Part shown: one piece after another, positions 1 through 64,000 of the stretch
Numbering within the stretch: the first letter of the stretch is position 1
Layout of the letters: each line of letters starts with the position of its first letter
IMG/VR virus record: IMGVR_UViG_3300049005_000030
Location: 1 to 64,000 of that record
Length of the DNA: 64,000 nt
Strand: one strand, 5' to 3'
Origin: a virus
Notes under the pieces: model-generated
Database searches by the model: none
What the model saw: the letters and a program-made list of their open reading frames with translations, nothing else
Told to the model about the DNA's origin: nothing
Program-made: the position numbers and the translations under genes

Positions 1-18
1 GGCCGGGCGCTGACTGGC

Positions 19-327
19 TCAGGCCAGCACGTAGGCCAGGGCGGAGCTGAGGGCCGCCTCGACCGTGCGCGTGCTGTCGACGTCGACGAACTCGGCGTCG
101 TCGCCGGCCCCGACGACCGTGGCCACGTTCCAGTCGCGGACACCGGCGGCCGGGAGCGTCTCGTGCTTGACCGTGCAGCCGATCATGTAGTCGCCGTTCT
201 CGGCGCGCTGCGAGATGCCCCAGCCCTCGTGCCCGTACCGCTTGACCTGGACGAACTTGCCGCCGTCGGCGACGAACTCGAAGGACGTGCGGGGGGCCAT
301 CTCGGCGATTGCGGCGATCTGGAACAT
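19..327 (-). CDS. hypothetical phage protein
   Basis: 102-aa ORF with GGAGG RBS, behind promoter 373-402. Confidence 0.8.
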   Translation of the reverse strand: MFQIAAIAEMAPRTSFEFVADGGKFVQVKRYGHEGWGISQRAENGDYMIGCTVKHETLPAAGVRDWNVATVVGAGDDAEFVDVDSTRTVEAALSSALAYVLA

Positions 328-372
328 GGTGGCCTCCGGGTGGTTGGGGCGGTGGGTTCCGCCGGTAAGAGA

Positions 373-402
373 AGACTAGCCGCCCGATGGACGGCTAGTC
401 AA
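373..402 (-). promoter_or_regulatory. repeated promoter/operator copy
   Basis: minus strand TTGACT-agccgtccatcgggcggc-TAGTCT. Confidence 0.8.
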
Positions 403-421
403 TACCCTTTGCCGAAGATCT

Positions 422-1291
422 TCAGCGGGCCAGTTGAGCCAACGCCTTCGCGTTCTCGCGCCGCTCGCTCGCGATCTTCCTGGCGACCTTGCCGGCCAGC
501 CGCTTCCGCGCCGCCTCCACCGTTTCGTCGTGCTTGGCCGCCAACGCGTCCAGCAACCGCTCGGCGTAGGCCGTCTCGCGGGCGGAGAACTCGGCCCAGC
601 GCTGCGGGTAGTTCTCCTTGGCTGACTCGTCGGTCCAGGTGACCGCCTCGGCCGCCGCCTTCACGTAGGCGATCTCGGCGGTGCGCTCCGTCTTGATCTC
701 CCAGCCCAGGTCATCCAGCAGCGGCGCGCCGTCCCGCGTGGTGATGGCCTTCACGGCCGCCGCCGCGCGCTTGACGGCCAGCTCGGCCTGCCGCTTCTCG
801 GCAGCCGCGCGACGCTGCGCGATCGGGCCGAACTTCGCCGGCCGCGCCCGCACCTCGACCGGGGCGTCCGGGTAGCAGACGGTGCACGCGGCCTCTCCGG
901 CCTCGCCCACGATCTCGTCCTGGGCCAGCCCGGACAGCTGGGGCAGCAGGCCGATGGTGGTCGACCAGCGCAGCGTGTGGCAGTGCCGGGAGCTGTGGAT
1001 GTGGCCGTCGGAGCTGGTCACCAGCCACGCCTGCGTCCAGCCGTGGCGCCGGTTCCACTCGGCGTCGTAGTCATCGGCGTCCGAGTCGGTGGCCAGGATG
1101 ACCTCGGTGGCCTTCTGCACCGCCTGGTAGGCGCGGTTGGCCTTGCGCACGTCGGCCGACTTGGTCGAGTCCTTGTGCTGGGCCAGCACCCAGCCCTCGT
1201 GACGGCGGGTCTGAAGGGCGCGCAGGCGGCGGTCCCAGATCGGGGCGTACCAGGTGTCGATCTCGGCCGGGGTGCTGGTCGTCAGGTCCAT
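422..1291 (-). CDS. hypothetical actinophage protein with His/Cys motifs
   Basis: 289 aa, GHIHSSRHC and CTVCYPDAP motifs, GAGGGAG RBS. Confidence 0.8.
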   Translation of the reverse strand: MDLTTSTPAEIDTWYAPIWDRRLRALQTRRHEGWVLAQHKDSTKSADVRKANRAYQAVQKATEVILATDSDADDYDAEWNRRHGWTQAWLVTSSDGHIHSSRHCHTLRWSTTIGLLPQLSGLAQDEIVGEAGEAACTVCYPDAPVEVRARPAKFGPIAQRRAAAEKRQAELAVKRAAAAVKAITTRDGAPLLDDLGWEIKTERTAEIAYVKAAAEAVTWTDESAKENYPQRWAEFSARETAYAERLLDALAAKHDETVEAARKRLAGKVARKIASERRENAKALAQLAR

Positions 1292-1322
1292 CGCGGTCTC
1301 CCTCGTCTGCGGAACTAGGGAT

Positions 1323-1352
1323 AGTCTAGCCGGTCAGTCACCGGCTAGGCAA
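1323..1352 (-). promoter_or_regulatory. repeated promoter/operator copy
   Basis: TTGCCT-agccggtgactgaccggc-TAGACT, then GTTCCGC. Confidence 0.8.
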
Positions 1353-1361
1353 CCCCCAATT

Positions 1362-1676
1362 TCAGATGACAGGCGTCAGCTCGGCCAGGTGCGCCGCGAC
1401 GTGGCCGGCCACGTCCTCCCCCGGTGCGTCGCCGAACCGGTCATAGTGGTCGTCCCTGCGGCACAGCTCGGCCTCACGCCCGGCCAGCTCGGTCCGCATG
1501 AGGCGGGTACGCCGCTCGATCGTCCACAGGTCGAGCGACACCGGCCGCATCTCGGCCGGGCGCAACAGCCAGCGGCGCAGGTCGACATCACGAGCGAAGC
1601 GGTAGTAGCGCTGAGCGTTGCGGTCGGCGCGGTCCACCGAGTACGCCTCGGCCTCTGCGGTGGTCAGGTCCTGCAT
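1362..1676 (-). CDS. hypothetical protein
   Basis: 104 aa, GGAGGAG RBS, own promoter. Confidence 0.75.
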   Translation of the reverse strand: MQDLTTAEAEAYSVDRADRNAQRYYRFARDVDLRRWLLRPAEMRPVSLDLWTIERRTRLMRTELAGREAELCRRDDHYDRFGDAPGEDVAGHVAAHLAELTPVI

Positions 1677-1708
1677 GGCTTGCTCCTCCGGTCGGGCGGA
1701 ATGGCAAT

Positions 1709-1738
1709 AGCCTAGCCCCTGACTCGCCGGTTCGTCAA
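1709..1738 (-). promoter_or_regulatory. repeated promoter/operator copy (divergent pair)
   Basis: TTGACG-aaccggcgagtcaggggc-TAGGCT, then ATTCCGC. Confidence 0.75.
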
Positions 1739-1763
1739 ACCCGAAAGTTAGTCCATTCGGGTA

Positions 1764-1793
1764 TTGACTAGCCGTCGACCCACCGGCTAGGCT
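1764..1793 (+). promoter_or_regulatory. repeated promoter/operator copy (divergent pair)
   Basis: TTGACT-agccgtcgacccaccggc-TAGGCT, then GTTCCGC. Confidence 0.8.
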
Positions 1794-1825
1794 TCACCTT
1801 GTTCCGCTCGATCAGGGAGGCCCCG

Positions 1826-2173
1826 ATGACCGCCACCATCACCCCCAAGCCCAGCATCCGCTGCCGCAAGTGCCACCGCGTCCTGCGGTCGGCCGCCTCA
1901 ATCGAGCTGGGCCTGGGCCCGACCTGCCACAAGAAGGTCGTCGCCGAGGCCAAGGCCAAGGCCGCCGCCTCGGTCAAGCCGGAGCAGTTCGCCAAGGCGG
2001 TCGAGCTGATCCAGCTGGGCGGCGTGGTCCCGCTGCGCCCCCACGTCTGGCGCACCGTCGCCAGCAAGGGCACCGGCACCTACCTGACCGCCGCCACCAA
2101 CTGCAACTGCCCCGCCGGCCTGCGCGGCCGCACCTGCTATCACCAGCTGGCCGCCCGCCTGCTGGCCGCCTGA
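1826..2173 (+). CDS. DUF6011-like zinc finger plus SWIM zinc finger protein
   Basis: CRKCHRVL...GLGPTC and CNCPAG...CYHQLA; GGGAGG RBS before ATG 1826. Confidence 0.75.
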   Translation: MTATITPKPSIRCRKCHRVLRSAASIELGLGPTCHKKVVAEAKAKAAASVKPEQFAKAVELIQLGGVVPLRPHVWRTVASKGTGTYLTAATNCNCPAGLRGRTCYHQLAARLLAA

Positions 2174-2190
2174 ACCGAGGGAGTCCCACG

Positions 2191-2628
2191 ATGTCGCAGT
2201 CCCGCCCGTTCGCCCACCTGGACACCGACCTGATCAGCGCCATGATCGGGGTGCAGAAGACCAACCTGGACCAGCTGGACCGCAAGCGCGCCACGTCCTG
2301 GGCGGTCCCGCGTAGCGAGGCCACCCTGAACTATGAGGCCCAGGCGCAGGCTGAGATGGAGTCCGTGCTGGCCTGCGCCTACGCGGAGCTGCGCAGCAGG
2401 GCGCAGAACCTGATGGAGCAGGAGATGACGCCCAAGCCGCAGTGGATGGCCGACGCCGAAACGGACCCGTTGGTCGTGCTGCTCAGCGGGCCGGCCACGT
2501 CCGACGTTCCGATGACTGCCGGCCCGAATCCCATTCCGGTGCACGAGCTGCTGAACTCGGAGACTCCGTACGAGCAGTTGTCCGGGTTCATCGGTATGGG
2601 TGAGTACCAAGCCCGTTGGGGCCAGTGA
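2191..2628 (+). CDS. hypothetical protein
   Basis: GAGGGAG RBS, high GC3. Confidence 0.7.
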   Translation: MSQSRPFAHLDTDLISAMIGVQKTNLDQLDRKRATSWAVPRSEATLNYEAQAQAEMESVLACAYAELRSRAQNLMEQEMTPKPQWMADAETDPLVVLLSGPATSDVPMTAGPNPIPVHELLNSETPYEQLSGFIGMGEYQARWGQ

Positions 2629-2677
2629 GAGATCGCCGTCCACCTCGGACGGCTCAACCAGAGAGAAGGACACGCAC

Positions 2678-2851
2678 ATGCCTGGACGAAACCGAGGGTC
2701 TCGCTACGAGGCCAACGAGGGAAGCATCGTCGACACCCACCGCAACTGCGAGGTTGTGCCGCTGCCCAAGGGTGTCCGCGCCGGCGACCCCGGCGGCGTG
2801 CACCGCGAGGAGGACGCGCGCGACTACGCGGCCGAGCTGAACCACAGCTGA
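2678..2851 (+). CDS. small hypothetical protein
   Basis: GAAGGA RBS before ATG 2678. Confidence 0.6.
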   Translation: MPGRNRGSRYEANEGSIVDTHRNCEVVPLPKGVRAGDPGGVHREEDARDYAAELNHS

Positions 2852-2985
2852 TGCTCGCGGGCAGGGAGGTCGAGACCGAGGACGGGGTCATCACCGTCCA
2901 GGTCGAGGTGTGCGAGCACCGGGTGCCGGTGGACGCGGAGTGCGCGGCCTGCGAGTACGAGGCATGGGACACCTGCGAGAGTTGA
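2851..2985 (+). CDS. 44-aa Cys-containing protein (not in ORF track)
   Basis: TGATG coupling; MLAGREVETEDG...CEH...CAAC. Confidence 0.55.
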   Translation: MLAGREVETEDGVITVQVEVCEHRVPVDAECAACEYEAWDTCES

Positions 2986-3003
2986 TCTATCCCTACGATA
3001 CGA

Positions 3004-3052
3004 GCGAGCCCCCATCGACCGGTCCGCCTAGGTGCGGTCGATGGGGGCTCGC
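3004..3052. terminator. hairpin between convergent genes
   Basis: 18-bp stem gcgagcccccatcgaccg / cggtcgatgggggctcgc. Confidence 0.75.
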
Positions 3053-3116
3053 CGTTCCGGTCGGATGACCGGATGAGGGGGCTTTCAGCCTAGCATTTGA
3101 ATGGTCAACAACCAGC

Positions 3117-3314
3117 TCAGTGCACCCAGCTTTTGATCCAGTTGTCGAGCCCTGCGGCCATGCCGGTCAGGTTGGAGATCACGCTGTGGCCGAAGTCGGT
3201 GCCGCCCAGGGCGATGCCGGCAACCAGGATGATGGCCACGGTGATCCAGCGGTCACGGCTTTTGACGCCGAGGACGATCGCCGCGATGACGAACAGCGAG
3301 GTGATGGCGATCAT
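3117..3314 (-). CDS. small two-TM membrane protein
   Basis: 65 aa hydrophobic, GAAAGGA RBS. Confidence 0.7.
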   Translation of the reverse strand: MIAITSLFVIAAIVLGVKSRDRWITVAIILVAGIALGGTDFGHSVISNLTGMAAGLDNWIKSWVH

Positions 3315-3365
3315 GACTAGGGTTGGTCCTTTCGGTCGGGACGGATTGCGTACGGAACAGCGCCT

Positions 3366-3442
3366 AGTGTAGCCGCCCTGTGGCCGGTTTCGCGACTCCC
3401 CCGGTACGGTGATCGCGCAACCGGTGGGATAGCGGCTACACT
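3366..3442. promoter_or_regulatory. divergent promoter pair with variant -35 (TCGCGA / TCGCGC)
   Basis: both have an 18-bp spacer ending cggc then TACACT; the + copy ends 6 nt before ATG 3449. Confidence 0.6.
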
Positions 3443-3448
3443 ACGCGC

Positions 3449-3892
3449 ATGACTGAATCCGTCACCGAAGCCCCCGACCAGGTCGGCCTGCGCAGCCAGA
3501 TCCGCGAGGCCCTGCGCACCGTCGCCGACGACATGGCCGCCGCCAGCACCCGCGTCGCCATCGCCGTGCCGGTCAAACAGATCACCAACGCGCTGATGGC
3601 CTTGCTGCCCCAGCTGGCCGACGTCCCCGACTACGACCACAGCCTGGCCGAACAGCGCGTGTGGGCCGCCATCCCCCAGGCCGTCGACGACACCGACCCC
3701 GAGTTCGACGACCTGGACGTCATCGGCCCCGAGGTGTCCGTGCGCGCCGTCGGCGGCGAAGTCGTGATCACCGTCACCGCGCCGGCCATCGGCCGACTGG
3801 AGATCCCGCTGACCGCGCTGGACGCCCGGGAGTTCTTCCTGGCCGGGGTGTCCGCCGCCGAGCACCTGCGGGCCAACCGCAAGGCTGGCTGA
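3449..3892 (+). CDS. hypothetical protein, probably leaderless
   Basis: 147 aa, high GC3. Confidence 0.75.
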   Translation: MTESVTEAPDQVGLRSQIREALRTVADDMAAASTRVAIAVPVKQITNALMALLPQLADVPDYDHSLAEQRVWAAIPQAVDDTDPEFDDLDVIGPEVSVRAVGGEVVITVTAPAIGRLEIPLTALDAREFFLAGVSAAEHLRANRKAG

Positions 3893-3931
3893 GCTATGCC
3901 GCCGACGTCAATCCCAAGGGAGGCAACAGAA

Positions 3932-4666
3932 ATGCCAGGAGAAAACCTTTTCTACGGGCACGATGGCGGCAAGCGTCACCTGACGCGCGCGTTTGTCGAC
4001 GAGGCGGCCGAACTGGACTGGACTGGTCTCGACAAGGTGCGCCAGGAACTGGATGTCGAGCGGGCAACGCCCGTCGTCGACAGGCTGGCCGAACGGTGGG
4101 ACCCCCTCAAGCACAGCGCGCTGGACAACGGCCGGTTTGCGTTCTGGTCCGACGAGGCCGCCCTGGTCGAGCGAGAGCAGACCGACCTCGAACGAGGCCG
4201 TGCCCGCCTCGGCCTGTCGCTGGCGGTTGCGGTCAAGGCCGAGCGTGCCGGCGCCGCTCGGCCGCCGGCCGCCGATCCGGGCAAGATCACCTACGCGCCG
4301 ATGGTCGAGCACTGGCTGCTCGAACACGCGCACGAGCCCGCGTGGCGGGAGGACTTCCGCGCGCACCACCAGAATCTGTGGCGGCTGTGGGAGTGGATGA
4401 CCCGGCCCCTGAGCGACGCCGAGATCTTCACCTATCTGGCCAAGGCGGCGCGCAAGCGCGGTGTCACCGTGGACGCCGAGGACGAGGTGCGGGAGCGCAC
4501 CGGCCTGGTGGTCAACGATTCGGACTGGCACCACTTCCTGTCCGATGGCGTTCCGTTTTCCGCCGTGCTCGATCCCATGGAGAGGGTGATCTTGTCGCGC
4601 ACGTGGGACACCGAGGGCGAGACGACCGGCATACCCCCGGAGGGTACGTTTGACGAGTCGCCGTAA
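3932..4666 (+). CDS. hypothetical protein
   Basis: GGGAGG RBS before ATG 3932. Confidence 0.75.
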   Translation: MPGENLFYGHDGGKRHLTRAFVDEAAELDWTGLDKVRQELDVERATPVVDRLAERWDPLKHSALDNGRFAFWSDEAALVEREQTDLERGRARLGLSLAVAVKAERAGAARPPAADPGKITYAPMVEHWLLEHAHEPAWREDFRAHHQNLWRLWEWMTRPLSDAEIFTYLAKAARKRGVTVDAEDEVRERTGLVVNDSDWHHFLSDGVPFSAVLDPMERVILSRTWDTEGETTGIPPEGTFDESP

Positions 4667-4679
4667 CAACGGCTAGGAT
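4650..4679 (+). promoter_or_regulatory. repeated promoter/operator copy
   Basis: TTGACG-agtcgccgtaacaacggc-TAGGAT. Confidence 0.7.
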
Positions 4680-4727
4680 TCACCCCATGCGCGTCCCGCG
4701 CACCCCAGAACGAGAGAGGAGCACCAG

Positions 4728-5288
4728 GTGACCACCGCGAAGACTCGCGTTGCACGCTGGGAGGCCGATGCGCGCGACCTGTCCGACGACTTGGCCACGG
4801 CCGCGACCTACCTGCCCGTGGGCAAGGTGTCGGACCAGACCGGCCTGTCCACCGAGACCATCCTGGACTCGCTGACCCGCGAGCCGATCACCAACGAGGC
4901 CAACCCGCGCGGCGCCCTGTGCAACCCGGCCGCCCGCATCGGCCGACTGCCGCTGTGGCACCCCAGCCAGGTCGCCGAGTACCGCCGCCGCGTCGACATG
5001 GCGGCCGCCGAGCCGACCCCGGACTGGCCCACGGTCAGCAAGGAAGAGGCCGAGCAGCGCGGCTGGGTCGACATCGTGACCGCCGCCGCACGGTTCGGCA
5101 AGCACGAGCAGACCCTGCGCAAGGCGCAGCGGTTCGACGCGACCTACCCGCAGACGGTGGCGGTGCGGGCCCGTGAGGGCCGGCCGGGGCCGCCGGAGCA
5201 CCTGCGTTCGTGGGCGGCCATCCGCGCCTGGGGCGAGGCCCGGGGCTACACCGTGGTCTCCGAGACCGAGACCGCCGAGGCCGTCTGA
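4728..5288 (+). CDS. tandem AlpA/Xis/MerR-like HTH DNA-binding protein
   Basis: two HTH-wing-like units: LPVGKVSDQTGLSTETI...PAARIGRLPLW and WVDIVTAAARFGKHEQTLRK...YP. Confidence 0.6.
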   Translation: MTTAKTRVARWEADARDLSDDLATAATYLPVGKVSDQTGLSTETILDSLTREPITNEANPRGALCNPAARIGRLPLWHPSQVAEYRRRVDMAAAEPTPDWPTVSKEEAEQRGWVDIVTAAARFGKHEQTLRKAQRFDATYPQTVAVRAREGRPGPPEHLRSWAAIRAWGEARGYTVVSETETAEAV

Positions 5289-5332
5289 TCCACTACGTTC
5301 CGCACATCCGATCAAGATCAACCCGAGGAGAC

Positions 5333-5761
5333 ATGGCAACCACCACCCCCATCCCGGAGCTCCAGTTGTCCGGCTGGCCGCGTGAGCAGATGCAGCCGGT
5401 CATTCGACTGGAGTACGACCGGGCCTACCCCGAAGGGGCGCCGCTGCGAGTCGAGGCTTACCCGATGCTGCCCGCCCGGCCCTTCTACGGCACCGATCCG
5501 TGGCCGCCGATGCGTGACGCCCTGGCCGACACACTGGACTTCCTCTGTGCCGTCGCCCACGACCTGAGCGTGCGCGGCCTGCACTGCCTGGAAGTCTCGG
5601 TGCAGCACGGCACGGGGCCGATGGCGAAGGGGGCCACCGAGCAGGGCTGGCAGTACCACGCGACGGTGCTGGCGGTCCCGACCACGGTGGTCCAGGCCCA
5701 GCGGCTGGCCTTCGACGAGGCCGAGCGGGTCAAAGCGGAGCAGGTGGCCCCCGCCCAGTAG
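5333..5761 (+). CDS. hypothetical protein
   Basis: GAGGAG RBS before ATG 5333. Confidence 0.7.
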   Translation: MATTTPIPELQLSGWPREQMQPVIRLEYDRAYPEGAPLRVEAYPMLPARPFYGTDPWPPMRDALADTLDFLCAVAHDLSVRGLHCLEVSVQHGTGPMAKGATEQGWQYHATVLAVPTTVVQAQRLAFDEAERVKAEQVAPAQ

Positions 5762-5781
5762 TCACTCCGTTTTCGCAGGTC

Positions 5782-5816
5782 AGCCCCCGGTCGTACTCCG
5801 ATCGGGGGCTTTCTTG
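5782..5816 (+). terminator. intrinsic terminator
   Basis: agcccccg...cgggggct followed by ttctt. Confidence 0.65.
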
Positions 5817-5826
5817 TCGCCAGCAT

Positions 5827-5856
5827 TTGACGAGCCGCCCACTCACCGGCTAAGCT
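5827..5856 (+). promoter_or_regulatory. repeated promoter/operator copy
   Basis: TTGACG-agccgcccactcaccggc-TAAGCT, then GTTCCGC. Confidence 0.8.
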
Positions 5857-5888
5857 ATCTCCAGTTCCGCAGCACATGGGAGGCAGAG

Positions 5889-6695
5889 ATGGTCACCGAG
5901 ACGGTCAACGGGATGCCGGCGGCGATGTTCGGCAAGGCCGCCCGCAAGCACCAGCCCGGCGAGCTGCGCACCGTGAACGGTGTCGAGCAGATCTGGGAGC
6001 CGTGCCAGCGCTGCAACGGCACCGGCAACTTCCCCTCCCCGGTCGAAGGCGGCCGCTGCTTCGCCTGCCCCCGCGACGCCCGCAACAACACCCTGGGCGG
6101 CAGCTGGGTCGACGTCGCCGACTTCGAGCGCCGCAAGCACAACCGCGAACTGGCCGCCGCCCGCCGCGAGCGCAAGGCCCGCGAGTTCGCCGAGAAGCTG
6201 CCCGCCCTGATCGAGGCGTTCCTGGCCGAGCACCCCCAGCTGGTCATGCTCACCAAGCTGGCCGACTACTCCGGCGTGCTTGGCGACATGCGCCGCACTC
6301 TGGAGACCCGGGGGATGCTGTCGCAGTCCCAGGTCGACTACGCCACCAAGCTGGTCGCCCGCGAGCTGGCCGACGCCGAGACCGCCGCCTACCGCGAGGC
6401 CGGCCGGCGCGCCGAGGTGTCCGAGCCGCTGGGCGAGGTCGGGGAGCGCATCACCATCGAAGGCGTCATCACCTGGTTCAAGCACGACGTCTACGCCGTC
6501 ACTCCGTGGAAAGACGCCTACTCCACGGTCATGATCATCAAGACCGACCGGGGCGCCGCCCGCTGGAAGGCCAGCAGCACCCTGGACATCGAGGTGGGTC
6601 AGACGATCAAGATCAAGGCCACCGTCAAGGACCTGACCGTGAACGACAGCAGCCGCATCACCACCGTGGTCACCCGGGGCAAGATCCTGGACTGA
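5889..6695 (+). CDS. Zn-finger plus C-terminal OB-fold-like protein
   Basis: CQRCNGTG...CFAC; C-terminal GEVGERITIEG...VGQTIKIKATVK. Confidence 0.65.
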   Translation: MVTETVNGMPAAMFGKAARKHQPGELRTVNGVEQIWEPCQRCNGTGNFPSPVEGGRCFACPRDARNNTLGGSWVDVADFERRKHNRELAAARRERKAREFAEKLPALIEAFLAEHPQLVMLTKLADYSGVLGDMRRTLETRGMLSQSQVDYATKLVARELADAETAAYREAGRRAEVSEPLGEVGERITIEGVITWFKHDVYAVTPWKDAYSTVMIIKTDRGAARWKASSTLDIEVGQTIKIKATVKDLTVNDSSRITTVVTRGKILD

Positions 6696-6769
6696 CCGCC
6701 CACACGGCCCCGCCCGGACTCCTCCCGGACGGGGCCGTTCCCGTCTCCCCCAACACCAAGGAAGTGACC

Positions 6770-7453
6770 ATGACCAAGCCGACACGGCCAGACGTCCGCT
6801 ACAACGAGATCATCATGGGCCCCGATATCGCCGTGTCCTGCGGCCGCTGCGGCGACGACATGGACTACGAGGACGGGTTCCAGTGCGACCGCTGCGGCCT
6901 CGACTACGGCTCGGACCCCGGGCCGGCGCCGACGTTGACGCACGACTGGAAGTACTACGCCCAGACCACCTTCCCCGAGGCCACGGCCGAGAAGCCTGGC
7001 CACCTGCTGGTGTGGCCACACAGCAGTGAGTACGCCCGGCCCAGCGAGCATGCCTGGGTGTTGCACGTCGGCTGCGAGCACGGCTCCTGGGACGGTGTGA
7101 CGTGTGCCCTGGGCGACGCGGCCCGGGTCTACCGCGCGATGGACGCCATGGAGATCGCCGAGAGCATCCCCTTCGAGCTGGCCGACCACTTCGGCAGCCA
7201 GGTGGTCCGACTGCTGCCCGGGGTCTACCGAGTCGAGCTGACCGGCGTGCAGCTGGTGCCGTTGCGGGTGGTCGAGTGCGTGGCCGTGGTAGACGAGAGC
7301 TACGGCAGCGGCACCCACCCGCACCCGGACAACCTGGTCGAGCTGACCGCCGGGATGGCTGAGGCCGCGTTCTCGCCGGCCGGGAAGGTGCGGCCGGCGG
7401 TGTCTCCGCGTACCGCGCTGACCACGGTGGCGGCGTCGGAGAAGTTCCTCTGA
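6770..7453 (+). CDS. hypothetical protein with Zn ribbon
   Basis: CGRC...CDRC; AAGGA RBS. Confidence 0.7.
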   Translation: MTKPTRPDVRYNEIIMGPDIAVSCGRCGDDMDYEDGFQCDRCGLDYGSDPGPAPTLTHDWKYYAQTTFPEATAEKPGHLLVWPHSSEYARPSEHAWVLHVGCEHGSWDGVTCALGDAARVYRAMDAMEIAESIPFELADHFGSQVVRLLPGVYRVELTGVQLVPLRVVECVAVVDESYGSGTHPHPDNLVELTAGMAEAAFSPAGKVRPAVSPRTALTTVAASEKFL

Positions 7454-7460
7454 TTGCCTA

Positions 7461-7490
7461 TTGACTAGCCGGTGAGCCACCGGCTAACCT
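7461..7490 (+). promoter_or_regulatory. repeated promoter/operator copy
   Basis: TTGACT-agccggtgagccaccggc-TAACCT, then GTTCCGC. Confidence 0.8.
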
Positions 7491-7530
7491 ACAGAGGTTC
7501 CGCACCACCGAGCATCCCCCGGAGGCCGAG

Positions 7531-7635
7531 ATGCCGAAGATCGAGAACTACGACAACGTGGCCGACTACTACCAGGCCGTGGACGAGTTCTGGTCCGCCG
7601 CGCTGGACAGCCTGGACACCGAGATGGCGGCCTGA
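7531..7635 (+). CDS. 34-aa acidic peptide (not in ORF track)
   Basis: GGAGG RBS; MPKIENYDNVADYYQAVDEFWSAALDSLDTEMAA. Confidence 0.7.
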   Translation: MPKIENYDNVADYYQAVDEFWSAALDSLDTEMAA

Positions 7636-7637
7636 TC

Positions 7638-7742
7638 ATGACCAAGCACACCGCCGAACAGGTCGCCGAGCTGGCCGAGGTCGCCGGGGTCGACCCGGAC
7701 GAACTGGCTGAGGCCCTGACCCAGATGGAAGACGACGAGTGA
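7638..7742 (+). CDS. 34-aa acidic peptide (not in ORF track)
   Basis: MTKHTAEQVAELAEVAGVDPDELAEALTQMEDDE; GTGA overlap with next gene. Confidence 0.65.
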   Translation: MTKHTAEQVAELAEVAGVDPDELAEALTQMEDDE

Positions 7743-8260
7743 TCGAGCCCAACGGCTGCCGGTGGTGCGGCCTCCCGAAGAGGTCGCACCACCAGCGGTG
7801 GAAACACTCGATCGGCTGGCACCTCCACGTGCAGCCCACCGACCAGCAGCGACTCCAGAGAATGCGCGACAGGCGAGCAGAGAGCGGGAAGACCATGCCG
7901 AAGAAGGGCGAGACCTTGCCGTTCAAGGTGGCGTTCACCTACCACGCCAACCCGGCCGCCGGCCGCGACAAGGCCATCAACGGCACCCTGCCGTTCCGGA
8001 CCGAGGACGAGGCCATGCGTGAGGCGACCGAGCTGGCCCGGCGCGGCGCGTTGGTCTTCGTCGACAAGCGAGTGGGCCCGGTCACGCACCACCTCGCACA
8101 GCTCTACCCCTGGACCGATGAGCAGCGCCGGCTGGCCGAGCTGGCCGACGAGGTGACGGAGTTGCAGCACTACGACGGCGGTCACCAGGTCCAGCGGATG
8201 TTCGACATCCAGAACGAGATGACCACGCTGATCGCCGGCATCGGCGTGAAGCACTTCTGA
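7739..8260 (+). CDS. hypothetical protein with CxxC/His motif
   Basis: 173 aa, PNGCRWCG...H...WH. Confidence 0.7.
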   Translation: MIEPNGCRWCGLPKRSHHQRWKHSIGWHLHVQPTDQQRLQRMRDRRAESGKTMPKKGETLPFKVAFTYHANPAAGRDKAINGTLPFRTEDEAMREATELARRGALVFVDKRVGPVTHHLAQLYPWTDEQRRLAELADEVTELQHYDGGHQVQRMFDIQNEMTTLIAGIGVKHF

Positions 8261-8271
8261 CCAGCACCAAC

Positions 8272-8309
8272 GCGACAGCCCCTACTCCATCGGAGTGAGG
8301 GGCTATCGC
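8272..8309 (+). terminator. hairpin terminator
   Basis: gcgacagcccct...aggggctatcgc. Confidence 0.55.
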
Positions 8310-8315
8310 CATGGG

Positions 8316-8345
8316 TTGACGAGCCGGTGAGTGGTCGGCTAGTCT
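8316..8345 (+). promoter_or_regulatory. repeated promoter/operator copy
   Basis: TTGACG-agccggtgagtggtcggc-TAGTCT. Confidence 0.8.
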
Positions 8346-8384
8346 TCTCCTATCAGCACGACAGAGCGAGCCCCGGAGGCCAGG

Positions 8385-8621
8385 ATGACCGCCCAGACCG
8401 CCCCCGCCCCCACCGCCAGCGACCTCGACGAGATGTTCACCCACCTGTTCTGCCCGATCTGCAACCCGGCCCCCCGGCCCGGCGACTCGGTCCCCGCCCT
8501 CTGCGGCTACGTCCGCCACTACGTCGGCCACCACCTTGAGACCATCGACGACGAGTGCCCGGTGTGCCTGGCCTTCGAGGTGGAGTTCCAGCAGACCAGC
8601 CGCTGCCCCCGCTGCTCCTGA
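8385..8621 (+). CDS. small Cys-rich (Zn-binding) protein
   Basis: CPIC, ALCG, CPVC, CPRC; GGAGG RBS. Confidence 0.7.
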   Translation: MTAQTAPAPTASDLDEMFTHLFCPICNPAPRPGDSVPALCGYVRHYVGHHLETIDDECPVCLAFEVEFQQTSRCPRCS

Positions 8622-8633
8622 CCCCCGACACGA

Positions 8634-8666
8634 CGAAGCCCCCCGGCCAGTAGCCGGGGGGCTTCG
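8634..8666. terminator. hairpin between convergent genes
   Basis: cgaagccccccgg / ccggggggcttcg. Confidence 0.75.
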
Positions 8667-8692
8667 CTGCGAACAGGACGAACAAGACCCGA

Positions 8693-9550
8693 CTACAACC
8701 CTACCAACGCCAGCGCCGGCCACAGCAGGCCCGTCACGTCGCCGAGCACCACCACGTTGGCCGCCGTCAGCAGCGGCATCACCGCCCGGCGCTCGAACGC
8801 CTTGCCCGCGTGGAAGCGCAGCGGGTACGGCAGCAGGGCCACCTCACGCCAGCGCTGCCCGCGCACCCGCAGCGGCCACCAGAACGGCAGGCCGGCCACC
8901 GTGTGCCCGTCGCCCCAGCAGTGCACGTAACAGCCCAGCGCCACCACCGCGCCCAGCCATGCTCCGACCGGCGCGGGCACGTCGCCGAGCCAGCTGGCGG
9001 TCAGTGCGGTCAGGCCGGCGGCCGTGACGCTGACGGCCACCCAGCCGTTGGAGCGCAGCCACCGGGGCAGCGCGCGGCGCGCGGCGCGGCGCAGCCGCCC
9101 GTGGGGCTTGTCGTGGCCGAACCGGGGTGCGAGGCCGCGCACGGCCAGGGACAGGAAGACGAACAGGCACGCCAGCACGGCGACGCGTCCGCCCCAGCCG
9201 CAGGCCAGCGCGACCAGGCCGCCGAGCACGAGCGGGAACGGCCAGGTGTGGGTGATCTTGCGGTGGCCGTCACGGCACTCCGGCTTGTCGTAGCGGGTGC
9301 GCGTGCGGTGGTAGGCCCAGACGCCGAGGCTGTCCAGGCCGCGCGCGGCCGCCTCGCTCACGGGCCCGAACGCCCGGGAGACGGTGGCGCCCGGGTGGTC
9401 GAGGTCGGGCAGCAGGGCGGCCCCGGCGCACAGCGCGCCGGCCACCAGCTGGACCAGGACGCTGAGGTGGACGCCGAGCAGCGCCGGCAGCAGGTGGGCG
9501 GCGGCGGCGCCGATGACGCTGCCGTGCAGCGCGTGGCCAGGTGCCATCAT
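8693..9550 (-). CDS. membrane-bound metal-dependent hydrolase (YdjM/DUF457-like)
   Basis: MMAPGH, LLPDLDHP, HRKITHT, HCWGD motifs with TM segments. Confidence 0.85.
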   Translation of the reverse strand: MMAPGHALHGSVIGAAAAHLLPALLGVHLSVLVQLVAGALCAGAALLPDLDHPGATVSRAFGPVSEAAARGLDSLGVWAYHRTRTRYDKPECRDGHRKITHTWPFPLVLGGLVALACGWGGRVAVLACLFVFLSLAVRGLAPRFGHDKPHGRLRRAARRALPRWLRSNGWVAVSVTAAGLTALTASWLGDVPAPVGAWLGAVVALGCYVHCWGDGHTVAGLPFWWPLRVRGQRWREVALLPYPLRFHAGKAFERRAVMPLLTAANVVVLGDVTGLLWPALALVGL

Positions 9551-9568
9551 GTTGATCTCTCCCGGTTG

Positions 9569-9598
9569 TTGACTAGCCGTTAGGACACCGGCTACTCT
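9569..9598 (+). promoter_or_regulatory. repeated promoter/operator copy
   Basis: TTGACT-agccgttaggacaccggc-TACTCT, then GTTCCAC. Confidence 0.8.
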
Positions 9599-9639
9599 AC
9601 AGGAGTTCCACACGCGAGAGAATCCCACCGGAGGCTGAG

Positions 9640-9879
9640 ATGTCGGACTACGTGCAGCGACTGCTGGATAAGGACAAGGCACTGCGCAAGGGTTCGGGCG
9701 AGGTGTACCTGGCGATCTTCGGTGAGTACGACGACTCCTATCCGATGGCCGCGTTCGAGGTGAAGGCGGAAGCGATCAAGTACCGCGACAAGCAGAACGA
9801 GACGATCATCGACGCGCACGACCGCGTTCGACTCGCCACGATCCCGTTCTACCCGCGCGGCACCTACACCGCCGAGTAG
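9640..9879 (+). CDS. hypothetical protein
   Basis: 79 aa, GGAGG RBS. Confidence 0.75.
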   Translation: MSDYVQRLLDKDKALRKGSGEVYLAIFGEYDDSYPMAAFEVKAEAIKYRDKQNETIIDAHDRVRLATIPFYPRGTYTAE

Positions 9880-9953
9880 ACGACAATGACCACAGCCCGC
9901 TTTCCGGTGATCATTCACCCGGGGGGCGGGCTGTCCCATGTGAGGAGAAGTGA

Positions 9954-10226
9954 ATGGGTAAAGAGATCGCCGGCATTGGGCTGGCGCTGGCCGGGTTCAT
10001 TGGCCTGGAAGTGATCGGTTTCATGTTGGCCGGATGGCCCTTCCCCGCCATCAGCGGGTGCATTGTGGCCATGGTCTGGGGCGCGTCGATCGCTACCGTC
10101 ACCGGGAACGCCGGAGCGGAGCGGAGCGGGAACGCCACCGGGAACGAGCAGGAAGGCGACGACGGCGGCATGGTCGTGCGCTTCGACCCCGACGACCCGG
10201 AGGCGTTGATCCCGGGGCGGAGCTGA
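9954..10226 (+). CDS. small two-TM membrane protein
   Basis: GAGGAG RBS; tail overlaps CGGGAACG repeats. Confidence 0.7.
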   Translation: MGKEIAGIGLALAGFIGLEVIGFMLAGWPFPAISGCIVAMVWGASIATVTGNAGAERSGNATGNEQEGDDGGMVVRFDPDDPEALIPGRS

Positions 10227-10386
10227 GCGGGAATCGGAGCGGAGCGGTTCCCGATGCAGCGGGAACGCCACCGGGAACGAGCGAGAATCGCAGGTCAGCG
10301 GAGCGGGAACGGGAAGCGGGAAGGTCGGGGACGTGAGCGGGAACGGAACGCCGGAGTGGATCATGCTTCGGGTGGTCGCGGGAACG
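10103..10386 (+). repeat. cluster of CGGGAACG 8-mers with interspersed GCGGAGC
   Basis: perfect copies at 10103, 10127, 10139, 10260, 10272, 10304, 10338, 10379. Confidence 0.9.
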
Positions 10387-10572
10387 GAGTCCGGAGCGGT
10401 GACCGATCACGTCGACGGACGCCTGATCGATCCGGAGGACTGCCCACGGCTGCTGTTCGACCCCAAGTCGGGGTGCGTCATGAACGGCTGGGGGTTAGCC
10501 GAGCGCACCGAGCAGATGGTGGAGGTCAAAGGCCGGCCGGCGCGGGTCTGGACGGTCCGACGAGCCACCTGA
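10333..10572 (+). CDS. small hypothetical protein
   Basis: 79-aa ORF followed by a terminator; start uncertain. Confidence 0.45.
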   Translation: MSGNGTPEWIMLRVVAGTESGAVTDHVDGRLIDPEDCPRLLFDPKSGCVMNGWGLAERTEQMVEVKGRPARVWTVRRAT

Positions 10573-10586
10573 CCCCCTGAGACGAC

Positions 10587-10625
10587 CACGGCGCCCGTCC
10601 CTCCGATCGAGGGGCGGGCGCCGTG
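10587..10625. terminator. hairpin terminator
   Basis: cacggcgcccgtccct / aggggcgggcgccgtg. Confidence 0.7.
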
Positions 10626-10646
10626 TCCTGTTCACTGTCCGTTGCT

Positions 10647-10790
10647 GTGGACGGTCGGACCGTCCACTGGACGGTACGAAGGGGGCTGGGGGAAGTATTT
10701 ACGGGTAGAAGGCCCTTTCGGACCGTCCGTGGACGGTTGGTGGACGGTGGCGGTGGACGGTTGGTGGACGGTCCGACCGTCCACCGTCCA
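10647..10790. repeat. TGGACGGT 8-mer array, candidate clt (cis-acting locus of transfer)
   Basis: 9 perfect copies in both orientations directly downstream of the traB-like stop, with two mutually inverted 21-bp palindromes. Confidence 0.85.
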
Positions 10791-10791
10791 C

Positions 10792-12795
10792 TCACTCAGT
10801 GTTACCGTTGACCGCAGCGAGTCGCGGCCCGCACCACGCCCAGCGCCCGTGCTCACCCGTGCGCTTCACCTTCTTGTCCGCCTCCCAGACGGCCATCAGG
10901 TTGTAGAACCAGCTCGACTTGCGCCCGGCCGCCCGGTACAGCTCGACCGCCTTCACCCCCTGGCCGTCGGCTTCCATCAGCAGCCGCCGGACGATCTTCT
11001 CCGCGTCCTCATCGGAGCGGGAATCCCCCTCCGCCTCCGCGATGGCCTCCGCCCGGACCCGGTCGGACTCCTCCCGCTGCTCCGGGGTCATCGCTTCCCG
11101 CCGCCGCGCGATCACCTCCGCCAGGTCCACGTCCGGATCGTTCTCGCCCCACACCGTGACGTTCTCGCTCACGTCGCCCTCATCGCCTGCCACCTGGTCC
11201 TCCGCTCCGTTGGCGTTCCCGTTCCCGTTCCCGGTGGCGTTCCCGCTCGGTTCCCGCTCCGGCTCCGCCTGGTCGACGGGAACCCAGCGAACCCGCTCCG
11301 CCCACAGCGGACACACGGCGGAAAAACTCTCCTCCATTTGCGGCAACATTTTCGCCGTCTGCCCGCACCGTTCCTCGGCCACCGCGTCCCGCGTCGCATC
11401 GCTGATCCAGAAAATGCGGATCGGGGCTCGGTCTACCACCGCACCATCCTTCGCGTAGCACGTGCCCTGGCGGTTCGGGTCGATCAGATGGGCGCGCACC
11501 CCCGGCGTGCCACCAAAAACGTAGCTCTCGCCTTCGTCGTCCTCCATACGGAAACAGAACTTGTGCCGGATCTGCTGCCGAATCTGCGAAGAGCCAATCG
11601 CCTCCAACGTCGGGTATTGGGTGGCCAAAACGAATCGGACACCCAGACCGCCGCCCTTGTTGGCGATTTCCGCGAACCAGTGCACGATCAGGCCGTCGCC
11701 GGAACCCAGTAGCGTCTTGGCTTCATCGACGACGATTTGGGTGATCGGACCGTGCTTGCTGGTGTCCCACACCCGGTCACCGGTCGAGGCCATCAGCGCC
11801 GCGTTCTGGTCGAGCAGGCCGCCCGGCTCGGCGATCGCGCGCAGCACTTCCTTGGCCTCTGCGACCGTGGACACCACCAGCTCCATGCACTTGCGCCACG
11901 GGCCCAGCTCCACGCCGCCCTTGAAGTCGAAGCCGATCTGTTGCACGTCATCGGTGCAGGCGTCGCTGGCCACGATCAGGTTGATGAGCCCCGACTTGCC
12001 GCTGCGGGTGGCGCCGCCGATCAGCAGGTGGCGGACCCCGTCGCCCTTGACGTAGCGCTGGATGGTGCGCAGCTGGCCGTCGGCGCGCGGGCCCAGCACC
12101 AGCGGGTCGGTGGCCTTGCCCACGTGCGTGGGCAGCGGCCAGTTCTGGGCGGCCGCGTGCGGGTCGCGCTCGATCACCCGGAACCGGACGCTGCTGGTGG
12201 ACTTGCCGTCCTGCTCCATCTGCAACGTGCCCATGTCGGCGCCCAGCACGCTCTCCACCCGAGCGATGTTGGTCTTGCTCAGCACGTCGTCGACCTGATA
12301 GGTGCCCGGTGCCCAGGTGAATTTCCCGCTGTAGCCGGTCACGTCCATGGTCACCTCGACCGGGCGGGCGCGGTCGAAGTTGATCCGTTGCGCCACCGTG
12401 GGCCAGTCCTGCAACGTGGCCTCCATGCGCACCTGCTGACGCTTCACGTGGCTGGTCCACCACGGGATGCCGCCCACGAGGATGCCGGCGCCCAGGGACA
12501 ACCACGTCCACTGCGGCGACATCCACCCTTCGTAGGCGCACATCACCCACGAGGTGGACGCGCCCAGCACGCTGTAGGCGTACATCCGGCGCATGGGGTC
12601 GCCGATGCGGCTGCGGATCCAGGCGTAGCCAGCGAGCGCGCCCGCGCCGAGGCCGACCCCGCTCTGGACGAGGTCGGTCCCGGCCCAGTGCATCGTCCCG
12701 TCCAGCGCTGCGACACCAGCCCCCACATAGAAGGGGCCGAGCGCCAGGCGCTTGCGGCGCAGCACTTCCCAGAGGTTGATGTCGTCGTCACGCAT
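10792..12795 (-). CDS. traB: FtsK/SpoIIIE-family conjugative DNA translocase, TraB-like
   Basis: N-terminal TMs, Walker A GGATRSGKS, DFKGG, Walker B IVVDE, LATQ, C-terminal wHTH (VKAVELYRAAGRKSSWFY...GRW). Confidence 0.85.
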   Translation of the reverse strand: MRDDDINLWEVLRRKRLALGPFYVGAGVAALDGTMHWAGTDLVQSGVGLGAGALAGYAWIRSRIGDPMRRMYAYSVLGASTSWVMCAYEGWMSPQWTWLSLGAGILVGGIPWWTSHVKRQQVRMEATLQDWPTVAQRINFDRARPVEVTMDVTGYSGKFTWAPGTYQVDDVLSKTNIARVESVLGADMGTLQMEQDGKSTSSVRFRVIERDPHAAAQNWPLPTHVGKATDPLVLGPRADGQLRTIQRYVKGDGVRHLLIGGATRSGKSGLINLIVASDACTDDVQQIGFDFKGGVELGPWRKCMELVVSTVAEAKEVLRAIAEPGGLLDQNAALMASTGDRVWDTSKHGPITQIVVDEAKTLLGSGDGLIVHWFAEIANKGGGLGVRFVLATQYPTLEAIGSSQIRQQIRHKFCFRMEDDEGESYVFGGTPGVRAHLIDPNRQGTCYAKDGAVVDRAPIRIFWISDATRDAVAEERCGQTAKMLPQMEESFSAVCPLWAERVRWVPVDQAEPEREPSGNATGNGNGNANGAEDQVAGDEGDVSENVTVWGENDPDVDLAEVIARRREAMTPEQREESDRVRAEAIAEAEGDSRSDEDAEKIVRRLLMEADGQGVKAVELYRAAGRKSSWFYNLMAVWEADKKVKRTGEHGRWAWCGPRLAAVNGNTE
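11214..11256 (-). repeat. CGGGAACG repeats inside the traB linker
   Basis: CGTTCCCG at 11214, 11220, 11226, 11238. Confidence 0.85.
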
Positions 12796-12812
12796 GGTCG
12801 TTCGCGCCTTTC

Positions 12813-13802
12813 TCAGCTGGTCAGGGTCTGGTCGTCGACTACCGCGCCGGCCTTGCGGGCCTGGGCGGCCTTGATCTCGGCGGCCATGTTCTCCTTCACC
12901 GTCGCGATGAAGTTGGCGAAGTAGGCGCCGGTTTCGGTCAGCGAGTCGCTGGCCCGGGTCAGGTTCTGGATGTCGCCGGGGTCGAATCCGGCCTGGACCA
13001 GTCGCAGCTTGTAGGCGCGGACGTGTTCGGACGCCTGGGCCAGGGCCTTCTCCAGGCCGAGCGCGTCGGCCTCGATCTGGCTCAGCCTCAGTCGGCCGGT
13101 CCCGCTGGCCGCGTACTCGGCGAATCCCCGTGCGACGAGGTTGGCCGCCGTGCTGTCTCCTGCCACTGCCTTGGCTCCGATCTTGTCCATGTGCGCCCGG
13201 TTGGCGGCGACGATCTTTTCGGCCCGGCGGTCCTCCGGGGTCTTGGCGGTGCTGCGGTGCCGCCCGCTCGGCTTGCCCTTGACCGGCTTGACGATGACCT
13301 TGCCGTTGGTCTTCTTGGTGGTGCCCAGGTGGAGCGCGGGCTGCTCCGCCTTTTTCTTGTAGATCATCTTTTCGTTGGCGTGAGCCAGGATGAAGTGCTG
13401 ATTGAGCAGCTCGGCGGACTCGAACATGGTCGAGCAGCTAAAACAGGTGAAGCTGCGCCGGCCGAACCTGCGCTTGTGGATCTTGGTCGGGTCCGGGACG
13501 ATCTTGCCGCCCAGCGTCCGCTCCGGGTGGTCTTCGTCGTAGACGATCTCGTGCCCACGCCGGGCGGCTACCTCGCGATCCACCGCGTTGCGCGTCTTGC
13601 GATAGGTGCGCTTGACCTGCCCGGGGGCGGTGAACACCGCGTAGTGCGCTGTGGCCTTCGCGGTGCCCACCGCCACCCGCACCAGCAGGTGGCGGTTGCG
13701 GGCCGGCTTCTTGCGCAGCCAGCCCCGCATCCGACGGCCGACCTTCACGCCGGGCGCCTCTTCCAGCCCGTCGCCCTTGGTGGTTTTGACTACACGTCCC
13801 AT
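12813..13802 (-). CDS. basic protein with C2H2-type zinc finger, in the TraA position
   Basis: FTCFSCSTMFESAELLNQHFILAH; helical C-terminus; directly upstream of traB. Confidence 0.7.
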   Translation of the reverse strand: MGRVVKTTKGDGLEEAPGVKVGRRMRGWLRKKPARNRHLLVRVAVGTAKATAHYAVFTAPGQVKRTYRKTRNAVDREVAARRGHEIVYDEDHPERTLGGKIVPDPTKIHKRRFGRRSFTCFSCSTMFESAELLNQHFILAHANEKMIYKKKAEQPALHLGTTKKTNGKVIVKPVKGKPSGRHRSTAKTPEDRRAEKIVAANRAHMDKIGAKAVAGDSTAANLVARGFAEYAASGTGRLRLSQIEADALGLEKALAQASEHVRAYKLRLVQAGFDPGDIQNLTRASDSLTETGAYFANFIATVKENMAAEIKAAQARKAGAVVDDQTLTS

Positions 13803-13808
13803 GTCTCC

Positions 13809-14630
13809 TTACTCCTGCCCGGTCGCGTCGGCCTCTGCTGCCAGCGCCGCCTTGAAGTCGCGGACGATCTGCCGCCCGCGCCCGGTGTCCTTGGTGGCGC
13901 CGAAGTAGGGCACGGCGACCAGTCGGTGCAGATCCGCACCGGTCACGTCCGCGCTGACGTGGCGCAGGTAGGCGGCCATGGCGTCACCGATGGTCGCGTC
14001 GGCCGGCATCCAGTCGGGGCGTCCGTCGGCGATCGGCGGCTTGGGCTCGGCGGCCGGCTTCGGCTTGGCGGTCGGCGCGGTCAGCACGACCGGGCGGGCG
14101 GCGACCCGGGTCTGCTCGCGGTCGGCGCGCTCGCGCAGGCGACGCACGAACCGGAACAGCAGCTCGACCAACGCGGCCATAGCCAGGGGCGGCCAGCCGG
14201 CGATGATCCACGCGGCCTTCTGGTCGATCCAGTCGTGGCCGATGTTGGCGAACACGGTCATACCCATGCCGCCCAGCGCGATCAGGTAGGCCAGCGGATC
14301 GGTCTTCTTGGTGCGGCTGTCCGCGTAGATGATCATGGACGCGGCCAGGATCGCGCCGTCCACGCTGATCGGGAACAGCGCCGCACGCCAGTCCGGCTCG
14401 TGGTTCTTGGTGGCCCAGTCCTGCATGTGCGAGTAGGAAATGGCCGCCGCGATGCCGACCACGGTCAACGTGGCGAGCAGGGCGACGCCGATCACCAGCC
14501 GCAGCTCCCAGCGACGCACATGGCCGCCGGCCGGTGACGTCGGACGCCTGAGCCGGAACCCGCGAAGCTTCGACAGCACGCGGCGGGTTGCCCCAGGCGC
14601 GTCGTGAGCACTACGACGCGCGAACTTCAT
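13809..14630 (-). CDS. DUF2637 / Spd-like membrane protein
   Basis: ISYSHM, LFPISVDG, ANIGH, IAGWPPLA, four TMs, C-terminal HTH-like segment; GAAAGGAG RBS. Confidence 0.8.
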   Translation of the reverse strand: MKFARRSAHDAPGATRRVLSKLRGFRLRRPTSPAGGHVRRWELRLVIGVALLATLTVVGIAAAISYSHMQDWATKNHEPDWRAALFPISVDGAILAASMIIYADSRTKKTDPLAYLIALGGMGMTVFANIGHDWIDQKAAWIIAGWPPLAMAALVELLFRFVRRLRERADREQTRVAARPVVLTAPTAKPKPAAEPKPPIADGRPDWMPADATIGDAMAAYLRHVSADVTGADLHRLVAVPYFGATKDTGRGRQIVRDFKAALAAEADATGQE

Positions 14631-14929
14631 GATCCGGTCGTCTCCTTTCGGCGGGCCGATCGCCTGCGCCATGTGCTGGCCGGCACCTGTGTGCAGTTGG
14701 CCAGGACATTCCACGACGTCCCGTTGTCTCTGTTGATCTTCAGTACCGCGTCGCGCACCCCGGTCAGCGTGCTGACCATCCGGTCCAGCGTCCGCAGGTC
14801 GCCCAGCGGATCGGAACCGAGCGCGACGGCGGAACCGAGGGCATCGACCCGGTCAGCGACAGCGCGCACTTGGGCGCTGAAGTCGAGGGGTTCGGTGTCC
14901 ACGTAGTCGCTCCGTTCTGGGTTGCGCAT
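14627..14929 (-). CDS. small HTH regulator heading the tra operon
   Basis: RDNGTSWNVLANCTQVPASTWRRR; ATGA overlap with next gene. Confidence 0.6.
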   Translation of the reverse strand: MRNPERSDYVDTEPLDFSAQVRAVADRVDALGSAVALGSDPLGDLRTLDRMVSTLTGVRDAVLKINRDNGTSWNVLANCTQVPASTWRRRSARRKETTGS

Positions 14930-15096
14930 TTACACATACCCTACCCCGGTATAGATGCCGCCGTCCAACCGGATACACAACCCCACCCGAGCAGGCGACA
15001 CCCCCGTCACCGCGCGTCACCCGACCGCGTGGCGGGGCCGGCGGGAACCCGCGCGCGGCTACCCTCACCGCAGGTGATCGTGGAAAGGGGTGGCCG

Positions 15097-16719
15097 GTGG
15101 CGGTGACGTTCGCGCCGAACCTGCGCCGGAAGGTGGTGGCCACCACCCCCGCTCGGGAAACCAAAGGTCTGGCCGACCGGGTCAAGACGTTTTTCCGTCA
15201 GTACGTCATCCCCGGCCAGCCCTACTTCGTCCCGTGGAACACCGACCGCGCCGTCCGCGAGGGCTTCGAGACCAACCCGTGGATCTACCGCGCCGTGCAC
15301 GTGATCGCGTCCAAGTCGCTGGACCTGCCGATCGTGCTGCGCCAGAACGACGGCGACAAGGGCGATCCGCTGGCGCCGGAGCTGGACCCGACCCGGCTGC
15401 TGTACCTGCTCAACGTGGAGGCCAACCCCTGGGAGCGGGCCAAGATCTTCCGCTACCGCCTGATCGCCCAGTTCCTGCTGTCCAGCAGGGGCGTGTTCAT
15501 CGAGGTGGTGCGCACCCGCGCCGGCCGCATCGGGCTGCTGAGCCTGCTGGACCCGGACAAGGTCGAGATCATCCCGACCAAGGAAATCCTGCCCGACGGC
15601 ACCGAGAAGATCGACCCTATCGGCACGTTCCGGATCACCCTGCAAGGCGGGGAACGCACGTTCGACTACCTACCCCGCTTCGACCCCAAGGGCAGTTACG
15701 ACAGCCAGGCCAGCAGCGTGTTGTGGGTGCGCTCACCGCACCCCACCCTGATGTTCCAGGGCATGACGCCTACCCAGGCCGCCGCCATGAGCGCCGACAT
15801 GGACCGCGCCGCCCGGCTCTACAACCGCCGTTTCATGGACTCCGACGGCCGGCCGGGCACGGTGATCGCCGTCAAGGGTACCGCCACCCGCGACACTCTG
15901 GACGTGGTCGAGAGCCGGATAGCCGGCAAGGCCCGGATCGACGGCCCTGGGGGTGTCGTCGCCATCCAGGCCGATGGGCTCAGCATTGCCGACACCTCCG
16001 GCAACCCTCGGGACACCCAGTGGGCCGAGACGATGGACCGGATGCGCAAAGAGGTCAGTATGACCTTCGGCGTCCCAGAGTCGATCTTGGGCGACGCGTC
16101 CGGACGCACCTTCGACAACGCCGACGCCGAAAAAGAGAACTTCTGGGAGGACACCGAGTCCCCCCTGCTGGCCATCCTGGACGACCAGCTGGACGTGCTC
16201 ACCGGCGGCTATGACGACTCCCTGTTCCTGCGCCACGACAAGTCCGGCGTGTGGGTGCTCGGCCGGCACCGGCGCATGGAGCTGGACCGCGCCTCGGCCG
16301 AGGTCGACACCGGCAAGCGCACCATCAACGAGTACCGCGCGCTGGCCGGCCTGGACGAGTACGAGAGCCCGCTGGCCCGCGTGCTGCTCATCCCCGGCGG
16401 CAAGATCATCGGCGCACTCAACGCCGAGGACGAGGCGGCCGCCGCCAAGGCCCCGATCCTGGGCAACCGGCTGCCTGCGGGCAACGTCGAAGCGCAGCAG
16501 GCCGCAGCCTTGAGCGGCCAGGCCGGCGCGGCCATCGGCTCGCTGGCCGGGGTGAACGCGGCCAACAACATCAACAACGCCAACAGCCTGCGCGCCCTGC
16601 CGCCCGGCGACCGCCAACCCACGGCGCTGGCCGGCAAGGACGGCGAGCCCCCGGACTTGGAGGGTAAGCAGGGCGGCGCGCGAGACCGAGGCGGGCGCAC
16701 CGCCACTGTCTGGCGATGA
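15097..16719 (+). CDS. portal protein (HK97-like)
   Basis: NPWIYRAVHVIA, YNRRFMDSDGRPG, VSMTFGVPESILGDASGRTFDNA, TINEYR. Confidence 0.9.
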   Translation: MAVTFAPNLRRKVVATTPARETKGLADRVKTFFRQYVIPGQPYFVPWNTDRAVREGFETNPWIYRAVHVIASKSLDLPIVLRQNDGDKGDPLAPELDPTRLLYLLNVEANPWERAKIFRYRLIAQFLLSSRGVFIEVVRTRAGRIGLLSLLDPDKVEIIPTKEILPDGTEKIDPIGTFRITLQGGERTFDYLPRFDPKGSYDSQASSVLWVRSPHPTLMFQGMTPTQAAAMSADMDRAARLYNRRFMDSDGRPGTVIAVKGTATRDTLDVVESRIAGKARIDGPGGVVAIQADGLSIADTSGNPRDTQWAETMDRMRKEVSMTFGVPESILGDASGRTFDNADAEKENFWEDTESPLLAILDDQLDVLTGGYDDSLFLRHDKSGVWVLGRHRRMELDRASAEVDTGKRTINEYRALAGLDEYESPLARVLLIPGGKIIGALNAEDEAAAAKAPILGNRLPAGNVEAQQAAALSGQAGAAIGSLAGVNAANNINNANSLRALPPGDRQPTALAGKDGEPPDLEGKQGGARDRGGRTATVWR

Positions 16720-16798
16720 CTTCCCGCCGATCACCGGCAATACCCTGGCCGTCGGCGAGGCCACCCCGGAACCGCCGCCCGGACCCGACCGTGACCAG

Positions 16799-18010
16799 AT
16801 GGTGGCCGGCAACGAGAACCGCGCCGACCACAACGAAGTCCTGATCACCGCCATCATCACCGCCTACCTCGCGCGAACCCTCGGCGTCACCATCAGCCGG
16901 CTACGCGGCCCCGCCGCGCGCAAGGGCACCCGGTTCTGGGAAGGCGACGGGGCAGGCACGCGAACGCTCGACCCCGCCTACGTGCTGCCCGACAAGCTGA
17001 TACGCGAGCTGGAAAGCCAGATCACGCCGGTGTTCCAGCGCATCGCCGAGAGCGCCGCCGCCGAGACCGCCCAGCGCATCGACGGCGAGGGTGACGACCT
17101 GGTGCCCTACAGCGCGCAGGACATCGGCGACGCCGTGGCCGCCGCCGTCGGCCGCGTCATGGTCACCGCCGAGCGCTACGCCGACGAGGTGCGCCAGGCC
17201 ATCGCGCAGGCCGAGCACGACCACACCGCCGACCTGGACGCGGTCACCCGACAGGTGGAGGCGGCCAACCGGCGCGGCGGCGCGTGGCTGTCGACATCGG
17301 CGCGCACCCTCGGCTTCGCCCTGTCGAACGAGGCCGCCCGCCGTGAAGCCATCCGGCGCGGAGTCACCCACCACCAGTGGGTGGCCAAGGATGACGATCA
17401 CGTCCGCGCCTCGCATGTCGTCGCCGACGGCCAAGTCCGGCTGATCGACGACCGGTTCGAGGTCGGCAAGGCCCGGCTGCTCTATCCCGGCGACCCGTCC
17501 GGCCTGCCCTCCACCTGGGACGAGGTCGCGAACTGCCGGTGCGGGCAGGCATTCGGAATGCCCGCCATGGCCACCCAGCGCATGTTCGCCCTGATGCGCG
17601 GCCAACGGCACAACCCCGACGCGCCCGGCAACACCTCCACCGCATTGGCCATTGCCGTCGCGGCCGCCGCCGATCAGCCCGGTGGCGCGACCATCACCGC
17701 CAGCCCGCACGGCTTCCCGGACCTGCCGCCGGTGGCCACCCTGCTGTCCGCGCCCACCGACCTGGTGGGCTACCGGGTGCTGGACAAGCCGCCGCAGGTC
17801 ACCCCCGGCCAGTGGCTCACCCTGCCCGGACAGCTCGTGCTGGGCATGGCCCCGCCAGCCTCGGCCGCCGCGATCCTGCTCACCGTGCTGATCCCGGCCG
17901 GCACCACCATCGGCGTGGCCGGCGGCGCGATGCTGCTGCCTGGTGACGTCCCGCTGGAAGTGCTGGGCGCCGGCATCGACGGCATCCGCGCTCAGGCTGT
18001 GACGCCCTGA
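16799..18010 (+). CDS. MuF-like minor head protein with degenerate ART-like C-terminus
   Basis: QWVAKDDDHVRASH...DGQ...LLYPGDP...ANCRC; start uncertain, frame open from 16556. Confidence 0.85.
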   Translation: MVAGNENRADHNEVLITAIITAYLARTLGVTISRLRGPAARKGTRFWEGDGAGTRTLDPAYVLPDKLIRELESQITPVFQRIAESAAAETAQRIDGEGDDLVPYSAQDIGDAVAAAVGRVMVTAERYADEVRQAIAQAEHDHTADLDAVTRQVEAANRRGGAWLSTSARTLGFALSNEAARREAIRRGVTHHQWVAKDDDHVRASHVVADGQVRLIDDRFEVGKARLLYPGDPSGLPSTWDEVANCRCGQAFGMPAMATQRMFALMRGQRHNPDAPGNTSTALAIAVAAAADQPGGATITASPHGFPDLPPVATLLSAPTDLVGYRVLDKPPQVTPGQWLTLPGQLVLGMAPPASAAAILLTVLIPAGTTIGVAGGAMLLPGDVPLEVLGAGIDGIRAQAVTP

Positions 18011-18156
18011 GTCAGCACGATCACCAGCGCGACGATCGCCAGTGCGGCGCCCACGATCAGCGCTATCTGGTAGCCCGGACGCGGCCCGACCGCCACCGCG
18101 ATCAGGCCCAGCACGACGGCGACGGACAGAAACAGCAGCGCGAGGTGGTCGGTCAT
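17992..18156 (-). CDS. 54-aa two-TM protein antisense to the head operon
   Basis: MTDHLALLFLSVAVVLGLIAVAVGPRPGYQIALIVGAALAIVALVIVLTQGVTA. Confidence 0.55.
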   Translation of the reverse strand: MTDHLALLFLSVAVVLGLIAVAVGPRPGYQIALIVGAALAIVALVIVLTQGVTA

Positions 18157-18357
18157 GGGACTGGAGTACCCAGAAACGACGAAACCCCCGCCGTAGACGG
18201 GGGCTTGTCGGTTCCGCACGTACCCGTGACCTTCCGAGGTGAAAGCCAGGCTGTGCGCAAAACAGCATAGCAACCGCCCACTTCGCGTGTCGACCACGTG
18301 GCCGCCGATACGGCTGCGACGATGGCGCGAGCGCGCATAGATCGTGAGGAGACAGCG

Positions 18358-19860
18358 ATGGCAGACGGGGCTCGAACCTCGGGAATGGTCGCGCTGGTGC
18401 CCAGTGCCGACGATGTGGACAAGCTGGCCATAGGCGGCGGCGAGGACCCCGGGGAGCTGCACCTGACGCTGGCCTACCTCGGCGACGATGTGTCTCAGCT
18501 TTCACCGCAGGAGCGCAACGGGCTGGCCGGCGCCATCCTCGACCACGCGCAGAACCTCGCGCCGATCACCGCGCGCGTCATGGGGCACGCCTCGTTCAAC
18601 CCCGACGGCGGCGCCGAGGGCGACATGGACCCCTGCGCCGTCTACCTGGTCGGCGACTCCCCGACCATCCCAGGCTTGCATGACGACCTGGCCACGCGCA
18701 CCAGCGCCGAGCAGCACACTCCCTTCATCCCGCACGTCACCGCCGGCTACGGCAAGAGCGCCGGGGACCTGTCCTACTCCGGCCCGGTCACCTTCGATCG
18801 GATGCGGCTGGCCCTGGGCGACCAGGCGTACGACTTCCCGCTGGGCGGGGTCGACCCGGACGCCGAAGACGACGACGCCGAAGAGGACCTGGCCGACGGC
18901 GGGGCCGACGAGGCCGCCGAGGGCGAGGATCCCGAGGATGACGACCGTATTTTCGAGGATGACGGGGTGGATCCCGAGGATGACGACTATGGCCTGAAGG
19001 GCCTGGAGTCGTTTCGCCAGTACGAGACCAAGCGGGTATTCAGCTCGGATCGCCGCAAGAAGCTGGCCCTGTCCGGGCACGCCATGTCCGACGGGTCGTA
19101 CCCGATCGAGACGGTGGGCGATCTGTCCAACGCCATCCGGTCCTACGGCGAGGCCCCGGCGGCCAAGCGCCCCGCCGTGCGCGCCCACATCGTCAAGAGC
19201 GCCAAGAAGCTGGGCGCGCGAAAGATGATCCCGACGAAGTGGCCGGAGCACCCGGCCAACAAGGGCAAGAAGCAGCTGACGGTGGCCGAGATCGAGCAGA
19301 AGGTGGCCAGTCCGGATCCGCGCGCGGCCAAGCTGCGCAAGTACTGGGCGCACAACCCGAAGGCGCGGGCCAAGTGGCAGCCCGGGGTCCCGGGCGACTT
19401 CAACCGGCTGCGAACGCTGCTGGCCAAGTACGTGCATGACCCGCACATCCTGGCCGGGCTGACGGCGAACATCCACAAGATGGCGACCGGCGCATGGCCC
19501 GGCCACGAGAAGTCGGTGCGGATCAGTGTGGCGCAGTTCAAGGCCGCGCTGGCTATGGCCGACCCGGACGCCGAGCAGCCTTCGGCGGATGTGTTCGCCG
19601 ACCTTGGGAGCGTCGACGAGGACGCCGGGGAGCGCGGCGACGACGCGCCCGACGAGGACCCGGACGACGAGGACGCCTACGAGCAGGCGCTGGCTGACGA
19701 GGTGGACTGGAACATCACCCCGGATGGCGTGCTGGTCGAGGGTGGCGACACCGGCGCGGTGTCCAACCTCGGTGAGGACGAGGACGAAGAGGACGACCCG
19801 GTGGGCCCGACGCCGCGTGATGACGGGTCGGATCTGTTCAGCGTCGCCGGTTTGGGTTGA
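18358..19860 (+). CDS. multidomain head-associated protein: 2H phosphoesterase (Acb1/LigT-like), acidic linker, DUF6582-like domain, further head domain
   Basis: LHLTLAYLG and PHVTAGY HxT pair; GHAMSDGSYPI...AIRSYG; LRKYWAH...PGDFNR...HKMATGAWPG; GAGGAG RBS. Confidence 0.8.
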   Translation: MADGARTSGMVALVPSADDVDKLAIGGGEDPGELHLTLAYLGDDVSQLSPQERNGLAGAILDHAQNLAPITARVMGHASFNPDGGAEGDMDPCAVYLVGDSPTIPGLHDDLATRTSAEQHTPFIPHVTAGYGKSAGDLSYSGPVTFDRMRLALGDQAYDFPLGGVDPDAEDDDAEEDLADGGADEAAEGEDPEDDDRIFEDDGVDPEDDDYGLKGLESFRQYETKRVFSSDRRKKLALSGHAMSDGSYPIETVGDLSNAIRSYGEAPAAKRPAVRAHIVKSAKKLGARKMIPTKWPEHPANKGKKQLTVAEIEQKVASPDPRAAKLRKYWAHNPKARAKWQPGVPGDFNRLRTLLAKYVHDPHILAGLTANIHKMATGAWPGHEKSVRISVAQFKAALAMADPDAEQPSADVFADLGSVDEDAGERGDDAPDEDPDDEDAYEQALADEVDWNITPDGVLVEGGDTGAVSNLGEDEDEEDDPVGPTPRDDGSDLFSVAGLG

Positions 19861-19886
19861 TTACCCGCCGCCAGGGCGGCTAGTAT
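19857..19886 (+). promoter_or_regulatory. degenerate promoter/operator copy
   Basis: TTGATT-acccgccgccagggcggc-TAGTAT, then GTTCCGT. Confidence 0.6.
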
Positions 19887-19922
19887 TTCGCTGTTCCGTT
19901 CGACCGCAGGAAGGCGCAGGCC

Positions 19923-22900
19923 GTGACCGCACCCCCGATCCCCGCCCTGGAATACAAGACCCTCAGTGCCACCCTGGCCGCGCCGACCGCGCTCAACCCC
20001 AGTGACACCGGGGACGCCGTGGTGGTCGGCTACGACGACGCCAAGGGCACCGTCGACGCCGTAGTGGCCGTCACCGGCACTCGCGACGAGGTGGGCGACA
20101 TCGTCACCCCCGGCGCGTTCAAGTCGAGCATCGCTAGCCGCCACCCCAAGATGTGCCTGGGCCACGACTGGAACCGACCCATCGGCTGGCCCATCGACTA
20201 CAAGGAACTGCTGCCCGGAGACCCCGGCCTGCCGGCCGAGACCGCCGACGGCAAGCCGTGGCCTGCCGAGGCCGGCGGCCTGTGGACGCGCAACCAGTAC
20301 ATGCTCGACACCCAGGACGGCCGCGACGCCTACGCGCACGCGAAGTTCTACGGCAACAAGACGGCCTACTCCATCGGCTACGTCGTCACCAAGTCCCGCA
20401 AGGCCCTGGTCGACGGCCTGCCCACCCGGATCATCGACGAACTCGACCTGTACGAGTACGGCCCGGTGCTGCACGGAGCGCACCCGCTGGCCACCCAGCA
20501 GTCGGTGAAGACCGCCGCGCCGCAGGGTATCGAGAACAAGGTGCGGCTGGTTCACGACGCCCACTACTGGGGTCTGCCGATGGGCACCCCGATCCACCCC
20601 GGCATGAAGCCGCGCGGCGCGAAGGCGCAGAAGCTGGAACGGGCCGGGCACGCCGTGTCCGAGACCGAGGGCGCGGTGGACATCCCCAATGACAAGCTGC
20701 GGATCAAGCCGACCGCGCGGGGCAAGTCGAAGTTCAAGCCGGACGGCGCGCTACAGGCCCAGCTCTACGGCGAGATCATGTCGAAGATCGACGAGGGCGA
20801 GGCTCCCGAGGACTTCTCGGTCGACGACCCGAACGGCCTGAACAAGAAGGAAGGCGAGTACAACCCGCTGGACCTGATGGTGGCCAACGGCGTCACCCCG
20901 GCCGAGATGGAGAACACCCTCCGCAACGCCAACTGGGACGACAGCCGGGTGGGCGACTCGGCCGACAACCAGGACCAGATCAACACTTTCGTTGACGACG
21001 TGGTGGGCGTCTACCGCGAGAAGTACAACGCCGCCCTGGTCCAGCAGAACGGCAACAAGGACACCGCCACCGTCGCCGACCCCGCCGACACCGGCACAGA
21101 CTCGGCCGGTGTCGAAGGCCCCACCCCGGACGTGCCTGACACCACCGCGCCCGGAGACGCCAATGCCGGCGACACCACCGCGCCGGCCGCGCCCGAAGCG
21201 ACCGCGCCGGACCACCCGCAGGCAGCGCCGGGGTCGACTCCCCCGGCCGCGCCGGCAGCCGCGCCGGGGCAGCCGGACGCGCCCGGCATGTCCACCACGA
21301 AGCTGACCACGCTGCCCAAGCACGAGGCGGCGGCCGCCGCCGGCTCCATGTCCGACCAGGAACTGGCCGCGCACGACACCGAGATGGCCTCGCGTGCCAC
21401 CCAGCTCGGCCGCGACGGCCAGGTCAGCCCCAACCATCAGACCGTCAAGGACGAGGTCGCCCGGCGTGCGGGCAACCCGCCGCAGGCCCCGGCGGCCGGG
21501 CCCGCCGCCCCGGCCGCGAACGCGCCGGCTCCGACGACGGCCAAGCCGCCGCGCAAGCTGGCCGCCAAGCCGGCCGCCGCGATCGGCGCGGCCAAGCCCG
21601 GCAGCGTCACCCAGCACCCGACCGGCCCCGACGGCAAGCCCGACACCACCGCCGAGCCCGTGGCCAAGCAGGGCCTGGTCACCGACAAGGTGCCGCCGAA
21701 GATGGCCGACGGCCTGGCCAAGGCTGGCCTGGCCGAGCACACCGCCGAGCCCGGCAAGATGGTGCTGACCCCGCAGGGCGAGCAGCACCACCATGCCATC
21801 AACGGCACCACGCCGCCCGCGCCGAACGGCGCGCCAGGGGAACAGGCCCCTACCGCGCCGACGATGTCCACGAACAAACTGGCCTCGCTGAACAAGCAGG
21901 ACGTGGCCACAGCGGTGGGCGCGATGTCCGACCACGAGCTGGCCGGACACGACCAGGAGTTGGCCAGCCGCGCCTCCCAGCTCGGCAAGCCAGGTCAGGT
22001 CACCCCCAACCACCAAGCGGTCAAGGACGAGATCGCCCAGCGTCCCGCACCGGCCCCCGGCGGGATCCCCCCGACCGCCGCCGTGGGAGCGCCGGGGATG
22101 GCTCCGGCCGTCCCCGGCGCATCGGCCGTCCCTGGCGAGCCTGCGCACGCCAATGCCGTGGCCGCCGAGACGTTGCGCACCCTGCCGCGCGACGCCTCCG
22201 GCCGCGTCGACCTGGTCAACGCGCCCACCTCGCTGGTTCAGACCATGCGACAGGCCGGCATCGACGACAGCGGCGGCGCGGAACAAGATGAACAGTCGTT
22301 TACCCGCGCGCTGGACGCGCTGGACCAGCAGTACGGCCAGGACCCGGCCATGGCGCACGCGCTGACCACCGCACGCGGCTTCGTCACTGGCGAGCAGCCC
22401 GGCGCCCGCGTCATCCAGAAGCAGGCCGCCGCCGACGCCAAGCAGCTCCAGACCGATGAGACCCCGGTGGGCGACCGGGCCGACGCCGCGCGCGTGCTGG
22501 CCTCCGCCCTGAACAAGTCCGGCATGGCTTACATGTCCGACCCGTCCGGCAACGTCCGCGACAGCCGCCCCATCCCGAACGCCCTGTCGAAGTACGCCCA
22601 GGCCCTGGTCAGCTATCACGGCGCGCTGCCGCCCGCGAAGGTCGCCAAGCCCTCCGGCGCGCCCGACTACACCCCGACCGGCGACGCCAGCCGCCTCGGC
22701 GAGCTGACCGACAGCCAGTTGGCCGCCGAGGTTGGCCACGCGCAGGGCAAGCTGGACGAGATCACCAAGGCCGACCCCCGCCGCGAGTCCGGCCAGCACG
22801 CTGACGCCAAGCTGAAGCTGGACGCCTTCCAGGGTGAGCACAGCCGACGGCAGCAGGCCGGGGAGACGCGCCCGGACGAGACCGCTCCCGACGCAAGCGG

Positions 22901-25900
22901 AGGCACTCCTCCGAATCCGGAGGCCGTTTCGGCGACGTCCACACAGGACGGACAACCGGCCGCCGTTCCCAACGCTGCCAACGAAACCGGCATCCCCGGC
23001 ACACCCGCCGCACCGCCGGCCACCCCGCACTCCGACACTGTTCCGACCCCACAGGAAGCCGCCCAGATCACCGCCGACGAACAGGGCGACGTCCAGGACA
23101 TCGGCGACTCCGCTCAAGGCGTGGTCGAGTCCGACGACGGCGAGTTCGAGGTGGAACCCGACATCGCCGAACGCCAGGACCGCATCGCCACCCTGCTCGG
23201 CCAGTCCGATAGCGGCAACCTCGACCTGGGCAGCCAGAACGACGACCAGTTGCGCTCAACCCGAGGCGACATCGTCGGCGAGATCCAGTTGCAGCGGTAC
23301 CTGGACAACCGCAACCGCCAGCGCGCCAACCCGCAGCCCACCACACCGGAACCGCCGCACGCCCCGGAGGGCGCCGCACCGGCCCAGGGAACCGTCGACG
23401 GCCACACCCCCGGCACCCAGGCGACGCCCGGCGCGCCGGTGCCGGCCGTTCCGGCCGAATCGGGGCCGCCGCCGCAGCGCCCTGGCGTCGCGGGCGCGGC
23501 CGAGGACTTCGCCGACGCCCTGGAATCCGGCGACAGCGAGAAGATCGACGCCGCGCGGGCCCGGCTGGCGTCCAGCCTGCGCCGGTCCAAGACAGACGCC
23601 GCCTCGGTCGGCGCGATGCGCGAGCTGGCCTCCGGCGAAGGCGACCCGAGTGCGGAGGACCTGCGAGCCGGCGCCCAGACGGTGCGCACGGAGGTGCGCG
23701 AGCGGCGCAACACCCAGGCTCGCAGCCGCCGCACCGCGCGCCGCTTCGAGCGCGACCACCTGCGCAACCTGCTGCACCAGGTCGAAGGCGAGATGGACCG
23801 CCGCAACATGCGGTACGACCCGGTGGCGCCGGAGTCCGGCGACGGCGCGGCCGCCTCCGGGACGTGGCGGACCGAGCTGCGCAAGCATTCCTGGTCCAAT
23901 CTCGGCTTCCAGGAAGACCATCTGAGCGGGGCCAACTTCACCGCCATGGTCTCCACCCCGGTCGACGCCAAAAACAACCCCACCGCTGGCGCGAACTACA
24001 CCTGGAAGACCATCGACAACGATGGCAACACCATCACCCAGGGCAATGGCACCGTCGACAACGCCACCGGCGCCCGCGACGCCATCGTCACCGCGCTCAA
24101 GGCGCAGCAGGCCCTGGGCAACCTGCCCGCCGACGCCGGGGTGCCCGAACCCAGCACTCCCCAGACCAGCTCGGCGCGCACCCATGCCGACGTGGCCGCC
24201 GCCGTCAGCCAGATGCAGGAGCGGCTGAGCACGGCCGAACGCGCCGTCAACCCCATCACGGGGGCCCGCGATCCGCTGGGCAAGCGCCCGACGCTGACCC
24301 CGCCCGCGCGACCCGCGTTCACCAGCCCCGACCAGGTGCGCCAACACCTGGCGACCCTGGCCGCCGACGGGTCGCAGACCCGCCAGCTCATCGCCCGGCG
24401 AGCCGTGAACGTGCAGTGGGACAACGTGCAGCTCACCCCCGGCGGCGGCCTCATGGTCGTCACCGTGGCCGGCGAGAAGGACCCGCAGCTGTGGCACACC
24501 GGCAGTGGCCGCTCGGCCATGTCGCTGATCTACCGGGGTTCCGGCGGCGCCTCCCGCCTGTCCGCGCCGGATCTGCTGCGCGCCGGCACGCTCATGGAGT
24601 CGCTGCCCGACGACAACGGGCACACCGTCGACTTCTCCAGGTCCGACGACAACAGCGTGATGACCAGCACGAGCGACTACACCGTGGGCGACCGCAGCGG
24701 CGTCGACGCGTTCGCTCGCAACGTCATGAGCGCGCTGGTCGCCGAGAAGATCAAGAACGGCCAGTGGGGCAGCCCCGTGGTCAGGGGCATGTCCTCCGAC
24801 GTCGCTCCGTTCTCGCCGGGCAGCAACCACACCCGCGCCGGCTACGTGCAACAGAACCGCGACGCCCTGACCACAATGCTGTCCAACTCCCTGACCGGCC
24901 GCCGCGTCAAGCCCACCGGCGAGGACGCGGACACCCTCAACGTCGCCACCGCCGCCCAGACCCTGACCAACCTGGGCGCGCCCGACGCGGCCGCCGTGCT
25001 GCTGCGCCGCCGCGCCGCCGAGGTGCGCGCCACCTTCGGCGGTGAGGCCGACGCGCACGGTGCGAGCACCCTGGACAACCTGGCCGCCGGCCACCTGTCC
25101 ACCTACTCACCTGTCCTGTCCCCCGGCGAGCGGCTGCTCAGCATCACCCAGGGGGAACGCGTCACCGTGGCCGACCCCGACGGCAACGCCCGTAGCTACC
25201 GGGTGCTGTCGCCGCCGCGCACCGGCACGTTCCCCGCCTATCGCACCGCCACCGTCATGGACGAGTCGACCGGCGAGACCGGCGTGCTCACCGTCGCCAA
25301 CAATGCCGCCGAGCAGCCGCAGATGACCATCAGTCCCAGCGCGGACCTGCCGGCCATGGTGCGCATCGACCTGCACTCGCCCACCTTTACCGTGACCGGC
25401 GCGGACGAACCGGCCCCCGCCAACGCCGACGAGGTGCGCGCGAACGCCATGGCCGAGGTGGACGCCATCCCGCATGAGGTGCTGGACGCGGCCGCCGCCG
25501 CCCTGCCCTCCACCAACACCGAGACCGCCGCGCGTCGGGCTCTGCCGGCCGACCAGCGGCCGCCCCGGCGCACCAGCCCGCGCGCGGTCCCCAAGACCGC
25601 GCCGGAGGCCAAGCCGGGCACCCCGGTCGCTGGCGAGCAGCACCTGGCGGCCACCCAGGCCAGCACGCTCAGCTCGTGGGTGGGCGCCGAGCACACGCTG
25701 TCCGACTCGGCCCCTGCCGGTGGATTTGACTCGCTGGCCTCATGGCGGGAGTGGGCCAGGGAGGCCGCCAGCGACCCGAACACGCCGCCGAAGGTGCAGC
25801 AGGGGCTGACCAATGCGTTGCTCAACGACGACTACCTGGAAGCGAACGGGGCACGTCTGTCACCGGGTGGTCACATGATCGTGTTCGGAAAGAACGGACA

Positions 25901-27005
25901 CGTGGTCTACGCCCGCGCTGGCATGACCGTGTTCCCGGCCGGCGTCGGCGCGGCATCCGCCATCGGCGTGGACAAGATCCCGCCCGACACCGGTATGGCC
26001 ATCGCCGACGGGATCGAGCGCAGCTCGTGGAACGGGCAGACCATCCGCTGGGGCGATGGGTACACAGCCGCCACCTCCGACATCAAGAAGGTTATGGAAA
26101 ACCTGCCGCGCGCCAGCGACAAGGTGGGGTACCGGGATCCGATGCTGTCCCCGGCCAAGCTGGCGTTCGCCGGCCAGGTGGCCGACGCCAAGACGCCCCG
26201 CGTGGGCGACATCGAGGCGCTGGAAGCACTGGCCAGCGGATCGGCCTCGCCGAACATGGCGAGCCCGGACGCCATCGGCGGCCTGCATCTACAGGACCGG
26301 GAGAACGCCTACCGGCAGATGGCCGGTGTGCGCGCCCGGGTGTTCTACTCCACCCCGGTCAAGCGGAACGAGCCCGCCGACACCAAGGCAGGCCAGAACC
26401 TGGCGAAGCGGGTGGCCACGGAAATGCGGATCGCCCAGTCGCTCTCGCAGGTCGCTCCGCTGGACGCCTCGCGCCGGCTGAACCGGGTGGCCGACGAGAT
26501 CGACGGCCAGAAGATCACTGAGGCCAACGGCGGTTCCGAGCACAACCCGGCCGCCGAGATGCGGGCGGCGGCCCGCGCGATCGCCGATGCCTACGACGAG
26601 AACAAGGTGACGCCGTTCGGGAAGCTTCGCCGCGCCGGAAATGTCGGTCTGGTCATGCCACGCTCGGCTCCGAAGGTGACGGCCGTTGGCGCGGGTACCT
26701 ACAGCCGTGACGACCGGGCCAAGGCGCTGGGCGAGATGCTGGCCCAGGGGGTCCAGTTCACGCGCGGCGAGGACGGGGCGACCATCGCCCGGTTCGGCGA
26801 CCAGGCTGTGACGACCTCGAACACGCCGGGGCAGTTCACCACCGCGTACGCGGGCGGCAACGGCAAGCCGGTGCAGGGCGGCATCGGGCTCCAGCCGGAC
26901 GGCAGTATCACGATGCGCTGGCAGGACCGGCTCACCCGCACCACGGTTCAGGCCACGATTCCGGCGGGCGGCTGGGATTTCCAGGACTCCACAGCCGAGG
27001 AATAA
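19923..27005 (+). CDS. HK97-type prohead protease fused to about 2150 aa of unknown cargo
   Basis: DEVGDIVTPGAF, LGHDWNRPIG (His), YSIGY (Ser), ELDLYEYGPV; lies before the capsid gene. Confidence 0.85.
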   Translation: MTAPPIPALEYKTLSATLAAPTALNPSDTGDAVVVGYDDAKGTVDAVVAVTGTRDEVGDIVTPGAFKSSIASRHPKMCLGHDWNRPIGWPIDYKELLPGDPGLPAETADGKPWPAEAGGLWTRNQYMLDTQDGRDAYAHAKFYGNKTAYSIGYVVTKSRKALVDGLPTRIIDELDLYEYGPVLHGAHPLATQQSVKTAAPQGIENKVRLVHDAHYWGLPMGTPIHPGMKPRGAKAQKLERAGHAVSETEGAVDIPNDKLRIKPTARGKSKFKPDGALQAQLYGEIMSKIDEGEAPEDFSVDDPNGLNKKEGEYNPLDLMVANGVTPAEMENTLRNANWDDSRVGDSADNQDQINTFVDDVVGVYREKYNAALVQQNGNKDTATVADPADTGTDSAGVEGPTPDVPDTTAPGDANAGDTTAPAAPEATAPDHPQAAPGSTPPAAPAAAPGQPDAPGMSTTKLTTLPKHEAAAAAGSMSDQELAAHDTEMASRATQLGRDGQVSPNHQTVKDEVARRAGNPPQAPAAGPAAPAANAPAPTTAKPPRKLAAKPAAAIGAAKPGSVTQHPTGPDGKPDTTAEPVAKQGLVTDKVPPKMADGLAKAGLAEHTAEPGKMVLTPQGEQHHHAINGTTPPAPNGAPGEQAPTAPTMSTNKLASLNKQDVATAVGAMSDHELAGHDQELASRASQLGKPGQVTPNHQAVKDEIAQRPAPAPGGIPPTAAVGAPGMAPAVPGASAVPGEPAHANAVAAETLRTLPRDASGRVDLVNAPTSLVQTMRQAGIDDSGGAEQDEQSFTRALDALDQQYGQDPAMAHALTTARGFVTGEQPGARVIQKQAAADAKQLQTDETPVGDRADAARVLASALNKSGMAYMSDPSGNVRDSRPIPNALSKYAQALVSYHGALPPAKVAKPSGAPDYTPTGDASRLGELTDSQLAAEVGHAQGKLDEITKADPRRESGQHADAKLKLDAFQGEHSRRQQAGETRPDETAPDASGGTPPNPEAVSATSTQDGQPAAVPNAANETGIPGTPAAPPATPHSDTVPTPQEAAQITADEQGDVQDIGDSAQGVVESDDGEFEVEPDIAERQDRIATLLGQSDSGNLDLGSQNDDQLRSTRGDIVGEIQLQRYLDNRNRQRANPQPTTPEPPHAPEGAAPAQGTVDGHTPGTQATPGAPVPAVPAESGPPPQRPGVAGAAEDFADALESGDSEKIDAARARLASSLRRSKTDAASVGAMRELASGEGDPSAEDLRAGAQTVRTEVRERRNTQARSRRTARRFERDHLRNLLHQVEGEMDRRNMRYDPVAPESGDGAAASGTWRTELRKHSWSNLGFQEDHLSGANFTAMVSTPVDAKNNPTAGANYTWKTIDNDGNTITQGNGTVDNATGARDAIVTALKAQQALGNLPADAGVPEPSTPQTSSARTHADVAAAVSQMQERLSTAERAVNPITGARDPLGKRPTLTPPARPAFTSPDQVRQHLATLAADGSQTRQLIARRAVNVQWDNVQLTPGGGLMVVTVAGEKDPQLWHTGSGRSAMSLIYRGSGGASRLSAPDLLRAGTLMESLPDDNGHTVDFSRSDDNSVMTSTSDYTVGDRSGVDAFARNVMSALVAEKIKNGQWGSPVVRGMSSDVAPFSPGSNHTRAGYVQQNRDALTTMLSNSLTGRRVKPTGEDADTLNVATAAQTLTNLGAPDAAAVLLRRRAAEVRATFGGEADAHGASTLDNLAAGHLSTYSPVLSPGERLLSITQGERVTVADPDGNARSYRVLSPPRTGTFPAYRTATVMDESTGETGVLTVANNAAEQPQMTISPSADLPAMVRIDLHSPTFTVTGADEPAPANADEVRANAMAEVDAIPHEVLDAAAAALPSTNTETAARRALPADQRPPRRTSPRAVPKTAPEAKPGTPVAGEQHLAATQASTLSSWVGAEHTLSDSAPAGGFDSLASWREWAREAASDPNTPPKVQQGLTNALLNDDYLEANGARLSPGGHMIVFGKNGHVVYARAGMTVFPAGVGAASAIGVDKIPPDTGMAIADGIERSSWNGQTIRWGDGYTAATSDIKKVMENLPRASDKVGYRDPMLSPAKLAFAGQVADAKTPRVGDIEALEALASGSASPNMASPDAIGGLHLQDRENAYRQMAGVRARVFYSTPVKRNEPADTKAGQNLAKRVATEMRIAQSLSQVAPLDASRRLNRVADEIDGQKITEANGGSEHNPAAEMRAAARAIADAYDENKVTPFGKLRRAGNVGLVMPRSAPKVTAVGAGTYSRDDRAKALGEMLAQGVQFTRGEDGATIARFGDQAVTTSNTPGQFTTAYAGGNGKPVQGGIGLQPDGSITMRWQDRLTRTTVQATIPAGGWDFQDSTAEE

Positions 27006-27161
27006 AAGCCGATAATAGCGCGGCTAACAATTCAATAATTGGGCGACACGCCGGGCGGCTACGAAAGCGCCCGGCGTTTCCCGTCTAATCTGCCCCTTAG
27101 CGCGCTTGGTACTGACCGGCGCGGAGTAGCCGTATCCCTCCGTGTTGAGAGGACACACACC

Positions 27162-28487
27162 GTGTCGACCATTGCCAAGGAACGCGACTCGCTGCGCAAG
27201 GTGCTCACCGAGAAGAAGGCACTACTGGACCAGATCGAGACCAAGGGACTGAAGGACGAGACCGGCAACGGCCACTACGTCATCAGCGCCGAGGCCGCTG
27301 GCGAGTTCCGCAAGGTCATCGGCGAGTGCAAGGACATCAAGGCCCGGCTGGGCGAGCTCGGCGAGTACGCCGAGATCGACGCCTACCTGAACAACCCGGG
27401 CGCCGAGTCCAAGGCCGCCCAGATCCCGGTGCAGCGCGGCATGATGGAGCGCAAGAGCATCGGCCAGCGGTTCACCGAGTCCGCCGAGTTCAAGGACCGC
27501 AGCTCCACCGGCGTCATGCACACCGCCTTCGAGCTCGGCGAGGACCTGACCTCCCTGGAACGCAAGGACATCTACACCGCCGCCGGTGGCACCCTGACCC
27601 GCTTCGGCTTCGGCACGGTCGAGCAGGAGCCGGTTGTCCAGCGGCCCTACCGCACCGACCGGGTGCGCGACCTGTTCCCGCAGGCCAACACCAACGCCAA
27701 CCTGATCGAGTACATGCGCGTCCTGGGCTACCTGGACGGCAACAACAACGCCGCGCCGGTCGCCGAACGCGACGCCGGTAGCCCGCAGAACTTCGGCCTC
27801 AAGCCCCAGACCAAGCTGAAGTTCCAGCCGGCCCAGTCCCCGATCCGGACCCTGGCCCACTGGGAAGTCGCGCACCGCAACACCCTCGATGACGAACCGA
27901 TGTTGCGTTCGATCATCGACAACGAACTGCTCTACGGCCTGCGGCTGGTCGAGGATGACCAGTTCCTCAACGGCGACGGCACCGGCGAGAACCTGCTGGG
28001 CATCCTGCGCACCCCCGGCGTGCAGGACTACCCCGGTTTCCCGCTGCCCAGCCCGTCGCCGGTGCAGGCCCTGGACACCCAGATCGACGCGGTGCGCCGC
28101 GCGGCCACCCGCGTCATGCTCGCCTACTACTCCCCGACCGGCGCCGTGGTCCACCCGTACGACTGGGAGACCATGGAGACCACCAAGACGACCCAGGGCC
28201 AGTACGTGATCGCCCTGAACGTCGCGGTGGGCGCGGAGAAGCGGATCTGGCAGATGCCGGTCGTGGCCTCCCCCGCCATGCAGCAGGGCGTGGGCCTGGT
28301 CGGCGCGTTCGGCCTCGGCGCGAAGATCTACGACCGCCAGCAGTCCAACATCCGCGTGGCCGAGCAGCACGAGGACCTGTTCATCCGCAACGCGGTGCTG
28401 ATCCTGGCCGAGCAGCGGGTGGGCCTGACCGTGTCCCGCCCGGAGTCGTTCGTCAAGATCGACCTGGTGGCGGGCGTCCACAGCTGA
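27162..28487 (+). CDS. major capsid protein (HK97 fold, with delta domain)
   Basis: VRDLFP, IRTLAHW, EDDQFLNGDGTGENLLGI, FIRNAVLILAEQR, RPESFV; GAGAGGA RBS before GTG 27162. Confidence 0.95.
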   Translation: MSTIAKERDSLRKVLTEKKALLDQIETKGLKDETGNGHYVISAEAAGEFRKVIGECKDIKARLGELGEYAEIDAYLNNPGAESKAAQIPVQRGMMERKSIGQRFTESAEFKDRSSTGVMHTAFELGEDLTSLERKDIYTAAGGTLTRFGFGTVEQEPVVQRPYRTDRVRDLFPQANTNANLIEYMRVLGYLDGNNNAAPVAERDAGSPQNFGLKPQTKLKFQPAQSPIRTLAHWEVAHRNTLDDEPMLRSIIDNELLYGLRLVEDDQFLNGDGTGENLLGILRTPGVQDYPGFPLPSPSPVQALDTQIDAVRRAATRVMLAYYSPTGAVVHPYDWETMETTKTTQGQYVIALNVAVGAEKRIWQMPVVASPAMQQGVGLVGAFGLGAKIYDRQQSNIRVAEQHEDLFIRNAVLILAEQRVGLTVSRPESFVKIDLVAGVHS

Positions 28488-28499
28488 CCGAGCACGACA

Positions 28500-28530
28500 C
28501 GACGGCCCCCGCCGGGTGCGGGGGCCGTCG
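28500..28530 (+). terminator. terminator after capsid gene
   Basis: cgacggcccccgc / gcgggggccgtcg. Confidence 0.75.
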
Positions 28531-28555
28531 CACGTCCCGACCTACCCTGAACCGC

Positions 28556-29008
28556 ATGGCCCAGCAGAGAAACCCCGACAGCGCGGCACTGAAGAACCGC
28601 CGCACCGCAGCCGCCAACGCGAACACCCCGCCAGCTGAACCGCCACTGGCCGACGTCCCCGTCTCCATCGGCGAAGAGGCGGCACGCCGGTACCCCGTCC
28701 TGTTCGACCCGCGCGAACCCGCGTTCCAGCCGGTCGAGGCGTCAGGGTTCGCACCGCCCGGGATCGTCGACGACCGGTACGTCATCGCGCCGTGCGACGC
28801 CAGCGAGCACATCTACCCGCCCGGCTGCCGCACGCCGGTCACGCGCAGCCTGTGGCGCGCCGGCCAGCACGTGCCCCGGCACGTGTTCGAGGCGTGGGAG
28901 GTCCGACAGCAGGCGCTAGCCGAGGACCAGGCCGAGGCCGAGACGCCGCCCGTCCCGCAGCCGGAACCGTCGGCCGACACCACGACCGTCGCGCCCGCCA
29001 CGTCCTGA
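28556..29008 (+). CDS. hypothetical head-associated protein
   Basis: 150 aa, follows capsid gene. Confidence 0.7.
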   Translation: MAQQRNPDSAALKNRRTAAANANTPPAEPPLADVPVSIGEEAARRYPVLFDPREPAFQPVEASGFAPPGIVDDRYVIAPCDASEHIYPPGCRTPVTRSLWRAGQHVPRHVFEAWEVRQQALAEDQAEAETPPVPQPEPSADTTTVAPATS

Positions 29009-29057
29009 CCGGCGCGCCCACCCGGGCTGGTCCGCGCCCTGTGCGACGATCACGGCC

Positions 29058-29531
29058 GTGAGCGTGCGCCGCGACAGACTGGTGATTCCCCAGGGCAGTT
29101 ACTGGGAAGCCAGCTGGCGCGTGCGCGACGCGGCCGGCGCCCCCGTGACCGACCTGTCCGGGTGGAGCGTGCGTGGCCAAATCCGAGCCACTGTCGATTC
29201 CGACGTGGTGTTGTACGAGTGGAGTGTTGCCGCCGGCAACGCCGCCCTGTATGCCCCGTTCGTCAGCCTGATCGTGTTCGACACCGACTCGGACGCCTGG
29301 ACGTGGCAGGACGGTGTGTACGACATCGAGGTCACCGATCCGGGCGCGCGGGTCTACCGGCTGGCGGAAGGTGACGTGTTCGTCTCCCGCGAGGTGACCC
29401 GCGACCCCGGCCGCACCCCGGCCGCCGCACTGTGGACCGGTTCCGGTGCACCCAGCGGCATCGTCGGAGCCGTAGCCGGCGACGACTACCTGGACACCGC
29501 CAGCGGCGACATCTACACGTTGGAGGCGTGA
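29058..29531 (+). CDS. virion structural protein (BppU-N-like adaptor)
   Basis: LVIPQG...DLSGWSVRGQIR...GVYDIEV...RLAEG. Confidence 0.65.
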   Translation: MSVRRDRLVIPQGSYWEASWRVRDAAGAPVTDLSGWSVRGQIRATVDSDVVLYEWSVAAGNAALYAPFVSLIVFDTDSDAWTWQDGVYDIEVTDPGARVYRLAEGDVFVSREVTRDPGRTPAAALWTGSGAPSGIVGAVAGDDYLDTASGDIYTLEA

Positions 29532-29533
29532 CC

Positions 29534-31096
29534 ATGACGGCCACGTGGGTCAAGGTCGGCAACATCAAGGGCCCGGCGGGCGACCCCGGACCACCCGGTG
29601 GCGGGCCCGCCACCCCGACCGTGCTCGGTGGCGTCAAGCTGGCCGGCGACCTGACCGGCGACGCCAACGCGCCCACCGTTGTCGGGCTGGCCAACAAGTA
29701 CGTCAAGCCCGGCCCCGGTATCCCGTACGCCGACCTGGTGACCGCCGTACGCGCCAGCCTGGACAAGGCCGACTCGGCGGTGCAGCCGGCCGGCCTGACC
29801 ACAGCGCTGTCGACCAAGGCCGATCTGGTGCACGTCCACGTCCAGTCCGACGTCACCGGGCTGGTCACGGCACTGGCGGCCAAGGCTGATGTGTCGGCCC
29901 TGGTCACCAAGGCGGACCTGGTCGGCGGCACCGTTCCGCAAGCCCAGATACCGGCCATCGCCATCACCGAGTTCCTGGGCGCGCCCGCCAGCCAGTCCGC
30001 GATGCTCGCGCTGACCGGCCAACGTGGCGACTGGTGCACGCGCAGCGACACCGGCACCAACTGGCAGCTGATCGCCGACGATGCCAGCCAGCTGAGCAAC
30101 TGGCGTGAGCACACATACCCGGCCTCGCCGGTGAGCAGCGTCGCCGGCCGCACCGGCACGGTCGTGCTCGCGCGCGGCGACGTCGGACTGGGCGCCGTCG
30201 ACAACACCGCCGATGTGGACAAGCCGGTGTCGACGGCGCAGGCCACCGCCATCACCGCGAAGTACACCAAGCCCGGAACCGGCATTCCGGCCACCGACTT
30301 CGCGGCCGCCGTGCAGACCAGCCTGGGCCGGGCGGACACGGCGCTGCAATCCGCGCCGGTCACCAGCGTGGCCACCAAGACGGGCGCGGTCACCCTGGCC
30401 AAGGGCGACGTCGGGCTGGGCAACGTCGACAACACCGCCGACACGGCCAAGCCGATCAGCACCGCCACCCAGGCCGCGCTCGACCTCAAGGCCGCCTTGA
30501 CCGTCACCGACGGGCTGAACACCCGCCTGACCGTCGTGGAGGCCAAGCCGTCGCTGCCCAGCTCGGTCTACCCGGCTTCGGCCTACGGGTTTTTCACCGC
30601 CTCGGCCAACCTCGACTCGTTCGGCAAGGACCCGAGCTCGGCCAACGAAGCGTTCTTCGCCCGGATTTTCGTGCCCGCAGGCAAGGCCATCAGCGCCATA
30701 GCCGCCTACGTGGTCGCCGCCGGCACGTTCGGCGGCACCCCCGCCCTGAACGGCTTCTCGATCTTCGCCGACGACGGCCAGACCCAGCTCTACACCTCAC
30801 CCAACGACGACACCATGTGGCAGGCGGCCGGCTGGGTCGTCAAAACCCTGGGGTCCCCGATCCCGGCGCAGGGCGCCGACCGGTTCGTCTACGCGGGCAA
30901 GTCCGTGCGCGGCTACAGCGTGCAGCCCAGCATGGCCTACCTGGTGTTGCCGGCCACCATGACCGAGGGCGGCGGCAACGGCGTGAGCAACCGTCGCGCC
31001 TTCTACAACACGATCTCGGCGTGGCCGGCCACATTCACTCCCAGCACCTACGGGAACGCCTCCGCTGGCTACATCCCGTGCATCGCGCTGGGCTGA
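29534..31096 (+). CDS. fibre protein with internal repeats
   Basis: duplicated KYxKPGxGIP...Q and VxSVAxxTGxVxLxxGDVGLGxVDNTAD units. Confidence 0.75.
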   Translation: MTATWVKVGNIKGPAGDPGPPGGGPATPTVLGGVKLAGDLTGDANAPTVVGLANKYVKPGPGIPYADLVTAVRASLDKADSAVQPAGLTTALSTKADLVHVHVQSDVTGLVTALAAKADVSALVTKADLVGGTVPQAQIPAIAITEFLGAPASQSAMLALTGQRGDWCTRSDTGTNWQLIADDASQLSNWREHTYPASPVSSVAGRTGTVVLARGDVGLGAVDNTADVDKPVSTAQATAITAKYTKPGTGIPATDFAAAVQTSLGRADTALQSAPVTSVATKTGAVTLAKGDVGLGNVDNTADTAKPISTATQAALDLKAALTVTDGLNTRLTVVEAKPSLPSSVYPASAYGFFTASANLDSFGKDPSSANEAFFARIFVPAGKAISAIAAYVVAAGTFGGTPALNGFSIFADDGQTQLYTSPNDDTMWQAAGWVVKTLGSPIPAQGADRFVYAGKSVRGYSVQPSMAYLVLPATMTEGGGNGVSNRRAFYNTISAWPATFTPSTYGNASAGYIPCIALG

Positions 31097-31139
31097 CCAG
31101 GGGTTTCGCGACAACTGCGAGAGAGAGAAGGGAAATCCA

Positions 31140-31481
31140 GTGGCATTCACGAACAACGCTAAGAATGCTGCGGTGGACGGTATCGCGGCTGCCGCGACCT
31201 ACATTTCACTGCACACCGCCGACCCGGGCACGACCGGCACCAGCGAGGTTTCCGGCGGGTCGTATGCCCGCGTGCAGACCACGTGGGCGGCCGCGTCCGG
31301 CGGTTCCCGCGCGGGCAGCCAGGCCGTGATCAACGTCCCGGCGTCCACGACCATCACCCACTGGGGCATCTGGTCGGCCAGCACCGCCGGCAACTTCCAT
31401 TTCGGCGGCACGCTGCCCGCCTCCGAGACCTACGGATCGGCCGGCACCTACGGCCTGACCCCGACGATCACGGTGTCCTGA
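31140..31481 (+). CDS. small virion structural protein
   Basis: YISLHTADPG..G.SEVSGGSYARV, TITHWGIW. Confidence 0.75.
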   Translation: MAFTNNAKNAAVDGIAAAATYISLHTADPGTTGTSEVSGGSYARVQTTWAAASGGSRAGSQAVINVPASTTITHWGIWSASTAGNFHFGGTLPASETYGSAGTYGLTPTITVS

Positions 31482-31699
31482 TGGCGACCACGGCGAAGGT
31501 GACGGTGGCCCGCAAGGACCCGGCGGGCAGCGGTGAGACGGATCTGGTGTTCTCGGCCGACTACGCGGACGGCCGGAACAAGGAGTGGGCCAAGTACACG
31601 CCCAGCCTCGACCTGCGGATGCGTGTGCTGGACAGCGTGGCCGAGCAGTTCTCCCTCGGTCAGGCTTTCCTGCTGACCTTCGAGCCTGCGGACGAGTGA
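31481..31699 (+). CDS. hypothetical protein
   Basis: TGATG coupling; NKEWAKYTPS motif. Confidence 0.7.
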   Translation: MATTAKVTVARKDPAGSGETDLVFSADYADGRNKEWAKYTPSLDLRMRVLDSVAEQFSLGQAFLLTFEPADE

Positions 31700-31938
31700 G
31701 CGTGGTCGACAACCAGCACCGGAAGATCACTGGCTACCGGGACGCCCCGGACGGCGACATTCAGATGGTCAACCGCATCAAGGCCATGGAGATCTCGGTG
31801 GCCGCGCTGCACGCCGAGGTGCGCAGCACGTACGGGGCGAGCCACGTGCTCGGCCGGGCCGCCGACCAGCTCTCGCTCGGCTTCAGCGACATGGTCCGCG
31901 CGGTGATGAAGCCGCAGGATCCGTTCATCATCGACTAG
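31696..31938 (+). CDS. acb2: Acb2/Vs.4-like cyclic oligonucleotide sponge (anti-CBASS)
   Basis: DNQHRKITGYRD...MVNRIK...GFSDMVRAVMKP resembles Acb2 MDNQHKKIKGYRD...MMNRVK...IIRAIAQP as recalled. Confidence 0.8.
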   Translation: MSVVDNQHRKITGYRDAPDGDIQMVNRIKAMEISVAALHAEVRSTYGASHVLGRAADQLSLGFSDMVRAVMKPQDPFIID

Positions 31939-31948
31939 GAGGTGAGAC

Positions 31949-34288
31949 GTGGCGGTATCGGTTCGATCGTCGACAGTGGCGACCGGTGACGCTGTCGCCA
32001 CGATCACCGTTGCCAAGCCGTCCGGCACCGTGTCGGGCGACCTGCTGGTGTTGTTCCAGTTCTGCGACCCCGATGTGACCCCGGCCAACATGACCGCGAC
32101 CGGGTTCACCCAGTCCGGCACGACCAAGACGGTCACCGGCGTGTCCACGTCAAAGGTCTGGACCAAGGTGGCGGGCGGCAGCGAGCCGTCCACCTACACC
32201 TTCGGCATGGACGTCAACACCTCCGGTGTCTACATCCTCGTGTGCGTCACCGGCCAGGACGCCACCACGCCGGTCAATATCGCGCCGACCTGGGGTAGCT
32301 CCACCACCGCCGCCCAGACCAACCATGTCGCGCCGGCCATCTCCCCCACCGTGATCAACACCTTGTTGCTGTGCGGCTTCACTAGCGGTTCATCCACCAC
32401 CGCGTCCTACACGCCGGCCAGCGGCATGACCGAGCTGCAAGACGCCTGGTCGAACTTCGAATTCGCCTCGGTCGACTCCCAGGCGCTGACCGCCACCGGA
32501 ACGACCGGGACCCGCACCGCCGTGGCCACCTCCGGCGGAAACGGCTGGATCGCGGTCAGCCTCGCCATCGCGCCCAGCACCAGCGCCACCTTTACCGGCT
32601 CCCCCTCGGCCACCGGCACCGCCAGTGCGACCCTGACCGGGGCCAAGAAGGTCGTCAGCAGCCAGTCACCCGGCCTGACCGCCTCGGCCACCCCGGTCGG
32701 CGCGAAAGCCGTCACCGGCACGCGCACAGCCTCGGCCACCGCCTCGGCCACCCTGACCGGCGGCAAAACCGAGACCGCCACCCTCTCGGCCACCGCCACC
32801 GCCTCGGCCAGCCGCACCGGCGTGCACGCTGGACACGGCGAGCCCGTCGCGACCGGACTCACCCTCGGCGCGAGCGTGACCGCCGGCCGGCTGTCCACCA
32901 CCGCCGCCGCGACCGCTGTCGCCACCGCCTCAGCCAGCCTTACCGGCACGCACACCACCGCCCGCACCACCACGGCCGCCGCGACGCTCGCGGCCACCGC
33001 CGCCGTCACCCGGGCCCAGGCCGGCGCGGCCACCGCCACCGCCACCGCAGGCGCGAGCGACACCGTGATCCGGACGCAGGTCTCCGCGCCGAGCGCGGCC
33101 ACCGCAACCCTGTCGGCAGCGGCAACCGGCGGCCTCGCGTTCGTCGGCTCCCCCAGCGCGGCCGCCACCCTGTCCGCCTCGGCCGTGGCCGGCAAGGTCG
33201 CCGCCGGCAGCCCGGCCGCCGCCACCGCCACCCTGGGCGCGTCCGCGATCGGCGCGGCGCAGCGCGGCGGCACGGTCACCGCGAGCGGACTCACCCTCGG
33301 CGCGTCCGCCGTCGCGGGCCGGCTGTCCACCACCGCCGTCGCCACCGCCGTCGCGACGCTCGCGGCCGGCGCCGCCGTCATTCGGGTCCAGACCGGCGCG
33401 GCCACCGCTGTCGCGACGCTCGCGGCCGGCCGGACCGGCATCCGAGCCCAGGTCGTCACCCGGGGAGGGGTGGCCACCCTCGGCGCGTCGTCCAGTGCGA
33501 CGAAATCGACATCCGTCGTGGCAACCGCCACCGCTGTCGCCACCGCTGTCGCCGTCGGATCGAAGGCGCCGGCCGATGTCGCCGTGACGGCCGCCGCGAC
33601 GCTTTCGGCCGGCGCGGTCGGGGTCAAGCGGATCGTCGGGGCCGGCACCGCCGCCGCGACGCTTTCGGCCGGCGCGACCGGCCTGCATCGTACCGGCGTG
33701 ATCGTGGCGGCCAACTCGATCGCGGCCGCCGCCTCGGCCGCCGGCATCAAGGCCACCGGGCGCGCGGCGACCGCCGGGGCCGTGCTGGCCGCCGTCGCCA
33801 CCGTCGTCAAGGCGGTCGTGGTCACGCGCGCCGCCAACGGCGTCGCGCTCTCGGCTACGCGGGTCGTGACGGGCAAGGCCGTGCCGGTGTCGAGGACGGC
33901 CGCCGGCATCGCAGCCGGCGCCTCGGCGGTGGTACGCACGGGGCGACTTGGCGCGCCGAGCGCGGCGGCGGTAATCACGGTGACCCGGTCGACGGTCGGC
34001 CGGCGATTCGGCGTGCGCACCGCCACCGCCACCGCGTCGGCCGCCAGCGCCGTCGACCAGAAGGCCGTCGCCACACGAGTCGTCGCCGCCGCGATGGCCA
34101 CAGCCAGAGCGGCCACCGTCACGCACCGGCCGGGCGGACCGGCCACCGCGCACGCCGCGCTGACGGCCACGATGCGCACGCGCAACATCACCGCGTGGCC
34201 GCCTCAGGCCACCGAGCCCCCGCAGGTCAGCACCGGCGTGCACGCTGACAAGCCAGTGATCAACGCACGACCGGGAGCGGGCACATGA
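31949..34288 (+). CDS. Ala/Thr-rich repetitive virion protein
   Basis: globular N-terminal domain, then about 550 aa of A/T/G/V-rich repeats. Confidence 0.75.
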   Translation: MAVSVRSSTVATGDAVATITVAKPSGTVSGDLLVLFQFCDPDVTPANMTATGFTQSGTTKTVTGVSTSKVWTKVAGGSEPSTYTFGMDVNTSGVYILVCVTGQDATTPVNIAPTWGSSTTAAQTNHVAPAISPTVINTLLLCGFTSGSSTTASYTPASGMTELQDAWSNFEFASVDSQALTATGTTGTRTAVATSGGNGWIAVSLAIAPSTSATFTGSPSATGTASATLTGAKKVVSSQSPGLTASATPVGAKAVTGTRTASATASATLTGGKTETATLSATATASASRTGVHAGHGEPVATGLTLGASVTAGRLSTTAAATAVATASASLTGTHTTARTTTAAATLAATAAVTRAQAGAATATATAGASDTVIRTQVSAPSAATATLSAAATGGLAFVGSPSAAATLSASAVAGKVAAGSPAAATATLGASAIGAAQRGGTVTASGLTLGASAVAGRLSTTAVATAVATLAAGAAVIRVQTGAATAVATLAAGRTGIRAQVVTRGGVATLGASSSATKSTSVVATATAVATAVAVGSKAPADVAVTAAATLSAGAVGVKRIVGAGTAAATLSAGATGLHRTGVIVAANSIAAAASAAGIKATGRAATAGAVLAAVATVVKAVVVTRAANGVALSATRVVTGKAVPVSRTAAGIAAGASAVVRTGRLGAPSAAAVITVTRSTVGRRFGVRTATATASAASAVDQKAVATRVVAAAMATARAATVTHRPGGPATAHAALTATMRTRNITAWPPQATEPPQVSTGVHADKPVINARPGAGT

Positions 34289-34896
34289 TCGTCACGCCGC
34301 AACAGCTCAACCACTTCATGTCCGATCCGAAGTGGACCGAGACCCAGACGCTGGCCGCTGAGGCCACGTTGGCCGGGGTCGAGGCCAGCTTGGAAGACAG
34401 GCTGTACGGCGCATACATCACCCTGCGGCCGGCGCGCACCGAGACCGCCATCGTGCTCGCCAGCGGCACCGTCGACACTCGCCAGCCGGTCCACTCGGTC
34501 ACCAGCCTCAACGGCGCGGCCGTCGACGACGCGCACCCGCTGGACGCCGCCGCCTGGTCGATCTACGACGGCAGGCTGCACAGCCTGACCCAGGCCGCCG
34601 CCGTTCCGTCCGGACCGGTCGGCACGCTGTGGCCAGGCTGGGACGGCTGGGGTTCGGGCCGCTCGACCCGCACCGCCGGCACGGTGCTGCTGACCTACGT
34701 GCCCGGCTGGGGCGACGTGCCGGCGCTGCGGCTGGCGATTCTGCGCAAAGCCAAGGCGATCATGGACAACTACCATGACGACTCGATCCTGGCTCGCAAC
34801 ACCGACGCCCAGAAGCCGCCGCCGCTGGTGCCGGAGACCTTCACCGATGACGAGATGGCGCAGTTGGGCACCTACCGCTGGCTGACGACGGGGTGA
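34285..34896 (+). CDS. head-tail adaptor
   Basis: position; LTYVPGW...LRLAIL. Confidence 0.65.
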   Translation: MIVTPQQLNHFMSDPKWTETQTLAAEATLAGVEASLEDRLYGAYITLRPARTETAIVLASGTVDTRQPVHSVTSLNGAAVDDAHPLDAAAWSIYDGRLHSLTQAAAVPSGPVGTLWPGWDGWGSGRSTRTAGTVLLTYVPGWGDVPALRLAILRKAKAIMDNYHDDSILARNTDAQKPPPLVPETFTDDEMAQLGTYRWLTTG

Positions 34897-34900
34897 TGAC

Positions 34901-35407
34901 GTGGCCCGTGGAGCCTGGATCGACGTGGGATACGACCGTCCCACCTTCCTGCGGATGCGACGCAGGATCAGGGGCATGGTCGCCCGCTCGGCCAACGTCT
35001 CGCCCGCCTGGCAGGTGTTCCTGGACTGGTTCACCGACCAGAACCGCCAGCAGTTCGGTCAGCACGGCGGCCGCTACGGGCAGGGCTGGCGTCCGTTGAA
35101 ACCGGCGACCGTCGCGGCGAAGCGACGCCTGGGCTACACCGGTGACATCCTGGTGCGCGATCGCACGCTGGAACGCTCGGTCACCGACCGACCGCTGCCG
35201 ATCGAGCGGGTGGGCCCGCACGACATGGAGGCCGGCACCAACGTGCACTACGCGAAGTTCCACCAGTTCGGCGCGCCCCGGGCGCGGCTTCCGCAACGCA
35301 AGCTGTGGGACGTCTCGGTGATCGAGAGGGAGGGCGCGGCCACCTCGGCGCTGCGCACCTGGATTTCCAGCGGCAAGCCGCGCGTGGTCGTGCGGAAGGG
35401 GCGGTGA
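34901..35407 (+). CDS. virion morphogenesis / tail completion protein (Mu gpG / P2 S-like)
   Basis: WRPLKPAT...IL...L.RS...GTNVHYAKFHQFG...LPQR. Confidence 0.8.
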   Translation: MARGAWIDVGYDRPTFLRMRRRIRGMVARSANVSPAWQVFLDWFTDQNRQQFGQHGGRYGQGWRPLKPATVAAKRRLGYTGDILVRDRTLERSVTDRPLPIERVGPHDMEAGTNVHYAKFHQFGAPRARLPQRKLWDVSVIEREGAATSALRTWISSGKPRVVVRKGR

Positions 35408-35410
35408 CCG

Positions 35411-36022
35411 GTGCGCGGAGCCAACGGCGTGCGTAACCAGCTGTGCGACCTGCTCTCGAAAGAGGTGCCGCGCAAGATCCCGCTGCTACGGGCAGCGTGG
35501 GAACTGCCGGAGCGGGACCTGATCGGCCCGGACGACGTCGTGTTCGTCTCCGGCGACGCCCCGGAGCAGACGATCAAGGAAACCACGGTGAACGTGGTTA
35601 ACCCCCGGCTGCTCAACACGGTGCGCACCGGCGATATCAACCCGCAGGGTGAGCCGGAGTACCACACCACCTACGCGTGCCGGATCTACGTGTGGGCCAT
35701 CGGTGAGGACTGGTTCGCCGCCGAGAACATGCGCGACAACCTGGCGGCCGCGTGCCGGCTGTCCTTCCTGCAATACCCGACGCTGACCCAGGCGGGCGGA
35801 GACACCGGATACCGGGTCGAAGAGGGCACCTACACCGAGGATTTCGGCGTGCCCTCGCGCGTCAACGGCTCCCGCTGCTGGTCGGCTGCGATCCTGTCGG
35901 TAGACGTGACGGTCGAGGAGTTCATCGACGACGGTTCGACCAGGCCGGGCCTGGGCACGGCCGACACGGTGACACCATCCGTCGCGGCCGTCGGACCGAT
36001 ACAACCATTGCCAGGAGAGTGA
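35411..36022 (+). CDS. tail terminator-like neck protein
   Basis: position before sheath, 203 aa. Confidence 0.6.
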   Translation: MRGANGVRNQLCDLLSKEVPRKIPLLRAAWELPERDLIGPDDVVFVSGDAPEQTIKETTVNVVNPRLLNTVRTGDINPQGEPEYHTTYACRIYVWAIGEDWFAAENMRDNLAAACRLSFLQYPTLTQAGGDTGYRVEEGTYTEDFGVPSRVNGSRCWSAAILSVDVTVEEFIDDGSTRPGLGTADTVTPSVAAVGPIQPLPGE

Positions 36023-36026
36023 CGAG

Positions 36027-36251
36027 ATGGCGACAGCACGCAAGGCGACCAAGGTGGCGCTGTTCAACCCGGGGCCCACGCCGGTGGTCTACAGCGACCA
36101 GGGGCACATCCTGCCCGGGGCCGAACACCGCGATGTGGACTCGCTGGACGAGGTTGGCCTGCGAGCGGTGGCCGAAGGGCTGCTGGTCAACGAGACCGAG
36201 CAGGCCAAGGACGCGGGCGACGGCGCGCCGAGGTCGGTCGACCAGGGCTGA
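36027..36251 (+). CDS. small hypothetical protein before sheath
   Basis: 74 aa, high GC3. Confidence 0.65.
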   Translation: MATARKATKVALFNPGPTPVVYSDQGHILPGAEHRDVDSLDEVGLRAVAEGLLVNETEQAKDAGDGAPRSVDQG

Positions 36252-36297
36252 GGTGCCATGATTCGCTGCGAGTGCGCGAGCAACGCGGCGGCTAAAT

Positions 36298-36327
36298 AGC
36301 TTAGCCGGTAACGCGCCGGTAAGTCAA
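36298..36327 (-). promoter_or_regulatory. repeated promoter copy, antisense to the structural operon
   Basis: minus strand TTGACT-taccggcgcgttaccggc-TAAGCT. Confidence 0.7.
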
Positions 36328-36346
36328 TACCGAAGGGACGGGAACC

Positions 36347-37813
36347 ATGCCGGGAGTGGTGGTAACCACCGGCGCCGTTGCTGGACCGAGCGCGCCGACC
36401 ATCGCGCCGTCCGCCACCTACTTCGCAGTGGGGCTCACCGAGCGCGGCGCAGCGAACACACCGACGCTGATCACATCGTTCGCCCAGTTCGAAGCGGTGT
36501 TCGGGCAGGCGACCAGCTACAGCGCACTGCACGACGACGTCAAAATGTTCTTCGCCGAAGGTGGCACACGGGTCTACTGCCAGCGTGTGGTCGGAGCCTC
36601 GGCCACCACAGGCGTGCTCACCGGCGGACTACAGGACCGCAACGGCACGCCAGCCACCACGCTCAACGTGGCGGCCAAGGCCGCCGGGGCGTGGTCCACC
36701 CAGGTCTCGATCAAGGTGCTGGACGGCTCGACCTCGGGAACCTTCCGGATCCAGCTGTACCTGTCCGGCGTGCTGATCAAGGATTACACCAACCTGCACA
36801 GCCCGCAGGAAGCGGTCAGCCGCGTCAACGGCGACTCCACCAACTTCTATGTGGTGCTCTCCGACGCCGGATCGGCATCCTCGGCGCCCAACAACAACCC
36901 GGTGGCCCTGTCCAATCCGGTCGCGCTCGCCGCCGGCACCGACGACCGCGCCTCGGTCGTCGCCGCCACCTACGTCGCCGCCCTGGCCAACTTCGACTCC
37001 GGACTGGGCGACGGCGCGGTGTCCATCCCCGGCCTGGGGCCGTCGGTGCACGCCGGCCTGATCGCGCACGCCGACACCTACAACCGGATCGCGATCCTGG
37101 TTGAGGCGCGCACCGCCGACAAGGGCACGCTGGAAGGCACCGCCGCCGCCCTGGACGCCAAGCGCGCGGGGCTGTTCGCACCGTGGGTGCGTGTGCCTGA
37201 CGCGTTCGGTGGCACCAAGACCATCAGCCCTGAAGGCTATGTGGCGGCCAGCCGAGCCCGGGCGCACAACACCGTCGGCCCGTGGCAGTCGGCTGCCGGC
37301 GAGATCTCCAAGGCTCGCTACGTGCTCATGCCGGACATCATGTACTCCGCCGCCGACGGCAACGAGCTGGACGGCGCGAAGGTCAACGCCATCCGCACCG
37401 TGGCCGGCGCGGTCCGCGTCTACGGCTGGCGGTCGCTGTCGTCCGACACCGACAACTGGGCGTTCCTCAAGGACGCCGACGTCGTGAACCGGGTGGTCAC
37501 CGAGTCCTACGCCCGGCTGGAGCCGTACCTGTTCGCGGTGATCGACGCCAAGGGACAGCTCCGGTCGCAGATCGCCGGCACGCTGGAAGGCATCGTGCTG
37601 CCGATGGCAACGGCCAGCGGCCTTTTCCCGAGGATCGCCGCCGACGGGACTCAGCTCGACCCTGGGTACAAGGTCAACGTCGGCGACGACATCAATCCGG
37701 TGGCCTCGCTGGCACAGAACCAGATCCTTGCCACGCTCGGCATTCGGATCTCGCCCACCGCCGCGATGGTCTTCCTGACGGTCACCAAGGCCGCCGTGAC
37801 GGCCGCGCTGTGA
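36347..37813 (+). CDS. contractile tail sheath
   Basis: MPGVVV, GLTERG, ITSFAQFEAVFG, FFAEGG, APWV, VNAIR, VYGWRSL. Confidence 0.95.
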   Translation: MPGVVVTTGAVAGPSAPTIAPSATYFAVGLTERGAANTPTLITSFAQFEAVFGQATSYSALHDDVKMFFAEGGTRVYCQRVVGASATTGVLTGGLQDRNGTPATTLNVAAKAAGAWSTQVSIKVLDGSTSGTFRIQLYLSGVLIKDYTNLHSPQEAVSRVNGDSTNFYVVLSDAGSASSAPNNNPVALSNPVALAAGTDDRASVVAATYVAALANFDSGLGDGAVSIPGLGPSVHAGLIAHADTYNRIAILVEARTADKGTLEGTAAALDAKRAGLFAPWVRVPDAFGGTKTISPEGYVAASRARAHNTVGPWQSAAGEISKARYVLMPDIMYSAADGNELDGAKVNAIRTVAGAVRVYGWRSLSSDTDNWAFLKDADVVNRVVTESYARLEPYLFAVIDAKGQLRSQIAGTLEGIVLPMATASGLFPRIAADGTQLDPGYKVNVGDDINPVASLAQNQILATLGIRISPTAAMVFLTVTKAAVTAAL

Positions 37814-37826
37814 AAGGAGCGAGGAC

Positions 37827-38243
37827 ATGAAGGCAGCGAAGCGGCAATTTCTGGTCGCGGTGGACGGGATCAACGGCAACCGCCCGTACTTCGCCCAGAA
37901 GTCCGGCGGCGAGGTCACATCGTCGGCGACGAAGGTCTGGGACGGCGGATCGCTGACGCCGGACGTGATCGCCGCGCCGGCCGATATCGGCGACCTCACG
38001 CTGACCCGGCCGTACGACCCGGAGAACGACCAGGACCTGCTCAACCGCCTGGTGTCGCTGGTCGGCCAGTGGCGCACCACCGTGTCGATCCAGCCCACGG
38101 CCGGCGACCTGTCGGCCAGCAAGGTCAAGCCTCGGGTGTATCCGGACGCGCTGCTGACTGGCGTGCGTGAGCCGGAGACCGACGCCAGCAGCGGCGACGC
38201 CGCCGACTACCAGCTGACGTTCTCCGTGGGTGCGATCGGCTAG
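37827..38243 (+). CDS. tail tube protein
   Basis: 138 aa after sheath; SGGE, DLTLTRPYD. Confidence 0.85.
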   Translation: MKAAKRQFLVAVDGINGNRPYFAQKSGGEVTSSATKVWDGGSLTPDVIAAPADIGDLTLTRPYDPENDQDLLNRLVSLVGQWRTTVSIQPTAGDLSASKVKPRVYPDALLTGVREPETDASSGDAADYQLTFSVGAIG

Positions 38244-38387
38244 CAAGGCCCCGGCCTCGCGGTGAGCACCTGCGAGGTCGGTCCGTCGCGGCGGCGCGGG
38301 CCCGGCACGGGGGTTTCCAACCCTCCCGGTTGTCTCCCGTGCCCGGCCCCGCCGCCGCGACTTCCACACAACCGGGAGGAAGAGATC

Positions 38388-38972
38388 ATGAACGTGTTCG
38401 ACGGCTCCACCGGCGGTGGCCACGCGCTGCTGACCGGAGAGGACGACTCGCACGGCTTCGCCGAGTCCGGCACGTCCAGCCTGGACATGCTGCGCGACGC
38501 GCTGGCCCAGCAGCAGGACATCGAAGACATCACGGTCGAGGTGCCCGGCGTGCCGATCCGGCTCGTGTGCCACCCCGACATCCCGTCCAAGCAGATGAGC
38601 AACTGGCAGCGCAAGGCGTTGCCGGCACAGCTGCGCAACAGCCCGTCCGTCTCGCCACTGGCCATGGACCAGGGTCTGTTCCTGACCACCGTGCTGATCA
38701 AAACCACTGTGCGGGTCGAGGTCGAGGACCGCAGCCGGCCCGGCCAGTGGACGCCCATCACCGACCAGAACGGCGACGTGCTGACCTTCAGCGACGGTGC
38801 GCTACTGGCCACACTGGGCGCGCTGGACGCCAGCACCGCCATCAAGCGGCTGTTCCCCCGCGACGCCGACACCGCACGAGCCGCGCGCACCGTACTGGCC
38901 GCCGCCGGCTGGGACGAGGAGAACGAGGCGCGGCTGCTCGGCGGTGAGGACGACGAGGACCCTACGATCTGA
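38388..38972 (+). CDS. tail assembly chaperone (G)
   Basis: between tube and tape measure; GGGAGGA RBS; ends EDPTI. Confidence 0.75.
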   Translation: MNVFDGSTGGGHALLTGEDDSHGFAESGTSSLDMLRDALAQQQDIEDITVEVPGVPIRLVCHPDIPSKQMSNWQRKALPAQLRNSPSVSPLAMDQGLFLTTVLIKTTVRVEVEDRSRPGQWTPITDQNGDVLTFSDGALLATLGALDASTAIKRLFPRDADTARAARTVLAAAGWDEENEARLLGGEDDEDPTI

Positions 38973-39211
38973 GCGGCGGCAACTCGATTCGGGCCGAACG
39001 CACCGATGACGCCCTGGACTTCCTGAGCCACCACCCCACGGTGATCCAGATAGCCCGCGTCGCGCACACGTTCAGCCAGGATCCGGTCGCGCTGCTCCGC
39101 GACGACGGAGACGAGTTCGTGACCCTGCTGCGCATCGCTGCGGCCCAGGTGATCGAGCGGGACGAGAAGGCCCAGCGGGCCGAGATGGAAGCGAACAGCC
39201 CGCGCCGGTAG
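38948..39211 (+). CDS. tail assembly chaperone T region (-1 frame; alternative GTG start 39041)
   Basis: open frame DDALDFLSHHPTVIQIARVAHTFSQDPVALL..., absent from the ORF track. Confidence 0.65.
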   Translation, partial: GRRGPYDLSGGNSIRAERTDDALDFLSHHPTVIQIARVAHTFSQDPVALLRDDGDEFVTLLRIAAAQVIERDEKAQRAEMEANSPRR

Positions 39212-39369
39212 CGTGATCGCCGCCGCAGGTCCGAGGGGAAGCGGACGGCGCATGCAGCCGCCGAGGCTGGACGGACCTCGGCGGCTGCTGTCGTTCCCGG
39301 TGAGCCTGCCCGACCCGCCCCTGCCCCCATGCGACGATCACCCCGGCACAGCATGAGTGGAGGTGGGGC

Positions 39370-42300
39370 GTGGCCGGAGAGGACGAAATCCGGGTATCCG
39401 CCACGCTGACCGGCGACATCAACGCGGCGCTGACCAAGATGGAAGAGCGCATCAACGCCGTGGAGAACGCGCTCCAGTCCATGGGGCGATCGGGCCAGAC
39501 CGGCGGCCGCACCGGCGCCGAGGGGCTCGACAAGCTGGGCAAGTCGAGCAGGAAGACCGGCGACGAGTCCGAGACCGCCAAACGCAAGGTCAAGGGCCTG
39601 GGCGACGAGGCCGAGAAGACCGGAGTCAAGGCGGGGGCCGGCTCGAAGGGTCTGGACGAGTTCGCCAAGAAGGCCAAGAAGATGGGCGACAGCTCGGGTG
39701 GGCTGTCCAAGCTGCTGACCTTCTACAAGTTCGCCGGCATCGCCACCGGGATCTTCGCCGCTGCCGGTGGCCTCTCGGCGCTGGGCGCCGGCTCAGTCAT
39801 CGCGCTGGCACACCTCGCGCCGCTGCTGCTCAACCTAGCCAACCTCGGCCCGATCGGGCTGGCGTTCGCGGCGAGTATGGCCGTGATCAAACTGTCGGCG
39901 CAGGAGTTGCAGGGGCCCATCGGTCGCATCAAGCAGCAGTTCACCGACCTGGGGTCCAGTGTCGCCAACGCCGGCCTGGTGCAGGGGATGAACCAGCTGG
40001 CCACCGCGATCGCGCCGGCCGTGAAGGTGATCGGCGTCGGGCTACAGGGGATCTCGGCTGAGCTGGGCGGCGGCGCGTCCGCGTTGGGCAAGTGGTCGGC
40101 GCAGGCCACCACGCTGGCTTATCTGTCGGCCATCTTCGCCGGGCTGCGGCCGATCGTGAATTCGGTGCTGGGCGCGCTGCTGTCGTTGTTGACGCCCGCC
40201 CTGGCGCTGATCAAGGCCATCATTCCCACGTCGCAGATGATGGCCGCGAATCTCGCGCTGACCGCTGGCAAGCTGGGCGCATGGGTGCAGGCGGCCAGCG
40301 ACTCCGGCAAGATCACCCAGTGGTTGACCCAGGCGTGGTATCAGCTGCAAAACGGCGGGCACGCGCTCTGGAACATCCTGGTGGGCCTGTTCAACATTTT
40401 CCACGTCGCCTACGGCACAGTGCAGGACTTCGGCAAGGGTATCTTCTTCCTGACCGTCAAGTTCCGCGAGTGGACCGCCTCGGCGCAGGGGCAGGCGCGG
40501 ATCACCAAGTACTTCCAGGACGCGCTGCCCGCGCTGCATGAGATGGGTTTGATTCTCCAGGAAGTGTTGAGTTATCTGGGTCATCTGGGCGGCAGTATGA
40601 ATATCGCGCCGCTGCTTCAGCAGATCCGCGTGGAACTGCTGCCGGCCGTGTTCACGCTGTTGAACAGCCTCACCCAGAAAGACGGTCTCGGTCCGGTGCT
40701 GATCGACCTGGCCAGCGACCTCGCGCTGCTGTTCGCCGGAACCGACTTCGGCGGATTCATGACGCTGGCCAAGCTGGCAGACGACGCGGCCGGCGCGCTG
40801 CTGTGGTTCCAGAACACGGTACCCGGAGCCAACATCCTCATCTCCGCGCTGCTGTTCTCGATGCTGGGGTTCAAGCTGCTGGCCCCGGTGTGGACGATCG
40901 TGGGCAAGGGCGCTGAGGCGTTCAACTGGATCAAGGTGGCGACCAGCGACACCAAGGACCTGACGCTGGCCCAGAAGCTGTTCTCGGGGGGGCTCAATCT
41001 CCTGCCCAAGATCGGCGCGGCCGCCGCCTCGGCCTTCTCCGCCATGGGCTCCGCCCTGATCGAGATGGGCGCGGCCGCCCTGGCCAACCCCATCGTGCTG
41101 ATCGTCGTGGCGATCATCGCCGTGATCGCCGGCCTGGTGCTGCTCTACATGAAGTGTGAGTGGTTCCGCAACGCGGTGAATGCTATTTTCAAGGCCATCG
41201 CCGATTTCGCCGTTATGATCTGGGGCTTTATCGTCGCCGCTTTCTGGGCGTCCATAAACTTTATCGTCGGAATAGCGCAAGGTGTTGCTTCATTCTTTGT
41301 CGGCATCTGGTCCGTTATTTCCGGCGCGGCGGTTGCTGCCTGGAACTTTGTGGCCGATATCGTGAAATCGGTGGTTGACTTCATCGTTGGCGTTGTTATG
41401 GCGATTTGGACCTACGGCGTTCAGCCGGTAGTCAATTTCATCGTGGCTGCCTTTCAGGTCGAATTCGCCATCATCGCGTTCATCGTCCAGACCGCCGTGT
41501 ACATCATCGTCGCCATTATCGTCGGGCTGGCCTTGCTGTTCAAGGCGATCTGGGACGGAATCGTTTTCGTCGCCCAATGGGCCTGGCAGCAAATTGTCGA
41601 CGGTGCGCTATGGCTGTGGAACAACGGCATTAAGCCTGTCATCGACGGGATCGTTAATGAATGGAACGGTCTTGTTCAAATTGTCACCGACGCCTGGAAT
41701 TGGCTGACGAAAACCCTGGGTGACGCCTGGAATGCTTTCTATTCCACGTACATTCAGCCGGTAATCGACACTATCTCATATTACTGGAACGTCTCCGTTC
41801 TTACCTGGCAGATTATGTTCCAGGGATTCGTTGACGGCATTTCCGCTGCCTGGAACTGGATCTACTCGAATGTGATTCAGCCGGTGATCGACGGAATTAG
41901 CACTGCCTGGAACGGCTTGACTTCCGGACTGTCCACGGCGTGGCAAGCGGTAGTCGATTTCATCAGCCCGATTTGGCAGGGCTTCTCCGACTTCGTCGGC
42001 GACGTCATTAAGGGAATCGGCGGGGAATGGGATCAGTTCACCAAGTTCTTGAGTGACGCGTTTACTCCGGTCGGCCACGTCATCGGCGATATCTGGGACG
42101 GGATCAAAAAGGGCGCGGACGCCGTCGTCGACGGCATCAAGGGTGCCTGGAATGGTCTCATGTCCATTGTCAAGGGCGTGTGGAATTTCATCGCGAATGG
42201 CTGGAATTCGATTCCTTCCATCGTGGTTCCCGACTGGATTCCGGTGATCGGCGGCGAGACCTTCAGCCTGCCCAAGCTGCCCACCCTGTGGCACGGCGGC

Positions 42301-42735
42301 CGCGCCGACGGCACCGCCATCGTCGGCGAGATGGGCCCGGAGCCGCTCGTGGTCAACGGCAGCGTGCGCATGGTCGGTGCCAACGGCCCCGAAGTCGCCC
42401 AGATCCCGCGCGGCGGCTACGTCGTGCCCAACCTGAACACGCTGAACGCCCTGCCTGGCCTGACCAAGGCCATTCCCGCCAGTGTGGCCTCCGCCGTCGC
42501 CCGCTCCATCCCCAGCTACGCCGGAGCCCTGGGCGGGTCGTCCGCGCGCGGCGGCGACCCGATGCTGGCCCGCTCGGTCGGCCAGCTCGCCCGCGCCGTG
42601 GCCACCCAGACGCCCTCGGTCACCGTGCACGGCGACGGTGACGACGTCGGCCGCAGGGTGCTCTCGGCCATCAAGACCCTGCGCCGCGAGGATGAGGCGC
42701 GCGGCCGGTACAACTACACCGCAGGGAATGGGTGA
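39370..42735 (+). CDS. tape measure protein
   Basis: 1121 aa, helical, Trp/Phe-spaced repeats, ANPIVLIV, C-terminal VGEMGPE. Confidence 0.9.
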   Translation: MAGEDEIRVSATLTGDINAALTKMEERINAVENALQSMGRSGQTGGRTGAEGLDKLGKSSRKTGDESETAKRKVKGLGDEAEKTGVKAGAGSKGLDEFAKKAKKMGDSSGGLSKLLTFYKFAGIATGIFAAAGGLSALGAGSVIALAHLAPLLLNLANLGPIGLAFAASMAVIKLSAQELQGPIGRIKQQFTDLGSSVANAGLVQGMNQLATAIAPAVKVIGVGLQGISAELGGGASALGKWSAQATTLAYLSAIFAGLRPIVNSVLGALLSLLTPALALIKAIIPTSQMMAANLALTAGKLGAWVQAASDSGKITQWLTQAWYQLQNGGHALWNILVGLFNIFHVAYGTVQDFGKGIFFLTVKFREWTASAQGQARITKYFQDALPALHEMGLILQEVLSYLGHLGGSMNIAPLLQQIRVELLPAVFTLLNSLTQKDGLGPVLIDLASDLALLFAGTDFGGFMTLAKLADDAAGALLWFQNTVPGANILISALLFSMLGFKLLAPVWTIVGKGAEAFNWIKVATSDTKDLTLAQKLFSGGLNLLPKIGAAAASAFSAMGSALIEMGAAALANPIVLIVVAIIAVIAGLVLLYMKCEWFRNAVNAIFKAIADFAVMIWGFIVAAFWASINFIVGIAQGVASFFVGIWSVISGAAVAAWNFVADIVKSVVDFIVGVVMAIWTYGVQPVVNFIVAAFQVEFAIIAFIVQTAVYIIVAIIVGLALLFKAIWDGIVFVAQWAWQQIVDGALWLWNNGIKPVIDGIVNEWNGLVQIVTDAWNWLTKTLGDAWNAFYSTYIQPVIDTISYYWNVSVLTWQIMFQGFVDGISAAWNWIYSNVIQPVIDGISTAWNGLTSGLSTAWQAVVDFISPIWQGFSDFVGDVIKGIGGEWDQFTKFLSDAFTPVGHVIGDIWDGIKKGADAVVDGIKGAWNGLMSIVKGVWNFIANGWNSIPSIVVPDWIPVIGGETFSLPKLPTLWHGGRADGTAIVGEMGPEPLVVNGSVRMVGANGPEVAQIPRGGYVVPNLNTLNALPGLTKAIPASVASAVARSIPSYAGALGGSSARGGDPMLARSVGQLARAVATQTPSVTVHGDGDDVGRRVLSAIKTLRREDEARGRYNYTAGNG

Positions 42736-43430
42736 GCACGGTGGCCGTCGTGGTGATTCGAGACCCCATCAGTGGAAAGACGTTCAACGGCATTGACGGC
42801 TTCCGGATGTTCCTTTTCAGCGAGAACGGATCGTTTTCGCTATCATTTCCGCTAGCCCCACGCGCCATCAGCTACACCAATTTCGGTAACGACTGGGTGG
42901 AGACGGACCGGTCCGGGAACACGCCGTTGCTGCTGCGCAAGGGCGCGAAGCTGAAGCAAATCCAGTTCTCCGCCCTGATCACCGACAAGACCCTGATGTT
43001 TTCCTCGCAAGCCGGTCAGATGAACGCGATCGAGGCGCTGGCGGTCACGACCGAGCGCGTGCTGGTCAAGTACAGCCAGCAGGAAGCCGGCCTGTGGCGG
43101 GTCGTCGACTGCTCGTTCGACTCCGAGCTGCGCCACCCAGACACCAACGAGGTGGTGCGCGGCACGCTGTCGGTGACGCTGAAGCGCGCCAACGATGCCG
43201 CGCCGGCCGTCGGCCCGGTCACCGGCGGGCCCGCGCCGGCCCCGACCGGGCCGGCGCCGGCACCACCGCCGCGCACCTACACCGTGGTGTCCGGCGACTG
43301 CCTGTGGAGCATCGCGCAGCGTTTCTACGGCAACGGCGCGGCCTGGCCGAAGATCTACGACGCCAACCGCGCCAAGATCACCAAGTCTCCAAACCTGATC
43401 TTCCCCGGCCAGGTCTTCGTCATCCCGTGA
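42732..43430 (+). CDS. LysM-containing tube initiator / baseplate protein
   Basis: TYTVVSGDCLWSIAQRFYG...PNLIFPGQVFVIP. Confidence 0.9.
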   Translation: MSTVAVVVIRDPISGKTFNGIDGFRMFLFSENGSFSLSFPLAPRAISYTNFGNDWVETDRSGNTPLLLRKGAKLKQIQFSALITDKTLMFSSQAGQMNAIEALAVTTERVLVKYSQQEAGLWRVVDCSFDSELRHPDTNEVVRGTLSVTLKRANDAAPAVGPVTGGPAPAPTGPAPAPPPRTYTVVSGDCLWSIAQRFYGNGAAWPKIYDANRAKITKSPNLIFPGQVFVIP

Positions 43431-43443
43431 GGGGAGGTCACCG

Positions 43444-45291
43444 ATGACAACGTTGTCCGCCGCCCAGGTGGCCGCCCTGGTCAAGCAAGCCGGTTTCCCC
43501 ACGAACGACCAGGCCACCATGGTCGCCATCTGCCGCGCCGAGTCGGGCTACCGCGTCGACGCCATCGGCGGTCCGAACTCCAACGGCACCTACGACTACG
43601 GCCTGTTCCAGATCAACTCGGTGCACGGCTACGACACCCGCAAGCTGACCAGCGACGCCGCGTACAACACCCAGGCCGCCAAGAAGATCTACGACGGTCA
43701 GGGGCTGCGCGCCTGGGCGGTCTACAACTCGGGTAAGTATCAGCAGTACATGAACGAGGCGCGCCAAGGCGTCGCACAGGCGGCCAACGTCAACGGCAAC
43801 CCGAGCCTGCCCGGTTCGAGCGGCGGCGGCACCAACACCACCAGCCAGCCCTCGGTCACCTACGGTCCCAACGGACCCGAGATCACCAGCGCCGGCATCG
43901 GCTCCCCCTTGCAGGCGGCCGGTGAGACCAACTCGCCGCTGCACGGGCTGCGGATCTTCGGCACCGAGATCGGCGGCGACTTCGCCGACGTCATCATCGG
44001 CAACCCCACCTACCAGGCTGGCATCGAGACCGTGCCCAACCTGGTGTTCACCATCGCCGACCCCGGCGGCGACCTGCTGTGGCGCCTGCGCAACATCTGG
44101 GTGCAGGGCGCGCTGGTCCAGTACCTGGACATCGTGCTGCGTATCGACACCATCAAGTTCGAGCCCGGCACGCACACCACCGGCCAGCTGACCTTGTCCT
44201 GCGTCGACGACATCGTCTACCGGCTGATGCAGCTGACCGGCTCGCGCACGGCCGAGGGGATCTCCGCCACCCAGTGGATCTACCAGGAGCTTCAGCTGGC
44301 CGGGCTGAACCCCGATATCAGCTTCCTGGGCGAGTCCGTGCCCACCCAATCAGTGATCAGCCGCGACTCAAACGACCAGTCCGGACAGGCCGGTCAGGGC
44401 CAAAAACCTTCGTCCTGGACCACCATCACCCGACTGGGCAAGGAACTGGGCAAGCGCGTGTTCGTCACCGGCGGCCGACTCGTGTTCGGGTCCAGCCAGT
44501 TCGCCATGCGCTGGACCGCACCCGGGCCGCTGCGGCTGGCCTGGCAGGCACTGGAGCCGCCAGAGAAGTGGTTGACCCTGCCGACGGCCAGCGGCGCCTC
44601 GATCGGCGACCGCGCCAACGTGCTCCAGGTCGACGGCAAGGTGCCGCTCAACCGGGCCGCGTTCTTCCGCCCCGGCGTGCCGGTCGCCGTGTTCGACACC
44701 CCCGCCGTAGTCGGCGACGAGGGAAAGCTGCTCATGGTCGAAAAGGTCAGCTACGACCTCGGCACCGACACCGACGGCGCGGACATCACCCTGCTTGAAC
44801 CAGTCGACCCGCCGGCACAGCCGCCCACCCAGAACTCGGCCGGCACCAACGGCGGCAGCACCTCATCGGGCACGTCGACCTCTGGCGGCGGGGTCGACGG
44901 CCAGGTGGCGCGCATTGTGGCGCTGGCGTTGCAGCAGGCCGGCAAGCGCTACGTCTACGGCGCCCAGGCCCCAGCCTCGGATCCGAACCCCAGCGCGTTC
45001 GACTGCTCGATGCTCGTGCAGTGGTGTTGCGAGCGCAACGGCATCAATGACTGCCCGCGCACGAGCGAGGCGCAACAGGACTGGTGCTCGCGCAACGGCA
45101 CGCTGATCAGTCCGAACGACGCCATCCACGTCAAGGGCGCGCTGCTGTTCCAGCCTGGGCACGTCGCCATCAGCTTGGGCAACGGGTCCACGATCGAGGC
45201 GATGAACGAGTCGCAGGGCGTCCGGCAGGGCAACGCCGCCGGCCGGGGCTGGACGGCGGCCGGCCGCATCCCTCACGCACAGGGGTACTGA
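43444..45291 (+). CDS. baseplate hub with N-terminal lytic transglycosylase and C-terminal NlpC/P60
   Basis: AESG...DYGLFQIN...W; YVYGA...FDCSMLVQW...GHVAI. Confidence 0.9.
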   Translation: MTTLSAAQVAALVKQAGFPTNDQATMVAICRAESGYRVDAIGGPNSNGTYDYGLFQINSVHGYDTRKLTSDAAYNTQAAKKIYDGQGLRAWAVYNSGKYQQYMNEARQGVAQAANVNGNPSLPGSSGGGTNTTSQPSVTYGPNGPEITSAGIGSPLQAAGETNSPLHGLRIFGTEIGGDFADVIIGNPTYQAGIETVPNLVFTIADPGGDLLWRLRNIWVQGALVQYLDIVLRIDTIKFEPGTHTTGQLTLSCVDDIVYRLMQLTGSRTAEGISATQWIYQELQLAGLNPDISFLGESVPTQSVISRDSNDQSGQAGQGQKPSSWTTITRLGKELGKRVFVTGGRLVFGSSQFAMRWTAPGPLRLAWQALEPPEKWLTLPTASGASIGDRANVLQVDGKVPLNRAAFFRPGVPVAVFDTPAVVGDEGKLLMVEKVSYDLGTDTDGADITLLEPVDPPAQPPTQNSAGTNGGSTSSGTSTSGGGVDGQVARIVALALQQAGKRYVYGAQAPASDPNPSAFDCSMLVQWCCERNGINDCPRTSEAQQDWCSRNGTLISPNDAIHVKGALLFQPGHVAISLGNGSTIEAMNESQGVRQGNAAGRGWTAAGRIPHAQGY

Positions 45292-45292
45292 C

Positions 45293-46366
45293 ATGCCCAG
45301 CTACGGCTACGCCTACACCGGCCGCGTGCTCAACTACGACTCCGCCCGCCAGGGCTACTACCTGGAGTCGGTGGCGTTGGCGCCGGACTCGCGCTGGGGC
45401 CCGGTTCCCAGTTGCGTGCCGGGGCTGATCAAGGGCGATCGGGTGGTGATGGTGTCGACCGGCACCAGCCGCGACGATCTGATCATCGTGGCGAAGGTCG
45501 GCGCGGACTTCCCCGACATCGGCTCGATTCCGGGGTTGCAGGCCGCGCTGGACGCCAAACTGGACGACTTCCAGCTGGACCAGGCCAGTGGTGTCGCCGC
45601 ACTGGACGCCGGCCGCAAGGTGGCCTACGCGCGGCTGCCGATCGGCACTGTGGTCAGCACCGTCGCGGCCGGCGACGACGCCCGTATGACCAACGCGCGC
45701 ACCCCGACCGCGCACGCCTCCACCCACGCCACTGGCGGCACCGACCCGATCACCCCGGCGTCCATCGGCGCGGGCGACGCTGCCACCACCGCCACCAATA
45801 ACGCCAACATCGCCGCCATCGCCGGCCGCGAGGAGTTCGACGGCCAGAAGTACTTCCGCCTGTTCGGCGACGCGGTCACCAGCATGCCGCGCTTCCAGGG
45901 CACCACCGCCTCGGCCCTGATGTCCACTGGCAACGCCTACGCCTTCACGCTGGCCAGCTCGAAGCCCATCACCATGCTGAACGCTCACCTGTCGGTGCTG
46001 TCCGGCGGCGGCACCACGACAGCGGTGGCCTCGGTCTACCAGGGCGCGACCGCCGGCAGTCCCCTGTCGCTGGTGTCCACCGGACCTACGCAGACCCCGC
46101 TCAACGGCAACTGGCCGTTCCAGTGCGCGCCAACCGCCTCCCCGTTCGTGGTCAACGCCGGCTACGTCTTGGTGGTGATCCAAATCGTGTCGGGCTCGAT
46201 CATCGTCGGTGGCTCGGCCTCGCTGGACAGCACGATGCTGCTCGGCGCCGGCTCCATGCGGGTGGCTGCGGTCAAGGCGCTGACCGGCACGCCGCCGAGC
46301 ACCATCAACACCGCCGATGGCACCTGGTCGTACTTCAGCTCGATGCCCTGGGTGGCGCTGGACTGA
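45293..46366 (+). CDS. baseplate spike (gpV-like) with fibre-like extension
   Basis: N-terminal GRV...GPV...KGDRV OB-like domain; AAGDDARM..ARTPTAHASTH..GG.D repeat. Confidence 0.7.
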   Translation: MPSYGYAYTGRVLNYDSARQGYYLESVALAPDSRWGPVPSCVPGLIKGDRVVMVSTGTSRDDLIIVAKVGADFPDIGSIPGLQAALDAKLDDFQLDQASGVAALDAGRKVAYARLPIGTVVSTVAAGDDARMTNARTPTAHASTHATGGTDPITPASIGAGDAATTATNNANIAAIAGREEFDGQKYFRLFGDAVTSMPRFQGTTASALMSTGNAYAFTLASSKPITMLNAHLSVLSGGGTTTAVASVYQGATAGSPLSLVSTGPTQTPLNGNWPFQCAPTASPFVVNAGYVLVVIQIVSGSIIVGGSASLDSTMLLGAGSMRVAAVKALTGTPPSTINTADGTWSYFSSMPWVALD

Positions 46367-46418
46367 CCCTCTCGCGTGCCTGCCCGGATCGGCGCGGCCG
46401 ACATGGGACGATGCGCGC

Positions 46419-46742
46419 GTGCGAGTGATCTCTTTTCCCTTCCGACTCGACGGCACCGGCGCGGTGGCCACGGTCGAGCAGGACAGCGACGCCGAGGTGG
46501 AAGAGCAGATCGCACTGGCCGCCCTGACCCGCACCGGGGAGCGAATCCAGGTCCCCACCTTCGGTATCGCCGACCCCGCGTTCAGCGGATTTCAGGCCGG
46601 CGCGCTTCAGCGGCACCTGCTCGACTTCGGGCCGAACGTCGCCATCCAGTCGGTCACGGTCACCCCCACCGTCGACGGGCGAGAGGAAGTCGTCATCGAC
46701 TGGGCCCGCATCGACCAAACCAGGAAGGTGCCTCCGTCGTGA
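46419..46742 (+). CDS. gp25-like baseplate wedge
   Basis: ISFPFRL...LTRTGER...PTFGI. Confidence 0.85.
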   Translation: MRVISFPFRLDGTGAVATVEQDSDAEVEEQIALAALTRTGERIQVPTFGIADPAFSGFQAGALQRHLLDFGPNVAIQSVTVTPTVDGREEVVIDWARIDQTRKVPPS

Positions 46743-47878
46743 CCACACCCGACATCTCGGCGTACGTGGACCTGCGGATCTACGACATCACCGACCAGGA
46801 AATCGTCGACACGGCGATTGCGGCGGCCAAGCTGAACCTGCCGGGCTGGGTGCCGCGCGAGGGCAACAGCGAAGTTGTGATCATGGAGTCGCTGGCCCTG
46901 GAAATCGCCGAGGCCATCGTGGCCATCAACCGGCTGCCCGGGGCGGTCGTCCAGGCCCTGCTGCTGCTCGCCGGGGTCGACCGCGATTTCGGTATCGCCC
47001 CCATCGCCACCGTCACCTTCACCCTGGGCGACCTGCTGGGCCACTCCATCCCCGGCGGAACCAGGCTCTACCTCACTCTGGACGACGGCAGCACCGTCAC
47101 CTTCCTGGTCGAACCGCCCGGTGTCGACATCCCGCCCGGCTCCAACACCGGCACCTGCTCGGTCATCGGCGACGTGTTCACCGACCGGGCCAACGGCATC
47201 ACCGCCGGCACCCGGCTGACCCTCGCCGACCCGGTGCCGTTCATCGAATCCGTGGTGCTGGCCACCAACGTCGCCGACGGCGCGTCCCCGGAGACGGACA
47301 ACCAGTGGCGCGATCGGGGCGTCGCCCGGCTGTCGCGGCTGTCCGACGCCCTGGTGCTGCCCCGTCACTTCGAGGCCGCCGCGCTGGAAGACCCCGACGT
47401 GGCCCGTGCGGTCACCGTCGACCTGTACGACCCCGACAGCGGCCACAGCCCCGGCGGCGACCCCGGGCACATCACGGTGGCCGTGCTCGGCCCCGGCGGC
47501 GCCGCGCTGTCCACTGACGCGAAGGAAGCACTGCGCGTCAGCCTGGAAAGCCGCGCCGTGGCCATCCTTGTCGTGCACGTGGTCGACGCGACCATCGTCA
47601 ACGTCAACATCACCGGGCAGGTCGTGCCGCTGGCCGGCTTCACCTGGACCGTCGTGCAGGCCAACGTGATCGCGGCCGTGCGTGCCTACCTCGACCCGCT
47701 GGTCTGGACCTACGGAGCCACCGTCTACATCAACGAGATGATCTCGCTGGTGGACCGCGTTACCGGCGTGGACCGGGTCGTGTCCATCCAGATCAACGGC
47801 GTCAGCGCCGACTACACCCTTACCGGAGCCACGGCGCTGCCCAAGGCCAACACCGTCTCGTTCACCCAGGGGCCGTGA
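46739..47878 (+). CDS. baseplate J-like protein
   Basis: WVPREGN.EV, IPGGTR, DGASPETD, DFEAAA-like motif, PGHITV. Confidence 0.9.
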   Translation: MTTPDISAYVDLRIYDITDQEIVDTAIAAAKLNLPGWVPREGNSEVVIMESLALEIAEAIVAINRLPGAVVQALLLLAGVDRDFGIAPIATVTFTLGDLLGHSIPGGTRLYLTLDDGSTVTFLVEPPGVDIPPGSNTGTCSVIGDVFTDRANGITAGTRLTLADPVPFIESVVLATNVADGASPETDNQWRDRGVARLSRLSDALVLPRHFEAAALEDPDVARAVTVDLYDPDSGHSPGGDPGHITVAVLGPGGAALSTDAKEALRVSLESRAVAILVVHVVDATIVNVNITGQVVPLAGFTWTVVQANVIAAVRAYLDPLVWTYGATVYINEMISLVDRVTGVDRVVSIQINGVSADYTLTGATALPKANTVSFTQGP

Positions 47879-49101
47879 TGACCACATCACTCGGCCACGA
47901 GCCGATGCCCGGCGACGGCACCGTGCCCTATATGTCGACCCTGGTGGACCGGCTTTACCGGCGGCTACCCGAGGTCTACCGGACCATGGACGCGGCGAAC
48001 TCGGACTGGCCGCTCAAGCGCTACCTGGCCGGGTTGCTCACCACGGCCGGCGCCATCGGCGACACGTTCGACGCGATCCGGGGTGACTTCCCCGTCGGCC
48101 CAAGCACTCCGCAGCCCTGGGCGCTCTCGCCCGACGAACTGGCCGTGTGGACAGCCAACCGGATCAACCGCCCTTCGGCGCTGGGCGACCCGAACCAGGC
48201 CGATCCCGCATGGCTGCCGTGGCTGGCCCAGCTGGTCGGCGCGCCGCTGCCGCCCGGGGCCAGCGTGCAGGAACAGCGCGACACCATAGCCTTCGCGACA
48301 TCCGGATGGCGCGGTGGCACCCGTCAGGCCATCGCCGACGCGGCCCGCACCGCGCTGACTGGCTCGATGTATGCCCAGGTCGCACCGCACACGATCCCCA
48401 CCGACAGCGGTGGCACACAGGCCGGTGGCGTCTGGGACATCACGATCATCACCCGAGACAGCGAGACGCCCGATCCTGCCGCCGTGCTGAACGCGGTGCT
48501 GAGCAAGGGCGTAAAACCGGCCGGCGCCGTGCTGCATCACGCCACCTACGGCGCGAGTTGGGCACAGGTCGAGGCTGTGTTCCCGACCTGGTCGGACTGG
48601 AACGCGGCCACCTGGTCGCAGATCGAGCAGGCCGGCTTGGCCTACGTCGCCAATCCCGCCAACCTGCTCACGTCCAACCCGTCGTTCGAGACCGACACCA
48701 GCGGCTGGACCAGCCTGGCCAACTCCACCACCTCGCGCCTGCTCGGTGGCGTCGACGGCCTGGGCGTGGGCCGCGTCACCGCCACCGCGTCCGGCACCAT
48801 CGGCACCACCTCACCGGAAGCGCCCATCACCTCCGGCAACGCCCGGGTGTCGCTGTCGATCCGGCCCGCCGTCACCCGTGACGCGGAGATGGTGACCGAG
48901 TTCCGCGACGCCAGCCATGCGGCGCTGTCCAGCGTCACCGACTCGTTCCCCGCCACCCCGGGCGGCCAGTGGACGCGGCTGGCCGGGCTGCACGCCGTGC
49001 CCGCCAGCACTGCCTACGTGCGGATCACCATCCGGCTGCTGTCGATGGCCAGCGGTGAGCACTTCGACATCGACGCGGTGGACATCCGGAGGACCACGTG
49101 A
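47875..49101 (+). CDS. baseplate wedge (gpI-like) with C-terminal carbohydrate-binding-like domain
   Basis: LPEVYR, WLPWLAQLVG, RGGT, VKPAG; NLLTSNPSFETDTSGW. Confidence 0.8.
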   Translation: MMTTSLGHEPMPGDGTVPYMSTLVDRLYRRLPEVYRTMDAANSDWPLKRYLAGLLTTAGAIGDTFDAIRGDFPVGPSTPQPWALSPDELAVWTANRINRPSALGDPNQADPAWLPWLAQLVGAPLPPGASVQEQRDTIAFATSGWRGGTRQAIADAARTALTGSMYAQVAPHTIPTDSGGTQAGGVWDITIITRDSETPDPAAVLNAVLSKGVKPAGAVLHHATYGASWAQVEAVFPTWSDWNAATWSQIEQAGLAYVANPANLLTSNPSFETDTSGWTSLANSTTSRLLGGVDGLGVGRVTATASGTIGTTSPEAPITSGNARVSLSIRPAVTRDAEMVTEFRDASHAALSSVTDSFPATPGGQWTRLAGLHAVPASTAYVRITIRLLSMASGEHFDIDAVDIRRTT

Positions 49102-50852
49102 CCGAGACCCGCACACCACGCTTCGGCTACCCGCAGTGGAACGCCGACACCGACTCGCCCAGCCGCCTGGACTTCGACGAGTGGTCGAACGTCGCCGAGG
49201 CCAAGAACGCCTACGACGACGGCGCCACCTTCGCCACGCTGCCGACCACGGCCCTTGTGCAGGGCCGCTACGCCCTGGTCAACGCCACCGGCAACTACCG
49301 GACGCTGTACCGGCGCGACGACGCCGGCAGCTGGCGGTTCGTCGGCGGCGACACCATCCCGGACACGCTGCGACTGCGGGCGCTGGCCGGGCAGGCCACC
49401 ACGGCGCAGGCCCTGGCGCTGAGCCACCCCACCCTGACCAGTGCGTCGCTGACCCTGGCCTATGACGGCTCGATCATGGCCGGCGGCAGCTTCCGCAGCT
49501 TCGACGCGAACGACGCGGCCAAGGGCGGCATCGTTGTCGGCTCGAACGCGGCCGTCGACCCCGTCAACAACGGCCGGCTCTACGTCACCACCCGCCAGAC
49601 CGGCGACCGGGGCCTGGTCATCCAGCCCTACCTGCCGACCGGCGTCGACCCCGGATCCGGGGACCTGTTCACGGTGCGCGACACCAGCGGCACCGGACTG
49701 TTGGTCGTCAACGCCTCCGGGCAGTTGCGCGAGCAAGCACCCTCGGCCTTCGGCGGCGCGTCCATCCAGTCCACTGCCATGCTGGCCGTGTCGCCGTCCA
49801 GCTCGAACAGCGACACCGTCACCACCGGCCTGCTGCTCTACGGCCAGACCGGCACCGGCGGCGCCAATCCGGCCAGCGCGAAATACCTGCTTCAGCTCTC
49901 GCGCGACTCCGGCGACCTCACTCCGGCGAACGCTATTGGCCTGGTCGCCCGCAACGGCATCACCTGGGGACGGCTGCCCTGGGGCACCCCCAACACCGAC
50001 GGCACCATCACGCTGGCCGCCAACACCCACTACCTGCGGTCCAGCTCGAACGCCTCCGCGTTCGTACAGTGGCGCTTCAGCGACCCCGCTCACGAGAACG
50101 ACCCATCCAAGGACACCCCGTACTTCACCGCCTCGGCCACCGCGATGGCCTGGCGTATCCCGGCCCAGATCTCCAACGAGTACAGCAACGCCCGTCCCGC
50201 GCTGGACCTCTACCGGTTCGTTGACTACTCGAACCCGTTCCTGCGCGTCATCCGCGCGGTGCGGGTCGACCCGAACACCATCACCAGCACGCTGGTCGGC
50301 CAGTGGGAGGCCGACGGCCGGCAGCAGACCGGCGCGCCCTGGCGTGCCATGGGCACCATCCGCGACGGCCGGCAGCAGATCGCCCACGTCTGCCACAAGA
50401 CGTTCGCCGCGCCGGGTGAGCCCGCAGACCACGGGCAACTCGTCAACCCGCTGGGCACCTTCGCCTACACCTGGCCGGTGATGACGCTGCATTCGGCCAG
50501 CGCGGCGGACATCGAACTGGACCTGATCACCGAATTCATGCTTGGGGCAGGGGCCAGTGGCCAGGACGACGCCCAGGCGGTCGGCCAGCAGTTCGCCATC
50601 TCGATCAACTCCGGCACGTTCTCCAACGTCGACACGGTGCGCGAGGTCGCCAGCGCCGTGCCCCGGGCGACCAACCGGCGCGCGGGCGCGACCTACCCCG
50701 CGCGGGTCCGCCTGCTGAACGTCGCGGCCGGCGCGCAGATCCAGGTCCGCACCACATTGAGCGTGGGCGACGCGGCTCCAGTCATCTATATCCGCTCCCT
50801 GGATCTCCGGGTGTCGGAATTGGTGATCGAGTCGTATTCGCCGATCGCGTGA
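49098..50852 (+). CDS. tail fibre / receptor-binding protein
   Basis: 584 aa, beta-rich, after baseplate genes. Confidence 0.7.
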   Translation: MTETRTPRFGYPQWNADTDSPSRLDFDEWSNVAEAKNAYDDGATFATLPTTALVQGRYALVNATGNYRTLYRRDDAGSWRFVGGDTIPDTLRLRALAGQATTAQALALSHPTLTSASLTLAYDGSIMAGGSFRSFDANDAAKGGIVVGSNAAVDPVNNGRLYVTTRQTGDRGLVIQPYLPTGVDPGSGDLFTVRDTSGTGLLVVNASGQLREQAPSAFGGASIQSTAMLAVSPSSSNSDTVTTGLLLYGQTGTGGANPASAKYLLQLSRDSGDLTPANAIGLVARNGITWGRLPWGTPNTDGTITLAANTHYLRSSSNASAFVQWRFSDPAHENDPSKDTPYFTASATAMAWRIPAQISNEYSNARPALDLYRFVDYSNPFLRVIRAVRVDPNTITSTLVGQWEADGRQQTGAPWRAMGTIRDGRQQIAHVCHKTFAAPGEPADHGQLVNPLGTFAYTWPVMTLHSASAADIELDLITEFMLGAGASGQDDAQAVGQQFAISINSGTFSNVDTVREVASAVPRATNRRAGATYPARVRLLNVAAGAQIQVRTTLSVGDAAPVIYIRSLDLRVSELVIESYSPIA

Positions 50853-51145
50853 GTGAACGCAACAACCGGGAGGGTACCACCGTGTATGAATTTATCGACA
50901 AGAATTCGGCAAGCCAGTTGCGAGCCGAGAGGATCCACCACCTCGAAGCCCAGCACTTCCGCCTGGGGCTGGAATTGGAGGAAGTTCCCGGAAACGAAGG
51001 AATCAAGGGTCAGATGGCCGAGATTGAACGGCGGATCGACATGCACCGCCGCATCCTCGGAGCTGCCCCATTGAACACGTTGGAACAGGAGAACGGGCAA
51101 GAAGTCGTCACCGACTCCTCGGCCGAAGCGGCCGGGGGGGTGTAG
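50849..51145 (+). CDS. small coiled-coil protein (possible fibre chaperone)
   Basis: 98 aa, GTGA coupling. Confidence 0.6.
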   Translation: MSERNNREGTTVYEFIDKNSASQLRAERIHHLEAQHFRLGLELEEVPGNEGIKGQMAEIERRIDMHRRILGAAPLNTLEQENGQEVVTDSSAEAAGGV

Positions 51146-51159
51146 CCGAGGGGGAACGC

Positions 51160-51573
51160 TTGGACGGCAAGGGATCGCGATGGACCAACGTCCACACGAT
51201 GGTCAGCTGGCTGCGCCGATGGGGCCTGGCGGTGCTGAGTTACCTGCTGCTGTCCATGACCGGCGTGTTCGTGTTCACCGGCGATCCGTCGCCCACCCTG
51301 CTCAACCAGGGCGGCCCTGGCGTGGTCGTTGCATGGGGCCTGTTCTGCCTGGTCGGCGGCCTGCTCGCCGGGGCTGGATTCGTCATTCCCTACCCGCCGA
51401 TGGAGTTGGTCGGTCTCGGTTTGGGGGCGACGGCGAGTCTGACCTGGTGCGCAGCGCTGGTGTTGCAGGCTGTGCAGAACCAAACCACCACGTCGCTGAC
51501 GGCGGCGTGTATGGCGGCCGTGCTGGCCTTGGCCCAGGTGCAGCGCTGGATCGGGTTGCGGTCCCAGAGATAG
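51160..51573 (+). CDS. four-TM membrane protein (lysis region)
   Basis: hydrophobic; start uncertain. Confidence 0.7.
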   Translation: MDGKGSRWTNVHTMVSWLRRWGLAVLSYLLLSMTGVFVFTGDPSPTLLNQGGPGVVVAWGLFCLVGGLLAGAGFVIPYPPMELVGLGLGATASLTWCAALVLQAVQNQTTTSLTAACMAAVLALAQVQRWIGLRSQR

Positions 51574-51590
51574 GAAGGGGTGGGCGAGTG

Positions 51591-51953
51591 GTGATGACCG
51601 TGGCGGCAGCCAGTGACGTGTTTAGTTCGTCGGGAATCCTGAGCATTCTTCTCGGTGGCGGCCTGCTCACTGCGGTCATCGGTGCCTACCGATTCGTTGT
51701 GAACCTGCGCACGACGGAACGCGGGCTGGCCCGGAACCGGCTTCGCGACGCCAACAGCGAGGCGCGGCGCGCGGAATACGAGTCGTCGCTATGGCAGAGC
51801 CGATGCGGTGACCTTGAGTACCTGCTCCGACAGAACGGTGTCACCGTTCCGCACTACTCCAAGGAATTGCAGCGGCTGGTTGACTCGCCCGACAGCACCG
51901 AACTTGATCTGAGCAAGTTCGATGGGGGACCGAAGGGAGGCGCGAAGAAATGA
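51591..51953 (+). CDS. single-TM coiled-coil protein (lysis region)
   Basis: ILSILLGGGLLTAVIG followed by coiled coil. Confidence 0.7.
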   Translation: MMTVAAASDVFSSSGILSILLGGGLLTAVIGAYRFVVNLRTTERGLARNRLRDANSEARRAEYESSLWQSRCGDLEYLLRQNGVTVPHYSKELQRLVDSPDSTELDLSKFDGGPKGGAKK

Positions 51954-52801
51954 GCACCGACAGCGACGCTGAGGCACGGCACGCCGAGCCGATCGACGTG
52001 GGCCGCTCGCGACGCGCCACGCGTGTCGCCCTCGCACTGCTGACCGGCGGTCTGGCCCTCGCGCTGGTGATGGCCATCCTGCTGATCGTCGGCAATCACC
52101 AGCAGAACCAGAAGATCGATTCCCAGGCGCAGGAGATCCGAACCAACGCCACCACCCTCGGCCAGCTCGGCGCGGTCGTCAGCCAGCAAAATGACCTGTT
52201 TCGCCAGGTCTGCGAGGTGGCCGGCGGTCAGGTCGACAAGAATCCCGCCGCCCAGCAGGTGTGCCAGCGCGTACAGCGCGGCGAGCCCGCCGTGCCCACC
52301 CCAGCCGCCGTGCCCAAGGATGGCGTCGGCATCGACTACACCCGCCAGCTGGACCGCTGTTACATCGAAGTCGGGCTGACCAACCACCAGGTCAACAGGT
52401 TCGGGCCGTTCTGCGGCGCCGACGGCGCGCCCGGCCCGACCGGGGCGACAGGCCCCGCCGGCCCCACGGGCCCGACCGGGGACAGCGGGCAGGACGGCCC
52501 GACCGGGGCGGCGGGACCCACCGGCGCGCAAGGGCAGCCCGGCGTCGGTATCGCCACCGTCGTCACCAGCTCTGACCACTGTTTCGTCGACGTCACCCTG
52601 ACCGACAACACAGTGCACGTGGTCGGTCCGTTCTGCGGGCCCCCGGTCGGGGAGTACACGATGACCCTGGCTGACGGCACCCAGCAGCACTGCACACGCT
52701 CCGGCGGGGCCGACACCGCCCCCAACTACACCTGCACGCTGGTCGTCCCGACCACCAGCACGGTGAACCCCGCTCGGCGCGGCACTACCACCCATCGCTG
52801 A
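51950..52801 (+). CDS. membrane-anchored collagen-like protein
   Basis: TM, coiled coil, Gly-X-Y run, duplicated C..V.LT...GPFCG. Confidence 0.8.
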   Translation: MSTDSDAEARHAEPIDVGRSRRATRVALALLTGGLALALVMAILLIVGNHQQNQKIDSQAQEIRTNATTLGQLGAVVSQQNDLFRQVCEVAGGQVDKNPAAQQVCQRVQRGEPAVPTPAAVPKDGVGIDYTRQLDRCYIEVGLTNHQVNRFGPFCGADGAPGPTGATGPAGPTGPTGDSGQDGPTGAAGPTGAQGQPGVGIATVVTSSDHCFVDVTLTDNTVHVVGPFCGPPVGEYTMTLADGTQQHCTRSGGADTAPNYTCTLVVPTTSTVNPARRGTTTHR

Positions 52802-52869
52802 CCGGGCGTCACGATGAGGTCGAGAGGAACCCGCGCCGGAGGCTCCGGGCGGCCAGTGAGGAGAACACG

Positions 52870-53235
52870 ATGACCAACGGGTGGCTGTTGAAGACGGTGG
52901 CCGCGCTGATCGCGACCGCCCTGGTGGCGTTACAGACGGGCCTGGCCGATGGCGGTCTGTCCGTGCAGGACTGGATCATCACCGGGTCCACGGTGCTCGG
53001 CGCCCTGGGTGTGGCCATCGTGCCGAACACCCCGGAGCTGGGTGTGGCCAAGCTGGTGGTCGCAGCGATGACGGCCGGGTTCGTCGCGGCCCAGACGGCC
53101 ATCTCCGACGGGACGATCAGCGGGTCGGAATGGATCACCGTCCTGATCGCCGCGCTGGGCGCGCTGGGCGTGTGGGCGGCGCCGGGCGCGGCTTCGCTGT
53201 TCGCGAACCGTCGCAGCGGTACCGTACGGCCATGA
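52870..53235 (+). CDS. holin-like protein with internal duplication
   Basis: two K..A..L...Q....DG..S..W...ALG.....P units; GAGGAG RBS. Confidence 0.7.
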   Translation: MTNGWLLKTVAALIATALVALQTGLADGGLSVQDWIITGSTVLGALGVAIVPNTPELGVAKLVVAAMTAGFVAAQTAISDGTISGSEWITVLIAALGALGVWAAPGAASLFANRRSGTVRP

Positions 53236-53501
53236 GCGACGACACCCAGCAGGACCCGCATAGCGTCCGCCCCGAGGGGTTCGAGATCAAGTCGACCCCG
53301 GGCATCGTACCGGCCATGGTGCCGGCCATGGAGGGCGTGCACCACGGCGTGATGCACCCGGGCGCGAGCAACGCCCCGGGCAGCGACGACCAGCCGCGTT
53401 CGGTCGCGCGCACCGAGGACAATGCGCGCACCGAGGACGACGAGAAAAAGTCGGCCGGCACGGCGCGCAAGGCTCCGGCCAAGGCCGCCGACGCGAAGTG
53501 A
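53232..53501 (+). CDS. hypothetical protein
   Basis: ATGA coupling. Confidence 0.55.
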   Translation: MSDDTQQDPHSVRPEGFEIKSTPGIVPAMVPAMEGVHHGVMHPGASNAPGSDDQPRSVARTEDNARTEDDEKKSAGTARKAPAKAADAK

Positions 53502-53523
53502 TCCGCGAGGGCTGAACTTCCAA

Positions 53524-53817
53524 CTAAAACAGCGTTCTTATTGGAAGTTCAGCCCCCAGTGGCAAGCCAGCTTGGATCCGGTCCAGGTCGTGCACGGCGT
53601 CCAGCAGCGCCAGCGTCAGCCGGCCGGCCTCCGTGGCCGGGTCGAGCGCTTCGACGCCACCCGGCAGCAGCAGACAGGCGGCCAGCATCTGCGCCGCGTC
53701 CACCACGCCGGACACCAGCCGCGCTACCGGGGGAGGTGGCGCGGCTGGTGATTGATCCATTGGATTGGCCAGACCGCCCTGCACCAGTCGAAGCTGCGGG
53801 CGGCCCGGCCCGTTCAT
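53524..53817 (-). CDS. hypothetical protein
   Basis: 97 aa, coupled to upstream gene. Confidence 0.55.
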   Translation of the reverse strand: MNGPGRPQLRLVQGGLANPMDQSPAAPPPPVARLVSGVVDAAQMLAACLLLPGGVEALDPATEAGRLTLALLDAVHDLDRIQAGLPLGAELPIRTLF

Positions 53818-54254
53818 CTCCCGCTCCCGTGCACTGCCGGGTCACCCGGTTCGGTCAGGGGATTGATCCACGGCACCGAGTCGTTCAGGTGGGCCAGGAT
53901 CTCCCGGGCGTGCTCCACCGTCTCCGCCCAGCCGACCAGCGCGCCGGCCTTCTGCCAGTCGATCAGCCGCTGGAACTGTCGCCCGTCGGGACGCTTGCCC
54001 GGTCGCTTCATCTCGATGGCCACCATGCGGCCCCGGCAGCAGGCCATGACGTCCGGGTGGCCGCCCTCGGCGCGGTGGTCGCCGCTGGTCTTGAAAGCGT
54101 ACGTGCACGGCAGGCTGTTCAACATCGCGATGACCTCGCGCGTGCGCGGCGTCTCCGACCGCCGGTCCCGCTCGGCCACCTTCTGCGCCCGCAGCGTCGG
54201 CGCCGGCCGCTCGTAGTCGTCGTCGTCGACCACCGTCATGAAGCCATCGGACAT
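53814..54254 (-). CDS. VRR-NUC / Holliday junction resolvase-like nuclease
   Basis: GHPDVMAC..G..VAIEMKRPG...Q; alternative start 54239. Confidence 0.85.
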   Translation of the reverse strand: MSDGFMTVVDDDDYERPAPTLRAQKVAERDRRSETPRTREVIAMLNSLPCTYAFKTSGDHRAEGGHPDVMACCRGRMVAIEMKRPGKRPDGRQFQRLIDWQKAGALVGWAETVEHAREILAHLNDSVPWINPLTEPGDPAVHGSGR

Positions 54255-56041
54255 GTCGGCAGCACCTCCAAGTCCGGGGGCAGCAGGTCGACGCGCTTGA
54301 TGAAGTTGCGCGGGTTGTCCGGCGCGAGCACCCGCAGCTCCTCGCGGGCCCGGGTGACCGCCACATAGAACAGCCGGCGCATCTGGTCGCGGCCATTGAT
54401 CGAGTCCAGCTGACCCACTCCGGCCGCCGACAGATCCGGGCTGACGTAGACCACGTCCGACACGCCACCCTTGACCGAGTGGATGGTGCCGATCAGCACA
54501 CGCGGGTTGTCGGCCAACGCGCGCACCCCGCGCTTGCGGACCACCTGCAACGGGAACGCGCACAGCTTGACCTTGCTGGCCATCAGCGCGCCCGCGAACC
54601 ACTCCGGATCCGCCGACAGCACCCGGTCCAGATCGAACTCGTCCAGCCCGGGGAACAGCGCGGTGACGTCCTGCTCGCTGATCTCCCCCTTGGGCAGCGC
54701 GTCCAGGCTGGACTTGAGACCCCGACGCAGACCGGCCTTCTTGGTGTCCAGCAGCGGCACGAACGCCCGCAGGTCCTCGCCGGTCCACAGCCGGCCACGC
54801 TCCCCCATGCCCTCATGCGGCAGCAGGTAGCGGCTGACCCGCTCGGCGGTGGACATGCCGTTGGCCGCGTTGAACGGGTTCCACCGGCTCTCGGACGGGC
54901 GCAGCGGGTTCCAGTACGGGATGCCGGCCTCCCGCAGGCCCCGGATCATCTGCTCCAGCATGTAGGTGCAGCTGGCTATGACCATGATCGTGCGGTCGGT
55001 GGCGAGCAGCTCGGCGTCAATCTCGCTGATCAGCTCGGCCGAGCCTAGCGACTGCGGCACCAGGTAGGCGGCGCCCTCGACCTTCACGCCGGTGTCGCGC
55101 ATCGCCGGCCGGCCATCCTCGTCGACCACCGGTTTGCCGTTGTGTAGCAGCGGCTCCAACACGGTGCGCGGGTTGTAGACCTTCTCCTGCCGGGCGCTGA
55201 TCCGGTGCACCCAGCGGTCGGCGATACGGTGCACCGCCCAGGGCACGCGGTGCGACTTGTCCAGCACCAGCCGGTCGACCTCGAACCCCTGGGATTCCAG
55301 GTCCAGCAGCAGCGTGGGATTCGCACCGCGCCATTCCATGATCGCCTGATCATCGTCCAGCGCGATCACCACCGACTTCGCCAGCCGACCCCAGGCCAAC
55401 ACCAGCTGCACTTCCAGCGCGGTCAGGTCCTGGCCTTCGTCGACCACCAGCACCATCGGGTTGCCGGGCGCCGGCTCTCCTGCACGGGCCAGCTCCAAGG
55501 CCAGCTCGATCATGTCGGTATAGTCGACCGCCTGCACCTCGTCCTTCCACTTGTGCCAGGCGGTGGCGAATGAGGCCAGGTCGGGCGGGTAGTCGGCGGG
55601 GTCCTCGCCCATCGCGCGAGCCTTGTCCAGCGACGAGATCAGGTCGTCGCCGCTGGCGGGCATGACGGTGTTGCCCCCGCCGCCCTCGGTCGCGGCGGCC
55701 GCGCTGGCGCGCCGGTTGTCCGGCGTGATGCGCCACTCCGAGCCAACGTCCTGGTTCCAGCCGGCGAGCACCTTCGGGTCCAGGGCGACGTCCAGACTGT
55801 GCCCGATGGCCCGGTAGGCCAGGCTGTGCAGAGTGCCCACGGCGCGGTCGGGAAGGCCGAGGCCGCGTCCGCTGATCTCACGGGCGGCGGTGACGGAGAA
55901 GCTGACGACGACCAGCGATTCGGGGCCGTGCTGCTCGACCACGCGGCGCACCTGATTGGTCAGGTAGTGGGTCTTGCCGGTGCCGGGCGGGCCGAACACA
56001 AGGTGAACTCGCCCCCTTGTGGATGCCTCGCTTTCGCTCAC
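54236..56041 (-). CDS. UvrD-like SF1 helicase
   Basis: GPPGTGKT, GTLHS, VVDEGQD, DDDQAI, SHR, TIHSVKG, FYVAVTRA. Confidence 0.9.
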   Translation of the reverse strand: MSESEASTRGRVHLVFGPPGTGKTHYLTNQVRRVVEQHGPESLVVVSFSVTAAREISGRGLGLPDRAVGTLHSLAYRAIGHSLDVALDPKVLAGWNQDVGSEWRITPDNRRASAAAATEGGGGNTVMPASGDDLISSLDKARAMGEDPADYPPDLASFATAWHKWKDEVQAVDYTDMIELALELARAGEPAPGNPMVLVVDEGQDLTALEVQLVLAWGRLAKSVVIALDDDQAIMEWRGANPTLLLDLESQGFEVDRLVLDKSHRVPWAVHRIADRWVHRISARQEKVYNPRTVLEPLLHNGKPVVDEDGRPAMRDTGVKVEGAAYLVPQSLGSAELISEIDAELLATDRTIMVIASCTYMLEQMIRGLREAGIPYWNPLRPSESRWNPFNAANGMSTAERVSRYLLPHEGMGERGRLWTGEDLRAFVPLLDTKKAGLRRGLKSSLDALPKGEISEQDVTALFPGLDEFDLDRVLSADPEWFAGALMASKVKLCAFPLQVVRKRGVRALADNPRVLIGTIHSVKGGVSDVVYVSPDLSAAGVGQLDSINGRDQMRRLFYVAVTRAREELRVLAPDNPRNFIKRVDLLPPDLEVLPTCPMAS

Positions 56042-56164
56042 GGTGTGTGTCCTCCAAGTGAATGCGGAACCGTCGTCACGACGGAAGATAACCCCGGATC
56101 GGGTGGACGTGCCAGGGCTTCCGGCGTGTCTTGCTTGCCTTGTGATGTCCTGTGTAGACGGCCT

Positions 56165-56938
56165 CTACGGGGCCTTGTTGGTCCACACGGGACAGAGGGA
56201 GACGAAGCGGCACGAGCCGCACACCGAGGGTGACGGGGTCGGTGTCCAGACGCGGTCCGACTCTGCCCGCTCGGCCGTTGACTCCACCCGAGCTAGCGCC
56301 TCGATCGCCGCCGACTCGGGAAACTCCACCAACACCTCGCGCGCCGAGATGATCGAGTAGAGCCCGGCCGTGACGGTGTGGACCCACGGCCAGCGCTGCG
56401 CCACCAACGCCCGGTAGACGCCCAGCTGGTCGTCGTCCAACAGGTCCTCGGCCGCCGGCAGAGACGACACGTTGCGGTACTTCCAGTCCCGCACATGCAC
56501 GCTGTCCCGGCCGGTCCGCAGCACCAGGTCGGCCGACACCGCCAGCGGCGTACCCCACGGGGCCGGGGCCTTCATGTCCAGTTCGACGCCCAGAATTGCC
56601 TTGGGGTGAGGAACGGGCAGTGCGTCCAGCGTGGACGCGACTCTGTCGAGCACCGCCGGCAGCGCGGCCTCGTCGGCTGTCTGGATGCCCAGCGCCTCCC
56701 ACTTCGCGGTGACCGCGTCCAGCGCCTCGCCCTGGTAGCGCGACATCAAACCGGGCAGGTAGCCGGGAAAGGTCGCCGCCGACCGGTACGCCTGCTCCAA
56801 CCCGGCGTGCGCGGCCGTGCCGACCAGCAGGTGCGAGGCCATGCGGCTGGTCGGTGTCGCGCCGTTGACGTGCCGGAACCACCACTGGCGCGGACAGTCC
56901 CGATACATCCGCGCCTGCGACGGCGACCACGAACGCAT
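56165..56938 (-). CDS. PD-(D/E)XK RecB-like exonuclease
   Basis: WSPSQ...CP, GTAAH, ADLV...DWK, QLGVY, CGSCRFVSLCP. Confidence 0.9.
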   Translation of the reverse strand: MRSWSPSQARMYRDCPRQWWFRHVNGATPTSRMASHLLVGTAAHAGLEQAYRSAATFPGYLPGLMSRYQGEALDAVTAKWEALGIQTADEAALPAVLDRVASTLDALPVPHPKAILGVELDMKAPAPWGTPLAVSADLVLRTGRDSVHVRDWKYRNVSSLPAAEDLLDDDQLGVYRALVAQRWPWVHTVTAGLYSIISAREVLVEFPESAAIEALARVESTAERAESDRVWTPTPSPSVCGSCRFVSLCPVWTNKAP

Positions 56939-57189
56939 CAGCGGAACTCGGAGGTGTCGGGGGTGATGTCGGCCTGGGCTTCGTTCTGCTCGAACGGCGA
57001 CTCGTAGGACAGGTTGTCGCCGTCCACGCTGATCTCTCGGATTCTGCCGATGCCCTTCAGTCGCACGGTGATGATGCTGCGGCCGGACAGCTGCGCCGCA
57101 CGAGCCTGCGCCACCACCTTCTCCAACTCGTCCAGGTTCATCTGTCCCACGATCTTGGGGCTAATGACGATCTTCACGGGTCCTCCCAC
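56938..57189 (-). CDS. hypothetical protein
   Basis: coupled to nuclease gene. Confidence 0.6.
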   Translation of the reverse strand: MGGPVKIVISPKIVGQMNLDELEKVVAQARAAQLSGRSIITVRLKGIGRIREISVDGDNLSYESPFEQNEAQADITPDTSEFR

Positions 57190-57401
57190 AGTGTCGTTTG
57201 GTTTGGGTCGGGCGGCGCCGGCTTCTTCGGTGGCCGGGGAATGCCGCCGCGCGCGTCCAGCTCGGCCGCCAACTCGGACTGTGCTTTGAGCAGCCGGGAC
57301 ATATCGTCCGCGCTGTAGTAGACAAACTCCTCAGTGGACAGCGAACGGCAGGCAGCGGCGGCCCACCTCGCGATGAGTCGCCGTGCCTGCCGTTGATCCA
57401 T
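57174..57401 (-). CDS. hypothetical protein
   Basis: 75 aa within operon. Confidence 0.6.
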   Translation of the reverse strand: MDQRQARRLIARWAAAACRSLSTEEFVYYSADDMSRLLKAQSELAAELDARGGIPRPPKKPAPPDPNQTTLWEDP

Positions 57402-57402
57402 T

Positions 57403-57663
57403 TCAGCTCACCCGGAGCATCTGGTAAGACCAGGTGTCGCCCGGCTCGTTCGGAAACCGGTTCTCTACCTCGCACTCGTCACGGTCGGCCTGGGTGATGT
57501 GGCCGCGTCCGCAGGTCACACACAGGCAGTCGCCGCAGCACAGCTTGCCGTCGCCGTCGTCGCACACGACGCCATCCAGAATGGGGACGGCCTCGGCCAG
57601 CGCCTCGAAGTTCTGGCCGCAGAACGAGCAGTTGGCGGTGGCGCGAACGATGGTGCGCTGCAT
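57403..57663 (-). CDS. Cys-rich small protein
   Basis: CSFC, CCGDCLCVTC; GGAGG RBS. Confidence 0.7.
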   Translation of the reverse strand: MQRTIVRATANCSFCGQNFEALAEAVPILDGVVCDDGDGKLCCGDCLCVTCGRGHITQADRDECEVENRFPNEPGDTWSYQMLRVS

Positions 57664-57696
57664 TGGTACCTCCGGGGCTTGAGCGGAACAAGGTGA

Positions 57697-57726
57697 AGCT
57701 TAGCCGGCAACAGGGCGGCTAGTCAA
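57697..57726 (-). promoter_or_regulatory. repeated promoter/operator copy
   Basis: TTGACT-agccgccctgttgccggc-TAAGCT-tcacctt-GTTCCGC. Confidence 0.85.
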
Positions 57727-57996
57727 CTCCCCGTTTCTGGCCAGCCTCGCCAGCACCGGCCACCGTCCCGCCAGCCGCGCATCCCGGTACCGGGCCAGAA
57801 ACAACGCCGTGGCCGGATCCGCTTCCTGCTCCGCGCGCGCCCGCTCCATCAGCTCCCGGAACGAGACCACCTCGCGATACGCCACCACGGCCGCCGCCTG
57901 GTCGAGCCCCTCACGGCGTCGGCGCACAGCGCCAACGGTCACCGCGCCACCCGTCAGCAGCCAGCCGAGAACGGCCGTGGTCAACTCGGCGCTCAC
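57700..57996 (-). CDS. hypothetical membrane-anchored protein
   Basis: GTGA coupling with exonuclease gene. Confidence 0.5.
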   Translation of the reverse strand: MSAELTTAVLGWLLTGGAVTVGAVRRRREGLDQAAAVVAYREVVSFRELMERARAEQEADPATALFLARYRDARLAGRWPVLARLARNGELTSRPVAG

Positions 57997-58748
57997 GCGT
58001 GCGGCCATGGCGTGTGCTCGGCCCGCAACAGCCGCGCCGTCACCAGGGCCTCCACCACATCGTCGGCGGCGCGGTGTGCGACCAGGGTTGCCAGGTTGAA
58101 CTCGCCGGGGCCGAGCGCGTCCTTGAGCAGGTGCGTGCACACGTCGTCGATCACACCGGCCTGGCAGGCCACCACCTCGAACGGCTGGCCGTTAAGGCCG
58201 TACTGCAACACCGGCGTCTGGATGCCCAGCACACGGGCGGCCACCGAGACGTCGTGCTGAAAGTAGGCCACCTTAAACATCGGGTTCGGATCGTCGACCA
58301 TGTCAAAACCCATCACACGGTGAGCCGCCAGCACACGGTTGTCGAAGTGGCTCACGCCCCGGCCGCACAGCACGATGCGGCACTTGTCGGTGGTGCTAGA
58401 GATCTGGTCGGCCGCCTCTTCGAAATCGTCGGCGATCAGCCGGTGCAGTTCGGCGGCGTGCCCCAGGCGACTGGTGTGGGGAGCACTCAGCCACTGATCC
58501 CGGAGTCCGGACGCGTGATGCATGTCGCGGACGACGGGCTTCAGATTGATCCAGTCCACGAGCCTGCCCTGAAAAGCGGGCAGCGCCTCGGCGCCGCGCC
58601 TGGGCAGCAGATTGGTGTAGCGGCTGCGCAGCGGCGTCACCATGGACAGCTCGCTGGTGGTGAAACACCAGGCGCATTCCAGCACGGTGTCCGCGTCGGG
58701 GTCCAGGCCGGTCGTCTCGAAGTCGAGCCACAGGAAAAGGTCAGGCAC
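57993..58748 (-). CDS. DEDDh exonuclease, oligoribonuclease-like
   Basis: WLDFETTGLD, MHHASGL, G..V.FD, DVS, HRAADD. Confidence 0.85.
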   Translation of the reverse strand: MPDLFLWLDFETTGLDPDADTVLECAWCFTTSELSMVTPLRSRYTNLLPRRGAEALPAFQGRLVDWINLKPVVRDMHHASGLRDQWLSAPHTSRLGHAAELHRLIADDFEEAADQISSTTDKCRIVLCGRGVSHFDNRVLAAHRVMGFDMVDDPNPMFKVAYFQHDVSVAARVLGIQTPVLQYGLNGQPFEVVACQAGVIDDVCTHLLKDALGPGEFNLATLVAHRAADDVVEALVTARLLRAEHTPWPHA

Positions 58749-59055
58749 GCGATCGGGTCCTTTCGGGGTCGGACGGCACGATCTCGTGGTGGCGCTGTTC
58801 GATGTCGAACAGCCACGGCCGCACCATCGTGGTCAGGCGGACCACACCCCTTGTGGCGATCATGAAGGCCGACCACAGCGACAGCACGATGGTGCCCAGC
58901 ATCATCAGCGGGTTGACGCCGGTGATCGGCGCGACCAGCGCGTAGATGGCAAGGCCCAGGCCGACGGCCAGAGCGGAGGCCAGGACTCCGGCGACGATGT
59001 CCAGTCGGTCGTTGCCGGGGTGGCGGCCGCCGCGTGAAGCGGTCATGCGCGTCAT
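58741..59055 (-). CDS. two-TM membrane protein
   Basis: GAGGGAG RBS, first gene after promoter 59090-59119. Confidence 0.65.
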   Translation of the reverse strand: MTRMTASRGGRHPGNDRLDIVAGVLASALAVGLGLAIYALVAPITGVNPLMMLGTIVLSLWSAFMIATRGVVRLTTMVRPWLFDIEQRHHEIVPSDPERTRSRA

Positions 59056-59089
59056 GGAGTTGTCTCCCTCGGGTTGCGGAACCAGGGGT

Positions 59090-59119
59090 AAATTAGCCGA
59101 CTCCACGGCGGCTTGTCAA
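59090..59119 (-). promoter_or_regulatory. repeated promoter/operator copy
   Basis: TTGACA-agccgccgtggagtcggc-TAATTT, then GTTCCGC. Confidence 0.85.
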
Positions 59120-59955
59120 CGTCGACGCATCCCCTTGGGGAGTGAACGGCGGCGCGGAGTCTTGGTGAAATGCTCCGGTACCGCCAGGTCGCCCGGGTAG
59201 GGCGGATCGTCCGGCCACCGGCGCGGATCCGCCGTCTCGCCCGCCTTCACGCACTCCTGGCACCGACCGGCCACCGTCACGCACCCCGGCCAGGACAGCC
59301 GGTCGCAGCCGGCGCACTTCCCCCACTCCGACCGCCGCGACGACCATGCCCAGCGCGGGCTGCCCGGCGTCGGCGCGTCGCCCCAGGCGTCGCTGCACGC
59401 GCCGTCCGGGCCGACCACCACCGCGCCGACCGCGAACGTGCCGCCGATGGCCACCGGGTAGCCGCGCCCGGCGATCAGCTCCCACGAGCGGCACACCTTC
59501 CGGGCGTGCGCCTCGTTCGTTCCCGCCGGCACCGCGAGATGCCCCAGGTTCGTCTCGGCCAGCGCCACCCACGGCGCGCCCTCCGGCATCCCGGCAACGA
59601 AGTACGGCGACCCCGCGCCGGCCGGATACCGCGCGTCCGGGGACAGCGGGGCGACCTGGGTGGCCTCCACCGCCGCGCGGCGGCGGCCGTAGGCGCCTCG
59701 GCCGGCCGCCTTCAGCGTCACCGGCTCGTGCTCGGGTTCCTCCCCCGCCAGCACCGCGCGCCAGTGATCGAACAGCCGGCCCACGCACGCCTCGTGCAGC
59801 GGGTACAGCTGGCCGTCGGCGGCGTGCCAGTGCCATGCGGTGCGGTGGCAGGCGCAGCACGGTGCGGCCAGCCCGTGCCGCAGTCCCTTCACCACGTCCA
59901 GCGCCAGCACCGCCAGCGTGCCGGCATCGTCTTGGGGGACAGTCGGCCACGCCAT
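59116..59955 (-). CDS. hypothetical protein with two Cys/His clusters
   Basis: CCACH...LHEAC; CAGC...CQEC; TGATG coupling. Confidence 0.65.
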   Translation of the reverse strand: MAWPTVPQDDAGTLAVLALDVVKGLRHGLAAPCCACHRTAWHWHAADGQLYPLHEACVGRLFDHWRAVLAGEEPEHEPVTLKAAGRGAYGRRRAAVEATQVAPLSPDARYPAGAGSPYFVAGMPEGAPWVALAETNLGHLAVPAGTNEAHARKVCRSWELIAGRGYPVAIGGTFAVGAVVVGPDGACSDAWGDAPTPGSPRWAWSSRRSEWGKCAGCDRLSWPGCVTVAGRCQECVKAGETADPRRWPDDPPYPGDLAVPEHFTKTPRRRSLPKGMRRR

Positions 59956-62240
59956 CAGCCCACCGTCCGATCCGCGCCCAGCGACACGCCACCCTTGGCC
60001 GGGTCGTCGACCGCGTGCAGGCCGCGCTTCCCTATCGTGCGCTCGTAGGACGGGCGTATCATCTCGATAATCGCAGCCCATTCGGCTTTTGAGAACTGCC
60101 CAGCATCCACCTTGTACCAGGTACGTCGGCTGGACATTCCGGGCGTAGAGATACGTATGCGCTCCGGATTCAGCCGCAAAAGGTCGATAATGTCCACACT
60201 GTTACGTCCGATTACGGCACCGGCCTGCGATCTACAATAGGCGAGAAACACCTTTTTGTTGATATAGATATCCGGCGGCGTAGCGGGAAGCCAGTTGTTG
60301 GTCTCGCGGATCCACGGCTTGCCGAGCGAGCCGACCTCGTTGGGCTCACCGGTGCCGTGGATGTCCATCAGGTAGCTGAACAGCCACTCATGCGCGAAGT
60401 GGGCCAGGTCGCCCTCGGAGGAGTCGCGACGGATGACGGTCCCCAGGGTGCGAATGCACTGCTTCCAGTCCTCTTTGGGCCCATCCTCGCGAGCGATGAT
60501 CATAATGTCGCGCTGGATGGCCTTGATAAACCCCCCAGGGCTGTCGAACATGTCACGACGCCACCACTCGGTCGGCAACAACCGACCGGGCCGGTAACGG
60601 CTGGGCCGGTCAGTCGGCCACTCCATGTCTATCGGCATCCGCAGCAGCAATCGAACAAGCTGGTTCGAACCGTAGTCCCGTCCTTCGAAGCGCCAGACTC
60701 GCACACCGCGCTGAATATATGCCTTGTCGATCAGAAGGTCAGTCAAAATGTCGAGGTTCGCGGCTTCCAGGCTGGTGCGCTCCGGGAACGCCTCGAACGG
60801 ATTGCCGGGATCGGCGTCCGGGGCGACCGGGGTGGGCGGCGGCGCCACTCCGATCGCGTCGGCGACCACGACCTGTTCGGCGGCGATCGCGGCCTTGACC
60901 TCGGCGGGCTGGACGTCCTCGATCAGCTCGGCGGTGAACGCGGCGAACACGGCCTCAGCCTCGGCCGGGTCGCCGTGTCCGTTGGCGATCGCCATCACCG
61001 GCTCCGGCCGCACCTGCGCCGGCACCGCCAAGGTCAGCCCGGCCGCCCCGGTGATGCGCTGGTCAGCCTGGTCTCGGACGGCGGCCGCGTGCGCGGCGGT
61101 GGCCTGAAACTTGGCCACCGTCCGCGTGATGTAGTCCAGCCGTCGGCGCGGGTCCACCTTGTCGGTGTTGGCCCCGGCGGTGCGCAGCCGGCGGCACATG
61201 ACGGCCTCGATCAGGGCTTCGGTGTCCACCCCGTCGAACTCGCCCAGCAGCCTGGTCAGCGCCGCGTCGTAGCGGTTCTGGTCGTCCTTGAGGTCGGGGC
61301 GCTGCCCCTGCCAGGTGGCGATCAGCTTCTTGCCGACGTCATCGGCCTCGGCGGCCAACGCCAGGATCTCGGCCAGCCACGGCGGCGTGTAGTCGGCCGC
61401 CTTGTAGGTGGGTGAGGTGACCCGCGCCCACACGGCCGCGAAGTTGACGGCCTTGACCATCTCGCGCTCAACCTCGGACAGCGTCGCCGAGGTCTGGCCG
61501 AGCACGGGCGTGGAGTAGGCGGCCAGCACCGAGGCGTCGGGCAGGTACTCGTCGAAGTCGTCCGGGTCGTAGCGGGCATCCTCGTCCAGCCGCAGGATCT
61601 CCACCCGGCGCGGGTTGTCGGAGATCTTGCGGTTGGTGGTGCCGGCCGGGCGCATCAGCCGCGCCAGGTCGAACACCGAGTCGACTTTCCAGCGGCCCAA
61701 GGTCTCGGCGTGGAACCTCGCGGTCGCGTTCCACTCGGCCACCAGGGCGGCCATGCGCGCGCGCTCGGCGTCCGGGTCGGCGGCGTCGCGGGTCAGCCAC
61801 GGCTCCCGCAGCAGCCACCACACCTGCAACCCGCCACCGGAGTGCACCACCATCGTCGGCGGCAACCGCATCGCGTCCACGATGCGCAGCGCCGACTCGA
61901 CCGTGGCCGGATAGTGCTCACCCGCGTGGCCGGGCCCCAGGATGTCGATGTCCAGCCACAGGCCGGTAATGCCGGCGATCTCGTCGGCACGCGGCCTGGT
62001 CTTGTCCTCGCCCACGCGGTCGGACAGTCCCGTTCCCACGTAGACGGCGGTGGTTCCCTCGCGCTCGTCCAGTTCGGCGATGAGAGACGCAACGGCGCCG
62101 GGCTGATCCGCCCGGCGCCACTGCGTCCGCTTGCTCGATAGTTCCCAAACCGTCGCATACAGACCCGACAGCCGGTCATCGCCATCGTGCCCGCCGAACA
62201 GTGCCGAGCAGAACCGGGTGGCCTGCTCGGCGCGGCTCAT
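59955..62240 (-). CDS. RepB-primase/AEP-like replication protein
   Basis: LWLDID, PTMVVHSGGGLQVWW, DLARLMRPAGTTN. Confidence 0.8.
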   Translation of the reverse strand: MSRAEQATRFCSALFGGHDGDDRLSGLYATVWELSSKRTQWRRADQPGAVASLIAELDEREGTTAVYVGTGLSDRVGEDKTRPRADEIAGITGLWLDIDILGPGHAGEHYPATVESALRIVDAMRLPPTMVVHSGGGLQVWWLLREPWLTRDAADPDAERARMAALVAEWNATARFHAETLGRWKVDSVFDLARLMRPAGTTNRKISDNPRRVEILRLDEDARYDPDDFDEYLPDASVLAAYSTPVLGQTSATLSEVEREMVKAVNFAAVWARVTSPTYKAADYTPPWLAEILALAAEADDVGKKLIATWQGQRPDLKDDQNRYDAALTRLLGEFDGVDTEALIEAVMCRRLRTAGANTDKVDPRRRLDYITRTVAKFQATAAHAAAVRDQADQRITGAAGLTLAVPAQVRPEPVMAIANGHGDPAEAEAVFAAFTAELIEDVQPAEVKAAIAAEQVVVADAIGVAPPPTPVAPDADPGNPFEAFPERTSLEAANLDILTDLLIDKAYIQRGVRVWRFEGRDYGSNQLVRLLLRMPIDMEWPTDRPSRYRPGRLLPTEWWRRDMFDSPGGFIKAIQRDIMIIAREDGPKEDWKQCIRTLGTVIRRDSSEGDLAHFAHEWLFSYLMDIHGTGEPNEVGSLGKPWIRETNNWLPATPPDIYINKKVFLAYCRSQAGAVIGRNSVDIIDLLRLNPERIRISTPGMSSRRTWYKVDAGQFSKAEWAAIIEMIRPSYERTIGKRGLHAVDDPAKGGVSLGADRTVG

Positions 62241-63148
62241 GCGGTCGTGACCACCTCGTCGTCATCCAGCGAGATGCCGGCCTCGGCCGCCACCGTGCCG
62301 GACCCGTTGACACCGCCGGTCTCGGCGGCGACCTCTTCGGCGGCGGCCTGGGTGGCCACGCTGTTGAGGATGGGCAGCATCAGGTTGCCGACCTCGATGG
62401 CGACCTGCTTGGCGGCCTTGCCCAGGTCCTCGCCCTGGGTGAACACGATGGTGTAGAAGGCGGGGACGCCCTCCTTCTTGACCTTCACCAGCGTCAGCTC
62501 GGTGACGACCTGGGCAACGCCCTTGAGCCGCTTGAACAGCGTGGCCCGGTAGTTCTTCAGAGCCTTCAGCGAAGTGCGCGGCACCTGGACGAACCAGGGG
62601 AACGCCTCGCCCTCGACCATGAGCAGCACGGCGGTCTGGTCCTTGCAGGCCGGCGGGATCCGCTCGCCGTTGGGGCCGTCGTTCCACTGGCCCATCGGAC
62701 AGTCGACGCACAGACCGGAGGGGTTGCCCTCGCTGTCCTTGGCGTACAGGCCGATACCGGTCACCCCGTCACGGCTGAAGCAGTCGGGGGCCGCGCCGGT
62801 GACCTCGGCGGACTCCCAGTAGTTCTTCCGCTCCTGCCAGGCGACGATGACGCCCTTGAGCAGCTTCTCCGCCGTGGTGTCGTCGCCGTCGACGACGGAG
62901 AACATGGCCGCGCCGTCGCCGCTGGGGACCTTGACCCGGGTCAGGTTGCTGACCGACAGGTTCTCGCCCTCGCGGAAGTTCTCCGCCAGCAGCTCGGTCA
63001 TCTCGCCGGCCATCTCCGGGTCGAGCGCCGGAAAGCGTTCGATGATGTCGGCCGGCACGGTGCCCGGGTCGCGGCGGGCCACGGCGGTGGTGGTGGGCGT
63101 GCCGCCGGTGGGCGGCGCGGCCACGGTGTCGATCGGGAACTCAGTCAT
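62237..63148 (-). CDS. putative ssDNA-binding protein with Zn motif
   Basis: VKVPSG, PDCFSRDG, CVDCP, ACK, VPRTSL; acidic tail. Confidence 0.6.
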   Translation of the reverse strand: MTEFPIDTVAAPPTGGTPTTTAVARRDPGTVPADIIERFPALDPEMAGEMTELLAENFREGENLSVSNLTRVKVPSGDGAAMFSVVDGDDTTAEKLLKGVIVAWQERKNYWESAEVTGAAPDCFSRDGVTGIGLYAKDSEGNPSGLCVDCPMGQWNDGPNGERIPPACKDQTAVLLMVEGEAFPWFVQVPRTSLKALKNYRATLFKRLKGVAQVVTELTLVKVKKEGVPAFYTIVFTQGEDLGKAAKQVAIEVGNLMLPILNSVATQAAAEEVAAETGGVNGSGTVAAEAGISLDDDEVVTTA

Positions 63149-63328
63149 GATGGGGATGCCTCTCCTGTTCTGGTTGTGCATGGACCGTCTGGGTGATCAT
63201 CGCGTCGTCTGCGATGTCGATCACCAGGCGCTAGGGTCCGGGCGCCGGTCGAGCCTAGCCCCGGAAACCGGTGGCCCCGGCCCGCGCCACGCGAGGCGGG
63301 CGCGTCACGGACTGGAAACCCCGGGGTC

Positions 63329-64000
63329 CTACTTGCGCCGCCTCACCTTCGGCGCGCCGACACGAACGGTGGGCTTCTCGCCGAGCTCCACAATGCCCGC
63401 GAGCACCGCCGGCAGATCCTCGTCACGATCCCGGTACTCGCGCAGGATCGCGCCCAGAGTCTGGTAGTTGACCGTCTCCGGCTGGATCTGGTGCGCCCGG
63501 CCGATGGCGCGCAACGCAGCCACCGCGTCAGCGGCGGTGTACTTCTCGCCGGGGGCCTTCTCCAGGTAATTGGCGTAGGTCGCGGCGTGGATGTAGACGC
63601 TGCGGCCATCGACCTCGGTGGTGCGCGAGCCGGACCGCTGGAACTGCGGCAGCAGCAGGTCGGAAAGCTGCTTCTCGCGGGCCTTGAGGTCGGCCACCTC
63701 GCCCTCGCGGGCCTTGATGGCGTCCTGCACCCGGGCCAGCTCACGGGCCAGGTCGGGATCGATGCCGACCACGTCCGGCGTGGGGGCCGGGACGATCAGC
63801 TGAAACGTGTCCTCAGGCTGGAAGGTCGACGCGGTGTTGAAGGTGCGGCCCGGCTCGCGAATCGTGACGTGCACCGTGTTGGTGACGGGCAGCTGCATCC
63901 AGCCGATGACCACGCCGGTGGCTCCGTGGGGCGTGACGATGGTCGCCCCGACCATGCTGTCCGGGTCGACCTCGCCGATGACCCGAGAGTTCGGATCGAC
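63329..64000 (-). CDS. hypothetical replication-region protein (probably 5' truncated by window edge)
   Basis: coiled coil plus VNYQTLGA motif. Confidence 0.65.
   Translation of the reverse strand, partial: VDPNSRVIGEVDPDSMVGATIVTPHGATGVVIGWMQLPVTNTVHVTIREPGRTFNTASTFQPEDTFQLIVPAPTPDVVGIDPDLARELARVQDAIKAREGEVADLKAREKQLSDLLLPQFQRSGSRTTEVDGRSVYIHAATYANYLEKAPGEKYTAADAVAALRAIGRAHQIQPETVNYQTLGAILREYRDRDEDLPAVLAGIVELGEKPTVRVGAPKVRRRK

What the first reader, a model, noticed from the sequence alone, without database searches (positions are those of the whole stretch)
8693..14929. Myophage carrying a Streptomyces-type TraB conjugation module: candidate conjugative phage for mycelial spread
Seen: a leftward operon HTH - DUF2637/Spd-like - TraA-position protein - FtsK ATPase (TMs, Walker A/B, C-terminal wHTH), followed by 8-bp repeat arrays, back to back with the portal gene of an apparently intact contractile-tail operon. 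Known: in actinomycete plasmids and AICEs a single TraB translocase moves dsDNA after binding 8-bp repeats in clt, and Spd proteins aid intramycelial spread. Inference: this element moves both as a virion and by conjugation. The phage promoter motif occurs within and on both sides of the region and no integrase, Rep or att is seen beside it, which favours a resident phage module over an inserted AICE. A Streptomyces plasmid-phage with transfer genes (pZL12) has been reported as I recall, so the concept is rare rather than unprecedented.
Basis: partly seen in the sequence, partly recalled or inferred. Interest (0 to 1): 0.9.

Follow-up and report, generated by a model that had tools for sequence, protein, structure and literature searches.

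The report
Conjugation-type DNA pump in myophage
A complete 101-kb contractile-tailed phage of filamentous soil actinomycetes keeps, as an old and conserved part of its genome, the membrane DNA pump (TraB type), partner genes and docking repeats that Streptomyces plasmids use to push double-stranded DNA between hyphae, so its DNA may spread through a mycelium without virus particles; this is untested, and plasmid-phages with such genes are already known.

Summary
On the minus strand lie a small HTH-like gene, a four-helix DUF2637 membrane protein, a conserved C2H2 zinc-finger protein and a 667-aa FtsK-family ATPase with N-terminal helices, Walker A/B and a C-terminal winged helix, diverging from the portal gene. 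Right after the ATPase stop codon is the densest short-repeat window of the whole genome (TGGACGGT: 10 of 18 genome copies). A second word, CGGGAACG, brackets it in inverted clusters.

The record is a complete 101,153-bp virus with terminal repeats, not a prophage carrying an inserted element. The DUF2637, zinc-finger and pump genes keep their order in 17 related viral loci, next to the portal gene in most. The repeat arrays keep their position but use lineage-specific words.

In a motor-domain tree the pump sits with pIJ101 Tra, Streptomyces plasmid TraB-like proteins and integrative-element (AICE) pumps, outside chromosomal FtsK.

No integrase, resolvase, ParA or ParB was found. Classical conjugation from a stable donor is therefore less likely than spread of replicating phage DNA between hyphal compartments. 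Function is inferred only.

Precedents exist (plasmid-phages pZL12 and pFP4; Spd homologues on phiC31). This scan has also noted TraB modules in phages of at least 59 other genomes. New variant of a known kind.

The parts
14930..15096 (.). Divergent intergenic region between the portal gene and the traB operon. On the minus strand it shows TTGGAC-N19-TAGGGT seven bases before the ATG, so the mRNA may be leaderless. It lacks the phage-wide TAGCCG-N9-CGGCTA motif.
   Evidence: Sequence read; motif positions. The simple sigma-70 scan found nothing here, so the promoter is inferred.
14627..14929 (-). 100-aa protein with an HTH-like C-terminus. Present only in the closer relatives.
   Evidence: No family hit. 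Homologues in the same position in L002-L006 and L027.
13809..14714 (-). [quoted passage not shown] The likely start is the ATG at 14630.
   Evidence: Pfam PF10935, E 2.3e-19. Hydropathy. Conserved in 16 related viral loci. Ten of 20 DUF2637 loci in actinomycete genomes have a TraB-like gene within 10 kb.
12813..13802 (-). 329-aa basic protein with an invariant C-x2-C-x12-H-x4-H zinc finger and a confident C-terminal helical bundle. Middle gene of the conserved triad.
   Evidence: Alignment A2: C120, C123, H136 and H141 invariant. Model shows a beta-beta-alpha finger at 118-141 and a bundle at 189-317. Only short local matches to C2H2 fingers. Found in 17 loci.
10792..12795 (-). TraB-like dsDNA translocase, 667 aa: N-terminal helices, FtsK alpha-beta motor, disordered linker and C-terminal winged helix (recognition helix 627-639).
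11214..11252 (-). Cluster of the second word (CGGGAACG, 4 copies) inside the traB linker coding sequence, where it encodes SGNATGNGNGN.
   Evidence: An equivalent cluster lies 180-530 bp before the stop codon in relatives, with other words.
10647..10790 (.). clt-like array: 9 copies of TGGACGGT, two copies of a 21-bp palindrome (one mismatch apart) and four direct copies spaced 11-13 bp. It lies between the traB stop codon and the terminator.
   Evidence: family D19. Position conserved in 14 related loci with lineage-specific words.
10681..10709 (-). Conserved non-coding core between the two halves of the array. Clade consensus ACCTGTA-N4-6-CTCCCCCAGCCCCCTC. Function unknown.
   Evidence: DNA alignment A3 shows invariant columns across 11 loci whose pumps are only 33-47% identical.
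10590..10622 (.). GC-rich hairpin between the convergent units. Probably a two-way terminator.
   Evidence: Sequence. In L007 and L008 the equivalent hairpin is followed by a T run in the traB direction.
10103..10386 (+). Second-word cluster (CGGGAACG, 8 copies), in inverted orientation to the cluster inside traB. It overlaps small plus-strand ORFs.
   Evidence: Relatives have equivalent downstream clusters, with up to about 50 copies in all.
9640..10572 (+). Three small plus-strand ORFs (79, 90 and 79 aa) behind a phage-type promoter at 9569-9600. The 90-aa one is a small membrane protein conserved in four relatives.
   Evidence: GC3 gene call, hydropathy, motif, homologues.
8693..9550 (-). 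YdjM-like membrane-bound metal-dependent hydrolase, syntenic downstream of the module in relatives.
   Evidence: Pfam PF04307, E 1.3e-17. phrog_20744. Synteny.
15097..16719 (+). Portal protein; first gene of the head and contractile-tail operon (context).
   Evidence: Pfam Phage_portal, E 1.7e-39. MuF-like and protease genes follow. Capsid, sheath, tube and tape measure.

Best explanation
This is a resident, ancestral DNA-transfer module of a clade of about 100-kb contractile-tailed actinophages. It was derived from, or shares a root with, the single-protein dsDNA conjugation system of actinomycete plasmids and AICEs.

Proposed mechanism:
1. The TraB-like ATPase, anchored in the membrane by its N-terminal helices, forms a hexameric FtsK-type pump.
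2. Its C-terminal winged helix docks on the array of TGGACGGT words just 3' of its own gene, which acts as a clt.
3. The pump then drives double-stranded phage DNA through the membrane or septal cross-wall.
4. The four-helix DUF2637 protein and the zinc-finger protein act as partners, in the roles that Spd proteins play for plasmids.

The phage shows no lysogeny or plasmid-maintenance genes. The most likely use is therefore virion-independent spread of replicating phage genomes into neighbouring hyphal compartments or touching hyphae during infection.

Shown: homology, domain architecture, tree position, repeat statistics, conserved synteny.
Inferred: DNA binding, pumping, and the biological purpose.
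For: - Complete virus record with terminal repeats.
- Architecture of four N-terminal helices, FtsK motor and winged helix.
- Best NCBIfam model is plasmid_TraB, aligned over 24-661 of the protein and 17-638 of 639 model positions, at 92.9 bits; the next best, EccC, scores 25 bits.
- hhalign to pIJ101 Tra gives 98% probability over 305 columns, including the region before the P-loop.
- In the motor-domain tree the phage clade lies inside a superclade with 98% SH-aLRT support. That superclade holds pIJ101 Tra, Streptomyces and Kitasatospora plasmid pumps, DUF2637-linked chromosomal pumps and Gilgamesh gp10. E. coli and actinomycete FtsK and Bacillus-phage FtsK-likes lie outside it.
- The nearest non-phage branch comes from small integrated elements with tyrosine integrase and Prim-Pol/DUF3987 replication genes, that is AICE-like elements, and from linear plasmids, one of which has DUF2637 upstream of the pump.
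- Ten of 20 DUF2637 loci have such a pump within 10 kb.
- The array is the densest repeat window of the genome and sits where plasmid clt loci sit (literature).
- Relatives keep arrays in the same place but with different words, which partly track changes in the recognition helix.
- The gene triad is conserved in 17 loci.
- The only named sources are filamentous genera, Actinophytocola and Saccharothrix.
- Thoma et al. 2015 already proposed that Spd homologues on actinophages help phage DNA to spread.
Against: - No experiment exists for any member of the clade.
- The NCBIfam score is far below the equivalog cut-off of 800, and that model also hits chromosomal FtsK in 9 of 14 control genomes.
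- The tree is a quick search on 46 rows. pIJ101 Tra is on a long branch, and support for the inner nodes linking phage and plasmid groups is only 81-88%.
- DUF2637 is not homologous to any characterised Spd protein.
- The words form 13-21-bp palindromes typical of dimeric regulators, and a similar word lies in the traB promoter region. The arrays could therefore be operators.
- The match between word and recognition helix is imperfect: L013 and L008 have similar helices but different words.
- A second repeat class and a conserved core have no counterpart in described clt loci.
Confidence: 0.5

Rival explanations
1. Septal segregation or retention rather than spread. The pump works like SpoIIIE or the Streptomyces sporulation translocases. 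It moves phage genomes, marked by the arrays, across closing septa so that they are not cut, or so that they end up in spores as a carrier state.
For: Same membrane-anchored FtsK-type architecture. Inverted clusters of the second word converge on the central array in a way that recalls polar loading sequences around dif. Many Bacillus phages of spore formers also carry FtsK/SpoIIIE-like genes.
Against: The pump groups with conjugation pumps, not with chromosomal FtsK or the Bacillus-phage proteins. No recombinase or dif-like system is present. No FtsK gamma or alpha Pfam domain was detected.
Confidence: 0.2
2. The repeats are regulatory operators or an iteron-type origin bound by the HTH or zinc-finger protein. 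The FtsK-like ATPase serves replication, host takeover or superinfection exclusion, not transfer of the phage genome.
For: The words form palindromes flanking a conserved core. A similar word lies in the operon's promoter region. The module contains two other candidate DNA-binding proteins. PHROGs files such proteins under moron/host takeover.
Against: An N-terminal membrane anchor and a C-terminal winged helix on the ATPase are the TraB design. The phage already has primase/polymerase, helicases and nucleases elsewhere. The arrays lie in the 3' untranslated region of the pump gene, as in plasmid clt loci.
Confidence: 0.2
3. A recently inserted AICE or plasmid fragment that is a passenger in this one phage.
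For: The closest non-phage relatives are AICE-like elements. The operon has its own promoter type.
Against: The gene triad and its order are conserved in 17 related viral loci, next to the portal gene in most, at 25-47% pump identity. There are no flanking direct repeats, no integrase or Rep and no GC break.
Confidence: 0.02

Closest known systems
TraB/Tra/TraA dsDNA translocases of Streptomyces conjugative plasmids and AICEs with their clt loci (pSVH1 TraB, pIJ101 Tra, pWTY27 TraA)
   Same: Membrane anchor, FtsK-type motor and C-terminal winged helix. Arrays of 7-9-bp words with direct and inverted copies at or just after the 3' end of the gene. Operon shared with small membrane proteins. Same superclade in the tree.
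   Different: Only about 24% identity to pIJ101 Tra. 92.9 bits against a cut-off of 800 for the NCBIfam equivalog. Carried by a 101-kb myophage with no Rep, Kor or Int genes. Two repeat classes plus a conserved core. The partners are DUF2637 and a C2H2 zinc-finger protein, not the described Spd proteins.
Streptomyces plasmid-phages pZL12/phiZL12 and pFP4 (Zhong et al. 2010 J Bacteriol 192:3747; Chen et al. 2012 Plasmid 68:170; both known to me only through citations in PMC3583192, PMC4487206 and PMC4170104)
   Same: Virion genes and a major tra gene in one replicon. [quoted passage not shown]
   Different: Those are plasmid prophages with repA/iteron and parAB. This genome has no ParA, ParB, integrase or resolvase. 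I could not read the primary papers or compare sequences.
Streptomyces phage Gilgamesh gp10 'FtsK-like DNA translocase' and the 125-132-kb circular Streptomyces 'plasmids' related to it
   Same: Portal 36-38% identical and pump about 25% identical, within the same TraB superclade.
   Different: These elements carry a tyrosine recombinase and occur as episomes in isolates. The pump gene is about 20 kb from the portal gene, and no DUF2637 gene is annotated next to it.
Chromosomal FtsK/SpoIIIE with KOPS/SRS polar sequences
   Same: Motor fold. Short oriented words recognised by a winged-helix domain. Inverted word clusters that converge on a site.
   Different: No FtsK_4TM, alpha or gamma Pfam domains. 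Lies outside the chromosomal FtsK clade. The words are clustered locally, not spread over the replicon.

Membership tests
TraB/Tra family of actinomycete conjugative dsDNA translocases | FtsK/SpoIIIE-type motor with Walker A and Walker B | tested here: met
   PF01580, E 2.2e-8. GATRSGKSG and IVVDEA motifs. Foldseek to FtsK motor, E 7e-17, about 400 columns.
TraB/Tra family of actinomycete conjugative dsDNA translocases | N-terminal membrane anchor | tested here: inconclusive
   Four helices at 20-114 in the model. Hydropathy is only 1.2 in this protein but 1.8-2.4 in clade relatives.
TraB/Tra family of actinomycete conjugative dsDNA translocases | C-terminal winged helix-turn-helix that reads clt | tested here: met
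   Fold H595-612, H616-622, H627-639 and two strands at pLDDT 75-90. DNA binding itself was not tested.
TraB/Tra family of actinomycete conjugative dsDNA translocases | Score above the NCBIfam NF041214 plasmid_TraB equivalog cut-off (800 bits) | tested here: not met
   92.9 bits, although aligned end to end. The model also hits chromosomal FtsK in control genomes.
TraB/Tra family of actinomycete conjugative dsDNA translocases | Groups with plasmid/AICE pumps rather than chromosomal FtsK | tested here: met
   Superclade with 98% SH-aLRT that includes pIJ101 Tra and plasmid/AICE pumps; FtsK lies outside. Quick tree with limited sampling.
TraB/Tra family of actinomycete conjugative dsDNA translocases | Cognate clt: clustered short repeats at or near the 3' end of the gene | tested here: met
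   Nine TGGACGGT copies in 144 bp just after the stop codon. Densest window of the genome. Position conserved in relatives.
TraB/Tra family of actinomycete conjugative dsDNA translocases | Required for transfer of the replicon between hyphae | not testable with these tools
   Needs matings or infection assays.
Spd (spread) proteins, SpdB2 type | [quoted passage not shown] | tested here: met
   Four predicted helices at 74-187. Same operon, upstream of the pump. Literature description.
Spd (spread) proteins, SpdB2 type | Sequence homology to a characterised Spd protein | tested here: not met
   pIJ101 SpdB, SpdA and KilB have no DUF2637 or any other Pfam hit. There is no DUF2637 in pIJ101 or phiC31. 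pSVH1 SpdB2 itself was not available to compare.
Plasmid-phage (pZL12/pFP4 type) | Virion genes plus a tra gene in one replicon | tested here: met
Plasmid-phage (pZL12/pFP4 type) | Plasmid maintenance functions (parAB, rep/iteron) that allow a stable episomal donor | tested here: not met
   No ParB_N or CbiA/ParA match in six frames of the complete genome. No such hit among about 60 proteins scanned.
AICE (actinomycete integrative and conjugative element) | Integrase with att sites and a Rep module next to the transfer genes | tested here: not met
   No PF00589 or PF00239 match. No flanking repeats.
Chromosomal FtsK | FtsK_4TM, FtsK_alpha and FtsK_gamma domains and placement in the chromosomal clade | tested here: not met
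   Only PF01580 was found. The protein lies outside the E. coli plus actinomycete FtsK clade, which has 99% support.

The most novel reading that the evidence does not exclude
An apparently obligately lytic phage lineage uses a conjugation-derived pump and docking site to move its replicating genome across hyphal cross-walls or between touching hyphae. One adsorption event would then exploit many compartments. This would be a bacterial counterpart of virus movement proteins, with TraB, DUF2637 and the zinc-finger protein forming the channel complex.
Probability: 0.3. Interest if true: 0.85.

Novelty: new variant of a known kind. Interest (0 to 1): 0.6.

Why it matters
Hyphae of filamentous actinomycetes are divided by cross-walls, which should limit a phage to the compartment it enters. 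A phage-borne TraB system with its own docking site would give a route of spread that needs no particles. That would affect plaque growth, how phage defence plays out within a mycelium, and gene flow between phages, plasmids and AICEs.

The case adds three points to the known plasmid-phages:
- The module is a conserved core of a whole clade of about 100-kb myophages.
- The clade shows no lysogeny or plasmid-maintenance genes.
- The cis element is elaborate and conserved: two word classes plus a core.

A cultured relative with a related pump exists (Streptomyces phage Gilgamesh, gp10), so the idea can be tested at the bench.

Tried and rejected
Synteny was taken from the search for related loci instead.
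- The first phage DNA search failed on length.
- The pZL12 paper is not held and SCP2 is not in the plasmid collection. There is therefore no direct comparison with pZL12, pFP4, SCP2 or pSVH1 proteins.
- tblastn with the DUF2637 protein found no phage and only three weak plasmid hits, whose contexts were uninformative.
- Inserted AICE: rejected.
- Packaging ATPase: rejected, because a canonical TerL lies at 89912-91411.
- DUF2637 as a homologue of pIJ101 SpdB or of the phiC31 Spd-like protein: rejected.
- The zinc-finger protein gave no significant fold match.
- The sigma-70 scan found no promoter in the region.
- GC skew gave no origin signal near the arrays.
- The scan of species genomes used one strict peptide pattern, so absence of integrated copies is only weak evidence.
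- About half of the roughly 129 predicted genes were never scanned, so small repressors could have been missed.
- The DUF2637 tally of 15 of 41 genomes includes one unpublished genome, G007. No sequence from it was fetched or used.


Full report
WHAT THE RECORD IS

The window is the first 64 kb of a 101,153-bp virus record with direct terminal repeats, rated complete. I found a 127-bp terminal repeat. G+C is about 70% with no break at the region. A codon-position G+C gene call gives about 129 genes.

Virion genes. The plus-strand block from 15 kb onward encodes portal, MuF-like protein, protease-related protein, major capsid, tail sheath, tube, tape measure and baseplate wedge. The contractile tail is therefore real. 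TerL lies at 89912-91411.

Replication genes. These include a primase/polymerase, a UvrD-like helicase, a PD-(D/E)XK nuclease, an SNF2 helicase and an exonuclease.

THE OBSERVATION

On the minus strand, diverging from the portal gene, lie four genes:
- a 100-aa protein with an HTH-like tail and no family hit;
- a DUF2637 protein (Pfam E 2.3e-19) with four predicted transmembrane helices;
- a 329-aa protein;
- a 667-aa FtsK/SpoIIIE-family protein.

The 667-aa protein has Walker A and Walker B motifs. Its AlphaFold model (pLDDT 75) shows four N-terminal helices, a beta-rich domain, the motor, a disordered linker (511-558) and a canonical winged helix whose third helix is 627-639. Foldseek puts FtsK motor domains first (E 7e-17), followed by the TcpA conjugation coupling protein. 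The N-terminal helices are only moderately hydrophobic here but clearly membrane-like in relatives.

The 329-aa protein belongs to a family with an invariant C-x2-C-x12-H-x4-H motif that folds as a beta-beta-alpha finger, plus a confident helical bundle. It has no significant structural neighbour.

THE REPEATS

First word. TGGACGGT occurs 12 times in the window against 3.2 expected. Ten of the 18 copies in the genome lie at 10549-10790, directly after the stop codon at 10792. In an unbiased scan this is the most repeat-dense 200-bp window of the entire 101 kb. The array holds two copies of a 21-bp palindrome and four direct copies spaced 11-13 bp, about one helical turn apart. A GC-rich hairpin follows.

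Second word. CGGGAACG forms a plus-strand cluster at 10103-10386 and a minus-strand cluster inside the linker-coding part of the pump gene. The two clusters face each other across the first array.

The rest of the stated interval is coding: a YdjM-like hydrolase and three small plus-strand ORFs behind a phage-type promoter at 9569-9600.

RESIDENT OR INSERTED

The pump has about 95 full-length relatives at 33-86% identity, many on contigs of 96-110 kb. Nineteen viral loci were fetched.

- In L002-L008, L011 and L012 the order is the same as here: portal on the opposite strand, then DUF2637, zinc-finger protein and pump, with the hydrolase further downstream where the contig reaches that far and the HTH-like gene in the closest relatives. 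Portal identity is 43-60% and pump identity 33-47%.
- Iterative searches find the DUF2637, zinc-finger and pump triad in 16-17 loci.
- There are no att-like direct repeats around the module.
- There is no tyrosine or serine recombinase anywhere in the genome.

The module is therefore an old core feature of this phage clade, not a passenger.

WHAT KIND OF FtsK-LIKE PROTEIN

- NCBIfam's best model is plasmid_TraB. It aligns end to end at 92.9 bits, far below the equivalog cut-off of 800 but well above EccC at 25 bits. That model also touches chromosomal FtsK in control genomes, so it is not decisive on its own.
- A profile of the clade matches pIJ101 Tra at 98% probability over 305 columns.
- I built a maximum-likelihood tree of the motor domain. 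The 46 rows comprised clade members, distant viral relatives, pIJ101 Tra, five plasmid pumps, ten DUF2637-linked chromosomal pumps, Gilgamesh gp10, two Bacillus-group phage proteins, E. coli and actinomycete FtsK, one short FtsK-like ORF from the same assembled genome, and EccC as outgroup.
- Chromosomal FtsK forms its own clade (99%), as do the Bacillus-group phage proteins (99%). All actinomycete plasmid, AICE and phage pumps, including this clade, fall in one superclade (98% SH-aLRT).
- The nearest non-phage branch holds two linear-plasmid pumps and three chromosomal ones. One of the plasmids has a DUF2637 gene upstream. Two of the chromosomal pumps lie near tyrosine integrases and the third beside Prim-Pol/DUF3987 genes, so they are AICE-like.
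- Ten of 20 DUF2637 loci sampled from actinomycete genomes have such a pump within 10 kb.

Caveats: this was a quick search, pIJ101 Tra sits on a long branch, and the inner nodes have 81-88% support.

THE cis ELEMENT IN RELATIVES

Every relative with sequence past the stop codon shows the same layout:
1. words containing GTCCA/TGGAC or a variant;
2. a conserved core, consensus ACCTGTA-N4-6-CTCCCCCAGCCCCCTC;
3. more words, inverted;
4. a hairpin, followed in some loci by a T run in the traB direction.

The words differ by lineage: TGGACGGT, TGGACGAT, GTCCGG, GGAACG, CCAGAAC, GTCTCA and TGGATGG. These differences partly follow changes in the predicted recognition helix: SSWFY with GTCCA, S/RTW-L/T-Y with GTCCGG, KSWVY with TTCCGC, DTWAH with CCAGAAC and RATVH with GTCTCA. 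There is one mismatch between L008 and L013.

The second word class is also conserved in position: one cluster 180-530 bp before the stop codon and another 200-1800 bp after it. Here too the words are lineage-specific, with up to about 50 copies.

Published clt loci are likewise arrays of 5-9-bp direct and inverted repeats at, or overlapping, the 3' end of the tra gene. TraB of pSVH1 reads 8-bp repeats through helix 3 of its winged helix (PMC3583192; PMC4170104).

LIFESTYLE

- Six-frame searches of the complete genome find no Phage_integrase, Resolvase, ParB_N or CbiA/ParA.
- No such function appeared among about 60 proteins scanned.
- In one genome per 185,579 species, the only hit was a 104,981-bp contig in an Actinophytocola metagenome-assembled genome. 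That scan used a strict pattern.

The clade therefore looks virulent, or at least non-integrating. By contrast, the Gilgamesh group carries a tyrosine recombinase and turns up as circular 125-132-kb 'plasmids' in Streptomyces isolates. Its portal is 36-38% identical and its pump lies in the same superclade.

MECHANISM AND RIVALS

Best reading (about 0.5): a TraB-type pump docks on its array and moves phage dsDNA across membranes or cross-walls. DUF2637 and the zinc-finger protein act as partners, and the result is virion-independent spread within or between hyphae during infection.

Rivals:
- septal segregation or spore carriage (0.2);
- operators or an origin bound by the other DNA-binding proteins, with the ATPase serving another purpose (0.2);
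- a recent AICE insert (0.02, contradicted).

COMPARISON WITH WHAT IS KNOWN

- Plasmid-phages pZL12 and pFP4 propagate and conjugate as episomes and also make particles, and pZL12 needs a major tra gene plus two neighbours. I could read these only through citations.
- Thoma et al. [quoted passage not shown] I found no DUF2637 domain in phiC31.
- Actinophage annotators already label such genes 'FtsK-like DNA translocase'.
- This scan has recorded TraB/DUF2637 modules in phages of at least 59 other genomes. The kind has therefore been found before on other DNA.

What is new here:
- a clade of about 100-kb myophages with no recognisable lysogeny or plasmid-maintenance genes;
- conserved placement beside the portal gene;
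- the zinc-finger partner;
- the two-class repeat system with a conserved core.

Verdict: new variant of a known kind, interest 0.6.

Noticed in passing
window 10681-10709, and the equivalent sites in L002-L013 and L027: A non-coding core (consensus ACCTGTA-N4-6-CTCCCCCAGCCCCCTC) is nearly invariant between the two halves of the array, in phages whose pumps are only 33-47% identical. It is not an obvious promoter, and no described clt has such a core.
   Followed up: partly
window 10103-10386 (+) and 11214-11252 (-); L003, L009 and L013 around the pump stop codon: The second word class is written through coding sequence. The same 22-nt word gives the peptide SGNATGN both in the pump linker and in a 90-aa membrane protein on the other strand. 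Relatives carry up to about 50 copies of their own word. The disordered linker of the pump seems to be shaped by selection at the DNA level.
   Followed up: partly
window 12813-13802 (-): The zinc-finger protein ends in a confident helical hairpin bundle with weak (E about 1.5) Foldseek resemblance to EsxA-type WXG100 hairpins, and has a conserved extreme C-terminus. EccC, the ATPase that recognises such substrates, is an FtsK relative. This may be chance.
   Followed up: no
plasmid records CP108533.1, NZ_CP107821.1, NZ_CP108441.1, NZ_CP122459.1, NZ_CP070374.1, CP109288.1, NZ_CP107934.1 (H74-H81): Seven circular Streptomyces 'plasmids' of 125-132 kb carry a phage portal 36-38% identical to this one. 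Two were checked and also carry a TraB-like gene and a tyrosine recombinase. They look like episomal Gilgamesh-type prophages deposited as plasmids.
   Followed up: partly
window 14955-14962 (-): The -35-like hexamer of the traB operon lies inside TTGGACGG, which matches seven of the eight bases of the array word. The protein that binds the array may also autoregulate the operon.
   Followed up: no
window 377-59114: The palindrome-spaced promoter motif TAGCCG-N9-CGGCTA has 11 matches (one mismatch allowed) against 0.11 expected. It flanks the module at 7466, 8321, 9574 and 19862 but is absent from the traB operon's own upstream region.
   Followed up: partly
window 8693-9550 (-): A YdjM-like membrane-bound metal-dependent hydrolase is conserved downstream of the module in eight relatives. 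Its role is unknown, and it may belong to the same functional unit.
   Followed up: no
window 19923-27005 (+): A single 2360-aa ORF follows the protease-related gene in the head operon, with partial homologues in all relatives. It was not examined.
   Followed up: no

What the first reader, a model, noticed from the sequence alone, without database searches (positions are those of the whole stretch)
10103..11256. A second 8-mer, CGGGAACG, written through coding sequence and converging on the traB end
Eight + strand copies lie at 10103-10386 and four - strand copies inside traB at 11214-11245, so the clusters point at each other across the TGGACGGT array. The longer word GCGGGAACGCCACCGGGAACG occurs three times (about 10126, 10259, and inverted about 11226-11246) and gives the same peptide SGNATGN in two unrelated proteins, which suggests selection at the DNA level. 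Inference: polar, KOPS-like loading or direction signals for the translocase, making a two-code transfer locus.
Basis: partly seen in the sequence, partly recalled or inferred. Interest (0 to 1): 0.75.

Follow-up and report, generated by a model that had tools for sequence, protein, structure and literature searches.

The report
Inverted docking-word arrays flanking phage traB
The CGGGAACG copies are real and kept by selection on the DNA: they form two mirror-image arrays, one written through the floppy-linker codons of a phage-borne plasmid-type DNA pump (TraB), and are most likely docking sites for the DNA-transfer machinery rather than genome-wide direction signals.

Summary
Observation confirmed. 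Eight + copies lie at 10103-10386 and four - copies at 11214-11245, against 13 in the other 100 kb of this complete 101-kb tailed-phage genome. Only three + copies lie in a real gene, the tail of a 90-aa membrane protein. Four sit in a 136-bp spacer and one in the next gene; ORF 10254-10580 is not coding.

Nineteen of 20 related loci with enough downstream DNA (TraB 28-48% identical) show the same design. One lineage-specific word (CGGGAAC, GCGGGAR, CCGGGAC, CGGGACA, CCGGACA, CGAGAC) fills the traB linker and a second array downstream. The arrays are inverted where the word is not palindromic, and spaced 11-12 bp. Words occur in several codon phases and are better conserved than spacers.

Between the arrays lies a family-wide TGGACGGT-type core in the canonical clt position.

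Best reading: the outer arms of an extended, two-fold-symmetric clt. KOPS-like genome-wide polarity is refuted. Local convergent polarity holds. The reader protein is unresolved: TraB's recognition helix does not co-vary with this word.

This scan has already noted similar arrays beside phage TraB genes in at least eight other genomes.

The parts
10103..10386 (+). Arm B: 8 exact and 3 one-mismatch CGGGAACG copies. Ten are on the + strand and one near copy (10246) is on the - strand. Extended consensus A-[GC]-CGGGAACG, mixed with CGGAG/CGGAGCGG units.
11139..11256 (-). Arm A: 4 exact (11214-11245) and 3 one-mismatch copies (11139, 11160, 11249) on the - strand. They are written through TraB linker codons (residues about 514-552, peptide EPSGNATGNGNGNANGAED).
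   Evidence: all four GN glycines use GGG, against 27% GGG in the whole gene
10792..12795 (-). traB-like gene, 667 aa. It has four weakly hydrophobic N-terminal segments, an FtsK/SpoIIIE motor with Walker A GKS and Walker B DE, a low-complexity linker and a C-terminal winged helix.
9954..10226 (+). Small membrane-protein gene, 90 aa. Its tail linker (TGNAGAERSGNATGNEQ) carries three copies of the word. The conserved C-terminal motif DP(D/E)DPxAxIP recurs in relatives, whose linkers are written in their own lineage word.
10227..10362 (.). Non-coding spacer holding four exact copies (10260, 10272, 10304, 10338) and three near copies.
   Evidence: GGAG lies 8 nt before the ATG at 10363 (read from the sequence)
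10363..10572 (+). 69-aa gene convergent with traB. One word copy (10379) lies in its first codons. No homologue in the related loci.
10549..10791 (.). Central clt-like core: 10 TGGACGGT words in both orientations, starting at the traB stop codon.
10677..10708 (-). About 30 bp of core sequence, ACC(T/C)GTAxAxACTxCCCCCAGCCCCC, conserved across the family and flanked by the TGGACGGT words.
10587..10625 (.). GC-rich hairpin (17-nt arms, 94% complementary) between the convergent genes. A hairpin sits at the same place in relatives and is probably a bidirectional terminator.
   Evidence: not called by the T-run terminator scan

Best explanation
CGGGAACG is a protein-docking word selected at the DNA level. 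Its copies form the two outer arms of a three-part, two-fold-symmetric cis site around the 3' end of the phage's traB gene.

Layout:
- Arm A is written through the codons of TraB's own disordered linker.
- Arm B lies 0.4-0.7 kb beyond the stop codon. It runs through the tail codons of a small membrane-protein gene and the spacer behind it.
- Between the arms is a TGGACGGT-type repeat core in the position where Streptomyces plasmids keep clt.
- Read 5'->3', both arms point at this core.

Proposed mechanism (inferred, not shown): the phased arrays are oriented platforms that assemble the transfer machinery on the two duplex arms either side of the core. The docking protein would be TraB hexamers through their six tethered winged helices, or a lineage-specific partner that hands the DNA to TraB.

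The signal is local. It is not a genome-wide KOPS-type polarity code.
For: Shown:
- Extreme local enrichment, and the only such word clusters in the genome.
- The same architecture in 19 of 20 related loci with at least 1 kb downstream. A lineage-specific word is shared by the traB linker and a downstream array and is nearly absent elsewhere.
- The linker peptide follows the DNA word (GN, GT, ET, RD/VP). The word occurs in several codon phases within one linker.
- Arm B is non-coding in many relatives. L013 has 12 copies at 11/12-bp spacing with no ORF; L017-L024 have about 30 sites.
- Same-strand spacing peaks at 12, 11, then 20-24 and 33-35 bp. This is helical phasing, a property of duplex DNA.
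- In every lineage with a non-palindromic word, arm A is mostly on the traB strand and arm B mostly on the other strand.
- Word columns are better conserved than spacers between relatives in both arms: 87% against 65% (P 3e-6) and 99% against 80% (P 2e-6).
- TraB has the TraB-type architecture with a C-terminal winged helix.

Established knowledge:
- clt loci consist of direct roughly 8-bp repeats read by helix alpha-3 of TraB's winged helix, and can reach into the tra gene (PMC4447253, PMC3583192).
- pWTY27 clt holds two repeat kinds, both inside the TraA footprint (PMC3583192).
- A binding site inside a coding region that dictates a peptide motif is documented for SpdA2/sps (PMC4170104).
Against: - No binding data exist.
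- The N-terminal half of TraB's recognition helix is identical in lineages that use different flank words. It tracks the conserved central word instead. TraB may therefore read only the core, leaving the arms to an unidentified protein.
- No candidate partner co-varies. The C2H2 finger of the upstream 329-aa protein differs between two lineages that share one word.
- GGGAAC-based GN-coding repeats also occur in unrelated phage genes with no TraB nearby. Slippage alone can therefore make such arrays.
- Aligning repeats inflates the apparent conservation of words.
- The element is a tailed phage without recognisable plasmid or integration functions, so 'transfer' itself is inferred.
Confidence: 0.6

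Rival explanations
1. Operator arrays: the words bind a transcription regulator, as in kil-kor control of tra genes. This would control the convergent small genes or traB expression, not DNA loading.
For: - Arm B sits in an inter-cistronic or promoter-like spacer.
- One GCGGGAAC copy lies in the divergent promoter region 14930-15096.
- traB-traR kil-kor control is known (PMC4447253).
Against: - Arm A lies about 1.5 kb inside traB, far from any promoter.
- Ten to 30 phased copies are far more than operators need.
- No regulator gene is consistently adjacent to arm B.
- The promoter scan found nothing.
Confidence: 0.12
2. No reader: these are slippage-prone low-complexity repeats in two tolerant linkers. 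Gene conversion between the inverted copies homogenises them, with no sequence-specific function.
For: - Unit gain and loss between relatives.
- A 23-nt exact identity between the arms.
- A hexamer run (GTTCCC)3.
- GN-coding GGGAAC arrays in unrelated phage genes.
Against: - The architecture persists down to 34% TraB identity while the word is replaced in both arms together.
- Non-coding arrays keep 11-12-bp phasing.
- Words are conserved above spacers.
- Orientation is consistent across lineages.
Confidence: 0.12
3. KOPS/SRS-like polarity code in the strict sense: strand-skewed words spread over the element that steer a moving translocase.
For: - An 8-bp word, a gamma-like winged helix on the pump, and convergent orientation at the locus.
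Against: - Outside the locus the word is at chance frequency with no significant skew (13 copies, 9+/4-).
- The same holds in a 107-kb relative.
Confidence: 0.03
4. Another cis site: a plasmid-type centromere (ParR/parC-like phased repeats), attP arm sites, or a packaging (pac/cos) site.
For: - Phased direct repeats in two blocks resemble parC-type centromeres and integrase or terminase arm sites (my own knowledge of these systems).
Against: - No ParA (PF13614, PF01656), ParB_N, tyrosine integrase or serine recombinase in the complete genome.
- The terminase gene is about 22 kb away round the circle.
- One arm is always inside traB.
Confidence: 0.05
5. Recombination switch: the two arms are in-frame inverted repeats in the linkers of two convergent genes. 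Inversion between them would move the winged helix from TraB onto the small membrane protein.
For: - Both genes read SGNATGN from the same 21-23 nt.
- Relatives also share linker peptides between the two proteins.
Against: - No recombinase in the genome.
- The identity is short.
- Every relative that keeps the conserved C-terminal domain has it on TraB.
- The shared frame is explained by only some frames giving a harmless peptide.
Confidence: 0.03

Closest known systems
Streptomyces TraB (TraA/Tra) with its clt locus (pSVH1, pJV1, pIJ101, pWTY27; PMC4447253, PMC3583192)
   Same: - A membrane FtsK-type pump with a C-terminal winged helix.
- Clustered 7-9-bp repeats at or overlapping the 3' end of the pump gene.
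- More than one repeat kind in one clt (pWTY27 DC1 and DC2).
- A Streptomyces plasmid TraB-like gene examined here also has CCCGGAC/CTGGAC-type words just after its stop codon.
   Different: - The host element is a complete tailed phage, not a plasmid or AICE.
- TraB is at most 29% identical to plasmid TraBs, and only over the motor.
- Besides the canonical core there are two large, inverted, helically phased outer arrays.
- One of these is always written into TraB's own linker, and the word is replaced lineage by lineage.
KOPS/FtsK and SRS/SpoIIIE
   Same: - A short oriented word.
- A gamma-type winged helix on a hexameric pump (FtsK gamma 2j5p is among the fold matches).
- Words converge on a central site, as KOPS converge on dif.
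   Different: - The words are confined to one 1.2-kb locus, not spread and skewed over the replicon.
- They are tandem and phased.
- Some lineages use palindromic words, which carry no polarity.
SpdA2 and its sps palindromes on pIJ101 (PMC4170104)
   Same: - A protein-binding DNA word placed inside a coding region of a Streptomyces transfer/spread module.
- The word dictates a peptide motif (SRDD/E there; GN, GT or RD here).
   Different: - sps is a 12-bp palindrome present in 2-3 copies, conserved between plasmids, and read by the product of the gene that carries it.
ParR/parC-type centromeres (phased direct repeats in two blocks; my own knowledge)
   Same: Two blocks of helically phased short repeats that would support a cooperative protein filament or wrap.
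   Different: - No partition genes in the genome.
- The blocks are inverted, and one lies inside traB.

Membership tests
Streptomyces-type TraB/clt transfer locus | Pump with FtsK/SpoIIIE motor domain (Walker A and B) | tested here: met
   PF01580 E 2e-8. Invariant G-K-S and D-E across 25 homologues.
Streptomyces-type TraB/clt transfer locus | N-terminal membrane anchor | tested here: inconclusive
   Four Gly/Ala-rich segments (17-33, 42-58, 71-87, 99-115) reach Kyte-Doolittle means of only 1.0-1.3. No dedicated transmembrane predictor was available.
Streptomyces-type TraB/clt transfer locus | [quoted passage not shown] | tested here: met
   AF2 model with pLDDT 80 and topology a1-b-a2-a3-b-b. 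Foldseek matches winged helices, including FtsK gamma 2j5p (TM 0.65 on the target; all E above 0.001).
Streptomyces-type TraB/clt transfer locus | Cluster of short (about 8-bp) repeats at or next to the 3' end of the pump gene | tested here: met
   TGGACGGT core at the stop codon, plus CGGGAACG arms.
Streptomyces-type TraB/clt transfer locus | The pump's winged helix binds the repeats, and the site is needed in cis for transfer | not testable with these tools
   Only indirect evidence: the helix co-varies with the central word, not with CGGGAACG.
Streptomyces-type TraB/clt transfer locus | Carried by a conjugative plasmid or AICE | tested here: not met
   The genome is a complete tailed phage with terminase, portal, capsid and baseplate, and no integrase, Rep-type or Par genes found.
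KOPS/SRS polarity motifs | Replicon-wide over-representation with a strand skew that switches at a terminus | tested here: not met
   13 copies outside the locus (9+/4-), which is at chance level. The relative behaves the same way.
KOPS/SRS polarity motifs | Oriented words converging on a target site | tested here: met
   Met locally only: both arms read 5'->3' towards the core, here and in all lineages with non-palindromic words.
SpdA2/sps-type in-gene binding site | The DNA word inside a coding region is kept regardless of frame and shapes the peptide | tested here: met
   Several codon phases per linker, and the peptide follows the word. GGG is used for all GN glycines.
SpdA2/sps-type in-gene binding site | The word is read by the product of the gene that carries it | not testable with these tools
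   The carrier genes are traB and a 90-aa membrane protein that has no DNA-binding domain.
Plasmid centromere (parC/parS) | A cognate partition ATPase and centromere-binding protein are encoded | tested here: not met
   PF13614, PF01656 and PF02195 are all absent from the complete genome.

The most novel reading that the evidence does not exclude
The locus is a bipolar loader. The two inverted, phased arrays each orient one TraB hexamer on one duplex arm. The two motors then act in opposite directions from, or towards, the conserved core. An uncut circular or concatemeric phage genome would be threaded through the membrane as a loop. This would be a local counterpart of KOPS-dif or SRS steering, hard-wired into the pump's own linker codons, and would let a tailed phage spread DNA between hyphal compartments without particles.
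Probability: 0.2. Interest if true: 0.85.

Novelty: new variant of a known kind. Interest (0 to 1): 0.65.

Why it matters
How a ring-shaped TraB pump engages and orients itself on uncut double-stranded circular DNA is an open point in Streptomyces-type conjugation.

This phage family offers a natural experiment with three features:
- a canonical clt-like core;
- two mirror-image, helically phased arrays whose word changes from lineage to lineage;
- one array embedded in the pump's own linker.

This gives defined DNA substrates for binding and orientation tests: the core against the arms, and flipped against native arms. It also gives a clear case of overlapping protein and DNA codes.

It adds to evidence that roughly 100-kb tailed phages of mycelial actinomycetes (relatives annotated from Actinophytocola and Saccharothrix) carry plasmid-type DNA-transfer modules.

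Tried and rejected
The contigs of the closest TraB relatives (80-99% identity, P0001-P0004) could not be fetched, so a synonymous-site test on near relatives was not possible.
- Single-protein scans of viral and genome collections found nothing. Alignment-based scans gave the 26 loci used.
- DNA and protein searches of the plasmid and phage collections gave only remote hits to the motor domain.
- A viral-collection scan for CGGGAACG-N4-CGGGAACG was unspecific. The multi-copy hits are GN-coding repeats in genes with no TraB nearby.
- An apparent second locus near 71 kb is chance.
- Rfam gave no credible RNA family and the promoter/terminator scan gave nothing.
- Pfam and PHROGs gave no DNA-binding assignment for the neighbouring small proteins.
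- A C2H2 finger in the 329-aa protein upstream of traB was checked for co-variation with the word and showed none.
- Sequence search of solved structures with the C-terminal profile was uninformative.
- Vogelmann et al. 2011 and Sepulveda et al. 2011 are not held. The pSVH1 word GACCCGGA is therefore quoted from memory only.
- Rejected: G-quadruplex formation (the CGAGAC lineage has no G runs) and peptide-level repeat selection (multiple frames, non-coding arrays).
Full report
**What is there.** CGGGAACG occurs 19 times in the window, against 6.0 +/- 2.5 in dinucleotide shuffles. The window is the first 64 kb of a complete 101,153-bp virus record with direct terminal repeats. In the whole genome there are 25 copies, 12 of them within 1,154 bp (Poisson P about 5e-16). 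The 13 others (9+/4-) are what chance gives. An unbiased 7-mer cluster scan of the genome picks out only two such clusters: ACCGTCC (= GGACGGT) at 10.5 kb, and CGGGAAC at 9.8-10.4 and 11.2 kb. With one mismatch allowed there are 19 sites. The extended consensus is A-[GC]-CGGGAACG. Ten of 11 sites in arm B are on the + strand and 7 of 8 in arm A on the - strand.

**Gene context.** Third-position GC shows which ORFs are real:
- traB, 10792-12795 (-);
- a 90-aa membrane protein, 9954-10226 (+);
- a 69-aa gene, 10363-10572 (+).

ORF 10254-10580 is not coding. Of the eight + copies, three lie in the tail codons of the 90-aa gene, four in the 136-bp spacer and one at the start of the 69-aa gene. 'Written through coding sequence' is therefore only partly true for this arm. 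In traB the copies fall in the low-complexity linker (EPSGNATGNGNGNANGAED) between the motor and the C-terminal domain. Three of the four are one (GTTCCC)3 run. The 21-mer is present three times, and SGNATGN is read from it in both real genes. All four GN glycines in the linker use GGG, which makes up 27% of glycine codons in traB.

**The element.** The genome is a tailed phage. It encodes:
- portal, MuF, prohead protease and HK97 capsid;
- a large terminase, baseplate J, lysins and helicases.

No ParA, ParB, tyrosine integrase or serine recombinase was found. TraB has the FtsK/SpoIIIE domain and invariant Walker motifs. It has four weakly hydrophobic N-terminal segments. Its C-terminal domain folds as a winged helix (pLDDT 80) that matches winged helices including FtsK gamma. 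A DUF2637 protein and a 329-aa protein with a C2H2 finger lie upstream in the same operon.

**Relatives.** TraB has many homologues on roughly 100-kb metagenomic contigs. Two are annotated from Actinophytocola and Saccharothrix. Twenty-six related loci were fetched. In 19 of the 20 with at least 1 kb downstream, one short word is shared by the traB linker (arm A) and a downstream array (arm B). It is nearly absent from the rest of the locus. The word differs between lineages:

| Word | Where |
|---|---|
| CGGGAAC | this window, L005 |
| GCGGGAR | L001, L004 |
| CCGGGAC | L002, L013, L014 |
| CGGGACA | L018-L026 |
| CCGGACA | L017 |
| CGAGAC | L006 |
| CGGGGAA | L008 |

The linker peptide follows the word: GN, GT, RD/VP, ET. 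The word occurs in two or three codon phases within one linker. Arm B is non-coding in many loci. L013 has 12 copies at alternating 11- and 12-bp spacing, and L017-L024 have about 30 sites, some as the palindrome TGTCCCGGGACA. Pooled same-strand spacing peaks at 12 and 11 bp, then at 20-24 and 33-35 bp. This is helical phasing.

Wherever the word is not palindromic, arm A lies mostly on the traB strand and arm B mostly on the opposite strand, so both point at the region between them. In the 107-kb record behind L002, 42 of 72 copies lie in the 1.4-kb locus and the rest equal the control count.

Between relatives, word columns are better conserved than spacer columns:
- in non-coding arm B, 87% against 65% (P 3e-6);
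- in the linker, 99% against 80% (P 2e-6).

These figures come, with the caveat that repeats tend to align word on word. Whole units are gained and lost between relatives.

**The middle.** Directly after the traB stop codon every family member has the same module:
- [CG][TC]GGAC[GA][GA]T words in both orientations;
- a conserved core of about 30 bp, ACCTGTAxAxACTCCCCCAGCCCCC, between them;
- a GC hairpin after them.

This is the canonical clt position. An unrelated Streptomyces plasmid TraB-like gene examined here also has CCCGGAC/CTGGAC-type words just after its stop codon.

**Who reads CGGGAACG?** The literature held here gives three relevant facts:
- clt consists of direct roughly 8-bp repeats read by helix alpha-3 of TraB's winged helix (PMC4447253, PMC3583192);
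- a clt can reach into the tra gene and hold two repeat kinds (PMC3583192);
- a binding word can sit inside a gene and dictate a peptide motif, as in SpdA2/sps (PMC4170104).

In this family the N-terminal half of alpha-3 (R-x-S-S-W-F-Y) is identical in lineages with different flank words. The central TGGACG word stays constant with it, and changes only where the helix changes, in L006 and L008. This favours TraB reading the core. The C2H2 finger of the upstream protein does not co-vary either.

**Second carrier gene.** The small membrane protein whose tail carries arm B belongs to a conserved family. Its members end in DP(D/E)DPxAxIP, and each has a linker written in its lineage's word.

**Verdict.** The 'two-code' idea and the local convergent polarity are supported. 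Genome-wide KOPS-like behaviour is refuted. I file the arrays as the outer arms of an extended clt-type locus, a new variant of a known kind. The main rivals are operator arrays and functionless slippage repeats. Notes of this scan describe similar inverted word arrays beside phage TraB genes in at least eight other genomes. I treated these as leads, not as evidence.

Noticed in passing
window 10677-10708 (- strand): A core of about 30 bp, ACC(T/C)GTAxAxACTCCCCCAGCCCCC, sits between the TGGACGGT words. It is nearly invariant in relatives whose TraB is only 34-47% identical. Its function is unknown. There is no Rfam match and no integrase in the genome.
   Followed up: partly
window 8693-14929 and whole genome: A complete 101-kb contractile-tail phage, with no integrase or partition genes found, carries a plasmid-type module (small ORF, DUF2637, 329-aa protein, TraB) between the terminase and portal regions. 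It is a candidate for particle-free spread of phage DNA in mycelium.
   Followed up: partly
window 12813-13802 (-): The 329-aa basic protein just upstream of traB has a C2H2 zinc-finger motif (C-x2-C-x12-H-x4-H). The motif is kept in several relatives, with variable helix residues.
   Followed up: partly
window 9954-10226 (+); L001, L002, L004, L005, L013, L014: A family of small membrane proteins has a conserved C-terminal DP(D/E)DPxAxIP motif. The linker before it is written in the same lineage word as the TraB linker.
   Followed up: partly
window 15041-15048: A single GCGGGAAC copy lies in the 167-bp divergent region between the tra-module operon and the portal gene. It may be chance.
   Followed up: no
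window 19923-27005 (+): A 2360-aa ORF has a prohead serine protease domain near its N terminus. This is unusually long for a protease/scaffold gene.
   Followed up: no
window about 31700-34260: A stretch with 75% GC has a dense CCACCGC repeat (12 copies in 600 bp). No ORF passed my composition filter. It probably encodes a Gly/Pro-rich repeat protein.
   Followed up: no
L029, L031, L056, L075, L081, L107: Unrelated viral contigs carry (GGGAAC)n-type arrays at spacings that are multiples of 6 bp, with no TraB nearby. They appear to be ordinary GN-coding repeats.
   Followed up: partly

Follow-up and report, generated by a model that had tools for sequence, protein, structure and literature searches.

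Eleven copies of one 8-bp word, TGGACGGT, ten of them exact and one with a single mismatch, lie in and beside a 144-bp array directly after the gene for a conjugation-type, TraB-like DNA translocase in the 101,153-bp genome of a tailed phage of filamentous soil bacteria. We read this array as a clt-like docking site for the phage's own TraB-like protein, with a probability of about 0.6; the binding of the protein to the array, and any DNA transfer, are inferred from sequence and predicted structure alone. This reading hints that the phage family can move its DNA between host compartments without virus particles. The window analysed here comprises the first 64,000 bp of IMG/VR record IMGVR_UViG_3300049005_000030, a single contig rated 100% complete, whose ends overlap by exactly 127 bp, a length equal to an assembler k-mer, so that the assembly is circular or circularly permuted.

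The array was first described in an earlier note, and each of the coordinates given there is correct. Exact copies of TGGACGGT lie on the + strand at 10549, 10648, 10668, 10730, 10741, 10754 and 10765 and on the - strand at 10659, 10776 and 10783. The window holds 12 copies against 3.2 +/- 1.8 in shuffled sequences, with 0 of 100 shuffles reaching 12. A count across the whole genome gives 18 copies, 10 of them here, and this is the most clustered 8-mer of the genome. When one mismatch is allowed a further site appears at 10722 (-), and the 300-bp bin then holds 11 sites, against at most 4 anywhere else in the genome or in shuffles. Two one-mismatch copies at 14960 (-) and 15091 (+), in the divergent intergenic region 14930-15096 between the first gene of the operon and the portal gene, are not above chance. 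A second region of clustered short G+C-rich words, for example CTCGGCCA with 6 copies within 200 bp, is present at 32600-33100, probably inside a repetitive structural gene.

The sites fall into two clusters. The distal cluster (10647-10675) contains the sites at 10648 (+), 10659 (-) and 10668 (+), and the cluster next to the traB stop (10722-10790) contains seven sites, at 10722 (-, one mismatch), 10730, 10741, 10754 and 10765 (+) and 10776 and 10783 (-), of which the four on the + strand are spaced 11, 13 and 11 bp apart, about one helical turn. Each cluster includes a 21-bp palindrome (10647-10667 and 10764-10784), and these two segments are also exact reverse complements of each other. As the earlier note had also stated, the spacer between the clusters (10676-10721) is poorer in G+C, at 59% against 69-70% in the clusters, with its poorest stretch (10692-10712) at 43%. 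The array ends at 10790, one base from the stop codon of the FtsK-like gene (10792-10794, - strand). The outlying exact copy at 10549-10556 (+) lies inside a small + strand ORF (10333-10572), and between the convergent genes there is a G+C-rich hairpin (10587-10625) with 17-nt arms, 94% complementary, a 5-nt loop and no T-run, a possible two-way terminator that a simple terminator scan does not call. The observation in the earlier note thus holds in full, although it did not include a conserved core inside the spacer or the flanking heptamer arrays described below, which the same reader noted separately.

The replicon is a tailed phage. It encodes a portal, a MuF-like protein, a 2360-aa protein (19923-27005, +) whose only family hit is a prohead serine protease domain near the N-terminus and which is unusually large for a head-module gene, an HK97-type capsid protein, a lysin, tail-fibre-like proteins and a large terminase (89912-91411), together with a primase-polymerase, an exonuclease, UvrD-type and SNF2-type helicases and a PD-(D/E)XK nuclease. 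Searches of the complete record with the Pfam models Phage_integrase, Resolvase, ParB_N and AAA_31 (ParA-type) found nothing, while the control genomes gave matches, and the genome therefore has its own replication genes and no recognisable integration or partition genes.

The gene next to the array (10792-12795, -) encodes a 667-aa protein that matches Pfam PF01580 (FtsK_SpoIIIE; E 2e-8) and has invariant G-K-S at 266-268 and D-E at 357-358, the Walker A and B motifs. Its best named family is plasmid TraB (NCBIfam NF041214, E 1.7e-26), to which residues 24-661 align end to end with profile positions 17-638 of 639, but the score is 92.9 bits against a cut-off of 800, and we therefore call the protein TraB-like rather than a member of that family. 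An AF2 model (mean pLDDT 78) predicts four helices within residues 20-129, a motor at about 250-500, a disordered linker at 511-557 and a C-terminal winged helix with helices at 595-612, 616-623 and 627-639 (alpha3, the predicted recognition helix) plus a two-strand wing. The best Foldseek hits are the FtsK motor structures 2IUS and 6T8O (E 1e-16), with TcpA also matched; the C-terminal domain modelled on its own has pLDDT above 90 over the fold, and its top hits are winged helices, with FtsK gamma (2J5P) ranking 9th. Hydropathy of the N-terminal helices is modest, with a maximum of 1.2 over 19 residues, so that membrane anchoring is inferred. The predicted architecture is that of Streptomyces TraB, although the sequence relationship is remote. 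Megablast of 8000-16000 against plasmid and phage collections found no match, and tblastn of the protein matched cultured phage and plasmid proteins only over the ATPase domain, at 29% identity or less. PADLOC gave only a weak ATPase hit for this protein and nothing for its neighbours, and a defence-system role was therefore rejected.

Three genes lie upstream of traB in the same operon. The 329-aa protein (12813-13802, -) has a single C2H2-type zinc finger followed by a basic G-R-H-R stretch, has no family hit in Pfam, PHROGs, NCBIfam or PADLOC, is syntenic in all close relatives, and keeps the finger in 9 of 10 lineages. The next (13809-14714, -) encodes a DUF2637 membrane protein (PF10935, E 2e-19) with hydrophobic segments and a C-terminal HTH-like domain of about 55 aa. 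The first gene of the operon (14627-14929, -) encodes a 100-aa protein with no family hit that is syntenic in five of the six closest lineages, with no match in lineage L009 (lineages related to the window are referred to by such numbers), and is transcribed divergently from the portal gene (15097-16719). The TraB-like protein has about 100 homologues in metagenomes, many on contigs of 95-130 kb, of which two carry Actinophytocola and Saccharothrix MAG names and several are IMG/VR records. In the closer relatives the order small protein, DUF2637 protein, 329-aa protein, traB and array is conserved, back to back with the portal and MuF genes and with portal identities of 48-64%. The module is therefore an old, inherited part of this phage family and not a chimeric assembly.

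In all 12 lineages inspected (TraB 25-50% identical to that of the window) DNA beginning within about 90 bp of the traB stop holds a short word repeated in two clusters around a central segment. In nine of them (TraB 34-50% identical) the centre is a nearly invariant core of roughly 26 bp, with the consensus ACCTGTAR, four to six variable bases, and then CTCCCCCAGCCCCCTC; in the window it lies at 10681-10706 (-) and has C in place of the first T. A head-to-head palindrome of the word is centred 22-25 bp before the core in eight of the nine, the half-sites being spaced differently in L002, and in the four lineages measured a palindromic pair is centred about 24-25 bp after it. A G+C-rich hairpin follows the array in most of the nine. 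The more distant lineages L011, L013 and L014 keep a recognisably related centre, whereas L012 has a different one. A scan of the collection with 14 bases of the core gave mostly chance hits and a gapped pattern was needed; the core occurs once per phage genome and was not found in 300 other genomes of the family of the Actinophytocola MAG.

The repeated word has switched among these lineages. It is GTCCA-type in eight, with variable flanking bases that the window has homogenised to TGGACGGT, GTCCGG in L002 and L010, CCAGAACC in L011 and a GTCTCA-type word in L012. On a maximum-likelihood TraB tree L002 and L010 are sisters (100/100), L011 is the close sister of the GTCCA-type L013 (100/100, short branches) and L012 is a long branch, giving at least three separate switches. 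Every GTCCA-type lineage has Ser before the conserved Trp at the start of predicted helix alpha3, L002, L010 and L011 have Thr, and L012 has an unrelated helix; between L013 and L011 the differences are concentrated in the first half of alpha3. L006 shares the first half of alpha3 and the 8-mer with L005, L007 and L009 but has a different heptamer, so that alpha3 tracks the 8-mer and not the heptamer. This is the pattern expected if alpha3 reads the word, as shown experimentally for pSVH1 TraB (cited in PMC3583192), but it is suggestive rather than proof, as it rests on three switches and every gene of an element diverges along the same tree.

A second set of repeats flanks the array. The heptamer CGGGAAC is present five times at 11207-11256 (-), in the sense strand of the region of traB that encodes the predicted disordered linker, and again at 10103-10386 (+), with eight copies on the + strand and one on the - strand, overlapping the tail of ORF 9954-10226 and the sequence before and into ORF 10333-10572, such that the two arrays point at the 8-mer locus from both sides. 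A perfect 22-bp inverted repeat joins them (10258-10279 and 11226-11247) and encodes the same seven residues in traB and in a + strand frame (about 10205-10572) that has no start codon before 10333; inversion between the arms would keep both frames open, but no invertase is encoded and this may be no more than concerted evolution of the two arrays. The same arrangement recurs with the words CCGGGAC, CGGGAC and CGAGAC in other lineages and with CGGGGAA in the genome of L012, where the downstream copies mostly share the orientation of those in the linker instead of opposing it. Spacing is often 11-12 bp and is not always a multiple of three. The HTH-like C-terminal domain of the DUF2637 protein differs between lineages with different heptamers and is about 80% identical between the window and L009, which share the word, against 50% for the whole protein, although one lineage (G005) does not fit a simple code between this domain and the heptamer. 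Neither these arrays nor the invariant core is explained by the present analysis.

The array is closest in position, size and repeat type to the clt loci of Streptomyces conjugative plasmids, which lie at or in the 3' end of the tra gene, span about 50-175 bp, hold several 5-9-bp direct repeats plus inverted repeats, and are bound by the Tra protein through helix alpha3 of its winged helix (PMC3583192, PMC4447253). The clt of pWTY27 reaches 16 bp into traA and extends 159 bp beyond it, with four 7-bp direct repeats and two inverted repeats, is footprinted at two separate regions by TraA, a TM-plus-FtsK-type protein, and is needed in cis for transfer (PMC3583192); that of pJV1 has nine 9-bp direct repeats and two pairs of inverted repeats, and that of pIJ101 is about 54 bp with an inverted repeat and three 5-bp direct repeats. 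The pSVH1 locus has repeated 8-bp motifs; a literal search for the pSVH1 word was uninformative. Compared with pWTY27, the array here has 10-11 copies of an 8-mer in both orientations, two perfect 21-bp palindromes and a core conserved in most of the family, and it lies in a 101-kb phage rather than a 14-kb plasmid. Compared with pSVH1, pJV1 and pIJ101, the protein is a remote relative, and no conserved core is described for those loci or for that of pWTY27. The Streptomyces plasmid-phages pZL12 and pFP4 are virion-encoding replicons that also carry a Tra-type conjugal transfer locus, but they are plasmids with rep loci, whereas the present family has its own primase-polymerase and helicases and no par or int genes; as far as we could ascertain no clt has been defined for them. 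In FtsK gamma with KOPS, and SpoIIIE with SRS, a winged helix at the end of an FtsK motor reads an 8-bp word and thereby loads or orients the pump, but KOPS are spread over the chromosome with polarity, whereas here the word is concentrated at one locus, with 8 copies elsewhere, about what chance gives. The FtsK-like gene of the 129-kb Streptomyces phage Gilgamesh (gene 10) has no comparable array after it. Two circular Streptomyces 'plasmids' of about 130 kb (CP108533.1 and NZ_CP107821.1), typed non-mobilizable and annotated almost only as hypothetical proteins in the roughly 10-kb stretches viewed, each carry a gene like it and may be phage genomes kept as episomes.

In the model that we favour, several winged-helix domains of a membrane-anchored TraB hexamer would bind the 8-mers, which lie about one helical turn apart and form palindromes roughly 24 bp to either side of the core; the ring would assemble on or next to the core, and the FtsK-type motor would then pump the double-stranded phage genome through a membrane or septum. 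What the analysis establishes is that the array is real and unique in the genome, that it is strictly linked to the 3' end of the traB-like gene across a deep phage family, the domain architecture of the protein as predicted, and the co-change of the word with the predicted recognition helix. The binding itself, any requirement for the array in transfer, the role of the core, and the biological purpose, whether spread between hyphal compartments or cells or loading into spores, are inferred only. The clt interpretation proposed in the earlier note is thus partly supported, and it is the best supported of the options raised there, which also included a partition centromere, an iteron origin and a packaging site. 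Weighing against it are the remoteness of the protein from TraB, the conservation of the core across lineages with different 8-mers, which points to a second, unidentified reader, and the overall character of the genome, which looks like that of a lytic-type phage without plasmid maintenance genes, so that a need for conjugation-like transfer is not obvious.

The least unlikely alternative is that the site belongs to another protein of the module and serves as an anchoring or regulatory site, the candidates being the 329-aa zinc-finger protein, the 100-aa first gene product and the variable HTH-like tail of the DUF2637 protein. All three genes are syntenic with the array in the closer relatives, and the invariant core needs some conserved reader. 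However, the array lies next to traB and not these genes, no tblastn match to the three proteins was found beside traB in L011-L014 although the array is still there, the DUF2637 tail differs between L006 and L005, L007 and L009, which share the same 8-mer, and L004 lacks the zinc finger but keeps both array and core.

A packaging site of the P1 or SPP1 pac type, with clusters of short words bound by the small terminase around a conserved core where the first cut is made, is improbable but not excluded. Two clusters of short repeats around a conserved centre resemble P1 pac, the site is present once per genome, it lies 4.3 kb from the portal gene, and there is no other dense non-coding repeat cluster in the genome. 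However, the large terminase and the gene before it lie about 20 kb away around the circle, whereas pac and cos sites usually lie in or beside the terminase genes, and this reading explains neither the adjacency to the traB stop nor the co-change with the TraB helix. An iteron-type replication origin is more doubtful still. Symmetric repeats do flank a 21-bp stretch of 43% G+C, but the primase-polymerase, the exonuclease and all three helicases lie at 54-70 kb, some 45 kb away, no initiator gene is adjacent, the cumulative GC skew of the window has no extremum near 10.7 kb, and the conserved part of the core is its C-rich run and not the A+T-rich part. RNA and promoter readings were not supported, as no Rfam match reaches gathering score, there is no sigma-70-type promoter, and RNAalifold over nine lineages finds no conserved long-range structure around the core; the window's own strand does fold strongly as single-stranded DNA (z -9.7), but that follows from the inverted repeats. 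A partition centromere, or an attP with arm-type sites around a core, is suggested by the symmetric layout but is largely refuted by the absence of matches to integrase, resolvase, ParA and ParB models in the complete record and, for attP, of the core in the 300 host-family genomes searched.

More speculatively, and on present evidence more likely wrong than right, a large family of uncultured phages of about 95-120 kb that infect filamentous actinomycetes may use the TraB-like pump with this array-core-array locus to move the double-stranded genome across hyphal cross-walls, into neighbouring hyphae or into spores, a spread without virions by a phage with no integrase or plasmid maintenance genes. 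The invariant core would then be a new cis element, the point where the ring assembles or where the DNA is opened for threading, and the lineage-specific heptamer arrays would be read by the DUF2637 membrane protein to hold the DNA at the pore.

Virion-encoding replicons with Tra genes are already known, and what is new here is the invariant core, the symmetric geometry, the documented word switches and the flanking heptamer arrays. Conjugation in Streptomyces is the only known system in which one FtsK-like protein moves double-stranded DNA between cells, and how it loads on a circular molecule remains an open question. A deep family of phages appears to have kept the pump, its accessory membrane proteins and a precisely organised putative docking locus for a long time, providing many natural variants of one site, with the same core and switched words, that make the recognition code and the loading geometry directly testable. 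If the module acts on the phage genome, phages of mycelial bacteria would have a second, particle-free route of spread, which would change how infection, plaque formation and persistence in mycelia are understood.

Follow-up and report, generated by a model that had tools for sequence, protein, structure and literature searches.

Conserved hydrophobic-Glu-x-Lys sites at head-protein junctions as predicted targets of a fused S78 prohead protease in an actinobacterial phage

Short Glu-x-Lys (E-x-K) sequences recur near domain boundaries in the head proteins of the phage described here. Do they mark the places where a single prohead protease processes the contents of the head? The original prediction answered yes, proposing that one protease cuts several polyproteins inside the prohead and frees an enzyme and a large cargo for packaging or ejection, an interpretation that our analysis partly supports. 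The window, that is the whole stretch of DNA that we analyzed, corresponds to the first 64 kb (64,000 nucleotides) of a complete 101,153 bp genome of an actinobacterial phage with a contractile tail. Its head module includes the following genes:

15097..16719, + strand: portal protein, 540 aa (PF04860, 136 bits; phrog_2662 and phrog_12)
16799..18010, + strand: MuF-like head morphogenesis protein, 403 aa (PF04233, 22.5 bits, under the cut-off of 29.6)
18358..19860, + strand: 2H phosphoesterase protein, putative cargo, 500 aa (PF13563; phrog_2659 and phrog_6439)
19923..27005, + strand: giant protein, 2,360 aa, with an S78 prohead protease at the front of a fused partner of approximately 2,150 residues (PF04586)
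27162..28487, + strand: major capsid protein of the HK97 fold, 441 aa, including a delta domain of approximately 135 residues (PF05065, 127 bits)

The start of the 2H gene was fixed by P0301, and the capsid that results from the start used here is identical to P0001. A portal protein identical over its 540 aa is already on record. The MuF-like protein also matches phrog_859, phrog_2468 and phrog_2662, and we counted zero copies of E-x-K in it.

All ten tetrapeptides that had been listed as sites start at the exact positions given and are in frame with real genes. Counted as plain E-x-K, the sequence is only weakly in excess in the head module (15 observed, 8.4 expected, P-value = 0.025), mostly owing to the K/E-rich delta domain, and its four copies in the giant protein equal the expectation. 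A stricter definition is [LIMVFYW]-E-x-K (hydrophobic-Glu-x-Lys, h-E-x-K), whose rule of a hydrophobic P4 was set after inspection of the data. With this pattern we found 8 copies against 2.0 expected in the head module (binomial P-value = 6 × 10-4, for a pattern chosen post hoc), 1 against 1.3 in the tail genes and 4 against 7.8 in the rest of the genome, and the motif is thus not equally frequent outside the head. The weak excess of plain E-x-K and the unremarkable count in the giant protein are what one would expect if the sites reflected only chance and the abundance of Lys and Glu in coiled coils and linkers. Eight of the ten sites, however, are kept at aligned positions over hundreds of diverged homologues (40-90% identity), amid flanking linkers that vary, although the homologues are mutually related and the conservation counts are not independent. 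These eight are two sites each in the portal (K23 and K524), at the junctions of the 2H protein, on the flanks of the protease domain and in the capsid (K98 and K135). The conservation of the same junctions in homologues is stronger evidence than the motif counts.

Over residues 168-438, the capsid shares 34% identity with HK97 gp5; it carries about 135 additional N-terminal residues, with two conserved sites (slashes mark the predicted cut):

27444..27455, + strand: MERK/S (K98), within the delta domain (alignment of 120 homologues)
27555..27566, + strand: LERK/D (K135), predicted maturation cut (alignment of 120 homologues)

At K135, both the Lys and the Asp in P1' are found in 120 of 120 homologues and the P3 Glu in 112. 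The D3 scaffold domain ends about 2 residues or less from this site, which lies 32 residues ahead of VRDL, while K103 of HK97, whose mature chains in PDB are 282 aa long, lies 30 residues ahead of IRDL. LERK, which the original prediction placed at the end of the delta domain, therefore corresponds in position to the HK97 cut after Lys103. The K98 site is more variable in P3, which is Glu in 52 of the 120 homologues and Gln in 55, with Lys in 113 and P1' Ser in 108. Within the mature capsid domain we counted 2 motifs against 12.2 expected, and all remaining capsid motifs fall in the delta domain. Since HK97 is cut at FNK/S and more distant capsids have Y-N-V-K/D or Y-G-Q-K/D at the cut site, all without Glu, the Glu is a preference of the clade and not a general rule; across the capsids compared, the Lys of the motif is general and the Glu is specific to the clade. 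A third capsid tetrapeptide, IETK (27234..27245, + strand), is probably a chance occurrence, with E-x-K in just 6 of 115 homologues.

The portal carries one site close to each end:

15154..15165, + strand: RETK/G (K23), N-terminal site (alignment of 112 homologues)
16657..16668, + strand: LEGK/Q (K524), C-terminal site, 16 residues before the end (alignment of 116 homologues)

The residue that precedes Glu in RETK is not hydrophobic, and P4 varies among homologues (V, L, R), while P3 Glu, P1 Lys and P2' Leu are found in 103, 112 and 96 of the 112 sequences, respectively. LEGK forms a conserved island amid a variable tail, with P3 Glu in 115 of 116 homologues and Lys (82), Glu (27) or Arg (7) in P1. 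The motif is again rare in the portal core (5 observed, 21.4 expected). Some of these features would also fit a motif that is conserved for a role other than cleavage and stays uncut, such as docking or assembly on the capsid interior, scaffold or portal, or a recurrent structural cap where modules start. Both portal sites are embedded in longer conserved blocks, which for the N-terminal one reads ETKGLxxRVRSF, and conservation is complete along LERKDIYTAAGG. The replacement of the C-terminal Lys by Glu in 27 of the 116 homologues points in the same direction. What a docking motif leaves unexplained is the coincidence of one site with the HK97 maturation cut, as well as the avoidance of the motif in the portal core, in the mature capsid and, as reported below, in the interiors of the giant proteins. 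We consider such a role rather unlikely.

In the 2H protein, PF13563 scores 30.6 bits (cut-off 27), and the HLT and HVT motifs of the 2H superfamily are present in the translation. The 2H domain is followed by an acidic linker, two small modules (B and C) and an acidic tail, with one site immediately ahead of each module:

19021..19032, + strand: YETK/R, junction before module B (comparison with IMG/VR relatives)
19291..19302, + strand: IEQK/V, junction before module C (comparison with relatives)

Every IMG/VR relative with an in-frame module B has E-x-K at this junction, preceded by a hydrophobic residue in L009, L010, L011 and L017 and in the form SETK in L008. DETK is found at the module B junction in the C-terminus of the protease of the Gordonia phage ChisanaKitsune. 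When matches to module B were collected among representatives of 50%-identity clusters, E-x-K preceded the module in 24 of 51. All relatives compared have h-E-x-K at the module C junction, and in the corresponding cluster representatives 53 of 78 matches to module C have E-x-K ahead of it. This fraction becomes 49 of 53 for the matches that start with [ST]-x-x-P, and in the other four Q or D replaces E. The module after YETK had been described as DUF6582-like, a label that we do not retain, as residues 237-331 of the open reading frame match no Pfam family at E ≤ 1. GHEK (19501..19512, + strand), regarded as a looser match to the motif, was rejected because its residues are G-H-E-K, not E-x-K, and its position is not conserved in relatives. 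The lack of conservation of IETK and GHEK would in itself suit an origin by chance.

The predicted protease occupies the N-terminus of the giant protein, flanked by the last two conserved sites:

19947..19958, + strand: LEYK/T, N-terminal propeptide site of the protease (relatives and giant homologues)
20031..20516, + strand: S78 protease domain, residues ~37-198 (profile, conserved residues and confident predicted fold)
20529..20540, + strand: IENK/V, junction between protease and partner (relatives and giant homologues)

The domain is detected by PF04586 (32.8 bits, cut-off 21, residues 118-193) and by phrog_80, head maturation protease (E = 3.7 × 10-25). H81 (in GHDW), S150 (in YSIGY) and E178 are invariant across 34 aligned homologues, and the catalytic His and Ser are intact. 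The AlphaFold2 model of the domain has a pLDDT of 82.9. Foldseek ranks T4 gp21 (probability 0.97-0.99) and herpesvirus proteases highest, which may indicate an assemblin-like fold, but E is only 1.4 × 10-2 and TM 0.3-0.5. Both sites fall in low-confidence linkers of the model, as would suit accessible sites: LEYK in segment 1-36, and IENK where residues 199-203 have pLDDT below 50. The LEYK site is kept in 11 of 11 relatives, with E in nine and D or Q in ChisanaKitsune and in the Brevibacterium phage Cantare, and in approximately 56 of 60 giant homologues, many of which have two to three copies. The IENK site is kept in eight of nine giant-type relatives and in approximately 53 of 60 homologues, where it is often present twice. 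An N-terminal E-x-K in the protease is seen across the S78 family and could be structural. HK97 gp4 itself has TEIK at the place equivalent to LEYK and no cut there is documented in the literature searched, which again fits a role other than cleavage. The doubled copies, on the other hand, argue against docking, as they recall the propeptides of SPN3US type, which contain several copies of the cleavage motif (PMC10052503).

The rest of the giant protein behaves differently from its N-terminus. Its partner of about 2,150 residues has no internal h-E-x-K sites, and Pfam detects in the whole protein the S78 domain alone, with no recognizable effector domain. The 60 giant homologues range from 1,500 to 3,700 aa, and some carry Zeta_toxin/AAA_33 domains while others have ArdC-N, MPTase and UvrD domains. 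We measured the distribution of the motif along 58 giant protease fusions and found 77 copies in the first 60 residues (2.9 expected), 59 in residues 186-260, just past the protease domain (4.0 expected), and only 7 in the interiors (45.4 expected). The interior ratio of 0.15 is the lowest among 245 patterns of the form hydrophobic-a-x-b, and the depletion is still detectable in a non-redundant interior subset (5 observed, 20.1 expected, Poisson P-value = 6.6 × 10-5). In addition, the optional C-terminal domain of some giant homologues has h-E-x-[KR] ahead of it. In the same interiors neither control pattern is depleted, the ratio being 0.92 for h-D-x-K and 1.63 for h-K-x-E. Together with the conservation of the sites, this depletion largely refutes chance and composition, which we now regard as a very improbable explanation. 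The absence of internal sites also indicates that the giant protein is not a multi-cut polyprotein. Its partner, at about 2,150 residues, would be released whole.

Placement at junctions and avoidance inside head proteins are what the site of a head-maturation protease would look like in sequence data, and we consider it likely that h-E-x-K is the recognition and cleavage motif of the S78 prohead protease of the phage itself. The signal may be a genuine processing signal with other details, namely a cut after Glu or elsewhere nearby, or the action of another host or phage protease. The related proteases of T4 and phiKZ/SPN3US do cut after Glu (PMC10052503), but HK97, the closest characterized enzyme family, cuts after Lys. 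Moreover, Lys is the invariant residue of the motif while Glu can be replaced by Gln or Asp, and the conservation of the 2H protein modules starts right after the junction Lys. As for another protease, Pfam and phrog profiles found none besides the S78 domain among the head-module proteins scanned. Such variants therefore seem improbable to us.

Under the preferred reading, cleavage by the phage's own S78 protease after the Lys of h-E-x-K, we infer the following course of events. Once the prohead has assembled, the N-terminal ~200 residues of the giant protein would cut after the Lys of the conserved junctions. Cleavage at LEYK/T would remove the N-terminal propeptide of the protease itself, and cleavage at IENK/V would free it from its uncut partner. 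The cuts at YETK/R and IEQK/V would part the 2H phosphoesterase and its acidic linker from the two small modules and the acidic tail, and those at RETK/G and LEGK/Q would shorten the portal by ~23 residues at its N-terminus and 16 at its C-terminus. Finally, MERK/S and LERK/D would dismantle the delta domain, the latter cut yielding the mature N-arm. Both the 2H enzyme and the large partner of the protease may then be packaged and ejected.

We see an even chance that these features define a large and mostly uncultured clade of ~100-kb actinobacterial myoviruses, in which S78 is fused to a polyvalent protein of 1,500-3,700 residues, an h-E-x-K/ code occurs at every head junction and the interiors of the cargo are purged of it. 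If this is true, the protein content of the mature virion could be read from sequence for hundreds of metagenomic phages, including the N-terminus of the mature capsid, the portal after trimming, and the 2H enzyme, kinases and ArdC-type effectors once freed, and the junction modules would be removable encapsidation tags.

Among known systems, HK97 resembles the window phage in having an S78 protease gene directly ahead of an HK97-fold capsid with a delta domain and a P1 Lys, and the capsid cut predicted in the window is at a similar distance from the conserved RDL motif; the E-K-K-S of HK97 also aligns with MERK/S. Unlike the window phage, HK97 has no P3 Glu at its cut site, and its gp4 is a free protein of 225 residues, whereas the window protease heads a 2,360-residue fusion. 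HK97 is not known to package an enzyme cargo.

In T4 (gp21) and in phiKZ/SPN3US (gp245), a single prohead protease processes the capsid, several internal proteins and its own chain at a short motif common to all of them (PMC10052503), and cargo enzymes travel with the DNA (PMC10052503; PMC9026906). The window phage likewise has one short motif common to capsid, portal, protease fusion and 2H protein, although processing here is predicted. The motifs of T4 and phiKZ/SPN3US (L/I-x-E, A-x-E) end in Glu and their proteases belong to an S77-like sub-family, while the motif of the window phage ends in Lys and its protease is S78. The window phage thus resembles these systems in the predicted processing of head contents and is not a member by motif or protease sub-family.

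Polyvalent proteins are very large, multidomain and encoded among late virion genes, and a 2H domain adjoining MuF and portal has been described with them (Iyer et al. 2017, PMC5512222). The window phage shares both the giant gene among virion genes and the 2H gene beside MuF and portal. Iyer et al. give no cleavage motif, and the assemblin-like peptidase of polyvalent proteins is only C-terminal (PMC5512222), whereas the predicted protease of the window giant protein is N-terminal.

The closest GenBank capsids (44-52% identity) belong to the cultured myoviruses ChisanaKitsune and Cantare. Their protease is a separate protein of 430-500 residues, unlike the fusion in the window, and that of ChisanaKitsune carries at its C-terminus module B, which in the window belongs to the 2H protein. 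The capsid site of Cantare, YGQK/D, lacks Glu. Their module is otherwise like that of the window, with portal(-MuF), 2H (annotated as 'RNA ligase'), large unknown proteins, protease, capsid and contractile tail, and the motif is found at the protease N-terminus, in the capsid and at the portal-MuF junction. In ChisanaKitsune, LETK occurs twice at this junction, the capsid has IERK/D, and a packaged-type ADP-ribosyltransferase has LESK after an N-terminal peptide of 16 residues.

The original prediction held that one protease cuts several head polyproteins after the Lys of a recurring E-x-K motif, and all ten coordinates proposed for it begin the named tetrapeptide in the correct frame. Two of the ten needed qualification: RETK of the portal is an E-x-K but has no hydrophobic residue before Glu, and GHEK of the 2H protein is not an E-x-K. 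The motifs lie in the late operon, which opens with five genes:

15097-16719, plus strand: portal, first in the late operon
16799-18010, plus strand: MuF-like protein, second
18358-19860, plus strand: 2H phosphoesterase protein, third
19923-27005, plus strand: giant protein of 2,360 residues, with an S78 prohead protease as its first ~200 residues, fourth
27162-28487, plus strand: HK97-fold capsid, fifth

Neck, sheath, tube, tape-measure and baseplate genes follow the capsid. The window covers positions 1-64000 of an IMG/VR virus record that is 101,153 bp long, has direct terminal repeats and is 100% complete (CheckV); the large terminase gene, TerL, is at genome positions 89912-91411 (PHROGs). 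It lies ~25 kb, measured across the genome ends, from genes for an FtsK/SpoIIIE-like ATPase (PF01580) and a DUF2637 protein on the minus strand (window 10792-14714), back to back with the portal gene. A plus-strand open reading frame of terminase-like size (13023-14537, 504 codons) was rejected as an antisense artefact that the high G+C content (~70% in the window) produces: its translation is nonsense without a family match, and the minus strand carries the true genes of this region. The family search of the phage's own genome missed PF04586 despite the presence of the domain, and its lack of a PF03354 match is therefore uninformative.

Enrichment of plain E-x-K in the head module is only weak (15 copies where 8.4 are expected; P = 0.025) and mainly due to the K/E-rich delta domain of the capsid, and the giant protein contains exactly the 4 copies expected. 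With a hydrophobic residue required before Glu ([LIMVFYW]-E-x-K, hereafter h-E-x-K), we counted 8 motifs in head genes versus 2.0 expected, 1 versus 1.3 in tail genes, and 4 versus 7.8 in the remaining ~17,000 residues of the genome (binomial P 6e-4 for the head, for a pattern picked after the data were seen). Equal frequency in non-head proteins had been named as grounds for abandoning the prediction; since the motif is commoner in head genes, these counts do not refute it. The observation is confirmed, and its interpretation as the cleavage code of the prohead protease is a candidate well supported by comparison with relatives.

Among cultured phages, Gordonia phage ChisanaKitsune and Brevibacterium phage Cantare are nearest to the window phage (capsid identity 44-52%). 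Both share its head-module layout, except that their protease is a separate protein of 430-500 residues. Closer relatives are uncultured, with hundreds of contigs of ~100 kb in public assemblies. When IMG/VR was searched with a single protein, the protease domain, nothing matched, and related loci were gathered through capsid alignment instead.

The most telling result of the analysis is the avoidance of the motif inside the giant protein. LEYK, ahead of the protease domain, is found in ~56 of 60 giant homologues, frequently in two or three copies, and in ~53 of 60 a site, often doubled, immediately follows that domain. Homologues with an extra C-terminal domain carry h-E-x-[KR] immediately before it. 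The counts differ sharply along the protein:

Occurrence of h-E-x-K in 58 giant homologues
First 60 residues: 77 observed, 2.9 expected
Residues 186-260: 59 observed, 4.0 expected
Interior (~1,500-2,000 residues each): 7 observed, 45.4 expected

For control patterns in the interior, the observed-to-expected ratio was 0.92 for h-D-x-K, 0.73 for h-E-x-R and 1.63 for h-K-x-E; of the 245 hydrophobic-a-x-b patterns expected at least 20 times, E-x-K is the most depleted. The depletion is also detectable in 24 interiors that share less than 10% of their 5-mers (5 versus 20.1 expected, Poisson P = 6.6e-5). A protease recognition site would produce just such selection, favouring a short motif at junctions and disfavouring it everywhere else. 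Two candidate sites were set aside: DENK at residue 2225, where homologues show non-motif residues at the aligned position, and LEPK at about residue 70 inside the protease domain of some homologues, just before the catalytic His, which we treated as structural (the window protein has HPK there).

No Pfam domains were found in the giant interior, and apart from the protease no effector domain could be recognised in the window protein, which contains an internal duplication of ~60 residues (around 456-515 and 648-707). Giant fusions of relatives (P0259-P0300) bear Zeta_toxin/AAA_33 kinase domains, or ArdC-N, MPTase and UvrD domains.

Giant residues 1-266 were modelled with AlphaFold2 (pLDDT 82.9): the protease fold, at 43-196, and a small domain, at 206-255, are both confident. 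Low confidence falls on residues 1-36, where LEYK lies, and on 199-203, immediately ahead of IENK; in the model both are predicted to be accessible linkers. Sequence search returned no solved structure for the protease, and the best structural matches of the model were T4 gp21 and herpesvirus proteases, with weak statistics. His81 and Ser150 are invariant among aligned homologues. The small domain (window 20538-20687) is highly conserved (V-R-x-V-R-D-x-x-Y-W-G-x-P-x-G-T-P-I...), is predicted with pLDDT >90 and matches no Pfam family.

In the capsid, 246 of 248 motifs in the homologue set fall inside the delta domain, and the mature domain has 2 versus 12.2 expected. At LERK/D (the slash marks the predicted cut after Lys, P1), 120 homologues of 55-91% identity retain Lys in 120, the following Asp (P1') in 120 and Glu at P3 in 112. 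At MERK/S, Lys is kept in 113 of 120 and P1' Ser in 108, with Glu or Gln at P3. IETK, also proposed as a site, drops out as unconserved (E-x-K in 6 of 115). LERK/D lies 32 residues before the conserved VRDL, and Lys103 of HK97 lies 30 before IRDL; mature HK97 chains in the PDB have 282 residues and therefore start at Ser104. The D3 scaffold domain, 113 residues long (PMC12749128), ends within ~2 aligned residues of LERK/D.

In the portal set (116 homologues), the core contains 5 motifs versus 21.4 expected. The N-terminal E-x-K/G-L is nearly invariant (103/112), and the C-terminal h-E-G-K-Q-G-x-A-R forms a conserved island in a variable tail, with Lys replaced by Glu in 27. Some portal homologues (P0157, P0182, P0218, P0230) hold LAGLIDADG-type inteins and retain the junction motifs at their outer ends.

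Both junction sites of the 2H protein, which precede its modules B and C, are kept in all IMG/VR relatives. In a wider set of 150 representatives of 50%-identity clusters, E-x-K precedes module C in 53 of 78 matches and module B in 24 of 51. Among module C matches with a [ST]-x-x-P start, 49 of 53 have E-x-K and the remaining four have Q or D for E. The DUF6582 label proposed earlier has no Pfam support: neither module has a Pfam match. Inteins split module C in two homologues (L008, L010) at a conserved G-L/C position, with the outer junction motifs retained. Distant relatives (P0402, P0407, P0414, P0443, P0449 and others) have an aromatic residue before module B (for example E-F/R or A-Y/R), not E-x-K, which may reflect a protease of other specificity.

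The ChisanaKitsune protease, too, carries module B at its C-terminus, together with an acidic tail that ends in L-F; this suggests that module B and the tail are encapsidation tags rather than cargo:

Window 19750-19857: acidic tract and L-F tail, C-terminus of the 2H protein
ChisanaKitsune locus (L001) 15780-15862: acidic tract and L-F tail, C-terminus of the protease

An acidic tract followed by L-F or L-W near the C-terminus is common among 2H-family proteins (21 of 50 by a strict pattern, more by a looser one) and may be an encapsidation tail.

We propose that the protease would be carried into the prohead at the front of the giant protein and cut after Lys at the eight conserved sites. 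It would free itself, leaving the ~2,150-residue partner whole, detach the 2H enzyme from its acidic tail and from modules B and C, trim the portal at both ends and dismantle the capsid delta domain. A sequence rule valid for the clade would give mature capsid N-termini for structural studies and indicate the enzymes set free in the head: the 2H phosphoesterase and, in relatives, Zeta-type kinases and ArdC-type domains. 2H phosphoesterases of this kind have been proposed to degrade host immune nucleotides. Motif avoidance inside cargo would be a general computational signature that could reveal protease codes in other phage groups, and the prediction is directly checkable in ChisanaKitsune and Cantare.

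Literature searches turned up no paper that defines a consensus for S78 proteases, and one actinophage capsid study describes the delta-domain cut site as unpredictable (10.1101/2022.09.09.507160). Unlike LERK/D, the known HK97 cut, FNK/S, lacks Glu, as does YGQK/D in the Cantare capsid. A large IMG/VR clade (L021-L082, capsids 46-49% identical) has Y-N-V-K/D or Y-G-Q-K/D at the predicted maturation site, resembling that of HK97; BLAST found no protease homologue within 10 kb upstream of these capsids. Across these sequences, Lys at P1 is general and Glu at P3 specific to the clade of the window phage. HK97 gp4 also has TEIK near its N-terminus, so the N-terminal protease site may be inherited from an ancestor and serve another role. 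As a family, the giant proteins appear to match the polyvalent-protein concept (PMC5512222), because homologues bear Zeta-toxin kinase, ArdC-N, MPTase and UvrD domains. Iyer et al. (PMC5512222) describe assemblin-like peptidases of polyvalent proteins only at the C-terminus, whereas that of the window protein is N-terminal, a new architecture that would widen the class. The proposed processing resembles that of head contents in T4 and phiKZ/SPN3US (PMC10052503), from which the window phage differs by its Lys-ending motif and S78 enzyme.
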